Shown: positions 1 through 53,761 of the stretch, one piece after another | Layout of the letters: the number at the start of each line of letters is the position of its first letter | Position numbering within the stretch: the first letter of the stretch is position 1 | Made by a program: the position numbers and the translations under genes | Source: Pirellulales bacterium | Lineage (GTDB): Bacteria > Planctomycetota > Planctomycetia > Pirellulales > UBA1268 | Direction of reading: 5' to 3' | Length of the DNA stretch: 53,761 nt | Assembly: GCA_044237545.1 (NCBI GenBank) | Contig: JBIIFB010000003.1 | Coordinates: 1-53,761 of the forward strand | Notes under the pieces: generated by a model | The model's input: only the letters and a program-made list of their open reading frames with translations | Told to the model about the DNA's origin: nothing | The model's database searches: none

Positions 1-123
1 GCGTTCACCGCCACCTTCACCGTGGCTGCGGTGCCCGAGCCGTCCGCCTGCGTCCTTGCGCTGATCGCGATGGGGCTCGTGGGGATGACGCATGCCAGGA
101 CGCGGTCGCGGATCGGCCGTTGA
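1..123 (+). CDS. 3' end of a PEP-CTERM sorting-domain protein (5'-truncated by window edge)
   Basis: Frame 1 reads AFTATFTVAAVPEPSACVLALIAMGLVGMTHARTRSRIGR* (TGA 121-123): VPEP motif, hydrophobic helix, Arg-rich tail. Not in the ORF track because it has no start in the window. Confidence 0.88.
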   Translation, partial: AFTATFTVAAVPEPSACVLALIAMGLVGMTHARTRSRIGR

Positions 124-156
124 CCGCGTCTGCGCAGACGCCAGAAAACCGCCACC

Positions 157-285
157 GGTACGCTTGACGACGCCATCGACGAGGCGAAGCAACTGGCGGG
201 GAACAGCGCAGACGATGCTATCGAGCGGGTGCTTCTGCCGGAGCCGCGAGGACTTTTCGACGACCTCTTCGGCATGGCTGACAAT
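157..285 (+). pseudogene. Orphan fragment resembling the C-terminal part of signal peptide peptidase SppA
   Basis: Reads GTLDDAIDEAKQLAGNSADDAIERVLLPEPRGLFDDLFG, resembling the SppA G-x-L-D-D-A-I-x-x-A-x-x-L-A segment. No start codon or N-terminal part. Confidence 0.5.
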
Positions 286-576
286 GCGGGTGCGGGTGCG
301 GTAACGTGCCACGTCGAAGACAAAGGCGGTCTCACGACTGAACGGTTTGGTCTCCAAAGCTTTTTTTCGCGGAGACTTTTTTTACGGAGACTAGGAAGGG
401 CCATAAGCATCCTTCCGATGTCGGATGACTCGGATTTCGACAGTGGCGGCGTCATCGTCTACCGCGTACACGATGCGTTAATCACCGACACGAACCCGCC
501 ACAGATCGTCGGCCATGCGGTGCACGTTGTGACGCTGGGTCACCGCGGCACCCTCGCGCTTGGAGACGGCACCACC

Positions 577-915
577 GGCCTGATCGAGACCCAGCCGCTT
601 CACCAGCAGGTGCGCCGCGCCGATGCCGCCGACGCTTATCGCCCGGGTGCGATCCGCGATCTCGTACTGGATATTGGACGCGGCCATCTCGGGCCGATCC
701 GTCCCGCTGCGATCCGCCTGCTCCAGTCGCCGGGCGATTCTCCGCTTGCGTGCTTGAGCTGCCTTCGTAACTTGGCGTTCGCTCGAAACTCCTCATGGTG
801 TGGCGAGTCGCTTGAAGGGCTACCAACAGAAATCAAGCGATTCGTCGGGGATTTCGAGTTTTTTATGCGCCCAGCGCAAAAAGCGCAAGTCCAAATTCGC
901 TTGGATAAGGGCTAG
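577..915 (-). mobile_element. IS1380-family remnant (left end plus frameshifted transposase N-terminus)
   Basis: Minus strand: GAGGAG RBS, a probable start decayed to GCG (782-780), NAKLRRQLK, a 1-nt frameshift near 751, then RKRRIARRLEQADRSGTDRPEMAASNIQYEIADRTRAISVGGIGAAHLLVKRLGLDQA. This resembles planctomycete IS1380 transposase N-termini. Similarity stops at about 577; putative terminus CTAGCCCTTATCCAAGCG near 915. Confidence 0.75.
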
Positions 916-1152
916 AGGGGAGTCCCATGTCCGAAACTCTACGCGGGGTCGATCACCAACGAACCAAGACGCAAGGCCGTTCGCAAGGGGTTGCTCAAGC
1001 CGGGCTGGACAGCCTCGTCTTCAAGGCGAACCACTGCCAGTGGCAGTTTTCCTGCGATATTCTCTGCGACAATCCCGACGATGCAGCGTCGCTGCAAATC
1101 TCCACGGTGCCAGATCCATGACCACTCGCCGTGGTCGGGTCAGCCGGCACCA

Positions 1153-1191
1153 TTGACGGAATTCCATTTTCTACATATGGTTTTCCATATG
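1153..1191 (+). promoter_or_regulatory. sigma-70 promoter and palindromic operator of vapBC
   Basis: TTGACG (1153-1158), 17-bp spacer, TATGGT (1176-1181). A perfect inverted repeat CATATGG-TTTT-CCATATG (1174-1191) covers the -10 box and the start codon. Confidence 0.75.
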
Positions 1192-1413
1192 AAGACGACA
1201 CTGTCGATCAGCGACGCCACGATGCGGGCCGTCAAGCGGGAGGCGGCCCGACGGGGTCAGACCATGTCGGAACTGGTTGAGTCGGCGCTCCGCCAGACGC
1301 TCGGCCAGTCGAAGCCCGCCGGGAAGTTGCCACCGATGCCGTCATTCTCCAGCGGTGGTAGCCGGGTGGACGTATCCGACCGTAACAGTCTCTACGACGC
1401 GATGGGGCGGTAG
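1189..1413 (+). CDS. vapB: VapB-like ribbon-helix-helix antitoxin
   Basis: 74 aa MKTTLSISDATMRAVKREAARRGQTMSELVESALR (RHH/CopG pattern), 1 nt upstream of a PIN gene. Confidence 0.88.
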   Translation: MKTTLSISDATMRAVKREAARRGQTMSELVESALRQTLGQSKPAGKLPPMPSFSSGGSRVDVSDRNSLYDAMGR

Positions 1414-1414
1414 C

Positions 1415-1882
1415 ATGTTCGTCGTTGACACGAACGTGCTCATCTATGCCGCCGATCGGGACGCAGCTGACCACGCCGCCTGCCGTGATCTGATCGAGCG
1501 CTGCCGTGGCCAGTCCGGACCGTGGTACCTGACCTGGGGAATCGTCTACGAGTTTCTCCGCGTGACGACGCATCCTTCAATCTTCCGCCTCCCGTTTTCG
1601 GCAAATGATGCTTGGTCCTTTCTCGATTCCTTGTTCGCATCTCCCGGACTCGGAATGCTCACGGAGACAGAGCGACACCTGCACGTCGCACAGGAGGTAT
1701 TCGCTGAGATGCCTCGCCTGGCAGGCAACGTCGTCTTCGACGTCCATACCGCCGTCCTCATGCGGGAAAATGGCGTGCGCGCCATCTACACCAATGACGG
1801 AGACTTCAACCGATTTCCCTTCGTCGACGTACTCGACCCGGTGACCGGCCAACGACGGACGCCCTCACGGCGACGGGGCTGA
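1415..1882 (+). CDS. vapC: VapC PIN-domain ribonuclease toxin
   Basis: MFVVDTNVLIYA...YEFLR...VFDVH...YTNDGDFNRF: the acidic PIN tetrad is intact; ATG at 1415. Confidence 0.92.
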   Translation: MFVVDTNVLIYAADRDAADHAACRDLIERCRGQSGPWYLTWGIVYEFLRVTTHPSIFRLPFSANDAWSFLDSLFASPGLGMLTETERHLHVAQEVFAEMPRLAGNVVFDVHTAVLMRENGVRAIYTNDGDFNRFPFVDVLDPVTGQRRTPSRRRG

Positions 1883-1939
1883 GGGGCGAAGAGTCGCCAG
1901 GAATGGCCGCAGCGGGGTTTGGGCACCGCCAGCCGGCTC

Positions 1940-2050
1940 GCAGCGGCGTGCCCCGAGGCATGGGCGGAGGACCGCCGGCTGGCGAGGCTCGCCGAGTGTC
2001 TCAACTCGCTCCCGCCGCGGGCCCGGGAACTCGTGCGGCTGCGACGGCGT
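1940..2050 (+). pseudogene. Fragment of an ECF sigma-70 factor (start of region 4)
   Basis: WAEDRRLARLAECLNSLPPRARELVRLR matches the L-x-x-C-L-x-x-L-P-x-R-x-R-x-L-x-x-L-R pattern. Region 2 and the HTH are absent. Confidence 0.55.
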
Positions 2051-2292
2051 ACCCTTGTCGGAGGCCCAGGTCATGTTTCTGCCGACAACCGGCCGGCCAT
2101 GGACGGGGGTGACAGGCAGTTTCTTACGCGTAATCAGCGGCAGGCCGCGGCTCACGGGCTGCTCATCAACTCAGCGCTTGTGGCGGAAGTGCCATTGACC
2201 GGGCTATCCTTCCTTCATGCATGAGATCGCCCCTCATTCAAGATGGGATATTCCGCATGATTCAGAGGACTCCGAGACGAGGACCGATCACG

Positions 2293-5205
2293 ATGCATGC
2301 TGCGACCTCACCGCTTTTCTGGTCGTGGGGTTCCTGGTCGCGTGGTTCCTGGTCGTGTGGCCACTTTCTGGCTGGGCTCGTGAGACTGGCGGCAGTCGTC
2401 GCGGTCGTGACCAGCGTGGCAGCGGGCGGGGTGGCGGCCGAACCGCAGCCGCCCGGGTCTGCCTCGGCCCGCAACGTCGTCTTCATCATCTCGGACGACC
2501 AGCACTGGCGGGACTATTCGTTCATGGGCCATGGCCAGCTTCGCACACCGCACCTCGACCGGCTCGCACGGGAGAGCCTCGTCTTTCGTCGCGGCTATGT
2601 GACCAGCAGTCTCTGCTGCCCGAGCCTGGCGTCGATCATCACCGGCCGCTATCCGCACGAGCATCGGATCGTCGGCAACGATCCGCCGGAGGATCCGCTC
2701 AACCCTTGTGGCACGCCCGAAGGGAAGGCCGCCTTCGAGGCCGGCCGCGAACGGATGAACCGGCATCTGGAGGAATGGCCGACACTGCCCCGGATCCTCG
2801 GCGAGCATGGCTACCGTAGCCTGCAGACCGGGAAGTGGTGGCAGGGGGATTTTTCTCGCGGGGGGTTCACCGAGGGGATGACGAAAGGGGGACGGCACGG
2901 TGACGACGGGCTCACGATCGGTCGGAAGACCATGCAGCCGGTCAACGACTTTATGACGCGGAGCCGGCAGGATGGCAGACCGTTCATGGTCTGGTATGCC
3001 CCCATGCTGCCGCACGATCCCCACGATCCCCCGCAGGAACTGATCGATCACTACACGACGCAGACCGACAGCATTCACGTCGCGCGGTATTGGGGGAATG
3101 TCGAACGCTTCGACCGCACGGTCGGCGATCTGCTCGACCACCTGGACCGTGAGCAGCTCTCTGCAAACACACTGGTTGTCTATGTCACCGACAACGGCTG
3201 GATCCAGAAGACCGACACGGGAGGGTTTGCGGCCCGGTCGAAGCTGTCGCCCTACGACGGCGGCCTGCGGACGCCGATCATGCTCCGCCAGCCGGGGACG
3301 ATCGCACCAGGAATCAGCGACGCCCTGGCCAGTGCGATCGACCTCATGCCGACGGTGCTGGCCGCCTGCGGCATCCAGCCGCCGGCCGGCCTGCCGGGCT
3401 CAAACCTGCTCGAGCCGCAGGCGGTGGCGGCGCGGAAGCAGGTGTTCGGCGAGTGTTTTACCCACACGCTCGTCGACGTGGACGACCCTGCCAGGAGCCT
3501 GCTCTGGCGATGGACCGTCCGCGACCAGTGGAAGCTGATCGTGCCGGCAACGTCGGACGGTGCCGCCGGCTTCCCGCAGCATGAAGGTCGCCGCGTCGAT
3601 CCGGACTCGTGGGCCCGGTATGACCGCGGCGAGGTCGAACTCTTTGATCTGTTCGACGATCCCGACGAGACCAGAAACGTTGCGGCCGCGCATCCAGAGC
3701 TCGTGCGGGAATTGCGGCAGAGCCTCGATGCCTGGTGGACTCCGAAATTGGTTGATACGAAACGAGTCGACAAGAAGCTGGGAGATGCAAAGCCGGGCGA
3801 TGCGGCCCAATCCCAGCCGGTCGCGGTAACGCCAGCGACGCCGCCTGTTGCGAAGGCCACCAACCTGCTCGTTTTCCTGGCCGACGATCTCGGCGCCCAT
3901 GACCTCGGCTGCACGGGCAGTAGCTTCTATCGCACGCCGGCGATCGACCGGCTAGCCGCCTCCGGGATCCTCTTCACGCGGGCCTACGCCGCCTGTCCGG
4001 TCTGTTCGCCCACCCGCGCGGCGCTCATGACCGGCCGGCATCCCGCCCGCGTCGGGATCACGAATTTTATTGCAGGCAGTCGCCGCGGTCCGCTGCTACC
4101 AGCCGACTCTCTCCATGCCCTGCCCGATGAAGAGGTGACCATCCCCGAACTCCTCAAAGCCGCCGGCTATGACACCGGCGTTTTCGGCAAATGGCACCTG
4201 GGGAATCCCAAAGACATTCCGTCGCATGGATTCGCGACGACCGGCTCCACGACCGTCGGCCCCGGCCGGGGGCCGCTGGACGATCCGATGCATGCCCGGG
4301 CGATCGCGTCGCAGGCGTCGGCGTTCATCGCCGCCAGCCGCGACCAGCCCTTCTTCTGTTACGTCCCGATGCACTCGGTGCATGTGCCACTGAAGACCCG
4401 TCCGGAACTGGCCGCGGAGGAGGGCGGGCGGGCCGTTGGTGTCGGTCCGAAGTTTGATGTGCTGCCGCCGCCGGCCGGTGATCCGGTCACGCGGAGTGTT
4501 CAGGATCACCCCGTGTATGCCGGCATGATCCGCGAGATGGATGAGACGGTGGCCACGGTCTTGGCTGCCGTCGAAGAGGCCGGGCAGACGGACAACACGC
4601 TCGTCGTCTTCACCAGCGACAACGGCGGCCTTTCCACCGCCGAAGGGGCGCCGACCTCGAACCTGCCGCTCCGCGCGGGCAAGGGGTTTCTCTACGAGGG
4701 AGGCATCCGTGTGCCACTCGTCGTGCGGTGGCCGGGGGTCGTGAAGCCGGGAACAACGACCGCGGTGCCGGTCACCACGCTCGACATCGCCGCCACACTG
4801 CTCGAGGTCGCCGGCACGCAGCCGCCCGAGAAGGCCGTACTCGACGGCACGAGCCTTGAGCCGGTGCTCGCGGGCGGATCGCTCCCCGGACGCGATCTCC
4901 ACTGGCACTACCCCCACTACGCCAATCAGGGGAGCCGGCCTGCCGCCGCGATTATCGCGGGCGATGGTCCAAGCCCGGGGAGCGAGAAGCTGGTCGAGCA
5001 CTTCGAGGATGGCCGGCTGGAGCTCTTCGATCTGTCGAACGATCCGGGCGAGCGTCGCAATCTTTCTGACAGCCGTCCGGACCGGGCCGCGGCGTTGCAG
5101 GGCCGGTTGGCAGCATGGCGCACGAGCGTACAGGCGAAGATGCCCGTGCCCAACCCACAGCCGGTGGATCCGTTCGGTTCGGACGGCGAGCCAAGGAAAC
5201 GGTGA
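2293..5205 (+). CDS. Secreted tandem double sulfatase (two S1 formylglycine-type domains)
   Basis: Signal-like VRLAAVVAVVTSVAAGGVAA. Domain 1: NVVFIISDD, CCPSLASIITG, GKWW, TDNG. Pro/Ala/Lys linker at about 3745-3858. Domain 2: NLLVFLADDLG, CSPTRAALMTG, GKWHLG, SDNGG. Start uncertain (2221, 2257, 2293 with GAGGA, or GTG 2380). Confidence 0.92.
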   Translation: MHAATSPLFWSWGSWSRGSWSCGHFLAGLVRLAAVVAVVTSVAAGGVAAEPQPPGSASARNVVFIISDDQHWRDYSFMGHGQLRTPHLDRLARESLVFRRGYVTSSLCCPSLASIITGRYPHEHRIVGNDPPEDPLNPCGTPEGKAAFEAGRERMNRHLEEWPTLPRILGEHGYRSLQTGKWWQGDFSRGGFTEGMTKGGRHGDDGLTIGRKTMQPVNDFMTRSRQDGRPFMVWYAPMLPHDPHDPPQELIDHYTTQTDSIHVARYWGNVERFDRTVGDLLDHLDREQLSANTLVVYVTDNGWIQKTDTGGFAARSKLSPYDGGLRTPIMLRQPGTIAPGISDALASAIDLMPTVLAACGIQPPAGLPGSNLLEPQAVAARKQVFGECFTHTLVDVDDPARSLLWRWTVRDQWKLIVPATSDGAAGFPQHEGRRVDPDSWARYDRGEVELFDLFDDPDETRNVAAAHPELVRELRQSLDAWWTPKLVDTKRVDKKLGDAKPGDAAQSQPVAVTPATPPVAKATNLLVFLADDLGAHDLGCTGSSFYRTPAIDRLAASGILFTRAYAACPVCSPTRAALMTGRHPARVGITNFIAGSRRGPLLPADSLHALPDEEVTIPELLKAAGYDTGVFGKWHLGNPKDIPSHGFATTGSTTVGPGRGPLDDPMHARAIASQASAFIAASRDQPFFCYVPMHSVHVPLKTRPELAAEEGGRAVGVGPKFDVLPPPAGDPVTRSVQDHPVYAGMIREMDETVATVLAAVEEAGQTDNTLVVFTSDNGGLSTAEGAPTSNLPLRAGKGFLYEGGIRVPLVVRWPGVVKPGTTTAVPVTTLDIAATLLEVAGTQPPEKAVLDGTSLEPVLAGGSLPGRDLHWHYPHYANQGSRPAAAIIAGDGPSPGSEKLVEHFEDGRLELFDLSNDPGERRNLSDSRPDRAAALQGRLAAWRTSVQAKMPVPNPQPVDPFGSDGEPRKR

Positions 5206-5274
5206 CGGGTTAGACTCTTGATGGGCATGTGCCCACCAACTCCCGCGTCGATGCTCGAAGAAGGGCTCACGACT

Positions 5275-6615
5275 ATGATCTGCTCCCGTCCCCGTGGTGT
5301 GTCGCGTCGCCGTGGTGTGGCGGTGCTCGTCTGGGCAGCCGCCTTGATGGTCGCTTCGCATGGTCTGCCTGCTCGTCCGGCGCTGGCCGACAATTGGCCC
5401 AACTGGCGGGGCCCTGCGGTCGATGGTACGGCGGCGGGCGCGGGCTATGTCTCATCCTGGAGCCCGACTGAGCATGTAATCTGGCGGGTGAAGCTACCCG
5501 GGCTCGGCGCGAGCACGCCTGCCGTCTGGGGGAATCGCATCGTTGTCACCTGTGCGATCGATGGCAAGGATGCTGCGATCTGCCTCGATCGGGCCGGCCA
5601 GGAAATCTGGCGGCGGGAATTGGCCCCCGAGAAGCCCGGTAAGCACAAGAAGGCCACGGGCTCAAACCCGTCGCCGGTCACCGACGGCAAGCACGTCTGG
5701 GTTTATTATAAGAGCGGAGAACTGGCGGCCCTCGATCTGGCCGACGGCACTGTCGTCTGGCGGAAGAACCTCCAAGAAGTGTTCGGAGCAGACACGCTCT
5801 GGTGGGATCTCGGCACGTCGCCCGTGCTCACCTCCAAGGCCGTGGCCATCGCGGTGATGCAGACGGGCCCCAGCTACGTGGCGGCCTTCGACCGCTCAAG
5901 TGGCGACCTGCTCTGGAAACAGGACCGGATGCTCGATGCCCCCGAAGAGGCGGCGCAGAGTTATTCGACACCCGTGGTCTTTGGCGGCGACGCCGCCAAG
6001 GGAGAGCCGGCCGAGGTCATGATCGTGCTCGGCGCCGATCATGTGACGGCCCACGATGCGGCCACCGGAAAAGAACTCTGGCGGATGGGCGGGCTCAACC
6101 CTACCGGCCACAAGTATTTCCGGTCGATCGCCTCGCCGGTTGTGGCAGGTGATCTCGTCATCGCCCCCTATGCCCGCGGCGAAACGATCACCGCGATCCG
6201 TCGTGGCGGGGCTGGCGACGTGACGGGATCGCATCTCGCCTGGGTCCGCACCGATCTGGGCGCCGACGTGCCGACGCCGGCCGTCAAGGATGGGCGGATC
6301 GTCGTCTGCACCGACAAGGGGAGGGTGGAGTGCCTCGACGCCGCCACCGGCAAGACGCTCGCGAAGGCCGAACTGCCCAAAAACCGCAACGCCTACTCAG
6401 CCTCGCCCGTGATCGTGGATGGCAGGATCATCGTGACCCGCGAGGATGGTGAGTCGAGCGTGTTCGCATGGCCGGCCGCAGCCGCGGAGTCGCTCCCGCT
6501 CGTGGGGCAGGGGGGCGTTGATGAAATGACCGTGGCCACGCCTGTCTGTGTCGACGGGCAGATCTTTGTCAGGACCCATGATTCACTCTGGTGCTTTGGA
6601 GAAAAAGAACGATGA
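5275..6615 (+). CDS. PQQ-binding-like beta-propeller repeat protein (BamB-like), secreted
   Basis: Signal peptide followed by ADNWPNWRGP, WRVKLPGLGASTP and repeated SP...G..vW blades. Start could be 5218. Confidence 0.88.
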   Translation: MICSRPRGVSRRRGVAVLVWAAALMVASHGLPARPALADNWPNWRGPAVDGTAAGAGYVSSWSPTEHVIWRVKLPGLGASTPAVWGNRIVVTCAIDGKDAAICLDRAGQEIWRRELAPEKPGKHKKATGSNPSPVTDGKHVWVYYKSGELAALDLADGTVVWRKNLQEVFGADTLWWDLGTSPVLTSKAVAIAVMQTGPSYVAAFDRSSGDLLWKQDRMLDAPEEAAQSYSTPVVFGGDAAKGEPAEVMIVLGADHVTAHDAATGKELWRMGGLNPTGHKYFRSIASPVVAGDLVIAPYARGETITAIRRGGAGDVTGSHLAWVRTDLGADVPTPAVKDGRIVVCTDKGRVECLDAATGKTLAKAELPKNRNAYSASPVIVDGRIIVTREDGESSVFAWPAAAAESLPLVGQGGVDEMTVATPVCVDGQIFVRTHDSLWCFGEKER

Positions 6616-7823
6616 CTCGGCCGACCTCGATGACTTCGCTGCTGGTGGTCTCTATCGTGGCGTTGCTTGTGACACTCTCCGCGTCGCCGCCGCAGGCCGC
6701 CGAGACCGTGACGCAGGCCGCCGAGACAGCGCCGCAGGCCGCCGCAACGGCGACACCGGGCAAGCCGGCCAGGCTTCTGGCCGTCAGTGTGACCGCCGGC
6801 TTCCGCCATGGCTCGATCAACACGGCTGAACCGGTGCTCGAGGAACTCGGCCGCACGAGCGGTCTCTACCATCTCGACTTCCTGCGGATGCCGGAGGGCC
6901 GGCTGCCGCAGCCGAAGGCCCCCAAGCGGGCAGAGGGGGTGAGCGACGCCGACTGGAAACAGCAGGAGGAGGCCTTCAAGGCAGCGCAGGCAGACTTTCA
7001 GAAGGCCGACGCCGTCTGGCAGCAGGGCGTGAAAGAACAGTTTGCCAAGGCGTTTGCACCCGAGTCGCTTTCCCACTTCGACGGCGTCATCTTCCTGAGC
7101 ACGACCGGCGAGTTGCCGATCCCGGATCTGGCGGCGTTTCTCGAGTGGATCAAGACGGGCAAGGCCTTCATCGGCCTGCATGCCGCCAGCGACACGCTCA
7201 AGAGTTCAGACGACTACTGCGACATGATCGGCGGCCACTTCGCCGGCCATCCGTGGAACGGCGGCGGCCAGCATGCGTTTGTCGTACATGAACCAGGCCA
7301 CCGGCTCACCGCCATGCTGCCCGGGCGGTTTCGCTGGCAGGACGAGATCTATCAATACGATCCACGGTACAAGCCGGAGAATCTCCGCGTGCTCGTCAGC
7401 CTCGAGATGCAGGGCAGCACGCCCAAGGAACCATGGCACGTGCCCGTGTCGTGGGTTCGCGAGTATGGGGCGGGCCGGGTCTTCTACACGAACTTCGGCC
7501 ATAACGACGCGACCTGGAAAGAGCCGATGTTTCAGAAGCACATGAGCGAGGGGATCGCCTGGGCGCTCAAGACTTTTGACGCACCGGCCACACCCAACCC
7601 CGACGTGCAGGCGGCGGAATATCTCCGCAGCGTGATCGCCGCCGTTGGTGTCGCTACGGGCAAGAATGCCGACGACCTTCTGGCCAAGGTCGACGCGAGA
7701 ATTGCCCGGGATGCCTCGTGGGCGACGGGCCTGCGGCCGCTGCTGCTAGAACTGCGGGGCCTCAAGCCCGAGTCGAGGGCCGAGGCCTATGCCAAGGTGC
7801 TCTCGGCGATCGACAAGCCGTAG
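6612..7823 (+). CDS. ThuA-domain (class I glutamine amidotransferase-like) secreted protein
   Basis: GFRHGSI, FIGLHAASDT, GGHFAGHPW, DEIYQY, GRVFYTNFGHN; ATGA overlap with the upstream stop. Confidence 0.88.
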   Translation: MTRPTSMTSLLVVSIVALLVTLSASPPQAAETVTQAAETAPQAAATATPGKPARLLAVSVTAGFRHGSINTAEPVLEELGRTSGLYHLDFLRMPEGRLPQPKAPKRAEGVSDADWKQQEEAFKAAQADFQKADAVWQQGVKEQFAKAFAPESLSHFDGVIFLSTTGELPIPDLAAFLEWIKTGKAFIGLHAASDTLKSSDDYCDMIGGHFAGHPWNGGGQHAFVVHEPGHRLTAMLPGRFRWQDEIYQYDPRYKPENLRVLVSLEMQGSTPKEPWHVPVSWVREYGAGRVFYTNFGHNDATWKEPMFQKHMSEGIAWALKTFDAPATPNPDVQAAEYLRSVIAAVGVATGKNADDLLAKVDARIARDASWATGLRPLLLELRGLKPESRAEAYAKVLSAIDKP

Positions 7824-7882
7824 GCGTGCCCGGCCGAACGTGGACGAGTTCATGCCCTGACCTGACGACAGGAAGGATTGTT

Positions 7883-10800
7883 ATGACCAAGACACTCGTC
7901 GCCTGCCTCTGGGCTGCCGTGCTCGCCGGTATTCCGTTTCGGGAAATGGCCGCCGCGCCGCCGAACGTGGTCGTGATCCTGGCCGACGATCTCGGCTTCT
8001 CCGATCTTGGCTCGTATGGCGGTGAGATCGACACGCCCTCGCTGGATAGCCTTGCCGCCGGCGGCCTGCGATTCACCCAAGGCTATAACACCGCCCGTTG
8101 CTGGCCGACCCGGGCCGCGCTCTTGACCGGCTACTACCCGCAGGCGGTTCGCCGCGACTCGCTGCCCGGCGGCAAGAATGGCAAGGGAACGCGGCCCGCC
8201 TGGGCGCGGCTGCTGCCCGAACTCCTCATGCCCTCAGGCTACAGGAGCTACCACTCCGGCAAGTGGCACATCGACGGCGACCCGCGGTCTCAGGGGTTTG
8301 CCCGATCGCTCGACATCACCAAGGGGGACAACAACTATTTCTCCGCCAACGGCGTCGTCGAGGACGGCCGGCAGGTGCCGGTCACGGACGATTTCTATGC
8401 CACGACCGCGATCGGCGACCACGCCGTCACGTGTCTGGCCGACCATGCCAGGGATCATGCCGGCACGCCGTTCTTCCACTACGTGCCCTTCACGTCGCCG
8501 CACTTCCCGCTGCATGCCCCGCCTGAACTGATCGAGAAATACCGCGCGAGGTACCGGGCCGGCTGGAATGCCGTGCAGGCGGCCAGGGCGCAACGGCTCA
8601 ACGACCTGGGTATCGTGACGAACCAGCCGGCGGCAATGGAGCGGGACGTGGGCCCTCCCTACCACAATGCCGACGCCCTGGAGCAACTCGGGCTCGGTGA
8701 GATCAATCGGCCGCTGCCGTGGGAGGAACTCACGCCAAAGCAGCGGGAGTTTCAGATCGGGAAGATGGCGATCCATGCCGCGATGATCGACTGCATGGAC
8801 CAGCAGGTGGGCCGGATTCTCGCGCAGCTCAAAGCTATGGGCGTGTTCGACGACACACTCGTGCTCTTTGCCAGCGACAATGGAGCCTCGGCCGAGATCA
8901 TGGTCCGTGGCGAGGGGCACGATCCGCAGGCCCCGCCGGGATCGAGAAAGACGTTTCTCTGTCTTGGACCAGGCTGGTCGAGCTGCGCGAACACCCCGTT
9001 TCGTCGTCACAAGACCTGGGTGCACGAGGGGGGTATCGCGACGCCCTGGATCGTCCATTGGCCGCATGGGGTGTCGGCCAAGGGGGAGCTCCGCGGTCAG
9101 CCTGTCCACGTGATCGACGTCGTGCCGACGGTCCTCGAACTGGCCGGCATCTCCCCGCCCCGCGACCAGGCCGGAAAGCCCGTGCCGCCGCTGCAGGGCA
9201 AGAGTTTTGCTCGAGCCCTGAGGGATCCCGCTGCCCCGCCGGCGCACGACAGCCTCTGGTGGTGCCACGAGGGGCACCGGGCCGTCCGTGTTGGCGACTG
9301 GAAACTCGTCGCGGCCAAGGGCATGCCGTGGGAACTCTACGATCTGGCCCGCGATCGCTGCGAAACCACCAGTCTCGCGGCCGGTGAGCCAGCCCGTGTG
9401 CAGGCGCTCGAGGCGGCCTGGAACCAGACCGCGGAGGAGTGCCGGGCTCTGGCCGCGGCCGATGCCGGGGTGGCTCCCCCGGCCAGTGAGGCGAGGCCTG
9501 CGGCAGATGCGACGCGGCCGCAGCCGAACATCATCTACGTGATGACCGATGACCAGGGCTATGGCGACGTCGCCGCCCATGGCAATCCCATCATCCGCAC
9601 GCCGAATCTGGACCGGCTCCACGGACAAAGCGTTCGGCTGACCGAGTTTCACGTGAGCCCCACCTGTTCGCCGACGCGGGCCGCGCTGATGACCGGCCGT
9701 CACGAATTCCGCTCCGGCGTCACGCACACGATCCTCGAGCGTGAACGGCTGGCGCTCTCCGCGACCACGCTGCCGCAGGTGCTCAAGGCGGGCGGCTACA
9801 CCACCGGCATCTTTGGCAAGTGGCATCTCGGCGACGAGGACGCCTACCAGCCCGGACGCCGTGGCTTCGACCGGGTCTTCATCCACGGTGGCGGCGGGAT
9901 TGGGCAGTCGTATCCCGGCAGTTGCGGCGACGCGCCGGGCAATTCCTATTTCAATCCGTTGATCCGCAGCGACGGCACGTTCGTGAACACGAAGGGCTAC
10001 TGCACCGACGTCTTCTTCGACGAGGCGGTCACCTGGATGGATGCCACCCGGAAGGGCGGCAAGCCGTTTTTCTGCTATGTCGCCACCAACGCGCCGCACG
10101 GGCCGCTCGACTGCCCGCCCGGCTCCGACACGCCGTATCTGGCACAGCTCGAGGCCGCCGGCATCAAGGATCCCAAGCAGCGGGCGGACATCGCAAAGTT
10201 CTACGGCATGATCGAGAACATCGACACCAATGTCGGCAGGTTGCTTGTGAAACTCGACGAGTGGGGGATCGCCGACAACACGCTGCTCGTGTTCACGACT
10301 GACAACGGCACGGCCACGGGAGCCCCGGTCTCGAGCGCCGGGATGCGTGGGGTGAAGGGCACGGCCTATCGCGGCGGCACCCGCAGCGTGAGCTATTGGC
10401 GGTGGCCGGGCAGGCTGCCTGCGGGCGTGGACGTGCCCGCCCTCACGGCGCATATCGATGTGTTCCCAACGCTCTGCGAGTGTGCGGGGGCGGAGCTACC
10501 GGCTGGCGTCGCGGCGAAGGTCGAAGGCAGGAGCCTCATGCCGCTGCTAGAGGATGCAAAGGCTCCCTGGCCCGACCGGCCGTTGTTCACGCACCTCGGC
10601 CGCTGGGATCGCGGCAAGGTGGCAGAGGCAGCGTATCGACAGTGCCGGGTCCGCGAGGGGAAGTGGAGTCTGGTGAACGTCAAGAACACTCCCAGAGCGT
10701 GGGAGCTCTACGACGTCGCCGCTGATCCAGGCGAGAAGAACGACGTCGCGGGCCGCCATCCCGACGTCGTGGCCCGGCTCGGTGGAACGTACGACCGCTG

Positions 10801-11764
10801 GTGGGCCAGCGTGCAGCCGGACCTCGTCAACGAAGATCTCGACGGCCCGTCCGAGAATCCCTTCAAGACGGCCCATGCCCGGCAGTTCGGCCCACCGCCG
10901 ACGCTTTCCGACGTTTCCTACGGCCCGCATCCCAAGCAGGTGATGCACTTCTGGAAGACGCCCCGGGCAACGGCCGAGACCCCCGCGCCGCTGGTGTTTT
11001 TCATCCATGGCGGCGGCTGGCAGGGAGGCGATCGGCTCAGCGGTCTGGCGACCATGCTGCCCCGGCTCCTTGATGCGGGAATCTCGGTCGCGAGCGTTGA
11101 ATACCGGTTTATCAAGGAGGCGATGGATGAGCAGATCGACCCGCCGGTGAAGGCGCCGCTCTCGGATGCCGCTCGCGGCCTTCAGACCGTACGCAGCAGG
11201 GCGTCGGAGTGGCATGTTGACCCGAACCGGATCGCCGCCAGCGGCGGGTCGGCGGGCGCCTGCACAAGCCTCTGGCTGGCGTTCCACGACGACATGGCAG
11301 ATCCGGCCAGCAGCGACCCGGTGGCGCGGCAGTCGACGCGTCTGGTCACCGCAGCGGTCACTGGTGCCCAGACCACGCTCGATCCGGTGCAGATGAGGGA
11401 GTGGACGCCCAACAGCCGCTACGGCGGCCATGCCTTCGGCTTCATGCCGAGCCCCGAGAAGCGTGACACGCAGTTTGCCGAGTTTCTCGCGGCCCGCGAC
11501 CGGCTGCTGCCGGTGATCAATCAGTATTCGCCCTATGCACTCGTGTCGGCGGACGATCCACCGGTCTCTCTCTTCTACGGGTCGCCACCGGCTCTCGGGC
11601 GGGATGCCAAGGACCCCACGCACACGTCGAACTTTGGCATCAAGCTCAAGGAGCGGTGCGACGCGGCCGGCGTGCCCTGCGAACTGGTCTACCCGAAGGC
11701 ACCGAATGTGACGCATGCGACCGTGGTAGACGCCCTGATCTCCGCGCTTGACAAGAGCAAGTGA
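7883..11764 (+). CDS. Secreted sulfatase-sulfatase-alpha/beta esterase fusion
   Basis: AGGAAGGA RBS and signal peptide. Domain 1 PNVVVILADDLG/CWPTRAALLTG; domain 2 PNIIYVMTDDQG/CSPTRAALMTG; C-terminal HGGGW...GGSAG esterase (HSL/BD-FAE-like) from about 10900. Confidence 0.92.
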   Translation: MTKTLVACLWAAVLAGIPFREMAAAPPNVVVILADDLGFSDLGSYGGEIDTPSLDSLAAGGLRFTQGYNTARCWPTRAALLTGYYPQAVRRDSLPGGKNGKGTRPAWARLLPELLMPSGYRSYHSGKWHIDGDPRSQGFARSLDITKGDNNYFSANGVVEDGRQVPVTDDFYATTAIGDHAVTCLADHARDHAGTPFFHYVPFTSPHFPLHAPPELIEKYRARYRAGWNAVQAARAQRLNDLGIVTNQPAAMERDVGPPYHNADALEQLGLGEINRPLPWEELTPKQREFQIGKMAIHAAMIDCMDQQVGRILAQLKAMGVFDDTLVLFASDNGASAEIMVRGEGHDPQAPPGSRKTFLCLGPGWSSCANTPFRRHKTWVHEGGIATPWIVHWPHGVSAKGELRGQPVHVIDVVPTVLELAGISPPRDQAGKPVPPLQGKSFARALRDPAAPPAHDSLWWCHEGHRAVRVGDWKLVAAKGMPWELYDLARDRCETTSLAAGEPARVQALEAAWNQTAEECRALAAADAGVAPPASEARPAADATRPQPNIIYVMTDDQGYGDVAAHGNPIIRTPNLDRLHGQSVRLTEFHVSPTCSPTRAALMTGRHEFRSGVTHTILERERLALSATTLPQVLKAGGYTTGIFGKWHLGDEDAYQPGRRGFDRVFIHGGGGIGQSYPGSCGDAPGNSYFNPLIRSDGTFVNTKGYCTDVFFDEAVTWMDATRKGGKPFFCYVATNAPHGPLDCPPGSDTPYLAQLEAAGIKDPKQRADIAKFYGMIENIDTNVGRLLVKLDEWGIADNTLLVFTTDNGTATGAPVSSAGMRGVKGTAYRGGTRSVSYWRWPGRLPAGVDVPALTAHIDVFPTLCECAGAELPAGVAAKVEGRSLMPLLEDAKAPWPDRPLFTHLGRWDRGKVAEAAYRQCRVREGKWSLVNVKNTPRAWELYDVAADPGEKNDVAGRHPDVVARLGGTYDRWWASVQPDLVNEDLDGPSENPFKTAHARQFGPPPTLSDVSYGPHPKQVMHFWKTPRATAETPAPLVFFIHGGGWQGGDRLSGLATMLPRLLDAGISVASVEYRFIKEAMDEQIDPPVKAPLSDAARGLQTVRSRASEWHVDPNRIAASGGSAGACTSLWLAFHDDMADPASSDPVARQSTRLVTAAVTGAQTTLDPVQMREWTPNSRYGGHAFGFMPSPEKRDTQFAEFLAARDRLLPVINQYSPYALVSADDPPVSLFYGSPPALGRDAKDPTHTSNFGIKLKERCDAAGVPCELVYPKAPNVTHATVVDALISALDKSK

Positions 11765-11837
11765 GCCCGGCTGCTGACGCGGTGCCCACACTCAAGCCAA
11801 GAGCTACAGCTGGACGAAACGGACTGGAGCGGCCTGT

Positions 11838-14800
11838 ATGAACCAGAGCCTGTGGGTGCGGTGTGTCGTCGGCGTGCTGGCGGCGTTGTGGGTGGGTGGG
11901 CTCCAGGCCAGCCCGCCACGGCCGCCGAATATAGTGTTCTTTCTCTGCGACGATCTCGGGAGCGGTGATGTCGCCGCACTGGGTTCGCAGGATATCCAGA
12001 CACCCAACATCGACCGGCTCTTCGCCCGCGGCACCCGGCTCACACGGCACTGGGCCGGCAATGCCGTCTGCGGGCCGAGTCGGTGCGTGCTGATGACGGG
12101 CAAGCATCCGGGCCATGCGACGGTTCGCAGCAACCGCGAGGTGAAACCTGAAGGCCAGGCTTCGATGCCGGCCGGCACGGTCACGCTCGCGAGAGTCCTC
12201 AAAGAGGCCGGGTATGCCACGGGTGGCTTCGGGAAGTGGGGCCTTGGCCCGCCGGGCAGCGAGTCTGATCCGATCGCGTGTGGGTTCGACACATTCTTCG
12301 GCTACAACTGCCAGCGGGAGGCGCACTCGTTCTACCCCGACCACCTCTGGGACGGCCGCACCCGCGTCGCCGTCGACAACACGTCGCTCGCCGGAGGCCC
12401 CGTGCCCCGCGGCGGCACGGTGGCGGCCGACCAGGGAGCGTTCCCCGACTCGTTTGCCCCGTACGTCGGCCGGAACTATTCAGCCGACCTGATCGCCGAG
12501 CGGCAACTTGCGTTTATCAAGGATAACGCCGGCCGGCCGTTTTTCGTCTATGTGCCGACGACGGTGCCGCACCTGGCGCTGCAGGTGCCCGCCGACGAGC
12601 CGTCGCTGGCGGCCTACGACAAGCACTTCGGTGGCGAGGAGCCCTATCTCGGCGGCAAGGGCTACGTGCCCTGTCGGCGACCGCTCTCCACCTACGCCGC
12701 GATGATCACGCGGATGGACCGTGAGGTCGGCAGGATCGTCACGCTCCTCGACGCCCTCAAGCTCACCGACGACACGATCTTCGTCTTCTCGAGCGACAAC
12801 GGCGCGGCCAGTCCTGGCAGTGGCGGGATCGACACCGCACGACTCAGGAGCAACGGCGGTCTCCGGGATTGGAAGGGATCTCCGTACGAAGGTGGGCTGA
12901 GTGTTCCCACGGCGATCGCCTGGCCCGGGAGGATTCCCGCCGGCCGATCGATCGACGCCCCCACGGGCTTCGAGGACTGGCTGCCCACACTCCTCGATCT
13001 TGCCGGGCTGCACCAACGCATACCCCCCGGCCTCGACGGGGTGAGCCTCGCCGCTGCCCTGCGTGGTGAAGCGGAAGCCGATCCTGATCGCATGCTCTAC
13101 CGTGAGCTCACCGAGCGGTCATGGCAGGCGGCCGTCGACGGTCGCTGGAAGGCGGTCCGCCGCGGCAAGGGCAATCGGAAAACTCCATCCACGGAGGCTC
13201 ATCCGACGGAACTCTACGATCTCGCGGCCGATCCCGGCGAGTCACACGACGTCGCTGCCGATCACCGCGATGTTGTCCGCCGGATGGAGGCGATCCTCGA
13301 CCGCGAGCATGTGCCCCATCCCGACTGGCCACTGCCGTTTGCCGACATCGGCAGGCAGCCGCAGCCGGCTCCGGCCGCCGCGGCGACCAAACGGCCCAAC
13401 ATCCTCTACATCATTGCCGACGACCAGTCGCCCTTCGACCTCACGTGCTACAACCCCGCCTCGACACTCGACACGCCGGTGATCGACCGGCTCGCCGCTG
13501 AAGGAATGGTGTTTGACGCGGCGTATCACATGGGCTCGTTCTCCGGGGCGGTCTGCACGCCGAGCCGGCACATGGTGATGTGCGGCCGGTCGGTCTGGCA
13601 CCTGCCGATCGGGCCCACCAAGACGTCGTGCCCGCCAGACATCGTTCAGTGCACACTCGCGCCGGTTTTCAATCGAGCCGGCTACGACACGATGCGGACC
13701 TGCAAGCAGGGCAATGCCTACGAGGGCGCCGACAAACTCTTCACGATCCGCCACGACGCCACCAAGCGGGAGGGCACGCACGAGGGGGGCAGCGGCTGGC
13801 ACGGCGACCGGGTCATGGAGTATCTCGCGGAGCGGGAGCAAACGAAGGATGCCGACCCGTTCCTGATCTACTTCGGCTTCTCGCATCCGCACGACACTCG
13901 CGACGGCACGCCGGAACTACTCGCAAAATACGGCGGCACCAACCACACCGACAGGTCGTCGCCGCCGGCCGCCGATCCGCGGCAGCCGCCCCTGCCGCCC
14001 ACCTGGCTGCCCAGGCACCCCTTCGATCATGGCCACATGGATGTCCGCGACGAGGTGGCGGTGAGCGGAGTGTGGGATCGCCGGGACGCGACCACGATTC
14101 GTAATGAACTGGGCCGTGAATACGCCTGCAGCGAAAATATCGACCGGCAGATCGGCCGGGTGCTTGAGAAGCTCGCGGCGATGGGCGAGCTCGACAACAC
14201 GTGGATCTTCTACACCGCTGACCACGGCATGGCGATCGGCCGCCACGGCCTGCAGGGGAAGCAGAATCTCTACGAACACACCTGGCGGGTGCCCTTCATT
14301 GTGAAGGGGCCGGGCGTGAAGCCGGGAAGTCGCGCCCCCGGCAACATCTACCTCGGCGACACGCTGGCCACGCTCTGCGACATCTCCGGTATTGCGCCGC
14401 CGGTCTCGAACGAGGGCACGAGTGTTCTGCCGGTGCTCGAGGGGCGGCAGCAGACCGTTCGCGACGTCCTGTACGGCGTTTACTGTGGCGGCCAGAAGCC
14501 GGGGATTCGCAGTGTGCGGCAGGGGGACTGGAAGCTCATCAAGTATGAGTCGCCTTCCGGCGGCCTCCACACGCAGCTGTTCAACCTACGGGAAAACCCG
14601 CAGGAGTTTCTTGCCGAGCACCATGATCCGTCGGTCGCCCAGGCCACTACGGCGGTGCCCCAGCCACTCCAAAAAAACCCACTCCAGAAAAACCCCCTCC
14701 AAAAAAACTTGGCCGCCGATCCGGCCCACTCCGAAAAACGTGCCGCAATGGAGGCTGTTCTCCTTGCCGAGATGCAGCGGCACGATGATCCATTTCGGTT

Positions 14801-16157
14801 TTCCGACCAGCCTGTGAAGGAGCCCGCACCGCAGACGAAGCAGACGAAGGAGACGAAGGAGACCGAGAAAGCCGCGGCGGCGGCACGGCCCAACATCGTG
14901 CTCTTTCTGGCGGATGACCTCGGCTACGGCGAACTGGGCTGCTACGGCAACACCGCGGCCATCACCCCGAATCTCGACCGCTTCGCCACCCAGGGGCTGC
15001 GATACACCGACTGCCATTCGGCCTCGAGCGTCTGTTCGCCGTCGCGGTCGAGCCTCCTCACCGGTCGCACGCCCTTTCGCAACGGTGTCTTCACCTGGAT
15101 CCCGGAGAAGAGCCCGATCCACCTCCGCACCAGCGAGAGTGCGCTGCCGAAGCTTCTGTCGGCTGCCGGTTACGACACCTGCCACGTAGGTAAATGGCAC
15201 CTGAACGGCCTGTTCAACTCGCCCGAGCAGCCGCAGCCCGATGCCCATGGCTACGCCTGGTGGCTCGCCACGCAAAACAACGCCGCGCCGAGCCATGCGT
15301 TTCCCGAGAACTTCGTCCGCAACGGTGCCGCCATTGGGAAGGTCGACGACTACTCCGCGCCGTTCATCGCCAAGGAAGCGGCGACATGGCTCGAGACCAA
15401 GCGGGATCCGGCCAAGCCGTTCTTTCTCGCTGTCTGGACGCACGAGCCGCACTATCCGATCGCATCGGCCGAGCGGTACGAAAAGCTGCACGCCGGTATC
15501 GCCGACCCCGAGGAACGGACCTACCGGGCCAACGTCACGCAGCTCGACGACGCCTTCGGCACGGTCATGCAGGCGCTCGACGCGATCGGGGCGACCGACT
15601 CGACACTCGTCTTCTTTTCGAGTGACAACGGTCCCGAAGGCGACGGCAACAAGGGGCCGGGCCGCGGCCTGGCCGGTGGACTTCGCGGCCGCAAGCGGTC
15701 GATGTACGAGGGGGGTCACCGCGTGCCCGGCATGCTTCGCTGGCCGGCGAAGATCGAACCGGGAGCCGTGAGCGATCTGCCGGTGATCGGCAGCGATTTT
15801 CTGCCGACGGCCCTCCGAGCGGCCGGGCTCGAGCCGCCGCCGGGCCGGACGCTCGACGGCGTCGACATCCGCGGCCCCGCGGTCGAACGCACGCGGCCCA
15901 TGTACTGGCGGTGGGGCGGATTCGTGGCCTACCGCGAAGGGCCGTGGAAGATCGTCGTGGACGAGGCCCTCGAGAAGCCTGAACTCTACAACCTCGCAGA
16001 CGATCGCGCGGAGACGACGAATCTCGCTGTCCGCGAGACGGAGCGTCTCGCCGCCATGCTGACCCGGCTGCGGATCCTGCAGGGGGAGATCGAGGCCGAG
16101 GGCCCGGACTGGTGGCGGACCGAGCCAATGAGTGGCCTGAAGAAGAAGAAGGGCTGA
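11838..16157 (+). CDS. Secreted triple sulfatase polyprotein (1439 aa)
   Basis: Signal peptide, then three PN-x-x-x-x-x-x-DD starts (about 11925, 13395, 14889) with CGPSR, CTPSR and CSPSR motifs, separated by Pro/Ala/Gln/Lys linkers; no internal stop. Confidence 0.93.
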   Translation: MNQSLWVRCVVGVLAALWVGGLQASPPRPPNIVFFLCDDLGSGDVAALGSQDIQTPNIDRLFARGTRLTRHWAGNAVCGPSRCVLMTGKHPGHATVRSNREVKPEGQASMPAGTVTLARVLKEAGYATGGFGKWGLGPPGSESDPIACGFDTFFGYNCQREAHSFYPDHLWDGRTRVAVDNTSLAGGPVPRGGTVAADQGAFPDSFAPYVGRNYSADLIAERQLAFIKDNAGRPFFVYVPTTVPHLALQVPADEPSLAAYDKHFGGEEPYLGGKGYVPCRRPLSTYAAMITRMDREVGRIVTLLDALKLTDDTIFVFSSDNGAASPGSGGIDTARLRSNGGLRDWKGSPYEGGLSVPTAIAWPGRIPAGRSIDAPTGFEDWLPTLLDLAGLHQRIPPGLDGVSLAAALRGEAEADPDRMLYRELTERSWQAAVDGRWKAVRRGKGNRKTPSTEAHPTELYDLAADPGESHDVAADHRDVVRRMEAILDREHVPHPDWPLPFADIGRQPQPAPAAAATKRPNILYIIADDQSPFDLTCYNPASTLDTPVIDRLAAEGMVFDAAYHMGSFSGAVCTPSRHMVMCGRSVWHLPIGPTKTSCPPDIVQCTLAPVFNRAGYDTMRTCKQGNAYEGADKLFTIRHDATKREGTHEGGSGWHGDRVMEYLAEREQTKDADPFLIYFGFSHPHDTRDGTPELLAKYGGTNHTDRSSPPAADPRQPPLPPTWLPRHPFDHGHMDVRDEVAVSGVWDRRDATTIRNELGREYACSENIDRQIGRVLEKLAAMGELDNTWIFYTADHGMAIGRHGLQGKQNLYEHTWRVPFIVKGPGVKPGSRAPGNIYLGDTLATLCDISGIAPPVSNEGTSVLPVLEGRQQTVRDVLYGVYCGGQKPGIRSVRQGDWKLIKYESPSGGLHTQLFNLRENPQEFLAEHHDPSVAQATTAVPQPLQKNPLQKNPLQKNLAADPAHSEKRAAMEAVLLAEMQRHDDPFRFSDQPVKEPAPQTKQTKETKETEKAAAAARPNIVLFLADDLGYGELGCYGNTAAITPNLDRFATQGLRYTDCHSASSVCSPSRSSLLTGRTPFRNGVFTWIPEKSPIHLRTSESALPKLLSAAGYDTCHVGKWHLNGLFNSPEQPQPDAHGYAWWLATQNNAAPSHAFPENFVRNGAAIGKVDDYSAPFIAKEAATWLETKRDPAKPFFLAVWTHEPHYPIASAERYEKLHAGIADPEERTYRANVTQLDDAFGTVMQALDAIGATDSTLVFFSSDNGPEGDGNKGPGRGLAGGLRGRKRSMYEGGHRVPGMLRWPAKIEPGAVSDLPVIGSDFLPTALRAAGLEPPPGRTLDGVDIRGPAVERTRPMYWRWGGFVAYREGPWKIVVDEALEKPELYNLADDRAETTNLAVRETERLAAMLTRLRILQGEIEAEGPDWWRTEPMSGLKKKKG

Positions 16158-16330
16158 TACACACGCGGGTGGTGTCTGCTGGGCTGGCGATGCTCGATAT
16201 GGAAGCCGCAGGCAGAGGCGTCGACAACCCACCGAACGGTAGCAAGCAACCTGCCGCCACGGTGGAAGGCGGGTCTGCTAGACTCCCGGGCCGCGGATCG
16301 TCCGCGGGAACCAGTCGTCGGGAGGCGGGC

Positions 16331-16636
16331 ATGTCGGCACGTAAATCGTCAGATGAATCATCAGATGGGACGTCAGCTCGATCGCATGGCACGGTTCCGG
16401 CCGCGACCGCCACGAGCCGGATCGGCCTGGCCCTCTTCTGGATCTACGTGCTGCTCTACGCCGGCTTCATGGCCCTGGTGCTCTTTCGCCCGGATCTCTT
16501 GTCGCTGCGGCCCTTCGGCGGCGTGAATCTGGCCATCGCCTACGGGATGGGGCTCATCGCCGGTGCATTCCTGTTGGCCATCGTCTACATGGCCGCCTGT
16601 CGGGCCGTCGAAGGCGGCGGCCCGCCCCGCGGCTGA
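16331..16636 (+). CDS. DUF485 (YjcH-like) inner-membrane protein
   Basis: GGAGG RBS; two TM segments, GLALFWIYVLLYAGFM and GVNLAIAYGMGLIAGAFLLAIVYM; lies directly upstream of actP, the usual arrangement. Confidence 0.85.
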   Translation: MSARKSSDESSDGTSARSHGTVPAATATSRIGLALFWIYVLLYAGFMALVLFRPDLLSLRPFGGVNLAIAYGMGLIAGAFLLAIVYMAACRAVEGGGPPRG

Positions 16637-16707
16637 TCCCATCCCGCGGCAACCCATCCCGCAGCGAAACCGTTTCACACGTTGTGTCTGGAAAGGACTC
16701 CCGGCCC

Positions 16708-18459
16708 TTGCTCTACGAATCCTCCCCCGTCGCCATTGCGATCTTTGCGGCCTTTGTGCTGAGCGTCATCGGCCTGTCGTTCTACCTTGGCCGCAAAGGT
16801 CAGTCGGCCAAGGGCTACTATGCCGCCCACGGCGAGATCCACTGGTTCGTCAACGGCATCGCCTTCGCGGGGGATTATCTCTCGGCGGCATCATTTCTCG
16901 GCATCTGCGGGATGATCGCCTTCAACGGCTACGACGGCTTCCTCTACTCCATCGGCTTCCTGGCCGGCTGGATCGTGGCACTCTTCGTGATCGCCGAGCC
17001 GATCAAGGCGCTCGGGAAGTTCACCTTCGCCGACGCCCTCGACAGCCGGTTCAACAGCCGCGGCATCAAGTTGGCGGTGGCGATCTCGACGCTCGTCGTC
17101 AGCATCTTCTATCTCATCCCGCAGATGGTCGGTGCCGGCGACCTGATCGTGCCGCTGCTAGGACTGCCGCACACCGCCGGCGTGATCCTCGTGGGCGTGG
17201 CGGTCACCATGATCGTGGTCACGGCGGGCATGGTTTCCACCACCTGGGTGCAGTTCATCAAGGGCTCGTTGCTCGTGTTTTTCTGCGGCATCCTTGCCGC
17301 GATGATTCTCGACCGGGGCCTCGTGGTCGGCTCGGGCCCCGCCGCAAACCTCACGCCGCAGGTCCGCACGGTCACTCCCGATGGCAGTGTGCTCGTCGAC
17401 GGCGTCCGGCAGTCGAAGGGCCACGACCTCCGGCCGGTCGGCACGCTCCTTGCGCTGCCGGCCCGCTATGCCGGAAAAACAGCCACCGGCCCCCTGCGGC
17501 CGCTGGAATATCTCTCCGCGCTCGAGGACTCGACGATCGTCACCTGGACGAGCAAGAAGCACACCGACTCAAGCGGCACCCATACGACCTTCTCGCCCGT
17601 TGAGCGGAAGGGATCCGATCTGCTCAAGCCGGGCGGCTATTTCAAGGGACTCACCTCCGGGAAGCTTGCCGACAGGCTCGATTTCGCCAGTCTGATGCTC
17701 GCGCTGTTTTGCGGCACCGCCTCGCTGCCGCACATCCTCATCCGCTACTACACGGTCAAGGACGCCGCCGCGGCGCGGAAGAGCACCGTCGTGGGCATCG
17801 CCGCGATCGGCGCCTTCTACGTGCTCACGCTCTATCTGGGCTTGGGCGCGATGACCAGCGGGGCCCTCGACCCCACCAGCACCAACATGGCTGCGCCGCT
17901 CCTGGCGAAATCGTTCAGCACCACGCTGTTTGCGATCATATCGGCGATCGCGTTCACGACGGTGCTCGGCACGGTGAGCGGTCTGATCATGGCCGGCAGC
18001 GGCGCGGTGGCCCACGACCTCGTCGAAAACGTCTTCGGCATCCCGATGACAGATCACGAGAAGGTGCGGTGCGGCAGGATCGCGGCAGTGGGCCTGGGGA
18101 TCATCGCGATGGTGCTGGGCGTGCTGTTTCGCAACTTCAATGTCAGCTTCCTCGTGGGCTGGGCGTTCAACATCGCCGCGAGTGCCAACCTGCCCGCGCT
18201 CGTGATGCTGCTGTTCTGGCCACGGACGACCAAGCAGGGAATCATCGCCGCGGTGACGGTGGGCATGTGCTCGTCGCTGGCGTGGATCCTGCTCTCGGCC
18301 GACACCTTCGAGAAGGTCTATGGCTGGAGCCGGGAGGCGTCGATCGTGCCCTTCAGCCAGCCCGGGCTCGTGACGATCCCGCTGGGATTCCTCGTGCTCG
18401 TTGTCGTGTCGTTGCTCACGCCGCCACAGCCGACGGCAGCGGTGCGTCGCCATGCGTGA
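16708..18459 (+). CDS. actP: Cation/acetate symporter ActP (solute:sodium symporter family)
   Basis: NGIAFAGDYLSAASFLG, GKFTFAD, YLIPQMVGAG, GTASLPHILIRYYTV, TVLGTVSGL. Probable TTG start at 16708 after AAAGGA. Confidence 0.9.
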   Translation: MLYESSPVAIAIFAAFVLSVIGLSFYLGRKGQSAKGYYAAHGEIHWFVNGIAFAGDYLSAASFLGICGMIAFNGYDGFLYSIGFLAGWIVALFVIAEPIKALGKFTFADALDSRFNSRGIKLAVAISTLVVSIFYLIPQMVGAGDLIVPLLGLPHTAGVILVGVAVTMIVVTAGMVSTTWVQFIKGSLLVFFCGILAAMILDRGLVVGSGPAANLTPQVRTVTPDGSVLVDGVRQSKGHDLRPVGTLLALPARYAGKTATGPLRPLEYLSALEDSTIVTWTSKKHTDSSGTHTTFSPVERKGSDLLKPGGYFKGLTSGKLADRLDFASLMLALFCGTASLPHILIRYYTVKDAAAARKSTVVGIAAIGAFYVLTLYLGLGAMTSGALDPTSTNMAAPLLAKSFSTTLFAIISAIAFTTVLGTVSGLIMAGSGAVAHDLVENVFGIPMTDHEKVRCGRIAAVGLGIIAMVLGVLFRNFNVSFLVGWAFNIAASANLPALVMLLFWPRTTKQGIIAAVTVGMCSSLAWILLSADTFEKVYGWSREASIVPFSQPGLVTIPLGFLVLVVVSLLTPPQPTAAVRRHA

Positions 18460-18997
18460 GACGCCCAGGGGAGAATCCCTCCGCGGACAGCATGCCGTGA
18501 TCCGCTGCGGTGAGCCACATCTGGAGTCTCTTCGCGGCATCTACAATCACGAGATCCTGCACACCACCGCGCTCTACGAATACGAGCCGCGGAGCGTCGC
18601 GTTCATGGAGCAATGGCTGGCCGCGAAGCAGGCGGCCGGCCTGCCGCTGCTGGGCGTCGAACTCGAACCGGGCGTGCTGGCGGGATTCGCCACCTGGGGC
18701 CCGTTTCGCCCGTTCCCCGCGTACGGTCACACGGTCGAGCATTCCGTCTACGTCGATTCCACGGCTCGGGGCCGCGGCGTGGGGAAGACGCTTTTGGCCG
18801 CGCTCGTCGAGGAGGCCCGCGGGCAGGGTCTGCACACGATGGTGGGCGTGATCGATGCCACGAACGCCGCGAGCCTCGGGCTGCACCGACGGCTCGGCTT
18901 CACGCCCTGCGGCACGGTCCGTGAGGCAGGCTTCAAGTTTGGCCGCTGGCTCGACGTTGAATATTGGCAGTTGATTCTTGGTTCATCCAAGCCCTGA
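18452..18997 (+). CDS. GNAT N-acetyltransferase, phosphinothricin/methionine-sulfoximine (YncA/Pat) family
   Basis: IYNHEILHTTALYE, TVEHSVYV, RGRGVG, NAASLGLH, GFKFGRWLDV. Confidence 0.9.
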   Translation: MRETPRGESLRGQHAVIRCGEPHLESLRGIYNHEILHTTALYEYEPRSVAFMEQWLAAKQAAGLPLLGVELEPGVLAGFATWGPFRPFPAYGHTVEHSVYVDSTARGRGVGKTLLAALVEEARGQGLHTMVGVIDATNAASLGLHRRLGFTPCGTVREAGFKFGRWLDVEYWQLILGSSKP

Positions 18998-19224
18998 GCG
19001 TCCGCGCTGGGACTTCCCGTATACAAGCCCTGAGCGTGAGCGTGCATACAAGCCCTGAGCGTAAGCGACGGGATCTGTCTTCGTGCCGGGCTTGCGAATC
19101 GTGTGCCGCTGCCGATCCCCCGGCTCACGCCGGGGGCTTGTATGGGGAGGGATTCTTCGCGGTGGCGATCCTCCCACGCCGCATACAAGCCCTGAGCGTA
19201 AGCGACGGGATCTGTCTTCGTGCC
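18985..19224. repeat. REP cluster 1 (five full or partial palindromic units)
   Basis: ATACAAGCCCTGAGCGT(G/A)AGCGACGGGAT-type units at 18985, 19021, 19046 and 19183, plus an inverted GATCCCCCGGCTCACGCCGGGGGCTTGTAT at about 19114-19143. Fills the gap between convergent genes. Confidence 0.88.
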
Positions 19225-20717
19225 TACACCCGCGGAAGCTCGAAACCCGCGCGGTAGTCCCGCGTGAAGAGGCGGTTGGCCTCGTCGTCGGTTGACCGCT
19301 CGGTCTTCGGATCGATCGCAAGCTCGCGGCCGAGCTTGAGCGTGGTGGCGGCGAAGTCGATGGTGTGGTCCTTGAGGTAGGCCTCGAAGCTGTCCCAGGT
19401 CTCGCCCACGTGCGTGTCGGTCGCCGCGAGCGTCGGCCGGGTGCCTGGGGGCACTACCGTGCCGAGCTCCCAGGAGACGTTGCCCAGGTGGGCAAGCGCG
19501 CTCGACAGATGGCCGTCTTCGATGTCGAGGTGGAGGTCCCTGTGGTCGCGGCTCCTGATCGCCTTGACGAAGTTTGCAAAGTGCTGCTGGTAGCTGCCAC
19601 CCGACCACTTGCCCAGTTCGTTGCCGTCGTAGTCGAAGGCGACGCCGGAGGTGTAGTTCGGCCCGACGGCAAAACCCTTGGTGCCATACCAGACGTTGCT
19701 GGCGCCGGCGAACGGCGTGACATTCTTCAGACCAAATGTCACCGGTGACTTGATCGGCAGGCCGCGAACATCGGAGATCAGCAGGGCGTCGTCCCACTGG
19801 TAGATCGTCACCTGGCTATTGGCCACGTCGCCATTGTCGATGTAGCCGAGCCGGCCGCCGAGGCTGACCACCCGCCTGGGCAGTTCCTGCTTGCCGAGGC
19901 CCCAGCGGGCTTTGTCGAGTTCGTGGGGATTCTGGTTACCGAGATCGCCATTCCCGGTGACATGGTTCCAGTGCCAGTCGTAGTGGAGTTTCTTACGGGT
20001 CGGCACCACGGCCGGGGCCGGGCCCGCCCAGAGATCGAAGTCGAGGCCGGCCGGAATGGGAGCCGCTGTGTCGACCAGCCCGATGCTTGGCCGGTTGCGG
20101 TAGCAGACGGCGCGGGCCACCTTCACGTCACCGATTTTCCCACTCTTGACGAAGTCGAGTGTCTGCCGCATGCCGGTCATGCTGCGGCTCTGCACACCCA
20201 TCTGGCACATGCGTCCGAGCTTGCGGGCCCACTGCGTGATCACCCGGCCCTCCTCGACGTTGTGGCTGCAGGGCTTTTCCACGTAGACATCCTTGCCCGA
20301 CTGCATCGCCCAGACGGCCATCACGGCATGCCAGTGGTTGGGCGTGGCGATCGAGACCGCGTCGATGTCCTTGCGGTCGAGGAGACGGCGGACGTCCTGC
20401 ACATAGGCCGGTGGGTGGAGGGTGTTTTTGAAATACCGCTCGCACAGCCGCACGTAGGCGGACGGGTCGCAGTCGCAGATGGCGACCAGATCACAGTCGG
20501 GATTGGCCAGCCATTCGCCGACATGGTTCGCTCCCTGGCCATTCACGCCAATGACGGCGACACGGAGTTTTGCCAGGTTGGCCACGGGGCGGCCTGAGCC
20601 CGCGGATGCGGCTGGGTCGGCCTCTTCCCCGGCCGCCGGGGCCAGGGGCATGCCGGCCAGCGAGGCGGTTGCGAGCGTGAGGGCTGTTTCCACGAAGTCA
20701 CGGCGGGACAGCGGCAT
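19224..20717 (-). CDS. Tat-exported Gfo/Idh/MocA oxidoreductase
   Basis: MPLSRRDF twin-arginine signal; VAVIGVNGQG, ATPNHWH, DVYVEKP, GDLGNQNPHELD. Confidence 0.92.
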   Translation of the reverse strand: MPLSRRDFVETALTLATASLAGMPLAPAAGEEADPAASAGSGRPVANLAKLRVAVIGVNGQGANHVGEWLANPDCDLVAICDCDPSAYVRLCERYFKNTLHPPAYVQDVRRLLDRKDIDAVSIATPNHWHAVMAVWAMQSGKDVYVEKPCSHNVEEGRVITQWARKLGRMCQMGVQSRSMTGMRQTLDFVKSGKIGDVKVARAVCYRNRPSIGLVDTAAPIPAGLDFDLWAGPAPAVVPTRKKLHYDWHWNHVTGNGDLGNQNPHELDKARWGLGKQELPRRVVSLGGRLGYIDNGDVANSQVTIYQWDDALLISDVRGLPIKSPVTFGLKNVTPFAGASNVWYGTKGFAVGPNYTSGVAFDYDGNELGKWSGGSYQQHFANFVKAIRSRDHRDLHLDIEDGHLSSALAHLGNVSWELGTVVPPGTRPTLAATDTHVGETWDSFEAYLKDHTIDFAATTLKLGRELAIDPKTERSTDDEANRLFTRDYRAGFELPRV

Positions 20718-20859
20718 GGAGAGGTCTCCCCGAAGAAGGTCAGTAAGGTACGACAAAGAGGTGCGAGAAAGAGCTACGAGAGAGGCAGGCAGCCTTCGCT
20801 CTCTATTCGTATCCCTATCCTACCGTCCTGCCACTGCCGGCCAAGCAGTCGCCGATTCC

Positions 20860-21564
20860 TCAGGAACGGTCGCGACCGGTGGGCTTCTTGCCCTTTCGGG
20901 CAGCGTCGACCCGCTGGGGCTTGGAGGCCGGCTTGGCCACCCGGCGACGCGGCCCGGCGCCGTCCACCTCCGGGCCGTGTGGGTGGGCTGTTTCAGGCCG
21001 CGGATCGTACGACACACTCAACACCTTGGCCGTGCCGCGGCCTACCGGCGTGAGCACATGGGGAATCGCGGCATAGATATAGACGCTATCCCCCGTGGCG
21101 AGGTTGATCTGTTCGTCGCCATAGTCCAGCCGCAGGTCCCCCTCGAGCACGAGCAGAAACCGCTCGCCGCCGTGGTTGTCGGGACGCTGTCGGTTGCCCA
21201 CGCCGGAGAGGTGCACGATCACAGGGGTCATGGCGCGATCCCGCCAGCGGTCGGCAAGGCTCTCCGGCACGTAGCCGCTCAGCCCATTCCGGGCCGGCTC
21301 CTTGCGCCCCTCGCCATGCCTGACCACCTCATATTGCGGCGCGATTGTCAGACCTTCGACCAGCGTGTCGACTCCGCATTCGAGCACCTCGGAGAGTTTC
21401 ACGAGGCCTTCGAGCGAGGGGGCGAGCTGGCCATTTTCCAGCTTCGAAAGCCAGCTGACCGTGAATTTCGCCCGCGAGACAACGTCATCGAGGGTCAGGC
21501 GACGGGCCAGACGGGCCGCCCGAACACGTCGGCCCAGATCCGCAAGATTCACGATGTTGGTCAT
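20860..21564 (-). CDS. XRE-family HTH plus cupin transcriptional regulator
   Basis: LGRRVRAARLARRLTLDDV...SWLSKLENGQLAPSL followed by cupin HGGERFLLVLEG...GDSVYI...PH. Start could be 21654. Confidence 0.9.
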   Translation of the reverse strand: MTNIVNLADLGRRVRAARLARRLTLDDVVSRAKFTVSWLSKLENGQLAPSLEGLVKLSEVLECGVDTLVEGLTIAPQYEVVRHGEGRKEPARNGLSGYVPESLADRWRDRAMTPVIVHLSGVGNRQRPDNHGGERFLLVLEGDLRLDYGDEQINLATGDSVYIYAAIPHVLTPVGRGTAKVLSVSYDPRPETAHPHGPEVDGAGPRRRVAKPASKPQRVDAARKGKKPTGRDRS

Positions 21565-21586
21565 AGTTGGCAGTGAGAGGGCGGCA

Positions 21587-21626
21587 TTCCCGGGGGAAGT
21601 ATGCCCCAAGGGAAATACACCCGCAA
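21587..21626 (-). promoter_or_regulatory. Putative promoter of the XRE gene with flanking palindromic operator-like sites
   Basis: Minus strand TTGCGG (21626-21621), 17-bp spacer, CATACT (21603-21598). TTCCC-GG-GGGAA (21587-21598) and TGCCC-CAA-GGGAA (21602-21614) flank and partly overlap the -10 box. Confidence 0.5.
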
Positions 21627-21710
21627 GAGGGGTGTCGCCCATTTCCTGCACCATCGGCCCGCAGCGGCCAAAGGTCAGCGGCCGCTCCCATAAGCCCAGG
21701 GCATCCCCGC

Positions 21711-21956
21711 TCAGGCACCGGGACGGCGGAAGTGCCTGTAGGCCTGCAGCACATCATGAAGGTCGGACGAGATCGAAATCTCGTCATCCTTGAAATCGGT
21801 CAGCCAGGTGCGATTGCTTACCACGGCATCGGCCAGCAGGGGCAGAACATCGCCGAGTGGGATGCGAATGCTCTTTTCGCTCGGTTGTTCCAGCACCGCG
21901 ACGTTCTGCTGGCTGAGATCGGGACCCGTGTAGACCCGGAGGCGACGCATGGCCAT
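21711..21956 (-). CDS. Small hypothetical protein (81 aa)
   Basis: AGGGAG RBS; globular-looking LGDVLPLLADAVVSNRTWLTDFKDDEISISSDLHDVLQAY, resembling small planctomycete hypothetical proteins. Confidence 0.75.
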   Translation of the reverse strand: MAMRRLRVYTGPDLSQQNVAVLEQPSEKSIRIPLGDVLPLLADAVVSNRTWLTDFKDDEISISSDLHDVLQAYRHFRRPGA

Positions 21957-22281
21957 AGAACACACTCCCTTGTTTGACCGTGACACAATTCGCCCGAGAC
22001 CCACGCTTGAGACCCACGCCATCAGGCAGGGCTCTCACATGGCTCTCAGACGTGGTGACTGAGCCTCATAGAGGCCACGCGTCTTCCTGACGCGGTCACC
22101 GCTGCAGTTCATTGTCCAAACATGAGGATCGTCATATCAGGCCGGCAAGGTTTAGCCTATTTCCCGAATTGTGCGGAATCGAACCGGCAGCCCGGTCGTT
22201 CGGGCGAACTGGGTGGACTGGATTCCCCTCCGTGACTCTTGATGAAGAGCCATCCTGCCCGGCCCACGTGGAGGCGATTTT

Positions 22282-23247
22282 TTAACCTACCATGCCCGAG
22301 GGCTGGGTCTGTACACGGCCGGCACGGAAGGCATCACCGATCGACTTGGGAACGAGTGCCTCGGCCTGAAACAGGCGAGCCCGGTTCTCGGCCGTCGAAG
22401 CCTTCATCTCCTGCTCGCGGGCGATGGCGACACTCCGCCGTTCCTCCGCCTTGGCCCGGGCCACCCGGGTATCGGCCTCTGCCTGATCCGCCTGCAGGCG
22501 AGCCCCGATGTTTTCCCCCACCTCGATGTCTGCAATGTCGATCGACACGATCTGAAACGCCGTCTGGGCGTCGAGTCCGCGTTGGAGCACGGCCTTGGAA
22601 ATCGTGTCTGGATGTTCCATGACCTCGAAGTGGCTGCCGGCCGAACCGATGGACGTGATGATGCCTTCGCCGACCCGTGCGATGATCGTCTCCTCGGTGG
22701 CACCGCCAATGAGTTGCTGCAGATTCGTCCGCACTGTGACGCGGGCCCTGATCTTCAATTCCACGCCGTTTTTGGCCACGGCAGAGAGTGTCGATTTACC
22801 ACTGGCGTTGTCGGGGCAATCGATGACCTTGGGGTTGACGCTGGTCTGGACGGCGTCGAGCACATCGCGGCCGGCAAGGTCGATTGCGCAGGCCCGGTCG
22901 AAGTCGAGATCGAGGTCGGCTCGGTGGGCCACGATCAGGGCGCGGATCACGCGGGGCACGTCGCCGCCGGCAAGATAATGCGCCTCGAGCCGTCTCGCCG
23001 TGATGTCACGACCAAGGCCGGCCTGCGTGGCCATGATCCCCGCCTGGACGATCGTCCGCGCGTTGACCTTCCGCAGGCTCATGCCGAGCAACTCCAGGAA
23101 TTTCACCGGCGCCTTCGACCAGTAGGCCTGAAACCAGAGCTGGCCATAGTTGAAAATCAGCAGCAGCATCGTCAGGGCAAAGAGGCCGAGCACGAGGCCC
23201 GCGGCGAGGAGAACCGGTACCGGCAGGGTCGAAGGCAGTTCGTTCAC
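22282..23247 (-). CDS. floA: Flotillin-like protein FloA (YqfA family)
   Basis: N-terminal TM; [62 protein letters not shown]. Confidence 0.95.
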
Positions 23248-23390
23248 GGGAAGCTCTTGAGGGCAGGGTTGATCAGGTGACGGGGTGGATCAGATGACAG
23301 GCTGGAGCGGACTGGTTTTACCGACGGCCTGGGATACGTAAGAGACTAGTTCGGGCCGACGGCCCCCGCCAGCACGCGGCCCAAAAGCAT

Positions 23391-24494
23391 TCAGGACTCG
23401 ATCCAGCCCCCCCCGAGCACGCGGTCGCCGGCATAACAGACAGCCGGTTGCCCTGGCGAAATCGGGCCTGGCGACTGCTCGGGCCCGCCGGTGAACCGGG
23501 CCGAAAACCGGCCAGATCCCAGCGGCGTGACCACCGCCGGGCTCGGCCCCCGTTGGGCCCGGCACTGGACAAGACACTCAAACGGCTCGTCCGACACCGG
23601 CTCAAGCCAGCTCACCTCGCCCGCCGTAAGCTCGGTCTGCGGCACCTCGTCACGGCCGCCCACGACCACCCGACAGGAGTCAGCCTCGATCCGCACCACG
23701 TAAAGCGGCCGGCCCACGGCCACGCCCAGACCCTGCCGCTGCCCGACCGTGAAATGCTCGATCCCCGGGTGTTGTCCGACGACGGATCCGTCGCTGGTGA
23801 CGATGTCGCCTGTACGGGAGCCTCCCAGCCGGTGGCCGACGAGTCGCGCATGGTCGCCCGAGGCGACGAAGCAGATCTCCTGGCTATCAGGCTTGTCGGC
23901 GGTGACGAGCCCGAGCGCTGTCGCTCGGCTACGAACATCGGCCTTGGGCATCCCTCCCACCGGCAGCAGCATGCGGCTGAGCCGCTCCCGTGGCACCTCG
24001 AAGAGCACATAGGACTGATCGCGGGCGGCGTCGAGCCCGCGGGAGAGCCGTAGCCCGCCGCCCTCCTGTTCCAGGCGGGCATAGTGTCCCGTGGCAACGT
24101 GCGTGGCCCCGATGGCGTCGGCATGGTCGAAGAGCCGTCCAAACTTAATCCATGAGTTGCACCGCACGCAGGGATTGGGCGTGCGGCCGCGGCCATACTC
24201 CGCCGCGAAGTAGTCAATGATCCGGCCAAAGTCATCGGTCAGATCGATCGCAAACAGCGGGATGCCCAGCCGATCGGCGACCCGCCTGGCGTCGAGGGCG
24301 TCGGTGGTGCTGCAGCAGCCCTGATGCCCGTGCGACACGACCGGCAGAGTCGTGGTGGTGGTTGTGTCCACAGGCATGTCCGGCCGGCCATGCCGCATGA
24401 ATACGCCGACGCAGTCGTAACCAGCCTCCACGAGCAGGCTCGCGGCAACGCTCGAATCGACCCCGCCGGACATGGCGACAACAACGCGTGGCAT
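23391..24494 (-). CDS. mnmA: tRNA-specific 2-thiouridylase
   Basis: MSGGVDSS, TPNPCVRCN, ATGHYA, DQSY, DSQEICF, FTVGQRQGLG, PGQ. Confidence 0.97.
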   Translation of the reverse strand: MPRVVVAMSGGVDSSVAASLLVEAGYDCVGVFMRHGRPDMPVDTTTTTTLPVVSHGHQGCCSTTDALDARRVADRLGIPLFAIDLTDDFGRIIDYFAAEYGRGRTPNPCVRCNSWIKFGRLFDHADAIGATHVATGHYARLEQEGGGLRLSRGLDAARDQSYVLFEVPRERLSRMLLPVGGMPKADVRSRATALGLVTADKPDSQEICFVASGDHARLVGHRLGGSRTGDIVTSDGSVVGQHPGIEHFTVGQRQGLGVAVGRPLYVVRIEADSCRVVVGGRDEVPQTELTAGEVSWLEPVSDEPFECLVQCRAQRGPSPAVVTPLGSGRFSARFTGGPEQSPGPISPGQPAVCYAGDRVLGGGWIES

Positions 24495-24538
24495 GGGAAT
24501 CAGTCGGCCGTTCCGAGATCAGTCAGGAAGCAAGCATG

Positions 24539-25051
24539 TCAGTAAACAAGCGTGGATTCCACGCGGTGTGGTGCCAGTCGTGCACGGCCGCCGAGCGGTT
24601 CGATCTCGATCAGAAACGCCGCGCCCGCCACTTGACCGCCACCGGCCTCGATGAGCCGCATGCAGGCAGCCGCGGTGCCACCAGTGGCCAGCACATCATC
24701 GACGACGAGCACGCGAGCGCCAGCCGCGAGCACGCCGCGGTGCATCTGAAGCCGGTCGCGGCCATATTCGAGTTCATACTCGTACTCGATCGTGTCGGCC
24801 GGCAGTTTCCCTGGCTTCCGCACCGGGATCACGCCCAGCCCAAGTGTCAGAGCAAGCGGCGTGGCAAACAAAAAGCCCCGTGCCTCGACGGCCGCGATGG
24901 CGTCGAGGTGCACTCCCCGCCAGGGGGCGGCGAGCTGGTCGATCGCTGCCGCCAGGCCGCGAGCGTCGGCCAGGAGGGGCGTGATGTCCCGAAACAGGAT
25001 GCCCGGCTTGGGAAAGTCGGGGACAGGGCGGATGAATGGGGTGAGGTCCAT
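24539..25051 (-). CDS. apt: Adenine phosphoribosyltransferase
   Basis: PDFPKPGILFRDITPLL, EARGF, RKPGKLP, LEYG, VDDVLATGGT. Confidence 0.97.
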   Translation of the reverse strand: MDLTPFIRPVPDFPKPGILFRDITPLLADARGLAAAIDQLAAPWRGVHLDAIAAVEARGFLFATPLALTLGLGVIPVRKPGKLPADTIEYEYELEYGRDRLQMHRGVLAAGARVLVVDDVLATGGTAAACMRLIEAGGGQVAGAAFLIEIEPLGGRARLAPHRVESTLVY

Positions 25052-25082
25052 GCAGCAAGCCTACCCCATGCGGCCTCCGCCG

Positions 25083-25961
25083 TCAGGCCCCATGCCGCAG
25101 CCGGATCGTTGCCCGAGGAACACCATCGATCGCCATGGCCAGATTGGCGAGCGTTTCCGACTCGATCTGTCGGACCCGTTCCCGAGTCAGGCCCAGCACT
25201 GCCCCGATCTCCTTGAGGGTCATCGGCTCGACACCACCCAGCCCAAACCGGAGCCGGATGATTTTTGCCGCCCGCTCTTCGAGTTTGTCGATCCGCCGCA
25301 GCACGTGCCGCAGCGTGTCGTGATCGAGCAGCACTTCCGCCGGACACTTCGCATTCTCGTCACGGATCAGTTCGCCGAGCGACCAGCCCCCGTCGGCCTG
25401 TTCCGTCTGCGGGGCGTTTTGGTGCACATGGATCGCCTTCTTGATGATCGGCAGTTTCTTCCGTGCCAGGCCGAGCATCCGGGCCACCTCCTCGGGCGTG
25501 GGCGTGCGGCCGAGGCTATCGCTGAGGCGGGCCGTGGCCCGCCGCCATTTCGAGAGCAGTTCCACCATGTAGGCAGGGATGCGGATCGTCTTCCCGGAGT
25601 TGATCAGGGCCCGCTTGATCGACTGCTTGATCCAGTAGCTGGCGTAGGTGCTGAACCGGGTGCCCATGGTCGGGTCGAAGCCCTCGACGGCCCGCAGCAG
25701 CCCCAGATTGCCCTCTTCGATAAGGTCGGGCAGCGCCAGGCCGCGGTTGTTGTAGCCCCGGGCAATGCTGACCACCAATCGAAGGTTGGCGCGGATCATG
25801 TGATCCCGTGCCTGGGCATCGCCCCGTCCGATGGCCATCGCCAGCCGCTTTTCGTCTTCGGCGGTCAGCAATGAGGTGGCATTGATGTCGCGGAGGTAGG
25901 TCTCGAGTGGGTTTTGAACGGCGAGCGTGACTGGCTTGCTGCGACGAGATGGCGATGGCAT
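25083..25961 (-). CDS. RpoD/RpoS-family sigma factor lacking region 1.1
   Basis: LETYLRDI (1.2), NLRLVVSIAR, DLIEEGNLGLLRAVEGFD, RFSTYASYWIKQSI, TLKEIGAVLGLTRERVRQIE. Start approximate. Confidence 0.93.
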   Translation of the reverse strand: MPSPSRRSKPVTLAVQNPLETYLRDINATSLLTAEDEKRLAMAIGRGDAQARDHMIRANLRLVVSIARGYNNRGLALPDLIEEGNLGLLRAVEGFDPTMGTRFSTYASYWIKQSIKRALINSGKTIRIPAYMVELLSKWRRATARLSDSLGRTPTPEEVARMLGLARKKLPIIKKAIHVHQNAPQTEQADGGWSLGELIRDENAKCPAEVLLDHDTLRHVLRRIDKLEERAAKIIRLRFGLGGVEPMTLKEIGAVLGLTRERVRQIESETLANLAMAIDGVPRATIRLRHGA

Positions 25962-26140
25962 GGGCAGAGAAGGCCTTCCCCGGGCGTGGGGGTCACGAAG
26001 GAATAACAAGGAGGGCGGCCGAGTCCGTTCGCATGCCCCGTGGCATGCGTGCAGACCGGATCGACAGCGCCGTAAGAGAGCTATCGACGCCGGCCGCAGG
26101 GCACTGCACAAGGGGGGCTAAAAGGGCACCCCAGCGCGGT

Positions 26141-26212
26141 CGTGTGGCTCACGCGGCTCGTATCGCTCGTGCTGCTCGTGTGGCTCGCGCTGCTGGTGTC
26201 GATCGTGCTGCC
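26141..26212. repeat. Degenerate 9-bp tandem repeat (about 8 units)
   Basis: CGTGTGGCT CACGCGGCT CGTATCGCT CGTGCTGCT CGTGTGGCT CGCGCTGCT ...; intergenic. Confidence 0.6.
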
Positions 26213-26250
26213 GCGGGCAGCAGCCGGAAGCAGCTCCCATCAGCCCGCCA

Positions 26251-27162
26251 TCAGCTCTGCAGGTGCCAGTCGATCCGCACCAGTTCTGGTGTGGCGCCGA
26301 TGCGGACGGGGAAGAGCGATGTGCCGATGCCGCGGGAGACATACATCGGCGGCCCGGCGTCGCGATACCAGCCCGCGACATACCGTCCACAGCCCGGTGG
26401 CAGAATCGTGGCGATGCCGAAGGGGGCCACCTGGCCGCCATGCGTATGGCCGCTCAAGACCAGCGAAGCGGGATGTTCGGGCGGCATGCCGAGCGTGTCT
26501 CGCGTGATCGGGCAGTGGGCGAGCACAAGATGCTGTTGGTGCGATGCTGCGCCGGCCAGGGCGGCGACTGAGTCGGGCCGCCCGCCCACGATGTCGTCGA
26601 GACCGGTGACACGGATGGTGCGTCCGCCATGCTCGAGCGTGATGGAGCGATTGACGAGCAGGTCGATGCCGTGGCGTTCGTAGACGCGGGAGATCTCGCC
26701 GATTCCGGCGCCGCAGCGATACTCCCAGTTGCCCAGGATGGCGATAGTGCGGGGTGCACGGGGGAACTCGGCCAGCAGCATGTCGAACGCGGGGAGTGCT
26801 TGGGCCCGGTCGATGGAGTCGCCGGTGATGACGATCAGATCGGCCTGCGACGCATGGATCTGCTCGAGCAACTGCCGCTGGAGCGTGCCGATCGTATGCA
26901 CGTGCAGGTCGCTCACCTGCAGGATGCGGAGCGGGTCGGGAGCGGCACCCGTGCCGAAAACGTGGTCGCTCGTCACGAGCCGACGGGGCGTGATCAGGAG
27001 GCCGTCGATGGCGGCACCGAGGGACACGGCGCCTCCGACCAGACAGGCACGACCGAGCAGCGTGCGGCGGCGCATGGCCTGGCTGGCATGACCGGCATGG
27101 CTGGCATGACCGGTCTGGACGCTGGCAGGCCGCGAGTCTGCAGCGGCGTGGTCCGGCCTCAC
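26251..27162 (-). CDS. Calcineurin-like metallophosphoesterase (YkuE/YaeI-like)
   Basis: SDLH, TGD, LGNWE, LAHCP, SGHTHGGQ, SRGIG. Start either GTG 27162 (overlapping the upstream stop) or ATG 27075 (MRRRTLL). Confidence 0.9.
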   Translation of the reverse strand: MRPDHAAADSRPASVQTGHASHAGHASQAMRRRTLLGRACLVGGAVSLGAAIDGLLITPRRLVTSDHVFGTGAAPDPLRILQVSDLHVHTIGTLQRQLLEQIHASQADLIVITGDSIDRAQALPAFDMLLAEFPRAPRTIAILGNWEYRCGAGIGEISRVYERHGIDLLVNRSITLEHGGRTIRVTGLDDIVGGRPDSVAALAGAASHQQHLVLAHCPITRDTLGMPPEHPASLVLSGHTHGGQVAPFGIATILPPGCGRYVAGWYRDAGPPMYVSRGIGTSLFPVRIGATPELVRIDWHLQS

Positions 27163-28640
27163 GGGAGCGGGGCATGCTGGGGGCGGATGCCTGCACCGAG
27201 CACGCGGTCAAGAAATGAAAGCAGGGCCTGTCCGCCGGGACTGCCCAGATCGAGGCCGGGCCTGTGGCCTGTGTCGGGGAGCAGCAGCAGCGTGGTGTCG
27301 ACCCCCGCGGCCTTGAGCGCGGTAGCGAAATCGACCGCCTGCCTGACAGGTACGGCCTCGTCGGCGGTGCCGTGCACGATCAGCACGGGCGGATCGTCGG
27401 CAGAGATGTGGCTGACGGGGCTGGCCCGTTGTGCCGCCTCGCGAAATTCCGGCAGCGGCCCGCCCACCAGTCGGCTGGCGGAAGAGCCGGCACGGTCCTG
27501 GTCCGGGCCGAGCGTCGTGAGGCTTGCCGGAGCCGCCACCGCGCAGACAGCCGCCACCGTGCAGGCCGCCGCCGTGCTGGGAGAATGGCCATCCCCTGGC
27601 GGTTCGGTTAGCGGTTCGGTTAGCGGGTCGGTTAGCGGGTCGGTTAGCGGGTCGGTTAGCGGGTCGGTCGCGACGGAGCCACTGGCTGCCGTAGCTGCGG
27701 TCGAGAGTCCGACGAGCGCCGCCAGATGGCCGCCGGCACCGCTGCCGACAACAGCCACGCGACTGCGATCGATTCCCCAGACCTCGGCATTCTGCTCAAT
27801 CTCGGCGATGGCCGCGCGACAATCGTCGAGTTGCGCCGGAAACACCGCGGTATCGCTGAGACGGTAACCGATGCTTGCGACGGCATAGCCCTCGGAGGCC
27901 AGCCAGACGATGGGGCAATCAGCCTTGGAGCCGTCCCGCCAGGTATCGCCATGGATCCAGACCACCAGCGGCATGCCGCCAGAGTTGCAGCCGGCGGGAA
28001 GATGGATGTCGAACCGCTGCCTCCCATGACGGGCCAGTCCCGCCTGGTGTTGGCCATACGGCTGATCGCGATGCGTCGTGATCGCTGTGGCATCGCCACG
28101 GGCGACCTCAAATGGCGAAGCCAGCGTGGCGTCGGCCTGGATCGGCGCGACGACGGCGTTGCCGGTGAGTGGCGGCGGGCTACCTTCCCCGAAGATCGCG
28201 ATGCCTGCGGGCAGGGGCGTGGTTTCGAAGGCGTTCAACCCAGTGGCGGCCGACGGCATCTGCGACGACGGGCCGGGCGGCGGCACCTCGATCCGGACCT
28301 CGTCCAACGGCAAGCGGCGTCGGGAACTGCGGCGTTGTGCGCGGCGGGAACCACGCCGGCTTGGCGGCACTTCCACGCCCATGGGCGCATCTGCTGCCGG
28401 CCGGGGATCGTCCCGCCAGGCCAAAAGCATCTCTGGCCTGAGCATCTCCGGCTCAAGGTGGGGGGCAGTGTCGAGGTCCGGCAGGAGCAAACGCGGCCCG
28501 TCCGTGGTCGTGGGAAGCGATTCGCCCGCGACGGTCAGGTGCGACAGCGACACTGCCAGCAGGGGCAACACCACCAGCGTACGACCCAGCACATGAAACG
28601 GGCCGATCGGGAGTTGTGGTGCGGCACGGTGACTGGGCAT
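27159..28640 (-). CDS. Alpha/beta hydrolase (BD-FAE-like) with long low-complexity N-terminus; nucleophile Ser absent
   Basis: PLVVWIHGDTW, ASIGYRLS, FPAQLDDC, VVGSGAGGHLA, HGTADEAVP, TGH. Start uncertain (28640 or 28757). Confidence 0.8.
   Translation of the reverse strand: MPSHRAAPQLPIGPFHVLGRTLVVLPLLAVSLSHLTVAGESLPTTTDGPRLLLPDLDTAPHLEPEMLRPEMLLAWRDDPRPAADAPMGVEVPPSRRGSRRAQRRSSRRRLPLDEVRIEVPPPGPSSQMPSAATGLNAFETTPLPAGIAIFGEGSPPPLTGNAVVAPIQADATLASPFEVARGDATAITTHRDQPYGQHQAGLARHGRQRFDIHLPAGCNSGGMPLVVWIHGDTWRDGSKADCPIVWLASEGYAVASIGYRLSDTAVFPAQLDDCRAAIAEIEQNAEVWGIDRSRVAVVGSGAGGHLAALVGLSTAATAASGSVATDPLTDPLTDPLTDPLTEPLTEPPGDGHSPSTAAACTVAAVCAVAAPASLTTLGPDQDRAGSSASRLVGGPLPEFREAAQRASPVSHISADDPPVLIVHGTADEAVPVRQAVDFATALKAAGVDTTLLLLPDTGHRPGLDLGSPGGQALLSFLDRVLGAGIRPQHAPLP
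27601..27668. repeat. 12-bp in-frame tandem repeat (5.7 units, T-D/E-P-L)
   Basis: GG(T/G)TCGGTTAGC repeated inside the hydrolase gene. Confidence 0.9.
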
Positions 28641-28772
28641 GCCACAAGTATACAGCGTATAGAGAGCAAACATCCGGTGGTGTGCCGCACAGGATGGAAG
28701 CCCGCTTCGACCGTGAGCCCGCCGCGCGGCACGCGCGGCGGGCTCATCGGCAAACATCGCAGAGAACGTGGC

Positions 28773-29237
28773 CTAGCGGCGGGCCTGCATCTGGCCAGTC
28801 GGGGTCAGTTCATCGATGATCTTCGGAATGTAGCGGCTGAGCACTTCGGCCAATTGTTCACGGTCGATGTTGCGAGTGCCGGCGATCTCGTCGAGTTCGC
28901 GGCGGCCGAAGACATCCTCGATCTGACGGCGGTCGACCGGCTTGTTGGGCCCCGTGCGGACCCATGAATCGACCTGATCCCTCAGCCCCTTGTCCTCGAA
29001 CTGCTTGACGACCTCGGGCAGCTTCTGCGCCGACCCGCCGCCGAAGATCTGCGTGAAGATGTCCTGCAGATCGTTTGCGGAGGGCATGCCCTGCGGTCCA
29101 CCCTGCTGCGGGGCGCGTTGTTGCTGCTGCTGCTGTTGCTGTTGCTGCGGTGCGCGTTGCTGTGGGGCTGGGGCCTGCTGCTGTGCGGCACCCTCGAGCA
29201 CCTGCTTCAGAATCTCGCCGAGAATATCCATCGACAT
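28773..29237 (-). CDS. YidB/DUF937 family protein with poly-Gln insertion
   Basis: FEDKGLRDQVDSWVRTGPNKPV...LSRYIPKIIDELTPTGQM; GGAGG RBS; Q10 tract at 29118-29147. Confidence 0.88.
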   Translation of the reverse strand: MSMDILGEILKQVLEGAAQQQAPAPQQRAPQQQQQQQQQQRAPQQGGPQGMPSANDLQDIFTQIFGGGSAQKLPEVVKQFEDKGLRDQVDSWVRTGPNKPVDRRQIEDVFGRRELDEIAGTRNIDREQLAEVLSRYIPKIIDELTPTGQMQARR

Positions 29238-29380
29238 GCCTCCGAAAGAGAGTAACTGTCTGCGGCCAGTGTCCGGGATCAGGCACGCGGCCGGGATGGC
29301 CGCTGGGATGCCGTCGATCCAAGAACCGCAGACGTTTGTACCCTAGCAGATCGCGAAATCACCCGCGCCCCCTTGAGCCC

Positions 29381-29665
29381 CATACAAGCCCCCGGCGTGA
29401 GCCGGGGGATCGGCAGTACGGAATCCCGTCGCTCACGCTCAGGGCTTGTATGAAGCCCGGAGGCGAGGAATCCCGTCGCTCACGTCCCCATACAAGCCCC
29501 CGGCGTAAGCCGGGGGATCGGCAGTACGGAATCCCGTCGCTCGCGCTCAGGGCTTGTATGAACCCTTCCCATAAAAGCCCTCGGCGTGAGCCGGGGGATC
29601 GGCAGCGGGGAATCCCGTCGCTCACGCTCAGGGCTTGTATGGGAAGCGTGAGCGACGGGATTCCT
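29381..29665. repeat. REP cluster 2: three 72-bp inverted REP doublets (REPIN/BIME-like)
   Basis: CATACAAGCCCCCGGCGTGAGCCGGGGGATCGGCAG-N-GGAATCCCGTCGCTCACGCTCAGGGCTTGTATG at 29381-29452, 29489-29560 and 29570-29641, plus partial units. Confidence 0.92.
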
Positions 29666-29758
29666 CGCTGAGCCCGGTGCTCAGCCGGAGAACACCGGTC
29701 GGGAACACCCACCCCCACGACGGTTCGGGGAACGCGAGAGGATCATGTGTCAGCCGTA

Positions 29759-30973
29759 TTACCGGGGGCTCTTTGCCACTTCGTCAGGAGTTCGCCACTC
29801 GAGCGTGGCCTGCTTCTGTTCGAGATCGACCATGACATCGACATGCTCGAAACGCCGCTTGTAGACAAAGCCTTCTCGCGTCGCAGGCCCGAGCGGGGCA
29901 CCGAGCGGTTTGTCGTACTGCGGAAACCGCTTGAGCCAGACCTTGCTTTGGCACTCACCGCGGCGGAGATCGGCGGAATACCCATCGTGGAGGTAGAGGT
30001 AGCTGGAACGCTCGGCACAGATGAGAAACAACCCGATCAGGTAGTTCGCCCGTTCCTCCATTGTCTCCAGGCCATCGACACGCGTGCGGGCGTCGTCAAT
30101 CTTCGTCGCGTCCGCCGCCGATTCGCCCAGTCCCAGCGTCATCGCGATGATCCTGCCGTCACGGGCCGCCTGCTGGAACGCCTCAATTCCCTTGGCAACG
30201 AGTTCGGCCTCTTTCATCTTGCCCACCACAACATCGAAACCCTCGATGTAGGAGCCGTCGAAGGATTCGAGGTATCCCAGCCCGGCGTCCGGAAAGAAAC
30301 TGGCCCGGATGATGTTGGCGATCAGGAGATCCGACTTGGGAATATCTGCCCGGATCCGCTTGATCATGTCACGGTAGCCGGCGGTGACAGCCTCTTTCTT
30401 GCCGGCCGGAAGCTGCCTGGCCAGATAGGGTGTGAGCGCTTTGACGTTGCCGTCGAGAAACAGGCCGTCGATTGCGTCATGGCGACAGACACTGATGGCC
30501 GTGTCGACCCACCAGTCGACGACCTGCGGGTTGGCAAGGTCATATGCCTCACTGACATTCCTGACGAGCCGCGTGTTGCCTCGCGCATCAATCAGAAATG
30601 GATGCTGGATCTGGCTCAGCCGGTCATCAAACGAATAACCGCCGTAATGCACGAGCACGTTGCGGTAGAAGAGCACCTTCGTGCGTGGGTTTCGCTGCTT
30701 GATCGCCTGCGCGGCAACGAGGGTGCCCTCATCGGTCGATCCACTCGACCGATGTCCCGTCGTTTTCTCGAGCGTCACCAACGGAAACGTGGCGAGGAAA
30801 TCGAGTTCCTGATCGGTGAAGGCGGTCGCTTTGCGGACATGCATGTAGAGCGGGATCGTGTCCCAGCTGAAATCGGGAAAACGCTGATCTCCCGCCGGCA
30901 CAGGTTCGGCAGCGAGGGCGAACGCCCCCCCAAGAACCACTGCCAGAGGAGTCAGGAGGCTCACAACTCGCAT
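29759..30973 (-). CDS. Secreted putative glycoside hydrolase (GHL15-like TIM barrel)
   Basis: Signal peptide; FSWDTIPLYMH, FPLVTLEK, KVLFYRN, IDGLFLDGN, YDKPLGAPLGPA, KRRFEHVDVMVDL resemble the hypothetical glycosyl hydrolase family 15 pattern. Function is inferred. Confidence 0.72.
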   Translation of the reverse strand: MRVVSLLTPLAVVLGGAFALAAEPVPAGDQRFPDFSWDTIPLYMHVRKATAFTDQELDFLATFPLVTLEKTTGHRSSGSTDEGTLVAAQAIKQRNPRTKVLFYRNVLVHYGGYSFDDRLSQIQHPFLIDARGNTRLVRNVSEAYDLANPQVVDWWVDTAISVCRHDAIDGLFLDGNVKALTPYLARQLPAGKKEAVTAGYRDMIKRIRADIPKSDLLIANIIRASFFPDAGLGYLESFDGSYIEGFDVVVGKMKEAELVAKGIEAFQQAARDGRIIAMTLGLGESAADATKIDDARTRVDGLETMEERANYLIGLFLICAERSSYLYLHDGYSADLRRGECQSKVWLKRFPQYDKPLGAPLGPATREGFVYKRRFEHVDVMVDLEQKQATLEWRTPDEVAKSPR

Positions 30974-31080
30974 CGTTGCCTTTTCTTCGAGACGGAGAAG
31001 TTGTCGGTTGAGTGGCCCCGCATCCGTGATGCGACTGGGCCCGTCGTGTTGTAGTTGAGACGGTTTGCCGCAGGCGTGGC

Positions 31081-31141
31081 ATCCGGTGTTTGCGGGACGG
31101 GGCGACAGATTCGAGGGCGTGGCTCACCCTCAAAATGAGGG
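31081..31141 (-). promoter_or_regulatory. Candidate response-regulator site(s) between the divergent GH and kinase genes
   Basis: Minus strand GTCCCGCAAACACCGGAT (31098-31081) matches the 33868 copy at 14/18 and the 35668 copy at 13/18. Separate palindrome CCCTCA-AAA-TGAGGG at 31127-31141. Confidence 0.45.
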
Positions 31142-31183
31142 CGGCGCGTTGAAGGCTGACCTCGTGTATGGCAGTCTGACGGA

Positions 31184-33208
31184 ATGGGTTTTCATTTTCG
31201 ATGGCTTCTGGTGACCGCACTGCTCCCGGCCTGGTGTGGCTGTGGCAGCAGCACAGACATGCCCCCCGCCGTGCCGCGGCTCGATCAAAGCCTTGCGGAG
31301 CTTGAGCAACGCGTCGAGGACATCGATTCCCGGCTGGGCACGCTGGCGCATTTCACGATGCAGACCGGTGCCGGAGCGATCGGTTACCGGTCGGTCGCCC
31401 ACGACACGGCCGCCCACAAGGAGTGGGTGCAGATCGATCTGGGCGAACCCGGTCCCATCGACGAAATCGTCATCGTGCCGACGATCTACCGGAGATTTGA
31501 TTCACAACTCCAGGCCGATGGCTTTCCAGAGGCCTTTCGGGTCGTGGCAGGGACAGGAGACGAGGCTGACGGCACCGTCATCGCGTCGTTCACGGCCGAT
31601 GATCGCCTCCTCCCGCGGATCGCCCCGGTCGTGATTCCCTGCCAGGTTCAAGCGTCTTGGGTGAGGCTAGAGTCGACAACGCTTTCGGCTCGGGCCTGGG
31701 ATGGCAAATACGTGCTTCAGCTTTCCGAGATTCTCGTCTTTCGGGGAGAAGACAATATCGCCGTTGGCCAGCCCGTGACGGCGTCATCGAGCGTCAATCA
31801 GGATCAGGCCGCTCGGCATATGCGGTTCCTGGTAGACGGGTTCGTGCCCTACCTGATGGATGCCGCCGCTGGCGACCAGGGCGTCGACTTCATCCTTGAG
31901 TTGTCCGGCAAAGAACCGCTCTCGATCGAGGTCGATCTCGGGGATGTGCACCGCCTCAGTCGGATCCACCTTCATGCCATCGGCATCAGCGATAACGTGC
32001 CGCAGGCCCAACAGAGTGACTTCGGGATTCCGAGACGGATGCTGCTCGAAGCGGCAACCAAGTCTGATTGTATGGATGCAACAGCCCTCGTTGACTCCCG
32101 CAGAGAATCGATTCTCGATGCCGGTCCGATCATGGTCCATTCGTTTCCTGAATGTGCAGCCCGATACGTGCGGCTCACCGTCACGGAGCCGTGGACGCCC
32201 ATGGGTACAGGCAACCCGTTGTTTGGCATCGCCGAGGTGGAGTGTTTCGCCGCCGGGCGGAACGTGGCTCTCGGCTGCCCGGTGACGATGCGTGGCGGCG
32301 GGCGAGACGAAACGCCACGCCAACGACGCTTGGCCGCGATCACCGACGGCCGCAACTTTTACGGCACAATTCTGCCGATCCGGCAGTGGCTCGAAGAACT
32401 TTCTCAGCGACACGATCTGGAGGTCGCACGGCCGGCCCTGCAGGCGGCGATCCAGGACCGCTACCAGCGGCAGGCCACGCGGGTCCGCTGGCTCGGGGGG
32501 TTGGCCGTGTTGCTCGGTGGGCTCATCGCCCTTTCGATCGTGGCGGAACGAATTCTGCGGCAGCGAGCCATTGCCAGAACACGGGAGCAGATCGCGGCGG
32601 ATCTCCACGACGAACTCGGTGCCAACCTCCATGCCATCGCCTTGTACGGCGACCTCGCGAAGGCGAATCACGACAATCTCGAGAAGCTGCGGCTCATTCT
32701 CGACCAGATGCGGGCCCTCACCGAACGCAGCGGCCTGGCGGCCCGCTCCTGCGTCAACCTGCTTGAATCCCGCGGGCTCTACGAGGGACTGGCAGCTGAC
32801 ATGCGCCGCACCGCCACGCGACTCCTGGCCGATATCGACTATTCGCTCGATATCGAAAACGAATACCTCCTCGCATCGCTTCCCCAACGGCAGCAGGTGG
32901 GGATGGCGCTCTTCTATAAGGAATGTCTGGCAAACATCATTCGCCACTCCGGGGCGACCCGGGTCGTCACGCGGCTTGTGGCAACGCCCCGGGTGCTTCA
33001 CCTGGCGGTGACGGACGATGGTCAAGGGCTTGCCGCCGGCCCGCGGGGGCGGCTCGGAAGCCACGCTGTGCCCCACTCGCTCCGTCGCCGGGCGCGGCTC
33101 CTCGGAGCACGGGTGGCGGCACGAGATGGCCCAGAGTCCGGCACATGCGTCAGCCTCACGTTGTCCACCTCTTCCTGGTGGAAGCCATCATCATGGATCC
33201 AATCATGA
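31184..33208 (+). CDS. Sensor histidine kinase (HisKA_3 type) with two extracytoplasmic discoidin/F5-8-like domains
   Basis: Signal peptide; WVQIDLG...SWVRL...LSEI and IEVDLG...ARYVRL...IAEVE; TM WLGGLAVLLGGLIALSIVA; IAADLHDELG, ECLANIIRHS, DDGQG. Confidence 0.9.
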   Translation: MGFHFRWLLVTALLPAWCGCGSSTDMPPAVPRLDQSLAELEQRVEDIDSRLGTLAHFTMQTGAGAIGYRSVAHDTAAHKEWVQIDLGEPGPIDEIVIVPTIYRRFDSQLQADGFPEAFRVVAGTGDEADGTVIASFTADDRLLPRIAPVVIPCQVQASWVRLESTTLSARAWDGKYVLQLSEILVFRGEDNIAVGQPVTASSSVNQDQAARHMRFLVDGFVPYLMDAAAGDQGVDFILELSGKEPLSIEVDLGDVHRLSRIHLHAIGISDNVPQAQQSDFGIPRRMLLEAATKSDCMDATALVDSRRESILDAGPIMVHSFPECAARYVRLTVTEPWTPMGTGNPLFGIAEVECFAAGRNVALGCPVTMRGGGRDETPRQRRLAAITDGRNFYGTILPIRQWLEELSQRHDLEVARPALQAAIQDRYQRQATRVRWLGGLAVLLGGLIALSIVAERILRQRAIARTREQIAADLHDELGANLHAIALYGDLAKANHDNLEKLRLILDQMRALTERSGLAARSCVNLLESRGLYEGLAADMRRTATRLLADIDYSLDIENEYLLASLPQRQQVGMALFYKECLANIIRHSGATRVVTRLVATPRVLHLAVTDDGQGLAAGPRGRLGSHAVPHSLRRRARLLGARVAARDGPESGTCVSLTLSTSSWWKPSSWIQS

Positions 33209-33876
33209 CCGTACCGACCGACTCGATCCGCATCATGCTCGTGGAAGATAATGCCGAATATCGGCGGGTCATCGCGATGGCCATCGAAGACCAGTCAGGC
33301 ATGCAGTTGCTGCGGCATTTCGGCACTACCGAAGTAGCCCTGCGAACTCTGTCAGCGGCCGCCACCGCCGACCAGCCCGACATTCTCCTGCTCGATCTGC
33401 GGCTACCCGGCATGGGAGGGCTCGAGGCGATCCCGCTGATTCGGAAGGCTGCCCCCGCGGTGAAGATCATCGTGCTGTCTCAATCAGACGAGCCAAGAGA
33501 TATCTACCGGGCGATCGCCACCGGCGTATCGGGCTACCTCCTCAAGAGTGCCACGCTGGAGGAGATCGCCAACGGCATCCGCATGGTGGCCGCCGGCGGA
33601 GCGTCGCTCGACAAGCACGTGGCCCGCTACATCCTCGATGCAATGCGGCCGCAGCCGGCGGCGATGCCACCGCTCACCGATCGCGAGCAGAAGATTCTCG
33701 AACTGTTGGCCGAGGGACTCGTCAAGAAGGAGATCGCCAGCCGCCTCGGGATCGGCTACGCCACGGTCGACACCCACGTGTCGCACATCTATGCCAAGCT
33801 CAACGTCCCCAACGCGCCGGCGGCGGTGAGCCAGGCCTATGAGCGCGGCATCCTGCCCTCGAGGCCTGTCCGGTGA
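33205..33876 (+). CDS. NarL/LuxR-family response regulator
   Basis: IMLVED, LLDLRLPGMGG, GYLLK, LTDREQKILELLAEG...KEIA...TVDTHVSHIYAKL; ATGA overlap with the kinase stop. Confidence 0.95.
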   Translation: MTVPTDSIRIMLVEDNAEYRRVIAMAIEDQSGMQLLRHFGTTEVALRTLSAAATADQPDILLLDLRLPGMGGLEAIPLIRKAAPAVKIIVLSQSDEPRDIYRAIATGVSGYLLKSATLEEIANGIRMVAAGGASLDKHVARYILDAMRPQPAAMPPLTDREQKILELLAEGLVKKEIASRLGIGYATVDTHVSHIYAKLNVPNAPAAVSQAYERGILPSRPVR

Positions 33877-33885
33877 ACACCTGAT
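33868..33885 (+). promoter_or_regulatory. Candidate response-regulator binding site upstream of the sulfatase
   Basis: GTCCGGTGAACACCTGAT, 15/18 identical to the perfect palindrome at 35668; overlaps the regulator's stop codon. Confidence 0.55.
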
Positions 33886-33906
33886 TGGCCGAAGCGGAAA
33901 ACCCGC

Positions 33907-33976
33907 ACATAGTTTTTAGGACATAGTGTTCAGGACATAGTTTCTGGGACATAGTTTCTGGGACATAGTTTTTGGG
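33907..33976. repeat. Intergenic 14-bp tandem repeat x5
   Basis: ACATAGTTTTTAGG ACATAGTGTTCAGG ACATAGTTTCTGGG ACATAGTTTCTGGG ACATAGTTTTTGGG. Confidence 0.92.
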
Positions 33977-34013
33977 TTCTCGCTGAAGAGAGCGTCGCAA
34001 AGGGATACAGATC

Positions 34014-35468
34014 GTGAGAACGCTGATCGCCATGCTGGGGCTTGCCAGCGTGCACTTGATCTCATGGTGGGCCGTATGGTGGGGCTCATGGTGGGGCTCG
34101 CTCGCCTCGGCCGCAGAGCCCCCGCCCGCCGCGCCCCCCAACATCGTCTTCATCTATGCCGACGACATGGGCTGGGGTGACCTCGCCTGCCACGGCACTT
34201 CCTGGCTCAAGACGCCCAATCTCGACCGCCTCGCCCGGTCCGGGATCGACTTCCAACAATTCAACGTGCTCAGTCCCGTCTGTTCGCCGAGCCGGGTGGC
34301 GGCGATGACCGGTCAGTTTCCTTCCCGCTACTGCATCTACACCGCGTTTGGATCACCGGAGACAAACCGCGCTCAAGGCATGGCTGACTGGCTTGATCCG
34401 CAGGCCCCCACGCTCCCCCGGTTTTTGCAGTCGGCAGGCTACCGAACTGCCCATGTCGGCAAATGGCACATGGGAAGCGGTGATTTGCCCGGGGCTCCGG
34501 TGATGGAGGCGTATGGGATCGATGCATCCGTGGTGTACCACGGCCCGGGGCCGCGGCTCGCCAAGCGGCAGGTCGCCGCCTCGGCCGTGCAGTTTATTGA
34601 AAATCTTCAATCCAAACAGCCATTTTTTCTCAACATCTGGATTCCTCAGACGCATCTCGTGCTGCAGCCCAGCCGGGCGTCGATGGACCTCTTTCAGGAA
34701 CTTGATCCGCGGCGACAGGTGTATGCCGCCACGGTCTACGACGCCGACCAAACCGTGGGCCGGGTGCTCGAGGCCCTCCGCGCCGCCGGCGTCGAGGAGA
34801 ACACGATCGTTCTCTTCTCGAGCGACAATGGCCCTGCCGGGGTCGAGTGGCAGCCCAATGCCCGCCCGCCGCGTCCCGAAGACGGCACCATGGAAAAGGG
34901 CTTTGGCAAGTATTACAGCGTTGGCTCCACCGGCGGGCTCCGGGGACGCAAGGCCCATCTCTACGAAGGAGGCGTTCGCACGCCGCTGCTCGTCCGCTGG
35001 CCCGGCAAGGCACCCGCCGGCACAATCAACGACACCACGGTGTTCACGGCCGTCGACCTGCTGCCGACGCTGTGTGCTGCCGTCGGGATGACCCTTCCCG
35101 CTGCGTATCGAGGCGACGGTGAAAATCTACTGCCAGCTTGGCTGGGCGAGCCCATCCGGCGAACGACGCCGATTTTCTGGCATGTCCAGGGCGGTGCCGC
35201 AAACATCCGTTCCAGAAAAACGGGTAGCTATGCGATGCGGGATGGCGACTGGAAGCTGTATGTCAGTGGCGATGGGAGCCACGCTGAACTCCACGATCTC
35301 GCCACCGACCGGAGTGAATCGAAGGACGTGAGCCAGCAGCATCCAGGCATCGTCGGCCGCATGTCCGCGGCGATTACGGCCTGGAAAGCCACGCTCCCCG
35401 ACAAGCCCAATCCCGCCTGCGTCGCCCAAACCGTGCCCGCGGACCGCGAGCCGGAGCCGGCTCAGTAG
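34014..35468 (+). CDS. Secreted single-domain S1 sulfatase
   Basis: GTG start and signal peptide; PNIVFIYADDMG, CSPSRVAAMTG, GKWHMG, SDNGP, YEGGVRTP. Confidence 0.95.
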   Translation: MRTLIAMLGLASVHLISWWAVWWGSWWGSLASAAEPPPAAPPNIVFIYADDMGWGDLACHGTSWLKTPNLDRLARSGIDFQQFNVLSPVCSPSRVAAMTGQFPSRYCIYTAFGSPETNRAQGMADWLDPQAPTLPRFLQSAGYRTAHVGKWHMGSGDLPGAPVMEAYGIDASVVYHGPGPRLAKRQVAASAVQFIENLQSKQPFFLNIWIPQTHLVLQPSRASMDLFQELDPRRQVYAATVYDADQTVGRVLEALRAAGVEENTIVLFSSDNGPAGVEWQPNARPPRPEDGTMEKGFGKYYSVGSTGGLRGRKAHLYEGGVRTPLLVRWPGKAPAGTINDTTVFTAVDLLPTLCAAVGMTLPAAYRGDGENLLPAWLGEPIRRTTPIFWHVQGGAANIRSRKTGSYAMRDGDWKLYVSGDGSHAELHDLATDRSESKDVSQQHPGIVGRMSAAITAWKATLPDKPNPACVAQTVPADREPEPAQ

Positions 35469-35553
35469 GACAGATGCCGGCACGATCGCCATCTGTCAAA
35501 TCGGCGTCGAGTAGCAGTCGGCCCGTCCCGCTCACCTCGCCGCCCTACAGGCC

Positions 35554-35597
35554 TAGAGTCCCTCCAGGTTGAGAGTCCCTCCAGGTTTAGAGACCCT
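35554..35597. repeat. 17-bp tandem repeat (about 2.5 units)
   Basis: AGAGTCCCTCCAGGTT at 35555 and 35572; partial AGAGACCCT at 35589. Confidence 0.75.
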
Positions 35598-35667
35598 GCT
35601 GCGGCACCCGGCCCCTTGGGGCGAAACCGCAAGAAAAACCAGGACTTCCCGCCATTATTCTGGGCTC

Positions 35668-35685
35668 ATCAGGTAAACACCTGAT
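35668..35685 (+). promoter_or_regulatory. Perfect palindrome, candidate response-regulator site upstream of DUF1559
   Basis: ATCAGGT-AAAC-ACCTGAT; a -10-like TATGAT follows at 35715-35720. Confidence 0.6.
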
Positions 35686-35777
35686 AGCCCGCCGGGGATC
35701 GAGAAGTGACAATCTATGATGGTGTGCTCGTGCGGGCTCAGAGAGGGGATTCTCAGGGGATCGATAGGAGATAGATT

Positions 35778-36764
35778 ATGGTTTTTTCCCACGTCCACAA
35801 AAAAGCCTTCACTCTCGTTGAGCTTCTCGTGGTGATCGCCATCATTGGCGTGCTGGTTGGGCTTCTTCTTCCCGCCGTGCAGTCGGCCCGCGAGTCGGCG
35901 AGGCGGGCCATCTGCCAGAACAACATCAAGCAACTCTCTCTTGCGATTCATAACTACGCTGACGCCAACAAGCAGCTCCCGCCCGGCTGGAATTGGGAGA
36001 GAAATACCGGCCTGACTACTACAGAAAATAACTATGTAGCGAACCCTTCCTGGGGTTTCTTTATCCTGCCGTTTACAGAGGAAAACGCTCTGGCGGACAC
36101 GATCGGGGGCGGCAACACATCAGCGACCTTTGCCGACAGAATCGAAAGTAATACAAACGGCACCCGTACCGCCATCAATCAAGCTCAACTTCCGACGCAT
36201 CGCTGCCCGTCGGATCCGGACACTCGACTTATGGGCGACAATAGATACCTACGGGGCACGAGCACGACCGCGAGATGCAACGCCGCAGTTCGCTCAAACT
36301 ACGTGGGCAACAACGGATTCCAATCCGTTGAAACTATTACGGGCGCGTCGTTCAAGGGCGCACTGGGCAATGGTGCCGAGGGCGTGAGGGTTCAACTCGC
36401 ACCCAAGGATTTCACAGACGGGACCAGCAATACAGTCTTGCTAGGAGAACGCTCGCTCAATTTCTTCAACGGCACTAGCGTGATGGACTGTATGGGAGCA
36501 AATCCACTTGGTACGAGTGGCATTCTCACTTCCGGCACCCGATGGCAGCTCCAGCGTTCGGCTGATGTGCTGTTCTGTGGTTGGGGTGGCATCAACGGAC
36601 AGACCGCCGACCAGTGCAGAACGGGACTTGCGAGTCAACACCAGGGCGGCTGTAACATCGCCATGGTTGATGGTTCCACCCGCTTCCAAAGCGACGACGT
36701 GGATCAGAATACAAACGGCTTGTGGCACCGCATGCTCGATCGCAACGACGGCCAAGCAAACTAA
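35778..36764 (+). CDS. DUF1559 prepilin-type N-terminal cleavage/methylation protein
   Basis: AGGAG RBS; KAFTLVELLVVIAIIGVLVGLLLPAVQSARESARR, CPSD, DGTSNT and C-terminal H-X9-DG (HQGGCNIAMVDG). Confidence 0.96.
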   Translation: MVFSHVHKKAFTLVELLVVIAIIGVLVGLLLPAVQSARESARRAICQNNIKQLSLAIHNYADANKQLPPGWNWERNTGLTTTENNYVANPSWGFFILPFTEENALADTIGGGNTSATFADRIESNTNGTRTAINQAQLPTHRCPSDPDTRLMGDNRYLRGTSTTARCNAAVRSNYVGNNGFQSVETITGASFKGALGNGAEGVRVQLAPKDFTDGTSNTVLLGERSLNFFNGTSVMDCMGANPLGTSGILTSGTRWQLQRSADVLFCGWGGINGQTADQCRTGLASQHQGGCNIAMVDGSTRFQSDDVDQNTNGLWHRMLDRNDGQAN

Positions 36765-36852
36765 GCCTCTGGGCGTCTGGCTCGCCGCTCATTCAGCGCC
36801 CGTTCTCCTGATAAACTGGGCAATGGTCACGATCCAAGGCTCCTCGAAGCAA

Positions 36853-37320
36853 ATGCGTTACCTCCAAAGACCGTTCCAGATAAAGAACCCTTTCACTGTC
36901 ACATTCCTGCTGTGCCTGATCCTCATGGCCGGTTGCGGTAAACCGCAATTCCCACTGGGACAGGTGCGTGGCAGGTTGACGCTTGACGGCCAGCCAGTGG
37001 TCAACGCGAAAATATGGTTGAGACCGGTTGCCGGTGGGCGACCGTCATTCGGTGAGAGCGACAAAACGGGCTCTTACTCAATGCGATACAACGCCGGACG
37101 CATGGGCGCACTTCCGGGCGAGCACATCGTTACAATGTCTACATTTCAGGAAGCATATGAGCCGGACGAAGGTGCTGACGACGGCAAAGACGTCACGGTT
37201 AAGAAGAGCACCCCTGGGCGAGCCGAAGAAATACCTACAAAGTACTTTGAGAGCCGGATGAAGGTCACTGTGCGAGAGGGAGTGAACACCATCGACCTGC
37301 GCCTTGATTCAAAAAAATGA
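36853..37320 (+). CDS. Lipoprotein with carboxypeptidase-regulatory-like domain (DUF1559 partner)
   Basis: Lipobox LMAGC; VRGRLTLDGQPV, GRPSFGESDKTGSY, GALPGEHIV, IPTKY, GVNTIDLRL. Confidence 0.88.
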   Translation: MRYLQRPFQIKNPFTVTFLLCLILMAGCGKPQFPLGQVRGRLTLDGQPVVNAKIWLRPVAGGRPSFGESDKTGSYSMRYNAGRMGALPGEHIVTMSTFQEAYEPDEGADDGKDVTVKKSTPGRAEEIPTKYFESRMKVTVREGVNTIDLRLDSKK

Positions 37321-37539
37321 GGTTGTCAGCACAGTTGTCAGCTGCAACTTGCAGCCCACGCGGTCCTTGTCCTTTCGAAGAATCTGAGTGGATGACAGGG
37401 ACTTGTTCCTTGGCTGGCTTGCTCTCACCGGCAAACAGGGGCTATATCGCAGTTGACTGCGGCGTTTCAAGGACAAGTGGGCGGCCCACACGATGGCGCT
37501 TACCGCATCGACAGCCTGGGGTAACTGGGAGCCGAGGCA

Positions 37540-37831
37540 GTCCCATCGCTTACGCTCCGGGCTTGTATGCACGCTCCCAATACAAGCCCCCGGCGTGAGC
37601 CGGGGGATCGGGAGCAAGGAATCCCGTCGCTTACGCTCAGGGCTTGTATAAAGCTTGAAGGTAAGGAATCCCGTCGCTCACGCTCAGGGCTTGTATGAAG
37701 CTTGGAGGCAAGGAATTCTGTCGCTTACGCTCAGGGCTTGTATGAAGCTTGGAGGCGGGGAATCCCGTCGCTTGCGCCGGGGGCTTGCATGGGGGGCGTT
37801 CATCGAAGCCCGGAGCGTGAGCGATGGGACT
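37540..37831. repeat. REP cluster 3: a doublet and a four-unit 47-bp tandem array
   Basis: Units begin GGAAT at 37618, 37665, 37712 and 37759 (period 47); further units at 37540, 37580 and 37801. Confidence 0.92.
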
Positions 37832-39173
37832 CCGCAGCCTCGGCTGCCTCGGCGATCGCGACGCTCACCCGCTCGAGAAACAGACCGGCACCGCGTCGCG
37901 GATCATCGTGTGCTGAACAGAGGCAGCAGAGTGCGAGCCGGCCGGCATACGTCGTCGCGCCAAGCGACGCCCTGGTCCAGGGCCGCAGTGGAGGCACGCC
38001 GATGCACCGCTCGATGACGACGTCCCCGGCCACGTCGCAGCCATCACGTTTCGGGAGTCCCGTCCGCATCCGCCGGGCCGGGTCGCCGACGTTGCTGACC
38101 ACGGCCGTCGAGAGGCAACCGGGGATCCGGGTCGCCAGCCAGAGCAGGCCCGGCCAGCGGCCGAGCAGGTCGAGCGTGTCGAGAAAGCCGCGGGCGGCAT
38201 CGTGCTCGAGAATCCAATCGGTAGCCGCGGCGATCGACCTGGTCAGCGGCCCCGGGGCAGCGCAGGCCGCTGCCGTTCGGTCGAGGAACGCATAGGCCAT
38301 CGCGTTGCGGGCCGGTTCCCGCGTGGCGGGAGACCGCATGCTCACCGGCACGGTGATCCGGACGTTGCCTGGCCGGCCCGAGGCCGAGGTGTTCCAGTCC
38401 ACGGCCGCCCGCATCACGGCGGCGACGACCAGGTCGTTGAGGGAGCCTCCGAGGGCCGCCGCCGCAGCCCGCAGGGCGTCGGTCTGTGCCGTGTCGAACT
38501 CGACCCAGGCATAGGGAGGACGACCGGCGTCGTCGGGATCGCGCTGGACGACGGGGCCGTGCAGGCGGGCCAAGGCCGTCGGTCGGAACCGGGCGAACTC
38601 CCAGGCTTCCGCGAGGCCGCTCCGCCGGGACGTTGTGGCCATGGCCGACGCCGCCGGCGGGGTGGCGGCTGACCGACGCCCGCTCTGGCCCGAAGTCCGG
38701 CCGGTGAAGGGGCGCGGCGAACCGCCGCCATAGATGGCCCAGATGTCGCCGGCCACCTCGAGCGCGGCCACTCCGTCGCAGGTCGAGTGGTGGAAGATCA
38801 TCACCACGCGCCGCCGATCCGGGCCCTCGGAAAGCACGACACACCGCAGGCCGCTCTCCCTGCGGAGATCGAATGGAGCCCACGGAGAGGGAGCTGATGG
38901 GGCGGGGTGCCAGACGACGGTCGGCTCCACGGCCGAGGCGATCCAACGGGGTGTCCCACGGTGGTAGGTGAGCAGGCTTGTGAGACGGGGATGCCGCCGC
39001 GCGGCCGCCGCGATCGCCGACCGGAGTCGATCCTCCCGCAGCGGTCCGGCGACCTGAAATTCGATGAAAAAACGCATCGGCTGCCGGGGCCTGTCATCGG
39101 CCAGCAGCAGCCGTTCGAACGGGTCGAACGGGCGGGGGACGGACTCACCGGCGGTCGTCAGGGCATCTTTCAT
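37800..39173 (-). CDS. Stand-alone condensation/CoA-dependent acyltransferase superfamily protein (PapA5/wax-ester-synthase-like)
   Basis: RHPRL, FDLRRE, catalytic-type HHSTCDG, SLNDLVVAA, VPVSMR, VSNVG; divergent from the PKS. Start approximate. Confidence 0.82.
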   Translation of the reverse strand: MKDALTTAGESVPRPFDPFERLLLADDRPRQPMRFFIEFQVAGPLREDRLRSAIAAAARRHPRLTSLLTYHRGTPRWIASAVEPTVVWHPAPSAPSPWAPFDLRRESGLRCVVLSEGPDRRRVVMIFHHSTCDGVAALEVAGDIWAIYGGGSPRPFTGRTSGQSGRRSAATPPAASAMATTSRRSGLAEAWEFARFRPTALARLHGPVVQRDPDDAGRPPYAWVEFDTAQTDALRAAAAALGGSLNDLVVAAVMRAAVDWNTSASGRPGNVRITVPVSMRSPATREPARNAMAYAFLDRTAAACAAPGPLTRSIAAATDWILEHDAARGFLDTLDLLGRWPGLLWLATRIPGCLSTAVVSNVGDPARRMRTGLPKRDGCDVAGDVVIERCIGVPPLRPWTRASLGATTYAGRLALCCLCSAHDDPRRGAGLFLERVSVAIAEAAEAAESHRSRSGLR

Positions 39174-39497
39174 GACTTGCCCGACGATACCTCGGCCCAG
39201 GCCGGAGAACGAATTGGCGGGAAATAAGTGCCCCGCGACGGCATAAATTACGCAGATTCCCCCGTTTGACACCATTTTCCCTCGGCGCATACTTCTCACT
39301 CAATTCTTCGAGCCGCAGCGACCACCTGCGGTCCGGTATCTCCCAGGGATGGGGTGTTTTCGCCAGGGCGAAGTGACTCGCTTGAAGCCATTCCATACCC
39401 CCACCCTACCTGCCGGCCACGGTCGCTCCGTCGCCGCACGCCGGCGCCTGCTGCTGCCGGGTCTAGGCAGATTCTCGAGAGAACAAGGACGACGTAC

Positions 39498-42400
39498 GTG
39501 AAGGAACCGCTTGCCATTGTCGGCATCGCTTGCAGGCTCCCGGGTGCTGACGGCATCGATGCATTCTGGGACCTCGTGGTCCGGGGCCGCACGGCCTGGG
39601 GACCGCTCCCGGAAGCGCGGTTCTCCCGCGAACTCTACTTTCATCCCGAGAAGAGCCGGCTGGGCAAGAGTTACTCAGAGATGGGCGCGGTCGTGCCCGA
39701 CCGTCCGGTCGATCCGACGGCCTGTCCGATCACGCCGGCGCTGCTCGAAAAGTATGACGTCGCCCACCACATCTTTCTCGAGGTGGCATCGCAGGCCTGC
39801 CGCGACGCAGGCCTCGATCCCTTCGCGATGCCCGGCGATCGACGCACCGGTGTTTACGTCGGCCATACCGGCGGCAGTACCAAGATCGGCGATATCGTCT
39901 ACGCGACGGGCATCGACGAGACCGCGACCTTCCTGTCGGAAGTGGATGCGGCGCGGGTGCTCCTTGGGGACGACGTTGAGGCGGTGGCAGCGGAACTGAC
40001 GGAGGCCGTGCGACGTCGGTACCCGGGCCGCCGACCGGGCCAGTCGCTCGATCTCGGGGCGCTCGGCGCCGCCAAGATCGTCCAGGAGGCGATGAAGCTC
40101 GACGGACCGTTCCTCGTGGTGGACGCGGCGTGCGCTTCGTCGCTGCAGGCGATGGCGATCGCTGCACGGTCGTTGCTGCAGGGGGGCATCGACCAGGCCA
40201 TCGTCGGTGGCGCCTCCTACTGCAAATCTGACAGTCTGGTGCTCTTCTCCGCGGCGCAGTCGGTGAGCAACGCCGGCTCCTGTCCCTTCGGCCAGGCGGC
40301 AGATGGCCTGATCACCGCCGAGGGCTACGTCGCGATCGTGATCAAGACGCTCTCCCGGGCGGTCGCTGATGGCGACCGGATCCGGGCGGTGATCCGCGGC
40401 CTGGGCGTCGCCAGCGATGGCAAGGGAAAGAGCCTGTGGGCGCCCCGGCAGGAGGGCCAGATCCTCGCGGTCGAACGTGCCTATCCCGATCTCGCCGATC
40501 TGTCCCGGCTCGAGTACATCGAGGCCCACGCCACGAGCACGCAGGTTGGCGATGCCACGGAACTCGGCGCCCTCTCCGCGCTGATGCGGAAGCACCTGCC
40601 GCCGGGTCGGCAGGTCCCGATCGGCAGCGTGAAGGCGAATATCGGCCACACGCTCGAGACGGCGGGGATCGCCAGTCTCGTGAAGGTCGTCCTCGCCATG
40701 GACCACGGCATGATTCCGCCCGGCTCCACATGTGACGAGCTCAATCAGGAGTTCGACTGGGCGGACGGCCCCTTTACGGTGCCGCGGCAGGCGGTCGCCT
40801 GGCCTGCGCACGCCGACGGCTCTCCACGCTGCGCCGCGGTCAACGCCTTCGGCATCGGGGGCCTGAACGTCCATGTCGCCCTGTTCGAGCATCTGCCGAC
40901 GCCCGCGGCCGTGCGGCCGGCCCGTGCCGTGGCCACCGAGGCTGATGCGATCGCGGTGGTGGGCGCCGGCTGCGTGTTGCCCGGTGCCCTCTCGCTCGAT
41001 GCCTTCGTCGATCTGCTCGGCCGGGGAGAGACCGCCATCGGTCCGGTGCCCGGCGACCGCTGGACCGCAGTCCGCGTGCTCGACACGACGCGGCCGAGAA
41101 CCTGGCACACCGCATCGGGCATCGGCGGCTTCGTCCGTGACTTCGCGTACGACTGGCGCCGGCACAAGGTGCCGCCCAAGCAGATCGCCGCCGCCAACCC
41201 GCTGCAGTTCATGCTGCTCGAGGCGGCCGACGCCGCCATCGCCGACGCCGGCGGGCCGCAGGCCGGCCTCGATCGCCGGCGGACCGGCGTCGTCGTGGGC
41301 ACCCTCTTCGGTGGCGACTTCGCCAACCAACTTCAGATGGGCCTGCGGCTCCCGGAGACCGGTCTCATCCTGCGGGCGGCGCTGGCCCGCCGCGGTGTCT
41401 CCCCGGCCGACGTCGAACGGATCGTGTCGCTGTATGAAAAGAAGCTACTGGAAAAGATGCCGGCACTCGTCGACGAGACCGGCAGCTTCACGAGCAGCAC
41501 GCTGGCCAGCCGGCTCACGAAGACCTTCGATCTGATGGGTGGAGCCCTGGCCCTCGACGCGGGGGACTGCTCGAGCCTGGCGGCGATCGCCGCCGCGGTG
41601 GACATGCTCCGCGAGCGGTCGTGCGACGCCGTGCTCTGTGCCGCCGGTGAGCGGTGCATGGATCTGATGGCCTACGAGGGGCGGTCGCTCGGGGGCTTCC
41701 TCTCTGACAATCCCATCTCGGTGCTCGACGGCAAAACCCGCGGCGGCGACGTGCCCGGCGAGGGCGCCGTGGTGTTCGTGCTCAAACGGCTCGCCGACGC
41801 GCAGGCGGCCGGCAATCGGATTCGCGGCGTGATCCGCGGGGTCTGCGTGGGCTCGGGGCAGACCCGTGCCGAGGCGACGCGGCGGGTCGTCCGTGAGGCG
41901 GTCGAGCGTTCCGGACTCGTGCCGACGGCCGTGATGGCGGTCGAGGTCGCCGTGGCGGGAGGCCATGCCAAGAGCGGCGAAGAACTCGTGGTGCTCGGCG
42001 GCCACTACGCCCAGCAGCGCGGCCCCGCCGAGCAGCCGCCGGTGGTGGGCTCGCTCGATGGGCAGATCGGACACGCCGGCGCAGCGGCGGGCGCGGCGGC
42101 CGTCGCGAAACTCTGCCTGGCACTCGGGCAGGGCTCGATGCCGCCGACGGTGGCGCTGGCCACCGGAGCCGTCGAGCCGCAGGGGCTGCGAGCCGCGGCA
42201 GCGTCGCTCCCGATCGGCACCTTCGATCAGTCGGGCTACCGGGCAGGCAGCGTGACCGTCATCCAGGAGCGGCAGGTCGGCCATTTGGTGCTCGACAACG
42301 GCCTCCCCGTGCCGGCCGCCGCCCAGGCTGGAAACCGACCGCAGGTGGCTGCGCGGCCGGCCGGCCGGCAGGCCGATGTGGCGGAACGGCCGCTGATCGC

Positions 42401-45400
42401 GGCTCTGTTCCCCGGCCAGGGATCGCAATACACCGACATGTTTCGCGGGCTCGTCGAGGAGTCGGCCGAAGCACGGGACTGTCTTGCCCGGCTCGATACG
42501 TTCGCCCGCGAGGCGGGCTGCGAGACGCTGGCGGAGATCGCCTGGCGGCCGGTCAACGGGCTGGGCACGAAGATCTGGGACACGCAGTGGGCGATGTACC
42601 TTGGGGACCTCTTTGCCTGGGACATGCTGCGTGGGATGGGCTTCACGCCCGACTGTATCGCCAGCCACAGCTTTGGAGAGTTTCCGTCACTCGTGGCAGC
42701 GGCCGCCTGGACGATGGCCGACGGGGTGATCGCGACCCGGGCCCGTGCCGAGGCGGTTGAACAGTTCGGCCCGCGAGACGGCGCCATGCTTTCGATCATC
42801 GCCGACCGGGCGACCGTGCAGGCGGCGGTCGCGCCGTTCGCCGGCCATGTCTGGATCTGCGCGGAGAATGCGCCGGAGCAGTTCGTGGTGGGCGGAACCG
42901 TCCGCATGGTCGATGCCGTCGAGGCCGTCCTGGAAGCCGGCCGCATCCACTCGAAGCGACTCGCCGTTCCCAGTCCGTTCCACACGCCGCTGCTCGAGCC
43001 GGCGGCGGGCCGGTTGGCCCACGAGATCGCCAGACTCGCCATCCAGCCGCCGCGGATCACGACGTACGGCAGCACCAGCGCGGAACGCCTTGCGTCTACG
43101 GCCGACGTGCGGTCGAGCCTGGTCCGGCAGATGTCGGAGACCGTTCGCTGGATCGATACGGTGGAGCATCTCTACGCCGCCGGCGTGCGGACGTTCGTCG
43201 AGGTCGGGCCGTCGGGCGTCCTCTGCGGGCTGTCGCGGCGGATTCTCAAAGGCCGCACCGACGTGACGTTCGTGCAGTTTGACCAGCGTGGCAAGAGCCC
43301 GCGGGAGCACCTGGCCAGACTGCGTGAGCAACTCGCCGCGGCCGGTGCGTCTGCATCCGGAGGCCGTCCGGCGACCGTGTCCCCGCGGGCGCAGACCGTC
43401 TCCAGATCGGCTGACGCGGCGCCTGTTCCGATGACGGCGGAAGCCCCCCCGGGGCGGATCATCCGCTTCGACGCGACGGCGCGGCGCCGCGAACGCAACC
43501 GCAATGCCGGGGAACAGTCGGGTGCGACCAACGGATCCGCAGCGGTGCCGGCAGTCGCGACGTCGACAGTCCGTGCGACGCCGGGCGGCAATGGCTCCGG
43601 GCCCATGAATAGCACTCCCCGCGCTGACGACGGCGACCATGCCATCGGAGCGACTTCGAAGAACGGCAGTGCCCCTGCGGCCAGGTCGGCGGGTGAGCCA
43701 GTGGCGGCCGCCGGCGGCCGCCTGTCGAACAACCTGTCGGCTACGCTGGCGACCACCCTGGCGGGATCGAACGGAGCCGCCCTCCTCGACCGGGCCGTCG
43801 TGCCGAGCCGTCATGCAGCCGAGCCGCTGCCGACGCCCGGGGCCGGCACGAACAGCCTCGAAGAGCTTGTCAGGCAACTCGTGGCGGAGGCGGGTGTCAG
43901 CCTGCCGCTCGGTCGCCTCGGCGAGCAGACCCCGGCCGTCAGCGGCTTCCTCGACAGCATCTCGCACCTCTTCGAGCCGGCGGCGACCGATCGATCGGCG
44001 GTTCTGGCGGCTGGTTCTCTCGCCGATCTCTGCAGCGTGCTGGGGCGGGCGGGCGGCAAGGCGCGGTGGCTGCTGAGTCAGTCGGCGGCGGAGCAGCCCA
44101 ACGCCGACGGGATCGAGACGTTCCTGATCGACTTCGTCGTGGAGCAGACGGGCTATCCGCGTGAGATCGTAGAACTCGACGCCGACCTGGAGGCAGACCT
44201 CGGAATCGACAGCATCCGCAAGGCTCAGCTCTTCGGCGAGATCGGCCAGCGGTATGGGCTGACGGCGGATGCGAGCCTGTCGCTCGACGACTTCACGACG
44301 CTACGGCATCTGCTCGACTACATTCTGCCGCGGGTCGGCGGTCGGGCACACGCTGCCGGTGCAGCGACACCGGCGCACGCCGAGCCGGCCCGCGATGCGA
44401 CGGCTGCTGCGTCTGCCGCGGCGCCGGCCGTTGCGTCTGCTGCTGCGCCGGCCGTGGCGCCGGCCGCTACCGCGGGACGTGCCGCGGAACTCGAGACGTT
44501 CCTGATCGACTTCGTTGTAGAGCAGACGGGCTATCCGCGTGAGATCGTGGAGCTCGACGCCGACCTGGAGGCAGACCTCGGAATCGACAGCATCCGTAAG
44601 GCCCAACTCTTCGGCGAGATTGGCCAGCGGTATGGGCTGACGGCGGATGCGAGCCTGTCGCTCGACGACTTCACGACGCTGCGGCACCTGCTCGACTACA
44701 TCCTGCCGCGGGTCGGGGCCTCGGCCGCGCCTGCCTCGACCGCGCCTTCCTCGACGGGGGTAGCCTTCGAGCCGCCGATCAGCGCCGCCACGGCCGCCGC
44801 CACCGACCGCGGCCGACGGCTGGGCCGGGATCATGCCGAGGCGATCCGCCTCTGGGCCCGGCAGTTCTCCGCCGCCCCGCCACGGTCCGTGCCGGCCCTC
44901 ACCGACCCGGTCGTCATGGCTGAACTATCCGCCATCGCCGACGCAGTGGGAATCGACGAGGCGATCGTTCGGGCCGCATACCACGATCCTGCGCGGGCCC
45001 TCGGCGGCTGTGCGGCGATCGTCGTCGCACCGCGCAAGGCCGACACAGCCCGCGGCCTGCTGGCCTGTTTCGGCCGGGGGGCCGATCCCGACGTCCGCTC
45101 CTTCGAAGTCGCGGGGCTGCGGGCCACGCTCGTGGGCGTGAAGGGATTGCCCGGCGCCATTCTGGGCTGGAACGACGCCGGACTCCTGGCACTGGCCGAC
45201 CCGCACGCCGGAGCGGCGGCGGCCACGGTCGAGGTGATCGTCACAACCTGCCGCTCGGCGGCCGAGGCGGGCCGCTTGATCGCGACGCTCGACCCGATCC
45301 CCGTGGGGCTCATGGTGGCCGATCTCGAAGAGGGCGGGCAGGCGGTGTCCGCGTCTGGAACGCTCGTTCCCGAACAGTCGGTCGTGATGCGGCTTGAGCC

Positions 45401-48110
45401 GGGGACAACGCTGGCCCGCGTCGCGCTCGCCGACGGTGCCACGACACCCACCGACGCGATCGAGACCTTCATCGCAGAATCGGGGGGCGCGGCCCGCGCC
45501 GCACTGTCGGCCGCATCGCCATGGCTCGTGGTGGGCGCGGCCGGTGGCGTGGCGATGCAACGATCGGGTGGGCCACTCGGCCGCGATTGGCTAGGTGGCG
45601 GCGTGCCGGGCCCCGCCTGGGTGGCGGCGGCGGGGCGACAGCAACAGGCCGCCGCACCGGCGGCCGAGGTGACCCAGCGGTACACCCTGACAACCCGCGA
45701 ACTACCGCCGGTGCAGGGGGTGCGTTCGCTGCGGGGTGAACGGGTCCTCGTGCTCGGCGACGGACACGCCGCGGAGGCGGTTCGTGCCGCAGTGGTCGCC
45801 GAGGGGGCGGTGGTTGTCACCCAAGCGGCCCGCACCAGCGACGAGGCCGTCGCGGCGGTCGATCGCGCCGAGGCGCAGGGGCCGGTGCGACACCTCGTCA
45901 TCGCGTCGGCGCGGCCCGGCATGCCGGCCCGCTGGCTCGACAGGGGTGATGCCGCAGTAGGGGTACCATTCTTCGCCTGCCAACGTTGGATCGGGCTCCG
46001 GTCCGCAGCCGGCGAACTCGACCGTTCGACGCTCACCGCGGTGACCGACCTGGGGGGCGACTTCGGCCTCTCGGGCACCATGGCCGCCGTGGAGGGGGGG
46101 GCGGTCGCGGGGCTGTTCAAGAATCTGGTCCACGAGTTCCCGGGGCTGCACGTCCGCGTCGTCGATGCGGCGGCGGCGCTGCCTGCCGCCACGCTCGCCG
46201 CGGGCGTGCTGGCCGAGATGCGTGACGGCGCAGGACCGGTCGAAGTCGGCCTGGACGGCGGTCGCCGGCTGGGCGTCGTGGCCTGCGCAGCCCCGGCCGA
46301 ACCGACCCGACGGCTCGCGGCCCTCGAGAAGGGGAGCGTCTGGATCGCCACCGGCGGCGCCCGCGGTGTGACCGCGGCCTGCTGCCGGGAGCTGGGGCGG
46401 AGGTATCCGGTGCGGCTCGTGCTGCTCGGCTCGACGCACCCCGTCGGGATCGACCCGGCGTGGCTTGCGCTCAACGAGGCGGGACTCCGCGACCTGAAGG
46501 GTCGAGTCATGCTCGAGGCGAAGCAGCGGGGGGCCGACCCGCGGGCCGCCTGGCGGGCGGTTGAAAAGTCACGTGAGATCGAGGCCTCGCTCGTCGCATT
46601 TCGTGCGGCGGGCGTCGATGCCCGCTACGAAGCCTGCGACCTGGCCGACGCGACGGCGGTGCGGGCGGTCGTGCAGCGTGTGGAACGAGATCTCGGCCCG
46701 GTCCGCGGCATCGTCCACGGGGCCGGTTTCGAGGCCGCCTGCCGGTTCGAAAAGAAAACCCGCGAGGGACTCCTGGCGACGCTCGCGCCCAAGTGCATCG
46801 GTCTCGAGCATCTGCTCGCGGCGCTGGATCCCACAACGCTTGAGGCGGTCGTCGGCTTCGGATCGACGAGCGGCCGGCTCGGCGGCCACGGGCAGGCCGA
46901 CTATTCGCTCGCCAACGACCTGCTCGCCAAGATCGTCGGCAGCCTGCGCCGCAGCCGTCCGGGACTGCGGGCAACCGTCTTCCACTGGCATGCCTGGGAC
47001 GAGGTCGGGATGGCCAGCCGGCCCGAGAGCCGGTTCGTGCTCGAGCAGTTCGGCCTGCGGTTCATGCCACTGGCCGAGGGCGTGCGGCGGTTCATGGACG
47101 AGATCGAGGCTGGACTGCCCGACGCCGAGGTGCTCGTCACAGAACCGGCCCTGTGTCCCGACGCCGTCCCGGCGACCGGTCGGCCCGCTGCCCCGACACC
47201 GCAGCCGGCCGTGAACCCGCCAGCCGCGGCGGTCGTTGCGACGGAGGTCGGCAGCCTCGTCGAGCGGGTCGAGTCGCGGCCCGACGGCACCTGGGTGTCT
47301 TTCCGGCTCGACCCGACATCCGATCGTTTCCTCATCGATCACCTCCAGTACGGCCGGCCGCTTCTCCCGGCCGTGATGGGCGCCGAACTGCTCGTCCAGG
47401 CCGTGCGGGCAGCTTCCGGAGGAATCGAGGTCGGCGAACTCCGCGACTTCGTCGTCGAGCGGCCGATCGCGTTCCCCGTCGATGCTCCCCGCGAAGTCCG
47501 CGTCGAGGTGGGGCCCGTCACGTCGGCGGGCATCGAGACCCGCGGCTGGACCGCGATCGTCGCCGGCGATGGCCGCACCGCAGGCGAGGATCGGGTGCAC
47601 GTACATGGCCGGATCGTGCCCGGCGCACCGGAACGGATCGACGCCGTGCTCGAGCAGCCGCCGTTCCCGTTCAACCCGATGTACTACCAGGAGGATGCCC
47701 CGCTGCGGCATGGGCCATCCTTCCGCACGCTCGACGGCCTGTTTCTTGACCGCAGCGGCGGCTGGGGCCGGCTCGTCTCGCAGCATGGCGACGGCGTCGC
47801 CCTACCGCGGGGTTCGAAGGGCTGGACGATTCCCGTCGGCTTGCTCGACGGCTGCATCGTGGCATGTGCGGTCTACTCCTACATCCTCTGCGGCCGGCGT
47901 GTGGAGATTCCCGTGCAGTTCGAGCGGCTCCGGGTGGCCGCGCAACCGCGCGGGGGCGAGAAGTGCATCGCGCGGCTCTTCTTCCGGTCGCAGGATGTCC
48001 GCGAAACGGTCTATGACGTCGTGCTCCACGGCGATGACGGCCGCGTCATCCTCGCCGTGGACGGCCTGCACCTGGCCGTCGTCGGTGGTGAGCGGGGTCG
48101 CGTCTCATGA
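39498..48110 (+). CDS. Iterative type I PKS/FAS (PUFA/Hgl-like): KS-CLF-AT-ACP-ACP-C45-like-KR-DH
   Basis: GTG start after AAGGA. KS: DAACASS, EAHATST, KANIGH. Second KS: DAGDCSS, lacking the first His. AT: FPGQGSQ, SHSFG, SPFH. Two LGIDSIR ACPs. KR: TGGARGV, GQADYSLAN. DH: HLQYGRPLLP, LLDGC. Confidence 0.95.
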   Translation: MKEPLAIVGIACRLPGADGIDAFWDLVVRGRTAWGPLPEARFSRELYFHPEKSRLGKSYSEMGAVVPDRPVDPTACPITPALLEKYDVAHHIFLEVASQACRDAGLDPFAMPGDRRTGVYVGHTGGSTKIGDIVYATGIDETATFLSEVDAARVLLGDDVEAVAAELTEAVRRRYPGRRPGQSLDLGALGAAKIVQEAMKLDGPFLVVDAACASSLQAMAIAARSLLQGGIDQAIVGGASYCKSDSLVLFSAAQSVSNAGSCPFGQAADGLITAEGYVAIVIKTLSRAVADGDRIRAVIRGLGVASDGKGKSLWAPRQEGQILAVERAYPDLADLSRLEYIEAHATSTQVGDATELGALSALMRKHLPPGRQVPIGSVKANIGHTLETAGIASLVKVVLAMDHGMIPPGSTCDELNQEFDWADGPFTVPRQAVAWPAHADGSPRCAAVNAFGIGGLNVHVALFEHLPTPAAVRPARAVATEADAIAVVGAGCVLPGALSLDAFVDLLGRGETAIGPVPGDRWTAVRVLDTTRPRTWHTASGIGGFVRDFAYDWRRHKVPPKQIAAANPLQFMLLEAADAAIADAGGPQAGLDRRRTGVVVGTLFGGDFANQLQMGLRLPETGLILRAALARRGVSPADVERIVSLYEKKLLEKMPALVDETGSFTSSTLASRLTKTFDLMGGALALDAGDCSSLAAIAAAVDMLRERSCDAVLCAAGERCMDLMAYEGRSLGGFLSDNPISVLDGKTRGGDVPGEGAVVFVLKRLADAQAAGNRIRGVIRGVCVGSGQTRAEATRRVVREAVERSGLVPTAVMAVEVAVAGGHAKSGEELVVLGGHYAQQRGPAEQPPVVGSLDGQIGHAGAAAGAAAVAKLCLALGQGSMPPTVALATGAVEPQGLRAAAASLPIGTFDQSGYRAGSVTVIQERQVGHLVLDNGLPVPAAAQAGNRPQVAARPAGRQADVAERPLIAALFPGQGSQYTDMFRGLVEESAEARDCLARLDTFAREAGCETLAEIAWRPVNGLGTKIWDTQWAMYLGDLFAWDMLRGMGFTPDCIASHSFGEFPSLVAAAAWTMADGVIATRARAEAVEQFGPRDGAMLSIIADRATVQAAVAPFAGHVWICAENAPEQFVVGGTVRMVDAVEAVLEAGRIHSKRLAVPSPFHTPLLEPAAGRLAHEIARLAIQPPRITTYGSTSAERLASTADVRSSLVRQMSETVRWIDTVEHLYAAGVRTFVEVGPSGVLCGLSRRILKGRTDVTFVQFDQRGKSPREHLARLREQLAAAGASASGGRPATVSPRAQTVSRSADAAPVPMTAEAPPGRIIRFDATARRRERNRNAGEQSGATNGSAAVPAVATSTVRATPGGNGSGPMNSTPRADDGDHAIGATSKNGSAPAARSAGEPVAAAGGRLSNNLSATLATTLAGSNGAALLDRAVVPSRHAAEPLPTPGAGTNSLEELVRQLVAEAGVSLPLGRLGEQTPAVSGFLDSISHLFEPAATDRSAVLAAGSLADLCSVLGRAGGKARWLLSQSAAEQPNADGIETFLIDFVVEQTGYPREIVELDADLEADLGIDSIRKAQLFGEIGQRYGLTADASLSLDDFTTLRHLLDYILPRVGGRAHAAGAATPAHAEPARDATAAASAAAPAVASAAAPAVAPAATAGRAAELETFLIDFVVEQTGYPREIVELDADLEADLGIDSIRKAQLFGEIGQRYGLTADASLSLDDFTTLRHLLDYILPRVGASAAPASTAPSSTGVAFEPPISAATAAATDRGRRLGRDHAEAIRLWARQFSAAPPRSVPALTDPVVMAELSAIADAVGIDEAIVRAAYHDPARALGGCAAIVVAPRKADTARGLLACFGRGADPDVRSFEVAGLRATLVGVKGLPGAILGWNDAGLLALADPHAGAAAATVEVIVTTCRSAAEAGRLIATLDPIPVGLMVADLEEGGQAVSASGTLVPEQSVVMRLEPGTTLARVALADGATTPTDAIETFIAESGGAARAALSAASPWLVVGAAGGVAMQRSGGPLGRDWLGGGVPGPAWVAAAGRQQQAAAPAAEVTQRYTLTTRELPPVQGVRSLRGERVLVLGDGHAAEAVRAAVVAEGAVVVTQAARTSDEAVAAVDRAEAQGPVRHLVIASARPGMPARWLDRGDAAVGVPFFACQRWIGLRSAAGELDRSTLTAVTDLGGDFGLSGTMAAVEGGAVAGLFKNLVHEFPGLHVRVVDAAAALPAATLAAGVLAEMRDGAGPVEVGLDGGRRLGVVACAAPAEPTRRLAALEKGSVWIATGGARGVTAACCRELGRRYPVRLVLLGSTHPVGIDPAWLALNEAGLRDLKGRVMLEAKQRGADPRAAWRAVEKSREIEASLVAFRAAGVDARYEACDLADATAVRAVVQRVERDLGPVRGIVHGAGFEAACRFEKKTREGLLATLAPKCIGLEHLLAALDPTTLEAVVGFGSTSGRLGGHGQADYSLANDLLAKIVGSLRRSRPGLRATVFHWHAWDEVGMASRPESRFVLEQFGLRFMPLAEGVRRFMDEIEAGLPDAEVLVTEPALCPDAVPATGRPAAPTPQPAVNPPAAAVVATEVGSLVERVESRPDGTWVSFRLDPTSDRFLIDHLQYGRPLLPAVMGAELLVQAVRAASGGIEVGELRDFVVERPIAFPVDAPREVRVEVGPVTSAGIETRGWTAIVAGDGRTAGEDRVHVHGRIVPGAPERIDAVLEQPPFPFNPMYYQEDAPLRHGPSFRTLDGLFLDRSGGWGRLVSQHGDGVALPRGSKGWTIPVGLLDGCIVACAVYSYILCGRRVEIPVQFERLRVAAQPRGGEKCIARLFFRSQDVRETVYDVVLHGDDGRVILAVDGLHLAVVGGERGRVS
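44113..44716 (+). repeat. Duplicated ACP-coding segment (226 bp x2)
   Basis: 44113-44338 and 44491-44716 differ at about 11 positions by eye, all synonymous. Confidence 0.92.
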
Positions 48111-48814
48111 GCTGCGCCTCGACTCCGATCACCGCAGAAACGCCGACGTCTGATCCCCGGCCGTCGGTTTCAATCGCCCCCGACGTCATCCTTCACATGG
48201 GTGACGCGGAGGTGGCGGTCCGCCTTCGGACGCGCGGGCCGGGAGGCCCGCCGACATCGGCCGAGGCGGCCCGTCTTGCCGAGAGCCTCGTGGCCGACCG
48301 GCTCTCGCTCCACGCGGGTGGCGTGCGTGTCGCGTCGCTCGTGCCCTCGGGCAGGCCGGTCGCCTTCGCATTGGGAGCGCCGGCGGCGGTTTGCGTGTCG
48401 ATTTCTCACGTGCAGGGACTCCTTGGCGTTGCCGTCTCGACCGACGCCTCGATCGGCCTCGACATCGTCGATCCGGCCGAGGCGGGCCGCGGGCTCGACG
48501 TCTGGTTCACACCGGACGAACTCGCCCTCGCGCCCGATGAGGGACGGCTCCGCGCTGTCCTCTGGGCCGCGAAGGAGGCTGCCTATAAGGCCTGCCGCCT
48601 CGACACCGAATTTCGGCCGCATGCCGTCGTCATCGACAGTCTGGCCACGCGGTCCTTCGGCTGGACCGTCCGAGACCGCTTCGGTGACATCCGGGGGGCG
48701 GGGCGGCTGCTGGCGTTCGGCCGGCACGTCGTCGCCCTTGCGTCCGTCGCAGCCTGCGGCCACGCCGTTTCCAACCTGACCAGTCTCGAGACCCAGGAGG
48801 CACTCCTCACATGA
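48107..48814 (+). CDS. 4'-phosphopantetheinyl transferase (Sfp-like)
   Basis: PSGRP, VSISH, IGLDIV, WAAKEAAYKA; ATGA-coupled to both the PKS and the next gene. Confidence 0.88.
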   Translation: MSCASTPITAETPTSDPRPSVSIAPDVILHMGDAEVAVRLRTRGPGGPPTSAEAARLAESLVADRLSLHAGGVRVASLVPSGRPVAFALGAPAAVCVSISHVQGLLGVAVSTDASIGLDIVDPAEAGRGLDVWFTPDELALAPDEGRLRAVLWAAKEAAYKACRLDTEFRPHAVVIDSLATRSFGWTVRDRFGDIRGAGRLLAFGRHVVALASVAACGHAVSNLTSLETQEALLT

Positions 48815-49575
48815 TCGATCTCACCGGCAAGGTGGCGCTCGTCACCGGCTCCAGCCGCGGCATCGGTCGCGCGACCGCCCTGCGGCTGGCCGAGGCTGGC
48901 GCCGACATCGTCGTCAACTACATCACGAGCAGCCGCGAGGCGGAGCAGGTCGCTGAGATCGTGGCGGCGATGGGCCGCAATGTCGCCTGCGTGCGGGCCG
49001 ACGTCGGGCAGGAAGAGGATGTCGAAGACATGATCGCGTTCGTCCGCAGGGAATTCGGCCAGCTCGACGTCCTTGTCCATAACGCCGCCACCGGCGGCTT
49101 CCGCCCGCTGGCCGTCACCACGCAACGGCACTTCGACGCCGCGATGCACACGAATGTCCTCTCGCTGGTCCACCTGCTCAAGGCCGCCGCGCCACTCCTC
49201 GAGGCGGCACCGGGGCGGGGCAAGGTAGTCGTGCTGTCGAGCCACGGCACGCACATGGCGCTGCCGATGTACGGACTGATCGGCGGCTCGAAGGCGGCGC
49301 TCACGGCGCTGGCCAGGCACTGGGCCCTGGAACTTGGCGATCGTGGGGTGAACATCAACGTGGTCGAGGCTGGCCTCGTCGAGACCGACTCGACCCGTCG
49401 GCTGCCGGGCGCCGCCGAGATGTTCGCCGGCCGCAAGCACAAGACGATGACCGGCGACCGGATGCTGGAGGCGGCCGACGTCGCCGACGCCGTGCTCTTC
49501 CTGTCGAGCCCGCTGTCGGATCTCGTGCAGGGGCAGACGCTGGTGGTCGACGGAGGGGCGGCGATCCACGTCTGA
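48811..49575 (+). CDS. SDR oxidoreductase, FabL-like enoyl-ACP reductase
   Basis: TGSSRGIG, NAATGGFRP, Y-x6-K motif YGLIGGSK (enoyl-reductase spacing rather than YxxxK), GQTLVVDGG. Confidence 0.85.
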   Translation: MIDLTGKVALVTGSSRGIGRATALRLAEAGADIVVNYITSSREAEQVAEIVAAMGRNVACVRADVGQEEDVEDMIAFVRREFGQLDVLVHNAATGGFRPLAVTTQRHFDAAMHTNVLSLVHLLKAAAPLLEAAPGRGKVVVLSSHGTHMALPMYGLIGGSKAALTALARHWALELGDRGVNINVVEAGLVETDSTRRLPGAAEMFAGRKHKTMTGDRMLEAADVADAVLFLSSPLSDLVQGQTLVVDGGAAIHV

Positions 49576-49636
49576 CTCTGGCCGCTTCATGTTCGACCCC
49601 TGCGGCGACATCCTCGACGTTCCTACCACGACCATC

Positions 49637-51253
49637 ATGCACAACACCGACTCCTACATCCTGCTGACTGGCGCGACCGGCCTCCTGGGCCGGTCGCTCC
49701 TGCGCGACCTCGCCGCGGCGGGCCGCCGCGTCGCCGTCGTCGTCCGTCCGTCGAAGCTGGCGCGGGCGGCGGGCCGCGTCGACGAACTGCTCGAAGATTG
49801 GCGGCAGGTGGCGGGCGTTGAGGTGCCCTGCCCGGTCGTGCTCGAAGGGGATCTCTCCGTCGCCGGACTTGGCCTTCCGGGCCCGCAGGCGGCCTGGGTC
49901 GCGCGACACGTCCGCGAGGTGGTGCACTCCGCGGCCAGCCTCTCCTTCCAAATGCGACCGTCGGACGGCGAGCCCTACACCAGCAACGTGACCGGCACGC
50001 GGAACGTGCTGGCCCTCTGCCGCGACGCGGGAATCCGCCGGCTTCACCACGTGTCGAGCGCTTATGTGTGTGGCCTGCGGCAGGGGACGGTTCTCGAGAC
50101 CGAACTCGACGTCGGGCAGACGTCGGGCAACGACTACGAGAAGAGCAAGATCATCTCCGAGACCGAGGCGACCGGGGCCGACTTTCTCGACGTCTGCACG
50201 GTGCACCGGCCAAGCATTATCGTCGGCGACCTCGTGCATGGCTTCACCAACACCTTCCACGGCTTCTACAAGCCGTTGCGGATCGTGCAGCCGTTCGTGG
50301 AGGCCTTCGTGGGCGCAAGCCTCGAGCCGGGCTCGCTGCTCGACGTGCTCGGCATGGACGGCCGCGAGTGCAAGAACCTCGTGCCGGTGGACTGGGTCTC
50401 TGCGGTGATGACACGGATCATCGTCGATGAATCACTTCACGGCCGTACCTACCACGTCACATCCGACGCACCGACGAGTGTCGGCCTGCTCTGCCGCGTG
50501 TTCGAGGGGCTTGTCGTGGAGATGGCGGCCGAGGCAGGCCGCCGGCGATCGGCGTCGGCCGCCGGCGGATCCGGTGGCGGAAACCCCGCCGCGGGCTTCG
50601 ATCCCGCCACGCTCGGCCGGCTGTTCCTCGACCAGATGCACGTCTACAAGGCCTACTGGCGGGACGACCCCCGCTTTGACGCCTCGCACACCATCGCAGC
50701 GGTGCCGGGTCTCCCCGCACCGCCGCTCGACGAGGAGACGATCCGGCGGCTCTGCCGGTTTGCGATCGGGAACAACTTCCGCTGGCCTCCTCCCGGGCGG
50801 TGCGGCCCGCGCCCCACGGCACGCGATGGCCTCGAGGCCCGGTTGGGTGCCGCGTCCTGGACGGCTCCGCGGTCGCCGCACCGGCTCGGGCTGGTCGTCA
50901 CGGGCGCCGGCGGCGGCCAGTGGACGGTTGCGGTGGAAGGGGGTCGGCCCATGTCGCTGCATCACGGCCTCCCGTCCGCGGGTGACGCGACGCTCTGGAT
51001 GGCGGCGGACGAACTCGCCGGCATCATCGCCGGCGGACCCTCGCTCTCAGAGGTCCGCGACCGGGGCGGTGTCACCGTCGAAGGTGGCCCGCAGGATCGA
51101 AGGATGGCGGTCGAAACGCTCGACTCGATTCTGAGAGTGGCCGCCCACGACTCAGCGTGGGCATCCCCCGGCCAAGACGCCGATCAGGCCCGCTCGATGA
51201 CGCCCCCCGCAACCAGGGTCTTTCCGGAGAATCCGGCGAACGTCGGGGCGTAA
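49637..51253 (+). CDS. Thioester reductase (NAD_binding_4, fatty acyl reductase-like) with C-terminal SCP2-like domain
   Basis: LLTGATGLLG, HSAAS, HVSSAYVCG, YEKSK, RPSIIVGD, NLVPVDWV; C-terminal VTGAGGGQWTV...DATLWM resembles SCP2. Start could be 49589. Confidence 0.85.
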   Translation: MHNTDSYILLTGATGLLGRSLLRDLAAAGRRVAVVVRPSKLARAAGRVDELLEDWRQVAGVEVPCPVVLEGDLSVAGLGLPGPQAAWVARHVREVVHSAASLSFQMRPSDGEPYTSNVTGTRNVLALCRDAGIRRLHHVSSAYVCGLRQGTVLETELDVGQTSGNDYEKSKIISETEATGADFLDVCTVHRPSIIVGDLVHGFTNTFHGFYKPLRIVQPFVEAFVGASLEPGSLLDVLGMDGRECKNLVPVDWVSAVMTRIIVDESLHGRTYHVTSDAPTSVGLLCRVFEGLVVEMAAEAGRRRSASAAGGSGGGNPAAGFDPATLGRLFLDQMHVYKAYWRDDPRFDASHTIAAVPGLPAPPLDEETIRRLCRFAIGNNFRWPPPGRCGPRPTARDGLEARLGAASWTAPRSPHRLGLVVTGAGGGQWTVAVEGGRPMSLHHGLPSAGDATLWMAADELAGIIAGGPSLSEVRDRGGVTVEGGPQDRRMAVETLDSILRVAAHDSAWASPGQDADQARSMTPPATRVFPENPANVGA

Positions 51254-52686
51254 CGGAGCGACCGAAAGGTCAGGTTCACGAAGACATCGGGCACCCCGTT
51301 GAGGCCGGTGATGTTCACCTTCGCCGGCTTCGCCGACCGGGCGAGTGGGCCCTGCGGAGTGACCGGATTGACGTACTGCCAGACGATCCTTCTGGCACTC
51401 GTCACCTCGAAGAGGCGGCCTGTCGTCCCCTCGGTGATGAGGGTGTTGCCGTTGGCAAGCCGCTGGGCTCCCGAGACGATCGGTGCGAAGAAACTCCTGG
51501 GGGAGGGGGCGAAGTAGTTCCAGACGAGTTGGGCTTTTCCATAGCCCGCAGGGCGGATCTCCATCACCGACGAGAACGACTGGCCGTTCGCGCGGAACCA
51601 GCCGTTGTTGAAGACGAGGATGTTTCCGGCGCCTGGCCTACCGCTGTCGATCCAGTGGGCATTGTGCTGAAAATAGAGGGCCTGATTCGCACGGGTTCCG
51701 GCGTTCCAACTCGCGGGGTTGCCGTAGCGCCAGATGAGGTCACCCCCCTTGCCGAGGCGGCCACCTGTATGGCCGGCGGCCTGTTCGGTCGTCGTGCTGT
51801 GGTCGATCACCCAGACCTCGGAGAACTCCCGGGACGAGACGATGATCTGATCGAGCGCCGCGTTGTAGGCGATCGAGTTGAAGTGTGCCCAGTCGGCGAT
51901 GTGCGTGTCGGCGCCCGGCATGGTGCGGGGCACGTAGTTCAGGTGCACCAGCTGTGGATTCGCACTCACGATCCCGTAGTTCGGCTTGTCGGGATAGCGT
52001 TGCTGCACGAGGTGGTCCTTGAGGTGCCATTCCCAGACGATCTCGCCCCCCTTGCCGTTGGTTCTGTCGGGCTTGATCTCGAAGATCGCCTCCGACCACA
52101 CCTCTCTGTTGGTGGCGGGATTGAGGAGGACCGGGTTGCGTCCCATCGCGATGGACTCGTCGGCGGTATGCCTTTCCCAGGCGATCGCCAGGACGTTGCC
52201 GTTGGGCATGGGGATGGCGTCGTGGTGGAGCTGGAACGTGTCAGTGGCCATCTGAAACGACCAGACCCGGCTGCCATCCCAGGCAAACTCCTCGATGAGC
52301 CCGGTCGCACCGTTGTGGCCGAATTCCCGCTGGTTCGCCGGCAGGATCGTATTGCGGAGAAGGTTGCCGTTCTCCAGCAGGTAGGACGACGTCTGGCCGC
52401 CGGTGCTGGTCCACGAGTTGACTTCTTTCCCTGCGGTGTCGATCAGGTAGGTCTTCGGGCTGAAGCTGTTGCCGAACAGCGTATACCCGGCCGCGGTCAG
52501 GGTCGGGTTGTTGGCCGTGAGGCCGACCGTCAGAGCGAAACGCTGTTCCAACTGCTCGGGAGCGACGATCTGTCGGGTCATCTGTCGGGCCATTTGTCGG
52601 GCCATTTGTCGGGCCAGAGGCCGACGATCCTGACGGGCAGAGCGACTCCGTGACGGTCGGCGATGCAGCAATTGATTCACGATCAT
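51184..52686 (-). CDS. Aryl-sulfate sulfotransferase (ASST family) with planctomycete extracellular signal
   Basis: GAGGTG RBS; Arg-rich N-terminus plus EQLEQRFALT; LHHD, HFNSI, QHNAH, SGAQRLANGNTLITEG, FRSLRY. Confidence 0.87.
   Translation of the reverse strand: MIVNQLLHRRPSRSRSARQDRRPLARQMARQMARQMTRQIVAPEQLEQRFALTVGLTANNPTLTAAGYTLFGNSFSPKTYLIDTAGKEVNSWTSTGGQTSSYLLENGNLLRNTILPANQREFGHNGATGLIEEFAWDGSRVWSFQMATDTFQLHHDAIPMPNGNVLAIAWERHTADESIAMGRNPVLLNPATNREVWSEAIFEIKPDRTNGKGGEIVWEWHLKDHLVQQRYPDKPNYGIVSANPQLVHLNYVPRTMPGADTHIADWAHFNSIAYNAALDQIIVSSREFSEVWVIDHSTTTEQAAGHTGGRLGKGGDLIWRYGNPASWNAGTRANQALYFQHNAHWIDSGRPGAGNILVFNNGWFRANGQSFSSVMEIRPAGYGKAQLVWNYFAPSPRSFFAPIVSGAQRLANGNTLITEGTTGRLFEVTSARRIVWQYVNPVTPQGPLARSAKPAKVNITGLNGVPDVFVNLTFRSLRYAPTFAGFSGKTLVAGGVIERA
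52568..52615. repeat. 12-bp in-frame tandem repeat x4 (ARQM) in the ASST leader
   Basis: AT(C/T)TGTCGGG(T/C)C four times. Confidence 0.88.
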
Positions 52687-52918
52687 GGGACGCACCTCGT
52701 TTCGAGTTCGGATTCAAACCTCCTTGTTTTTGGGAGGCTATTCCTGGGTTCAGCCGCTGTCAAGCAATGCCACGGTGCGGCTCCGGCCCGATCGTGTCGG
52801 CTCCGGAGATGTGATGTCGCACGGGCTCTTATCGGCCGGTTGCCCCTCGCGTGCGTCGCTCTCGTCATCATGAATAGAGAAGGATGAATAGAGAAGGCCA
52901 CCCCCGGGAGGTAATCGG

Positions 52919-53557
52919 ATGCCCCGCCACCAGAAACAGATTGCTCCGCGAATGCTAACGCCGACGTTTTTAACGCCATATTCCCCTCCGGATCGCGACG
53001 GGACACGTTCGCTGGTTCTGCCGCTCATCGGCGGGTGCGTGGTCATCTGCGGCACCCTCGGCCGGCTGCCTGCCTCCCAGGCCGGCGACCTGCACTGCCC
53101 GGTGCTGCGGTCGCACGCCCCCGCAGCTGATGACGCTGCTGCCGACAGCCTCGTGGCGGCCGTGAACGCCGTCGTTCCGACCGACATCCAGATACCCACG
53201 GCGGCCCGCGTTGCTTGTGCAGAGAGGCGGCTGCCGGGATCACGGAATGCACTGGTCTCCCTACTCGCGGAGCAGCACGGACAACTGATCGCCGAGTGCG
53301 GCCGGGGACGCGCCGTCGTGAGGCGAGGAGTCCACGGGTTCGATCTGCTCACGCTCTTGCTCACACTCTTGGAGGAACCACCCGATGAGACCGACGACAG
53401 TGCCACGATCCGGGGGTGTTTCGATGTGGGGGCCGTGGATGTCGCCGTCGGCAAGGGATTGTCCGATGGAGCCTATCCGATCGGCTTCGACTGGGTGCTC
53501 GTACTCGACCACGAATCGCACGTGCTCTACAGCTTTATCCTCAACTGTAGTGATTGA
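52919..53557 (+). CDS. Hypothetical protein, possibly exported
   Basis: GGAGGT RBS before ATG 52919; hydrophobic LVLPLIGGCVVICG; protein-like C-terminus DWVLVLDHESHVLYSFILNCSD; no family recognised. Confidence 0.6.
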   Translation: MPRHQKQIAPRMLTPTFLTPYSPPDRDGTRSLVLPLIGGCVVICGTLGRLPASQAGDLHCPVLRSHAPAADDAAADSLVAAVNAVVPTDIQIPTAARVACAERRLPGSRNALVSLLAEQHGQLIAECGRGRAVVRRGVHGFDLLTLLLTLLEEPPDETDDSATIRGCFDVGAVDVAVGKGLSDGAYPIGFDWVLVLDHESHVLYSFILNCSD

Positions 53558-53703
53558 TTCGTGGCTTCCTGCGGCGTCGCTGGTCCGCCCTCACATGCCA
53601 TCCGGAAGACTTCGCAGGTCTGCGGGCAGAAGGAGGCTGTGCGAAGGCCGCTGCCGGTAGTCCCGGATCGGCGACCCGGATCGACGACCGTTGCGGAGGT
53701 GCA

Positions 53704-53761
53704 ATGAACCGGGCTATCCTTGCCGGTTTGCTCTTCTCGTCGGCTGAATCACTTTATGCCT
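53704..53761 (+). CDS. 5' end of a CDS running off the window
   Basis: GGAGGT RBS then ATG, MNRAILAGLLFSSAESLYA..., open to the edge. Confidence 0.45.
   Translation, partial: MNRAILAGLLFSSAESLYA

Follow-up and report, generated by a model that had tools for sequence, protein, structure and literature searches.

We analyzed a window of 53,761 nucleotides (positions 1 to 53,761 of contig JBIIFB010000003.1) from a Pirellulales metagenome-assembled genome (MAG). According to Pfam, three open reading frames in this window, called here chains 1 to 3, carried two, two (plus an esterase), and three sulfatase (PF00884) domains, as a preliminary description of the sequence had claimed (Table 1). The whole-protein PF00884 scores were 348, 340.6, and 459.7 bits against a cutoff of 25. 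A genome-wide search for the same family gave seven separate matches in the three frames (E values of 9.8e-57 to 4.1e-35) and no internal stops. The seven modules, A to G, shared 22.8 to 34.0% identity in all 21 pairs. They are therefore not recent tandem duplicates, in line with the proposal that the chains are fusions of different subfamilies, and tandem duplication was ruled out as the origin of the chains. The 15-residue stretches of highest hydrophobicity lay at the N terminus alone in every chain (positions 25 to 35, 1 to 6, and 5 to 10), which agreed with the single signal described earlier; each chain has one predicted export signal, a signal-like N-terminal segment. For chain 2, ATG 7883 is a likelier start than GTG 7718, and the signal-like peptide comes after ATG 7883.

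Table 1. Positions of the sulfatase chains, their modules, and the neighboring genes in the window
Feature	Position	Strand	Remarks
Chain 1	2293..5205 (alternative ATG 2221)	+	970 aa; two PF00884 Sulfatase stretches, E 5.9e-104
Module A	2293-3744	+	Signal-like N terminus before; motif CCPSL (no Arg), GKWW
A-B Pro/Ala linker	3745-3843	+	
Module B	3844-5202	+	Motif CSPTR
PQQ_2/BamB-like beta-propeller	5218..6615	+	Signal-like N terminus; PF13360, E 2.1e-29
ThuA-domain protein	6591..7823	+	Signal-like N terminus; PF06283, E 6.5e-43
Chain 2	7883 (ATG)..11764 (or GTG 7718)	+	1293 aa from ATG 7883; two PF00884 stretches, E 1.1e-101
Module C	7883-9451	+	Motif CWPTR; Ala/Pro linker follows
Module D	9509-10891	+	Motif CSPTR
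Putative BD-FAE esterase X	10892-11761	+	PF20434 at residues 1085-1289 of the second ORF
Chain 3	11838..16157	+	1439 aa; three PF00884 stretches, E 5.6e-138
Module E	11838-13349	+	Predicted signal peptide first; motif CGPSR, GKWG; linker follows
Module F	13383-14660, C-terminal tail to 14830	+	Motif CTPSR, DHG
F-G fusion junction	14830..14831	+	From blastn blocks and junction sequences
Module G	14874-16154	+	Motif CSPSR; repeat-rich linker precedes
Sodium:solute symporter (SSF)	16684..18459	+	PF00474, E 1.8e-70
Gfo/Idh/MocA oxidoreductase	19224..20756	-	Twin-arginine-like leader SRRDF; PF01408/PF19051

The catalytic signatures of the modules were then compared with those of family S1, using the numbering of AtsA (nucleophile Cys51 and Arg55; Lys113 and His115 in G-K-W-H). 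All the motifs quoted in the preliminary description were located: CCPSL in module A, and CSPTR, CWPTR, CSPTR, CGPSR, CTPSR, and CSPSR, all of the form C-x-P-x-R, in modules B to G, respectively. An Asp-Asp metal motif and DNG (DHG in F) were present in all seven modules, and the orthologues keep both; those of B to G (n = 16, 53, 56, 29, 14, and 11, respectively) also kept C-x-P-x-R. The G-K-W-H signature was more variable, with GKWH in B, C, D, and G, GKWW in A, GKWG in E (29/29 orthologues), and CKQG in F. Since its His is only 81% conserved in S1 (PMC5066984), such a deviation does not exclude S1 membership. Modules B to G share the C-x-P-x-R and metal-motif signatures of S1 in SulfAtlas (PMC5066984; Stam et al. 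2023, PMC9825549). Judged by these motifs, the three chains comprise six canonical modules of the predicted formylglycine type (B to G), the Arg-less module A, and a putative BD-FAE esterase. The formylglycine-generating enzyme family (FGE-sulfatase, PF03781) had 18 matches in the same genome, the best at 268.8 bits.

The claim of seven complete sulfatase domains held insofar as all seven match PF00884, but module A lacks the Arg of the catalytic signature, with C-C-P-S-L in place of C-x-P-x-R. Arg55 is 99% conserved across S1 (PMC5066984). We therefore class module A as sulfatase-like rather than as a proven S1 sulfatase, and it may be no sulfatase at all. CCPSL was kept in 22/22 orthologues of module A and, among the matches listed, in 118/120 of its stand-alone homologues. 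The replacement matches a group of nine PVC sequences with Leu or Ile for Arg55 that SulfAtlas notes "may be inactive" (PMC5066984/PMC9825549). Compared with the nine sequences in the SulfAtlas text, the frequency of CCPSL here indicates that this type is no rare oddity. The Arg-less "inactive" type forms a large, conserved group and is worth an assay.

We next examined the nearest solved relatives of the modules. That of B was 9fo1, labeled "k-carrageenan sulfatase S1_16" (E 7.4e-109), that of C was 7all (E 1.2e-81), and that of E was 7ana (E 5.8e-105). The last two are BT4683 (S1_4, 3S-Gal) and BT1622 (S1_20, 3S-Gal/GalNAc), which, together with BT1636 (S1_20), are mucin O-glycan sulfatases of Bacteroides thetaiotaomicron (PMC10154620); it is to these enzymes that C and E are most similar among solved structures. 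Module D was nearest to 7stt (E 4.9e-57) and G to 3ed4 (E 4.8e-74), whereas the best values for A and F were just 1.6e-29 and 7.4e-28 (5g2v), respectively. Modules A, D, and F had no close characterized relative, and A, D, F, and G had no clear subfamily by nearest structures. In NCBIfam, the modules matched only generic arylsulfatase/choline-sulfatase models, far below their cutoffs, and no substrate was named. The assignments of B, C, and E to S1_16, S1_4, and S1_20, which are proxies taken from the nearest PDB entries at moderate E values, give a lead toward a Gal/GalNAc substrate. In a search for a solved multisulfatase chain, 46 of the 48 PDB sequences matched were 451 to 583 aa long, the exceptions being 9s8a (682 aa) and 9s8x (1263 aa). 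Esterase X matched PF20434 with 65 bits (cutoff, 26.8), and an HGGG oxyanion motif and a GGSAG nucleophile elbow could be read by eye in its translation. By its domain, HGGG, and G-x-S-x-G, it is a predicted BD-FAE/alpha-beta hydrolase.

The chains are co-directional, as had been described, but they do not form an uninterrupted sulfatase block, because genes for a PQQ-type propeller and a ThuA protein separate chains 1 and 2. The gaps between successive genes from chain 1 to chain 3 were 12, -25, 59, and 73 nt, and these short gaps suggest that the island genes may be cotranscribed. Between positions 1500 and 21000, a promoter scan found no promoter-like site, and 16 terminator-like sites were found versus 9.3 expected, none of them in a plus-strand intergenic gap. 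The symporter was nearest to MctC/ActP-type monocarboxylate/acetate symporters, at scores below the NCBIfam cutoffs (422.7 versus 670 bits for MctC and 402 versus 750 bits for ActP), and the Gfo protein gave a distant glycoside 3-dehydrogenase family match (133.7 bits; cutoff, 750). The leaders listed in Table 1 indicate that the propeller, ThuA, and Gfo proteins next to the chains are exported too, Gfo by the Tat route. The island consists of sulfatases, esterase, propeller, ThuA, SSF transporter, and Gfo only, without the co-located hydrolase or lyase of a polysaccharide utilization locus. Pfam scans of 5 + 24 window ORFs showed no glycoside hydrolase or polysaccharide lyase, so a glycan substrate is a guess, and the island would suit small sulfated molecules or the scavenging of sulfur equally well.

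To place the island among its relatives, we compared 77 loci from GTDB species representatives. Because the architectures come from stop-to-stop frames in MAG contigs, sequencing frameshifts may account for some of the fusions or splits counted below. Synteny of the island extended to dozens of MAGs of freshwater Pirellulales, with the same orthologous modules single or in chains of two to five. The order A-B/propeller/ThuA/C-D-X/E-F../SSF/Gfo recurred in many of these loci, which bears out the earlier suggestion of a dedicated co-directional system. The propeller and ThuA genes were syntenic, and the propeller shared one frame with module A in 4/77 loci. The symporter gene came next after the last sulfatase gene in 23 loci also holding ThuA, and the Gfo gene was found downstream again in many. 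An ORF of at least two modules was present in 59/77 loci, at least three in 21/77, at least four in 5/77, and five in 2/77. The 120 related proteins listed (791 to 2519 aa) had two (77 proteins), three (30), four (7), or five (6) modules in at least 27 distinct architectures. The A-B fusion occurred in 14/77 loci, the C-D-X chain in 19/77, and C-D without X in 12/77, and 46 of the 120 proteins contained E-F, the most distant at about 66% identity. Modules F and G stood alone in loci L031, L034, and L044, and other chains were C-D-G, D-F, D-G, and C-D-X-F. Two loci, L004 and L038, were mosaics, with 71% amino acid identity in E and 93% in F.

The fusions were concentrated in the source family. 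A search with C-D-X covered 150 genomes of the order. Modules C and D were joined in a single frame in 4/9 genomes of the source family and in 0/75 matching genomes from 29 other families, whose C-like and D-like genes lay in separate frames, nearly all of about 435 to 950 aa. Among the matches listed (150 of about 496; 20 relatives), long PF00884 frames (998 to 1899 aa) occurred in same-genus genomes only. The architecture is not rare. The case that the preliminary description had named as a refutation, namely that such architectures are widespread and known from the literature, largely holds: most related loci hold a chain, and two-domain fusions have already been described (Kim et al. 2016, PMC4807772).

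Chain 3 differed from the others in its distribution. No E-F-G protein with all three orthologous modules was found among the 120 relatives listed or in the 77 loci; the exact E-F-G chain is private to the source population. In the closest locus, L001, the E-F gene is followed by another gene of two modules, H-G, whose ATG overlaps the E-F stop. Relative to L001, chain 3 is without module H (about 1.45 kb, in frame), and the end of F reads into the H-G linker. The F-G fusion therefore arose through an in-frame deletion of a fourth module, H, relative to L001. The E-F block was 96% identical at the nucleotide level to L001 and L015, two other species, with flanks at 76 to 84%, and the jump in identity to L001 fell at the F-G junction.

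The last observation, together with the fact that the source sequence is one contig of a 298-contig MAG, raised the possibility that the long ORFs came from chimeric assembly or from frameshift errors joining neighboring genes, since a strain chimera could look so. We checked the junctions at the contig level, with contigs assembled independently from three other lake metagenome runs (X2, X3, and X4). The A-B linker was bridged by X2 record 1 and X3 record 10, the C-D linker by X2 record 4, X3 record 13, and X4 record 21, the D-esterase junction by X4 record 22, and the E-F linker by X2 record 6 and X3 record 15. At the F-G junction, X2 record 8 and X4 record 24 matched with 0 mismatches each, and an X3 contig had an in-frame 9-nt deletion at 14831. 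Every junction was thus spanned by independent contigs, with 0 to 2 mismatches, and a chimera at F-G was ruled out. Moreover, the A-B, C-D-X, and E-F chains recur across many independent assemblies, the frames are all open, and the motifs are intact. An artefact is very improbable; the three chains are real and ordinary for their lineage.

The relatives also suggested how the chains arose. In stand-alone F (L031, L034, L035, L037, and L044), a typical signal peptide comes directly before a conserved RPNI motif, and likewise in stand-alone G (L010, L023, L031, L032, L034, L037, and L044). Internal copies of F and G have an Ala-rich linker at the place of the signal peptide, and the linkers of L021, L050, and L052 still resemble hydrophobic signal cores. 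The linkers thus look like decayed signal peptides. Two neighboring sulfatase genes that lie close together would become a chain if the stop codon separating them disappeared, and a chain could also come from the in-frame deletion of a module; the signal peptide of the downstream gene would then decay into an Ala/Pro-rich linker. The reverse step would take both another start and another signal peptide, so that fusions would accumulate in the lineage like a ratchet.

On balance, we favor the reading that the chains are genuine exported multimodule hydrolases, that they belong to a conserved desulfation operon specific to one family of freshwater Pirellulales with small genomes, and that they arose through stop loss or deletion and serve co-delivery. 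The chain would be made in the cytoplasm, its Cys residues would be converted to formylglycine by one of the FGE homologues of the genome, and Sec would export it as one polypeptide, like beads on a string. In this way, sulfatases that are position-specific and complement each other would arrive at the same place in a fixed ratio of 1:1(:1), together with a deacetylase. They would act on a glycan or oligosaccharide that is heterogeneously sulfated, partly acetylated, and probably rich in galactose/GalNAc. The symporter may then take up the products, or the Gfo/ThuA proteins may oxidize them. The benefit would most likely be co-export and co-localization at a low genomic cost, and not an obligatory tethered mechanism.

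Tethering could itself be adaptive if linked modules worked as an assembly line that strips several sulfates and acetyls from one polymer without release, with a synergy that free enzymes lack. The modules within a chain are all of different types, the esterase is built into chain 2 in the 19 C-D-X loci, the fusions are concentrated in one family, and E-F, A-B, and C-D or C-D-X (31 loci) were kept over long divergence; such persistence could also mean selection for tethering. However, the ratchet explains persistence without a benefit, since a fusion cannot be undone once its internal signal peptide is gone, and the same orthologous modules are free, paired, or reordered in close relatives. 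Compared with L001, the source locus has also lost module H and one additional single sulfatase, with the rest of the island intact. In an AlphaFold2 model of E-F (55 aligned sequences; mean pLDDT, 85), the two domains were predicted to be well folded, with the linker (residues 509 to 516) at a pLDDT of <50. No confident intermodule packing or fixed geometry was predicted (pTM, 0.56), although pTM is a weak proxy for domain packing, which may still occur. The occurrence of the same modules fused or unfused and the low pTM of E-F lean against a strict tethering requirement, and we regard the assembly line as possible but unlikely. Still less probable is that the chains are precursors cut after export at the linkers, some of which are signal-peptide-like with Ala-x-Ala ends, so that the working enzymes are single modules. 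The Ala/Pro-rich linkers are predicted to be disordered, and some relatives retain signal-peptide-like cores, but no protease was found among the island ORFs scanned, and the linkers of the source chains have no hydrophobic core, their top stretches all being N-terminal.

The modules may also be exchangeable cassettes that move between species singly or paired and are rejoined at the conserved linker/RPNI boundary, giving a natural combinatorial library of two- to five-enzyme chains that vary in makeup with the sulfated substrate available locally. The 96% identity of E-F to L001 and L015 between more divergent flanks and the mosaics L004 and L038 support such exchange, but we hold the whole proposal to be rather doubtful. 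In its boldest form, chain order would be desulfation order, and module A would be either a noncatalytic binder of sulfated glycans or a new catalytic type partnering the propeller.

Sulfated glycans make up a large store of organic carbon and sulfur to which sulfatases govern access, and to our knowledge the biochemistry of these enzymes has been worked out nearly entirely on single-module forms from gut and marine bacteria. The freshwater family is a natural experiment: orthologues of the same modules occur as free proteins, in pairs, or within chains of as many as five, so that the benefit of tethering is testable. The family also points to a simple route of fusion in streamlined genomes, in which a stop is lost, the signal peptide now inside the chain decays, and the ratchet follows.

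Multisulfatase fusions of this kind have a precedent. Kim et al. (2016, PMC4807772) described a gene of marine Planctomycetes with two sulfatase domains that came from the fusion of adjacent genes, as well as sulfatase-esterase/lipase fusions. The chains examined here likewise join unrelated sulfatase domains, derived from adjacent genes, in one ORF. Unlike the fusions in the accessible text of that study, they hold up to three modules (five in relatives), they lie as three chains in one conserved operon of a freshwater small-genome family, and their orthologous modules are on record both fused and split, as is one specific deletion junction. In the literature outside subscription journals and supplements, we found no account of a chain with at least three sulfatase modules. 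Loci of Bacteroidetes such as B. thetaiotaomicron also co-encode several position-specific sulfatases, there for one complex sulfated glycan (PMC10154620). As far as the accessible part of that source goes, those sulfatases are separate proteins accompanied by SusC/D and glycoside hydrolases, whereas here they are fused into chains, no SusC/D or glycoside hydrolase was found in the island, and an SSF symporter would serve uptake. According to the Methods of SulfAtlas, proteins with several FGly-sulfatase modules are split into modules (Barbeyron et al. 2016, PMC5066984). The distinction matters for annotation, as sulfatase gene counts underestimate modules: the source MAG had 19 PF00884 matches, equivalent to roughly 17 sulfatase modules, and 7 of these lie in three genes.

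The flagged region comprised five co-directional genes on the plus strand, as determined by ORF calls and Pfam, with intergenic gaps from chain 1 to chain 3 of 12, -25, 59, and 73 nt, in order. The sulfatase modules are named A and B in chain 1, C and D in chain 2 (followed by the esterase X), and E, F, and G in chain 3. The multi-sulfatase chains of the preliminary description were thus confirmed. A strongly hydrophobic stretch was found only at the N terminus of each chain, so that each has one export signal, as had been claimed. Sequence-based predictions placed export signals on all soluble products of the island, the symporter being its sole membrane protein. Pairwise identity among the seven modules was 22.8 to 34.0% in all 21 comparisons, which bears out the earlier reader's view that the modules belong to different types and did not arise by recent duplication.

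Features of the window, and frames of related loci joining module A to a propeller
Feature	Position	Strand	Details
Chain 1	2293-5205	+	970 aa; 2 Pfam sulfatase stretches
PQQ_2/BamB-like propeller	5218-6615	+	
ThuA-domain protein	6591-7823	+	
Chain 2	7883-11764	+	from ATG; 1293 aa; 2 sulfatase stretches, C-terminal BD-FAE esterase
Chain 3	11838-16157	+	1439 aa; 3 sulfatase stretches
Sodium:solute symporter (SSF)	16684-18459		downstream of chain 3
Gfo/Idh/MocA oxidoreductase	19224-20756	-	opposite strand to chains; twin-arginine-like leader
Stand-alone BD-FAE esterase	27159-28757	-	
Histidine kinase/LuxR response regulator pair	31184-33876		
Single-module sulfatase	34014-35468	+	directly after the kinase/regulator pair
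PKS/PUFA-synthase-like ORF	39354-48110	+	2918 aa; KS, AT, ACP, KR, DH
Arylsulfotransferase (ASST) homologue	51184-52695	-	
A-propeller frames	L014:2-2266; L021:6814-9858; L050:3601-6417; L052:6994-9987		stop-to-stop, frameshifts possible

The catalytic motifs were then compared. Modules B to G all had C-x-P-x-R, the N-terminal Asp-Asp, and the D-N/H-G metal motif, conserved among 11 to 56 orthologues per module. Module E had GKWG in 29/29 orthologues instead of the usual GKWH, and module F had CKQG where GKWH was expected; according to a SulfAtlas paper, the His of GKWH is only 81% conserved (PMC5066984). Module A failed a defining S1 feature: it had CCPSL, without Arg (2614-2628), and GKWW, a variant shared by 22/22 orthologues. 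The seven sulfatase domains described previously are therefore six canonical sulfatases and one sulfatase-like module. A search with module A gave 7021 proteins at an E value of ≤1e-20 among 7999 scored, and CCPSL was kept in 118 of the 120 stand-alone homologues listed, even at 56% identity and in one Limisphaerales record. As judged from sequence, this Arg-less type is a large conserved group. The same SulfAtlas text mentions nine such Arg-less PVC sequences and suggests that they "may be inactive" (PMC5066984). The variant motif is strictly conserved, an argument for module A having some role. Four loci lack module B and have module A in one frame with the PQQ-type propeller, which hints that A and the propeller may work together.

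The source MAG (3.77 Mb in 298 contigs, 92% completeness) contains the window as contig C243. Seven of the MAG's 19 PF00884 matches lay in this block, as did every such match in a multi-module frame. The junctions were checked against separately assembled contigs from four lake-water metagenome runs (X2, X3, X4, and X7), chosen to exclude the possible source run; these contigs are not raw reads, so that rare variants are possible. Every linker was bridged: A-B (X2 record 1, X3 record 10), C-D (X2 record 4, X3 record 13, X4 record 21), D-X (X4 record 22), the gap between chains 2 and 3 (X2 record 5), E-F (X2 record 6, X3 record 15), and F-G (X2 record 8, X4 record 24; no mismatch in either). 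In-frame deletions of 9 nt at 14831 (X3) and 3 nt at 14874 (X7) lay inside a repeat-rich linker. The genome also had 18 FGE-sulfatase (PF03781) matches, making formylglycine formation plausible in this organism. Several of these domains occurred in tandem per frame (G000:C43:4439-6733 in L080, with three domains in a single 1342-aa frame, and G000:C75:7123-11707 in L079); multi-module chaining thus reaches beyond sulfatases.

To see how common the chains are, a 5.8-billion-protein collection was searched with chain 3 (791 to 2519 aa), yielding 483 matches among 8000 candidates scored, of which 120 listed matches were mapped onto the eight modules A to G and X. Among these 120, 77 proteins had two sulfatase modules, 30 had three, 7 had four, and 6 had five; 7 included the esterase. 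Their modules were orthologues of the window's own (about 65 to 95% identity) and formed at least 27 combinations, with E-F in 46 and others such as C-D-X-E-F, C-D-E-f-d, C-D-G, C-D-X-F, D-F, D-G, and E-f-G. A locus scan with chain 2 (one genome per GTDB species; 322 relatives) kept 77 loci, nearly all from lake MAGs labelled Pirellulales or Planctomycetes, with the recurrent order A-B / propeller / ThuA / (single sulfatase) / C-D-X / E-F / H-G / SSF / ... Gfo(-), H being a further module that the window lacks. An ORF with at least two modules was present in 59 of the 77 loci (at least three in 21, at least four in 5, and five in 2), and A-B was fused in 14, C-D-X in 19, and C-D in 12. E-F-G with all three orthologous modules was found in 0/77 loci and 0/120 listed proteins. 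Among 150 genomes sampled evenly from Pirellulales, C and D shared a frame in 4/9 genomes of the window's own family (3.0 to 4.0 Mb) and in 0/75 matching genomes of 29 other families (mostly 4 to 10 Mb), where C-like and D-like genes were in separate frames, nearly all about 435 to 950 aa. The chains are thus a trait of the family and not a one-off.

Kim et al. 2016 (PMC4807772) describe a two-sulfatase-domain gene in two marine planctomycetes, explain it by fusion of adjacent unrelated genes, and note esterase/lipase fusions; the SulfAtlas papers (PMC5066984, PMC9825549) take the sulfatase module as their unit and divide proteins that have several. The present chains likewise join unrelated adjacent genes, but chain 3 has three sulfatase domains instead of two. 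No description of chains of at least three sulfatase modules, or of this freshwater island, was found in the open-access literature. The earlier interpretation as a dedicated system of tethered enzymes is partly supported. The architecture is real and conserved; within its family, however, it is unremarkable, and it extends a kind already described. That relatives vary in which modules they fuse speaks against tethering being strictly needed.

The origin of the fusions was examined by blastn against L001, the closest locus. Identity was 76% over A-B/propeller/ThuA, 81% over C-D-X, 78% over G, and 84% over the symporter; for E-F (11903-14830 versus L001:14040-16952), it was 96%. E was also 96.9% identical in L015 (L015:1859-3292); L001 and L015 represent two other GTDB species. 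L004 and L038 were mosaics (E, 71%; F, 93% amino acid identity). These patterns suggest that species have recently exchanged sulfatase modules. In L001, the E-F stop overlaps the ATG of the next gene, H-G. The window lacks H (about 1.45 kb): its frame passes from the last F residues to the Q/E-T-K repeat in the H-G linker and then to G, and the E-F alignments of all relatives end at 14830. The triple chain is thus the product of a local in-frame deletion, whose junction recurs in runs X2 to X4. The linker repeats (14661-14873 and about 14610-14660) comprise three PLQKN units and Q/E-T-K repeats; their copy number varies, with two PLQKN units in L001 and the deletions in X3 and X7. A single sulfatase gene between ThuA and C, present in L001, L003, L004, L005, and L019, is absent from the window. 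When a gene starts with F or G, a typical signal peptide directly precedes the conserved RPNI...DD motif; when F or G is internal, an Ala/Pro-rich linker takes the place of the signal peptide, and in L021, L050, and L052 this linker still resembles a hydrophobic signal core. We infer that tightly packed genes fuse when the stop between them is lost or a deletion joins them, and that the signal peptide now inside the chain decays into a linker, which would make reversal difficult.

Possible substrates were assessed from the nearest solved relatives. C was closest to 7all (E value, 1.2e-81), followed by 536-aa "arylsulfatase" entries, e.g., 1hdh, which we take to be P. aeruginosa AtsA. B matched 9fo1, "k-carrageenan sulfatase S1_16" (7.4e-109); E matched 7ana and 7an1 (5.8e-105 and 7.2e-72), G matched 3ed4 (4.8e-74), and D matched 7stt (4.9e-57), while F and A matched only 5g2v (7.4e-28) and 6prm (1.6e-29), respectively. 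In a table of the review PMC10154620, 7ALL is BT4683 (S1_4, 3S-Gal), 7ANA/7ANB is BT1622 (S1_20, 3S-Gal/GalNAc), and 7AN1 is BT1636 (S1_20). The targets may therefore be sulfate esters at several positions of galactose/GalNAc, although the indication is weak; X would take acetyl esters off the substrate. Since no glycoside hydrolase was found among the window ORFs scanned against Pfam, the chains may act on oligosaccharides or on small sulfated compounds, and their role may be sulfur scavenging. An AlphaFold2 model of E-F (55 aligned sequences; mean pLDDT, 85; pTM, 0.56) had a disordered linker, which fits modules behaving as beads on a string.

Follow-up and report, generated by a model that had tools for sequence, protein, structure and literature searches.

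PapA5 forms an ester between an acid carried on the synthase and a long-chain alcohol, in pks/papA pairs the acyltransferase gene lies beside an iterative synthase gene, and a wax-ester pathway joins a fatty acyl reductase to a WS/DGAT enzyme, for example in Marinobacter. For the heterocyst glycolipid (hgl) islands, PMC11804610 lists KS/CLF/AT/ACP/KR/DH/ER/TR/PPTase domains and links hgl-like islands without the glycosyltransferase (hglT) to tetracosane-1,3-diol, C24 1,3-diols. Shulse and Allen, in their description of the 'Type R' secondary lipid synthase of Acidobacteria, Roseiflexus and Elusimicrobium, report that a PPTase gene comes after a single pfaA-like gene with KS, MAT, CLF, ACPn and KR (PMC3098273). 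The long amino-alcohol chains of the zeamine pathway are products of stand-alone TR enzymes, as outlined in PMC13291983. Our searches found no characterised counterpart of the planctomycete cluster described here, which lies in a stretch of 53,761 nucleotides (the window) from an uncultured lake bacterium and which, on balance, we regard as an accessory island of freshwater Pirellulales encoding a self-contained secondary lipid pathway.

Gene layout and co-inheritance

Five genes with family support occupy 37800-51253, where the initial annotation had counted six. On the minus strand, a 457-aa HHxxxDG acyltransferase (37800..39173; motif and Pfam PapA_C) is separated by a 324-bp divergent intergenic region (39174..39497) from the plus-strand gene of a 2870-aa iterative type I synthase (39498, GTG, to 48110), in which Pfam and NCBIfam domains and a predicted structure give the order KS-CLF-AT-ACP-ACP-Ntn-like-KR-DH. 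On the same strand follow a 4'-phosphopantetheinyl transferase (PPTase; 48107..48814; Pfam ACPS, 32 bits), an SDR gene predicted to encode a FabL-type enoyl-ACP reductase (48811..49575), and a stand-alone thioester reductase with a C-terminal SCP2-like domain (49589..51253; NAD_binding_4, 115.7 bits). As initially annotated, the synthase, PPTase and SDR genes are ATGA-coupled through 4-nt overlaps, ctcATGAgc at 48107-48110 and cacATGAtc at 48811-48814, and the acyltransferase gene diverges across about 320 bp. Only 13 nt separate the SDR stop from the reductase ATG; the reductase could instead start at the second ATG, 49637. The orthologues support the synthase start at 39498, since no more than about 8-30 residues precede the KS in them. 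The divergent region 39174-39497 held one sigma-70-like site (39266-39293), no excess over shuffled sequences (1 versus 0.9 expected). Contigs of an independent lake metagenome span 37807-41893 and 44657-53321, and contig breaks in the assemblies, this metagenome included, fall at the ACP repeat, so that the number of ACPs is a minimum.

The initial annotation had raised the question of whether the accessory genes are co-conserved with the synthase, and they are. In 41 related genomes, 20 with the synthase and 21 without, orthologues of the FabL-like SDR (at least 64% identity) and of the reductase were found in the same 20/20 synthase-bearing genomes and in 0/21 others, and the acyltransferase in 19/20, missing in a genome that is 74% complete (G009), with the reservation that, in draft genomes, joint absence is to some extent expected, as adjacent genes drop out together. 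The best FabL-like match in the 21 genomes without the synthase reached 35%; given this restriction to synthase-bearing genomes, the gene is distinct from the housekeeping reductase. Close loci carried the PPTase in 37/41 cases, the SDR in 27/27 with at least 3 kb downstream, the reductase in 22/23 with at least 4.5 kb downstream, and the acyltransferase in 12/16 whose upstream flank was at least 1.5 kb long; L039, L045, L049 and L070 lacked it there despite sufficient flank. The gene set recurs in three gene orders overall, including RED-PKS-PPT-SDR-<AT, seen at 10 loci of more distant Pirellulales (with the AT in 7/7 that have enough flank), and RED-PKS-Rieske-SDR-AT in another order of the Planctomycetia, and some of the distant Planctomycetia carriers are complete genomes. 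The cluster genes form a real unit.

In most relatives the cluster includes a Rieske oxygenase or two; the window's genome yielded none, suggesting that the window's cluster may be a reduced form. A sixth gene, encoding an arylsulfotransferase-like β-propeller on the minus strand (51184..52695; PF05935, 92 bits), overlaps the end of 37800-51253 by 70 nt; its orthologues occur in 8/20 synthase-bearing genomes, adjoining the cluster in three different arrangements, and its GC content is 0.634 versus 0.69-0.72 in the five core genes. It is probably an optional neighbour, not a core member. A reductase paralogue adjoins the acyltransferase in three loci (L046, L057 and L068), and in five genomes (G020, G022, G023, G037 and G040) paralogues of the reductase and the acyltransferase share a contig as pairs; pairs of this kind without a synthase exist in relatives.

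Synthase domains and the proposed pathway

The synthase begins with a KS (39504..40907; Pfam, orthologue alignment) whose catalytic Cys-His-His is intact, followed by a second KS-like domain (40944..42155) in which the catalytic Cys is replaced by Asp or Glu (Asp in the window) and the first His is gone, in the window and in 5/5 aligned relatives, which makes it a CLF. Residues 3-717, spanning KS and CLF, align in a single stretch with the solved chain 6riw_A, which we take to be the PfaC KS-CLF. A malonyl-type AT domain (42405..43250; SHSFGE; Pfam Acyl_transf_1, NCBIfam FabD at 158 bits) precedes two tandem ACP domains (44113..44716; PP-binding in two stretches, LGIDSIRK twice), whose DNA repeats directly over 226 nt at 95% identity and a spacing of 378. 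Beyond an Ntn-hydrolase-like domain X (44775..45653) lie a KR with its structural N-terminal half (45741..47003; Pfam KR at 46344-47003, solved KR matches), whose TGGARG and YSLAN motifs are invariant in the orthologue alignment, and a PKS-type DH (47268..48092; HLQYGRPLLP; PKS_DH_N, PS-DH). The KS-CLF head and AT-ACPn-KR-DH body initially annotated were thus found, but the Ntn-like domain between the ACPs and the KR had gone unmentioned. Likewise, the polypeptide contains no ER or TE Pfam domain, as had been stated, but the translationally coupled SDR gene would provide a dedicated ER. This SDR bears YGLIGGSK (Y-x6-K), its best of 235 NCBIfam families is FabL (251.5 bits, under the cut-off of 328), and its best solved match is 3oic_A (183 bits; next 126 bits), with Tyr and Lys aligned. 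Its sequence thus predicts a FabL-type enoyl-ACP reductase, in which case the enoyl reductase of the synthase is supplied in trans.

We lean towards a secondary-lipid pathway in which an iterative synthase works with a trans-acting ER and its chain is released reductively to an alcohol and esterified. The PPTase would activate the tandem ACPs, the KS paired with the CLF would iteratively elongate a malonyl-derived chain, and each round would be reduced by the KR, the DH and the dedicated FabL-type ER, yielding a presumably long, largely saturated acyl-ACP with a β- or mid-chain hydroxyl possible where reduction is skipped. Given that both DH and ER are present, the chain is probably mostly saturated and not the (poly)hydroxy alcohol first envisaged. 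As there is no thioesterase, the chain would leave by reduction, the thioester reductase converting acyl-ACP to an aldehyde or, by a putative four-electron reduction, to an alcohol, with the lipid held by its SCP2-like tail. The PapA5/WS-DGAT-like acyltransferase may then esterify this alcohol, its candidate acceptor, drawing on an acyl thioester that could be another chain still bound to the synthase, and the expected end product would be a wax-ester-like neutral lipid; the 'surface lipid' label of the initial annotation found no support. The embedded Ntn-hydrolase-like domain may aid off-loading or holding of the chain.

Proposed release and esterification, and alternative readings

The reductase contains TGATGLLG and YEKSK motifs, and its model matches the terminal R domains 4u7w and 8v1x at a TM-score of 0.69, predicting the fold of a terminal R domain. 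Its tail (about 50819-51136, plus strand) is modelled in the order helix, four strands, helices, strand, helix, and its GGGQW is invariant in the alignment. SCP2_2 matches the tail at E = 0.0068 (17.4 bits, under the cut-off of 23.2), SCP2-clan matches, also sub-threshold, occur in 5/15 reductase orthologues, and nine orthologous reductases are without the tail. The reductase-SCP2 gene initially annotated close downstream is therefore in place as a reductase, while its SCP2 identity is probable but weakly supported. The acyltransferase carries HHSTCDG and reaches 31 bits with Pfam PapA_C (cut-off 30), 43 bits with NCBIfam PapA5 (cut-off 396) and 33 bits with WS/DGAT (cut-off 310); its nearest Atlas clusters are Condensation/WS-DGAT (score 0.99), and it is 55% and 30% identical to the synthase's divergent neighbour in L035 and L073, respectively. 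It is predicted to belong to the PapA5/WS-DGAT/condensation superfamily.

Mycobacterial relatives of this acyltransferase acylate sugars as well as diols. Acting like the mycobacterial polyketide-associated proteins, it might move the synthase-bound chain to a non-lipid acceptor (a sugar, polyol or amino compound) to form a glycolipid or amino lipid, with the reductase supplying some other co-substrate or a product of its own, which we consider rather unlikely. Its best families, PapA_C/PapA5 and Condensation, and its position next to an iterative synthase, as in pks/papA pairs, are in line with such a transfer, and the 4/16 loci that keep synthase and reductase without a neighbouring acyltransferase suggest that the two enzymes need not act in series. 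However, the cluster contains no glycosyltransferase and no sugar- or amino-acid-activating gene, and outside the synthase cluster the acyltransferase is repeatedly paired with reductase paralogues, which fits the alcohol-then-ester logic of the initial proposal. That proposal ignored the Ntn-like domain as a possible alternative catalyst of release or transfer.

The Ntn-like fold, defined by a predicted structure and Foldseek, comprises about 290 residues, in which a helical pro-segment leads to a Gly-Cys at 45003-45008 (model pLDDT 85), which we liken to the IAT cleavage site. All Foldseek matches listed at E <= 0.001 are Ntn hydrolases, ranks 1-7 being 2x1c/2x1d/2x1e (isopenicillin-N acyltransferase; best E 3e-6), followed by acid ceramidase and NAAA; no Pfam match was found at E < 1. 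After self-cleavage at Gly-Cys, the Cys could pass the ACP-bound chain either to water, which would leave a free acid, or to an amine, which would leave an N-acyl lipid; reductase and acyltransferase would act later, on the released acid. The resemblance to these enzymes (E 3e-6 to 2e-4), the pro-segment and the Cys opening the first strand, both positioned as in the matched enzymes, and the absence of a TE domain speak for such off-loading, but several features make it improbable. TM-scores are low (0.34-0.44), and the Cys is kept in only 9/17 orthologues (Phe in five, and Ser, Ile and Leu in one each); GWNDAGL is invariant. No other part of the synthase is as poorly conserved as this domain (29-48% versus 60-70%), and beyond the close clade it can hardly be detected, the best match scoring 13.7 bits.

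AntiSMASH-type tools would label the cluster T1PKS or hglE-KS, calls that have no known product in planctomycetes (PMC13190842). An ordinary bioactive polyketide cluster or a chance neighbourhood of unrelated genes is nonetheless very improbable given that there is one module only, which has a CLF and tandem ACPs, together with a fatty-acid-type ER and a fatty-acyl-type reductase, and given the perfect co-inheritance and the recurrence of the set in three gene orders. For other planctomycete pfa-like clusters, a pathway of the pfaABCDE type leading to PUFAs or olefins, ole being present or not, has been proposed, Shulse and Allen tying to olefins the Type I clusters that they describe in Gemmata (PMC3098273), and PfaA is the best NCBIfam model for the synthase (matching KS and KR-DH) and the KS-CLF aligns with 6riw, but we give this reading almost no credence, since the PfaA score is under its cut-off (719.9 versus 1010.1 bits), the Pfam search found no FabA-type dehydratase/isomerase domain in the synthase, the ER is of the FabL type, and no PfaD-type ER lies in the cluster, the genome giving only partial NMO matches (33.5 and 26.6 bits).

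Comparison with known lipid systems

Taken as a whole, the initial interpretation is partly supported, and the cluster that we read as a reductive-release and esterification pathway shares parts with several described systems. Like PfaABCDE, the window's synthase has tandem ACPs and a dedicated PPTase, with the KS and KR-DH best described by the PfaA model below its cut-off, but its KS-CLF is fused ahead of AT-ACP-KR-DH, and the FabA-type DH pair, PfaB and FMN-type PfaD are missing from the cluster. The succession of a single pfaA-like synthase gene and a PPTase gene recalls 'Type R' as described in PMC3098273, whose order is KS-MAT-CLF rather than KS-CLF-AT; the loci found here in Acidobacteria, Actinobacteria and Caldilineae read KS-AT-(weak KS)-ACPn-KR(-DH), KR-region identity is about 30%, and none of the SDR, reductase and PPTase was found in the 'Type R'-like loci searched.

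As in mycobacterial Mas/Pps with PapA5 (phthiocerol dimycocerosate) and other pks/papA pairs, a PapA/condensation-superfamily HHxxxDG acyltransferase lies beside an iterative reducing synthase, but the PapA5 match is weak (43 versus 396 bits), the synthase is of a different type and the cluster has no FAAL or MmpL gene. With the fatty acyl reductase and WS/DGAT pathway, it shares an NAD_binding_4 reductase, an HHxxxDG acyltransferase and the alcohol-then-ester logic, whereas its chain would come from a dedicated type I synthase and not the general fatty-acid pool, and the WS/DGAT model scores 33 versus 310 bits. Zeamine and fabclavine pathways likewise join a Pfa-like secondary lipid synthase to recruited stand-alone reductases for a long-chain alcohol (PMC13291983), but use aminotransferase domains and NRPS-PKS partners, none of which occurs in the window's cluster.

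The likeness to heterocyst glycolipid systems noted at the outset held up. The cyanobacterial island hglE/F/G/D/C/A/B with hglT lacks the extra Ntn-like domain, and unlike hgl no ABC exporter genes were found near the window's cluster. By contrast to hgl, a single fused polypeptide carries the synthase domains, KS-CLF-AT-ACP-X-KR-DH, the ER would be a FabL-type SDR, and an acyltransferase takes the place of the hgl glycosyltransferase. The catalytic set, tandem ACP included, is nevertheless the same KS/CLF/AT/ACP/KR/DH/ER/TR/PPTase set as in the hgl list (PMC11804610), and the hgl island releases its chain by reduction, as an alcohol or diol of long chain length, much as in the pathway proposed here.

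Gene layout and composition

Five genes with family support lie within 37800-51253: a PapA5/WS-DGAT-like acyltransferase on the minus strand (37800..39173, ATG at 39173, motif HHSTCDG), followed on the plus strand by a type I synthase of 2870 aa recognised through its Pfam domains (39498..48110), a PPTase (48107..48814), an SDR for which FabL is the best-ranked NCBIfam family (48811..49575) and an NAD_binding_4 reductase (49589..51253). ATGA overlaps were read at both the synthase/PPTase and PPTase/SDR junctions, and 13 nt separate the SDR stop from the reductase ATG, bearing out the coupled arrangement with a close-lying reductase described in the initial annotation. The HHxxxDG acyltransferase placed there across about 320 bp likewise diverges from the synthase, over a gap of 324 bp. 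However, the proposed six genes become five, as the sixth candidate, an arylsulfotransferase-like beta-propeller gene on the minus strand (51184..52695, PF05935), lies mostly outside the cluster range and overlaps the last 70 nt of the reductase.

The five cluster genes have a GC content of 0.69-0.72 against 0.649 for the genome (5-kb windows: standard deviation 0.022, 99th percentile 0.693). Such a composition, combined with the cluster's patchy distribution, fits an accessory island. Orthologues of the arylsulfotransferase-like gene adjoin the cluster in three arrangements but occur in only 8 of the 20 genomes carrying the synthase, and its GC content of 0.634 is that of the genome background, so it was rejected as a core member.

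Elsewhere in the window lie genes for sulfatases and a DUF1559 protein along with housekeeping genes. Among the 28 scanned ORFs of the window, no transporter or glycosyltransferase adjoins the cluster, and promoter and terminator scans gave nothing beyond what shuffles give. Three very long open frames (window 2221-5202, 7718-11761 and 11838-16154) each contain two or three sulfatase domains, one of them also a BD-FAE esterase domain. The five cluster genes form the most GC-rich part of the whole genome. Just 3′ of the acyltransferase stop, at 37540-37790, a ~50-nt unit is repeated in tandem about five times; it is also present at 19021-19211 and 29382-29665 and produced 977 HSPs across the window's own genome in a blastn-short search (200-300 per base). 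Metagenome contig depth at this repeat is ~50-80x that of neighbouring bins in 4 of 4 runs. These repeats are a REP-like interspersed family marking the left edge of the cluster.

The synthase and its partner enzymes

Pfam searches with the whole synthase and with eight pieces of it identified a KS, a second KS-like domain, an AT, two PP-binding domains, a KR and a PKS-type DH (PKS_DH_N and PS-DH), with no ER, TE or FabA-type DH in either the whole protein or the pieces. Both KS-like domains of the window and of five relatives were aligned with the genome's own FabF. The first KS kept Cys-His-His, and the second carried Asp at the Cys position (Glu in one relative) and had lost the first His, indicating a domain of the chain-length-factor type. 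The KS-CLF didomain formed a single alignment, over residues 3-717, with the solved chain 6riw_A, the KS-CLF didomain of PfaC. The best NCBIfam model for the synthase, PfaA (TIGR02813), reached 719.9 bits against a cut-off of 1010.1 and was matched separately by the KS part and the KR-DH part. Including an Ntn-hydrolase-like stretch (X) between the ACPs and the KR, the order is KS-CLF-AT-ACP2-X-KR-DH; Pfam order and CLF residues thus agree with the earlier proposal of one polypeptide joining a KS-CLF head to an AT-ACPn-KR-DH body.

A repeat search showed the ACP pair to be a direct repeat of 226 nt with 95% identity, which is absent from the TRF listing. Because contigs of an independent metagenome break exactly at this repeat, two ACPs represent a minimum count; relatives have three. 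Synthases of distant Pirellulales (loci L072, L073, L080 and L115/L116) measure 3600-3770 aa; their AT is flanked by ACPs on both sides, and the DH is preceded by two KR-like units in succession.

Judged by sequence, the SDR is a FabL-type enoyl reductase, predicted to act as a dedicated trans-ER translationally coupled to the synthase. FabL (NF005975) ranked first of 235 NCBIfam families for this protein at 251.5 bits, below its cut-off of 328, and the best solved match was 3oic_A, annotated 'enoyl-ACP reductase [NADPH]', at 183 bits, compared with 126 bits for the best FabG. In addition, its YGLIGGSK aligns with YTTVGVSK of 3oic_A, in which Tyr-x6-Lys is the FabL catalytic spacing. A search for the FabV family matched nothing, the controls included, and so says nothing either way. 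The earlier statement that no ER is present therefore holds for the synthase polypeptide but not for the coupled SDR, which is FabL-like.

The reductase matched PF07993 at 115.7 bits (cut-off 20.1), contains TGATGLLG (TGxxGxxG) and YEKSK (YxxxK) motifs, and scored 93 bits against 213 with TIGR01746. Its model, based on 16 orthologues (pLDDT 80), matched the terminal R domains 4u7w and 8v1x in Foldseek (E ~3e-18, TM 0.69 on target), the R domain dominating the matches of the whole-model fold search. The tail (residues ~411-516) was modelled confidently as an alpha/beta unit, in which GGGQW is invariant. SCP2-clan Pfam matches to this tail were sub-threshold in the window (E 0.0068, 17.4 bits against 23.2) and in the orthologues (SCP2_2 in 5 of 15, Alkyl_sulf_C in 3 of 15, SCP2 in 2 of 15; best E 1.5e-4), a tail profile reached E 0.069 at best against solved structures, and nine orthologues stop at ~430 aa without a tail. 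Of the reductase-SCP2 gene described initially, the thioester reductase stands on PF07993 and the R-domain fold, and the SCP2 tail is probable.

Taken together, the predicted activities would cover every step of a reducing cycle, release by reduction and ester formation. We favour, with moderate confidence, a pathway in which the synthase would act iteratively with the trans-ER, building a long acyl-ACP that is largely saturated; the reductase would release it as an aldehyde or alcohol, and the acyltransferase would esterify the alcohol. As to chain length, the number of retained hydroxyls, two- versus four-electron reduction and the acyl donor, these are parts of the pathway that we infer.

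The acyltransferase scored 31 bits with PapA_C (cut-off 30), 43 with PapA5 (cut-off 396) and 33 with WS/DGAT (cut-off 310), with no solved relative found by sequence search. A PapA-like transfer to a non-lipid acceptor, with which the PapA_C match would be compatible, appears unlikely; the recurrent pairing of reductase and acyltransferase supports the esterification step. In loci L046, L057 and L068 the acyltransferase adjoins an additional reductase without a tail, and reductase-acyltransferase paralogue pairs share one contig in genomes G020, G022, G023, G037 and G040. The window's own genome encodes a second fatty-acyl-reductase-like paralogue, likewise tail-less (G000:C103:2945-4096), that is 64% identical to the one adjoining the acyltransferase in L046.

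The embedded Ntn-like domain is an unusual feature of this synthase that the initial annotation did not mention. The ~290 residues from the ACPs to the KR had no Pfam match at E < 1, and a language-model look-up gave the AAT/NAAA/CBAH families as a lead only (score 0.79). We obtained an AlphaFold model from 17 orthologues (pLDDT 85), and among the Foldseek matches listed at E <= 0.001 all were Ntn hydrolases, at TM of only 0.34-0.44: isopenicillin-N acyltransferase, which gave the best E (3e-6), acid ceramidase and NAAA. In this model, a Gly-Cys stands at the start of the first strand, preceded by a helical pro-segment, and GWNDAGL is invariant. The candidate nucleophile Cys is present in the window and kept by 9 of the 17 orthologues, the others having Phe (5), Ser (1), Ile (1) or Leu (1). 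Conservation across the synthase is lowest in this domain, which beyond the close clade is barely detectable, at 13.7 bits at best, in the right position.

These features allow a bolder joint reading, in which the synthase would self-cleave at the Gly-Cys of an isopenicillin-N-acyltransferase/acid-ceramidase-like domain, that Cys would serve as a chain-release acyltransferase of a kind new to fatty-acid/polyketide synthases, and the cluster family, distributed across Planctomycetia and abundant in lake plankton, would make very-long-chain alcohols, diols or wax esters of a class as yet unassigned. We consider this combination quite improbable; if it were true, orphan long-chain lipid biomarkers of fresh waters could have a bacterial source in these products. 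Chain release through the Ntn-like domain as a rival to reductive release, to which the Gly-Cys and the Ntn-hydrolase matches would lend themselves and the replaced Cys of the remaining orthologues would not, is very improbable, and we retain release by the reductase as the preferred step.

Distribution and gene order in Planctomycetota

We compared 41 genomes, the window's own and 40 relatives; these are drafts that lose adjacent genes together, so that co-absence weighs less than co-presence. The synthase occurs in 20 of the 41, and FabL-like orthologues (64-96% identity) are found in exactly these carriers and in 0 of the 21 others, where the best match was 35%. Reductase orthologues occur in the same 20 genomes, and the acyltransferase in 19 of them, the missing one being a 74% complete genome. 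Of the 20 genomes of the window's genus, 12 have the set. G019, a genome of this genus that lacks the synthase, has the reductase (88% and 65% identity) and the arylsulfotransferase-like gene only as fragments (G019:C196:2240-2964, G019:C488:11597-12263), which may reflect cluster decay or faulty assembly.

Species-representative genomes supplied 41 close loci, 37 of which have the PPTase; the SDR is present in 27 of the 27 with at least 3 kb downstream, the reductase in 22 of the 23 with at least 4.5 kb downstream, and the acyltransferase in 12 of the 16 with at least 1.5 kb upstream (missing from L039, L045, L049 and L070). Ten distant Pirellulales loci have the order reductase-synthase-PPTase-SDR, then the acyltransferase on the opposite strand, the last being present in 7 of 7 with enough flank. 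A KR-DH profile matched 9 of 401 sampled genomes of the phylum, the window's own included, at E <= 1e-80. Four of these were opened: two from another order of the class have reductase-synthase-Rieske-SDR-acyltransferase, a third from that other order has reductase-synthase-SDR, and in the fourth, from the window's order, the set is present and its acyltransferase lies 2.6 kb past the reductase. The synteny survey across Planctomycetota suggested with the initial annotation thus finds the accessory genes co-conserved with the synthase, and one gene content in three gene orders argues for function rather than mere neighbourhood inheritance. An ordinary polyketide or a chance neighbourhood is therefore scarcely credible.

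Rieske oxygenases (PF00355 and PF00848) of two types accompany the cluster in most relatives, between the PPTase and SDR, after the reductase, or both. The loci concerned lie among L031-L071 and L113-L118, the other order included (e.g. L035:13835-15178 and L064:4232-5782). None was found in the window's own genome, which is 92% complete, by tblastn at E < 1e-8.

The cluster family is common in lake-water metagenomes, the window being found in part or whole in 20 runs of 16 studies, with no RNA run listed among them, and its conservation extends over at least two orders of Planctomycetia. The carriers G213 and G310 (the other order) and G230 (the window's order) are 99% complete genomes in 1 to 10 contigs; should any of these be in culture, its product could be tested for directly, and the outcome would provide a lipid class for a group in which neither the lipids nor the type I synthases have been characterised to any real extent.

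Comparison with known lipid synthases

The KS-CLF didomain resembles that of PUFA (Pfa) synthases, but three tested defining features of the latter, a PfaA model match at cut-off, the paired FabA-type DH/isomerase of PfaC, and PfaD, are all lacking here, so this is not a Pfa synthase. For the PfaD-type FMN enoyl reductase (NMO family), nothing was found in the window, and the 92% complete own genome gave only partial PF03060 matches, at 33.5 and 26.6 bits, on other contigs. With the FabA-type DH and PfaD missing, a PUFA or olefin route is excluded in practice despite the shared didomain.

The activities of the hgl island, KS, CLF, AT, ACP, KR, DH, ER, TER and PPTase, are all represented, with an ER of a different family (SDR). 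By contrast, hgl islands have HglT and the Hgd/Dev exporters, and no GT or ABC/MFP was found among the 28 scanned ORFs of the window; lacking a glycosyltransferase and exporters and having a different ER family, the cluster is not an hgl island. Overall, the initial observation is confirmed with corrections, and its interpretation as a route to an acylated long-chain alcohol is partly supported.

In the accessible text of Shulse and Allen, Type R comprises one pfaA homologue, KS-MAT-CLF-ACP(3-6)-KR, then a PPTase gene (PMC3098273). The present cluster also has a PPTase gene after the synthase but differs in its order, KS-CLF-AT-ACP2-X-KR-DH; it is not single-gene Type R, and its domain order is not among their Types A-T (20 types), as far as the text of that source, by which alone they were compared, describes them (PMC3098273). 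The accessible parts of planctomycete papers go no further than counting 'hglE-KS' or type I PKS clusters or listing metabolites that have been characterised, of which none comes from such a synthase (PMC13190842, PMC12078418). In a full-text literature collection that takes in few subscription journals, we found no description of this architecture, of a type I synthase paired with a FabL-type ER, or of a PKS containing an Ntn/C45 domain.

The known products of 'secondary lipid' synthases are a handful, namely PUFAs, heterocyst glycolipids, phenolic lipids and zeamine-type hybrids, according to the accessible part of one account (PMC13291983). In the portion available of another, hgl islands list the same activities as found here, and those without a glycosyltransferase are linked to tetracosane-1,3-diol (PMC11804610); the hgl precedent is the closest analogy to the cluster. 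Among secondary-lipid synthases the present one stands out by its unusual type of ER and its embedded Ntn-like domain. The cluster family has an architecture of its own, which combines a fused KS-CLF-AT-ACP-KR-DH synthase, a putative SDR-type trans-ER, a reductase with a probable lipid-carrier tail and a PapA-like acyltransferase, joined in most relatives by Rieske oxygenases.
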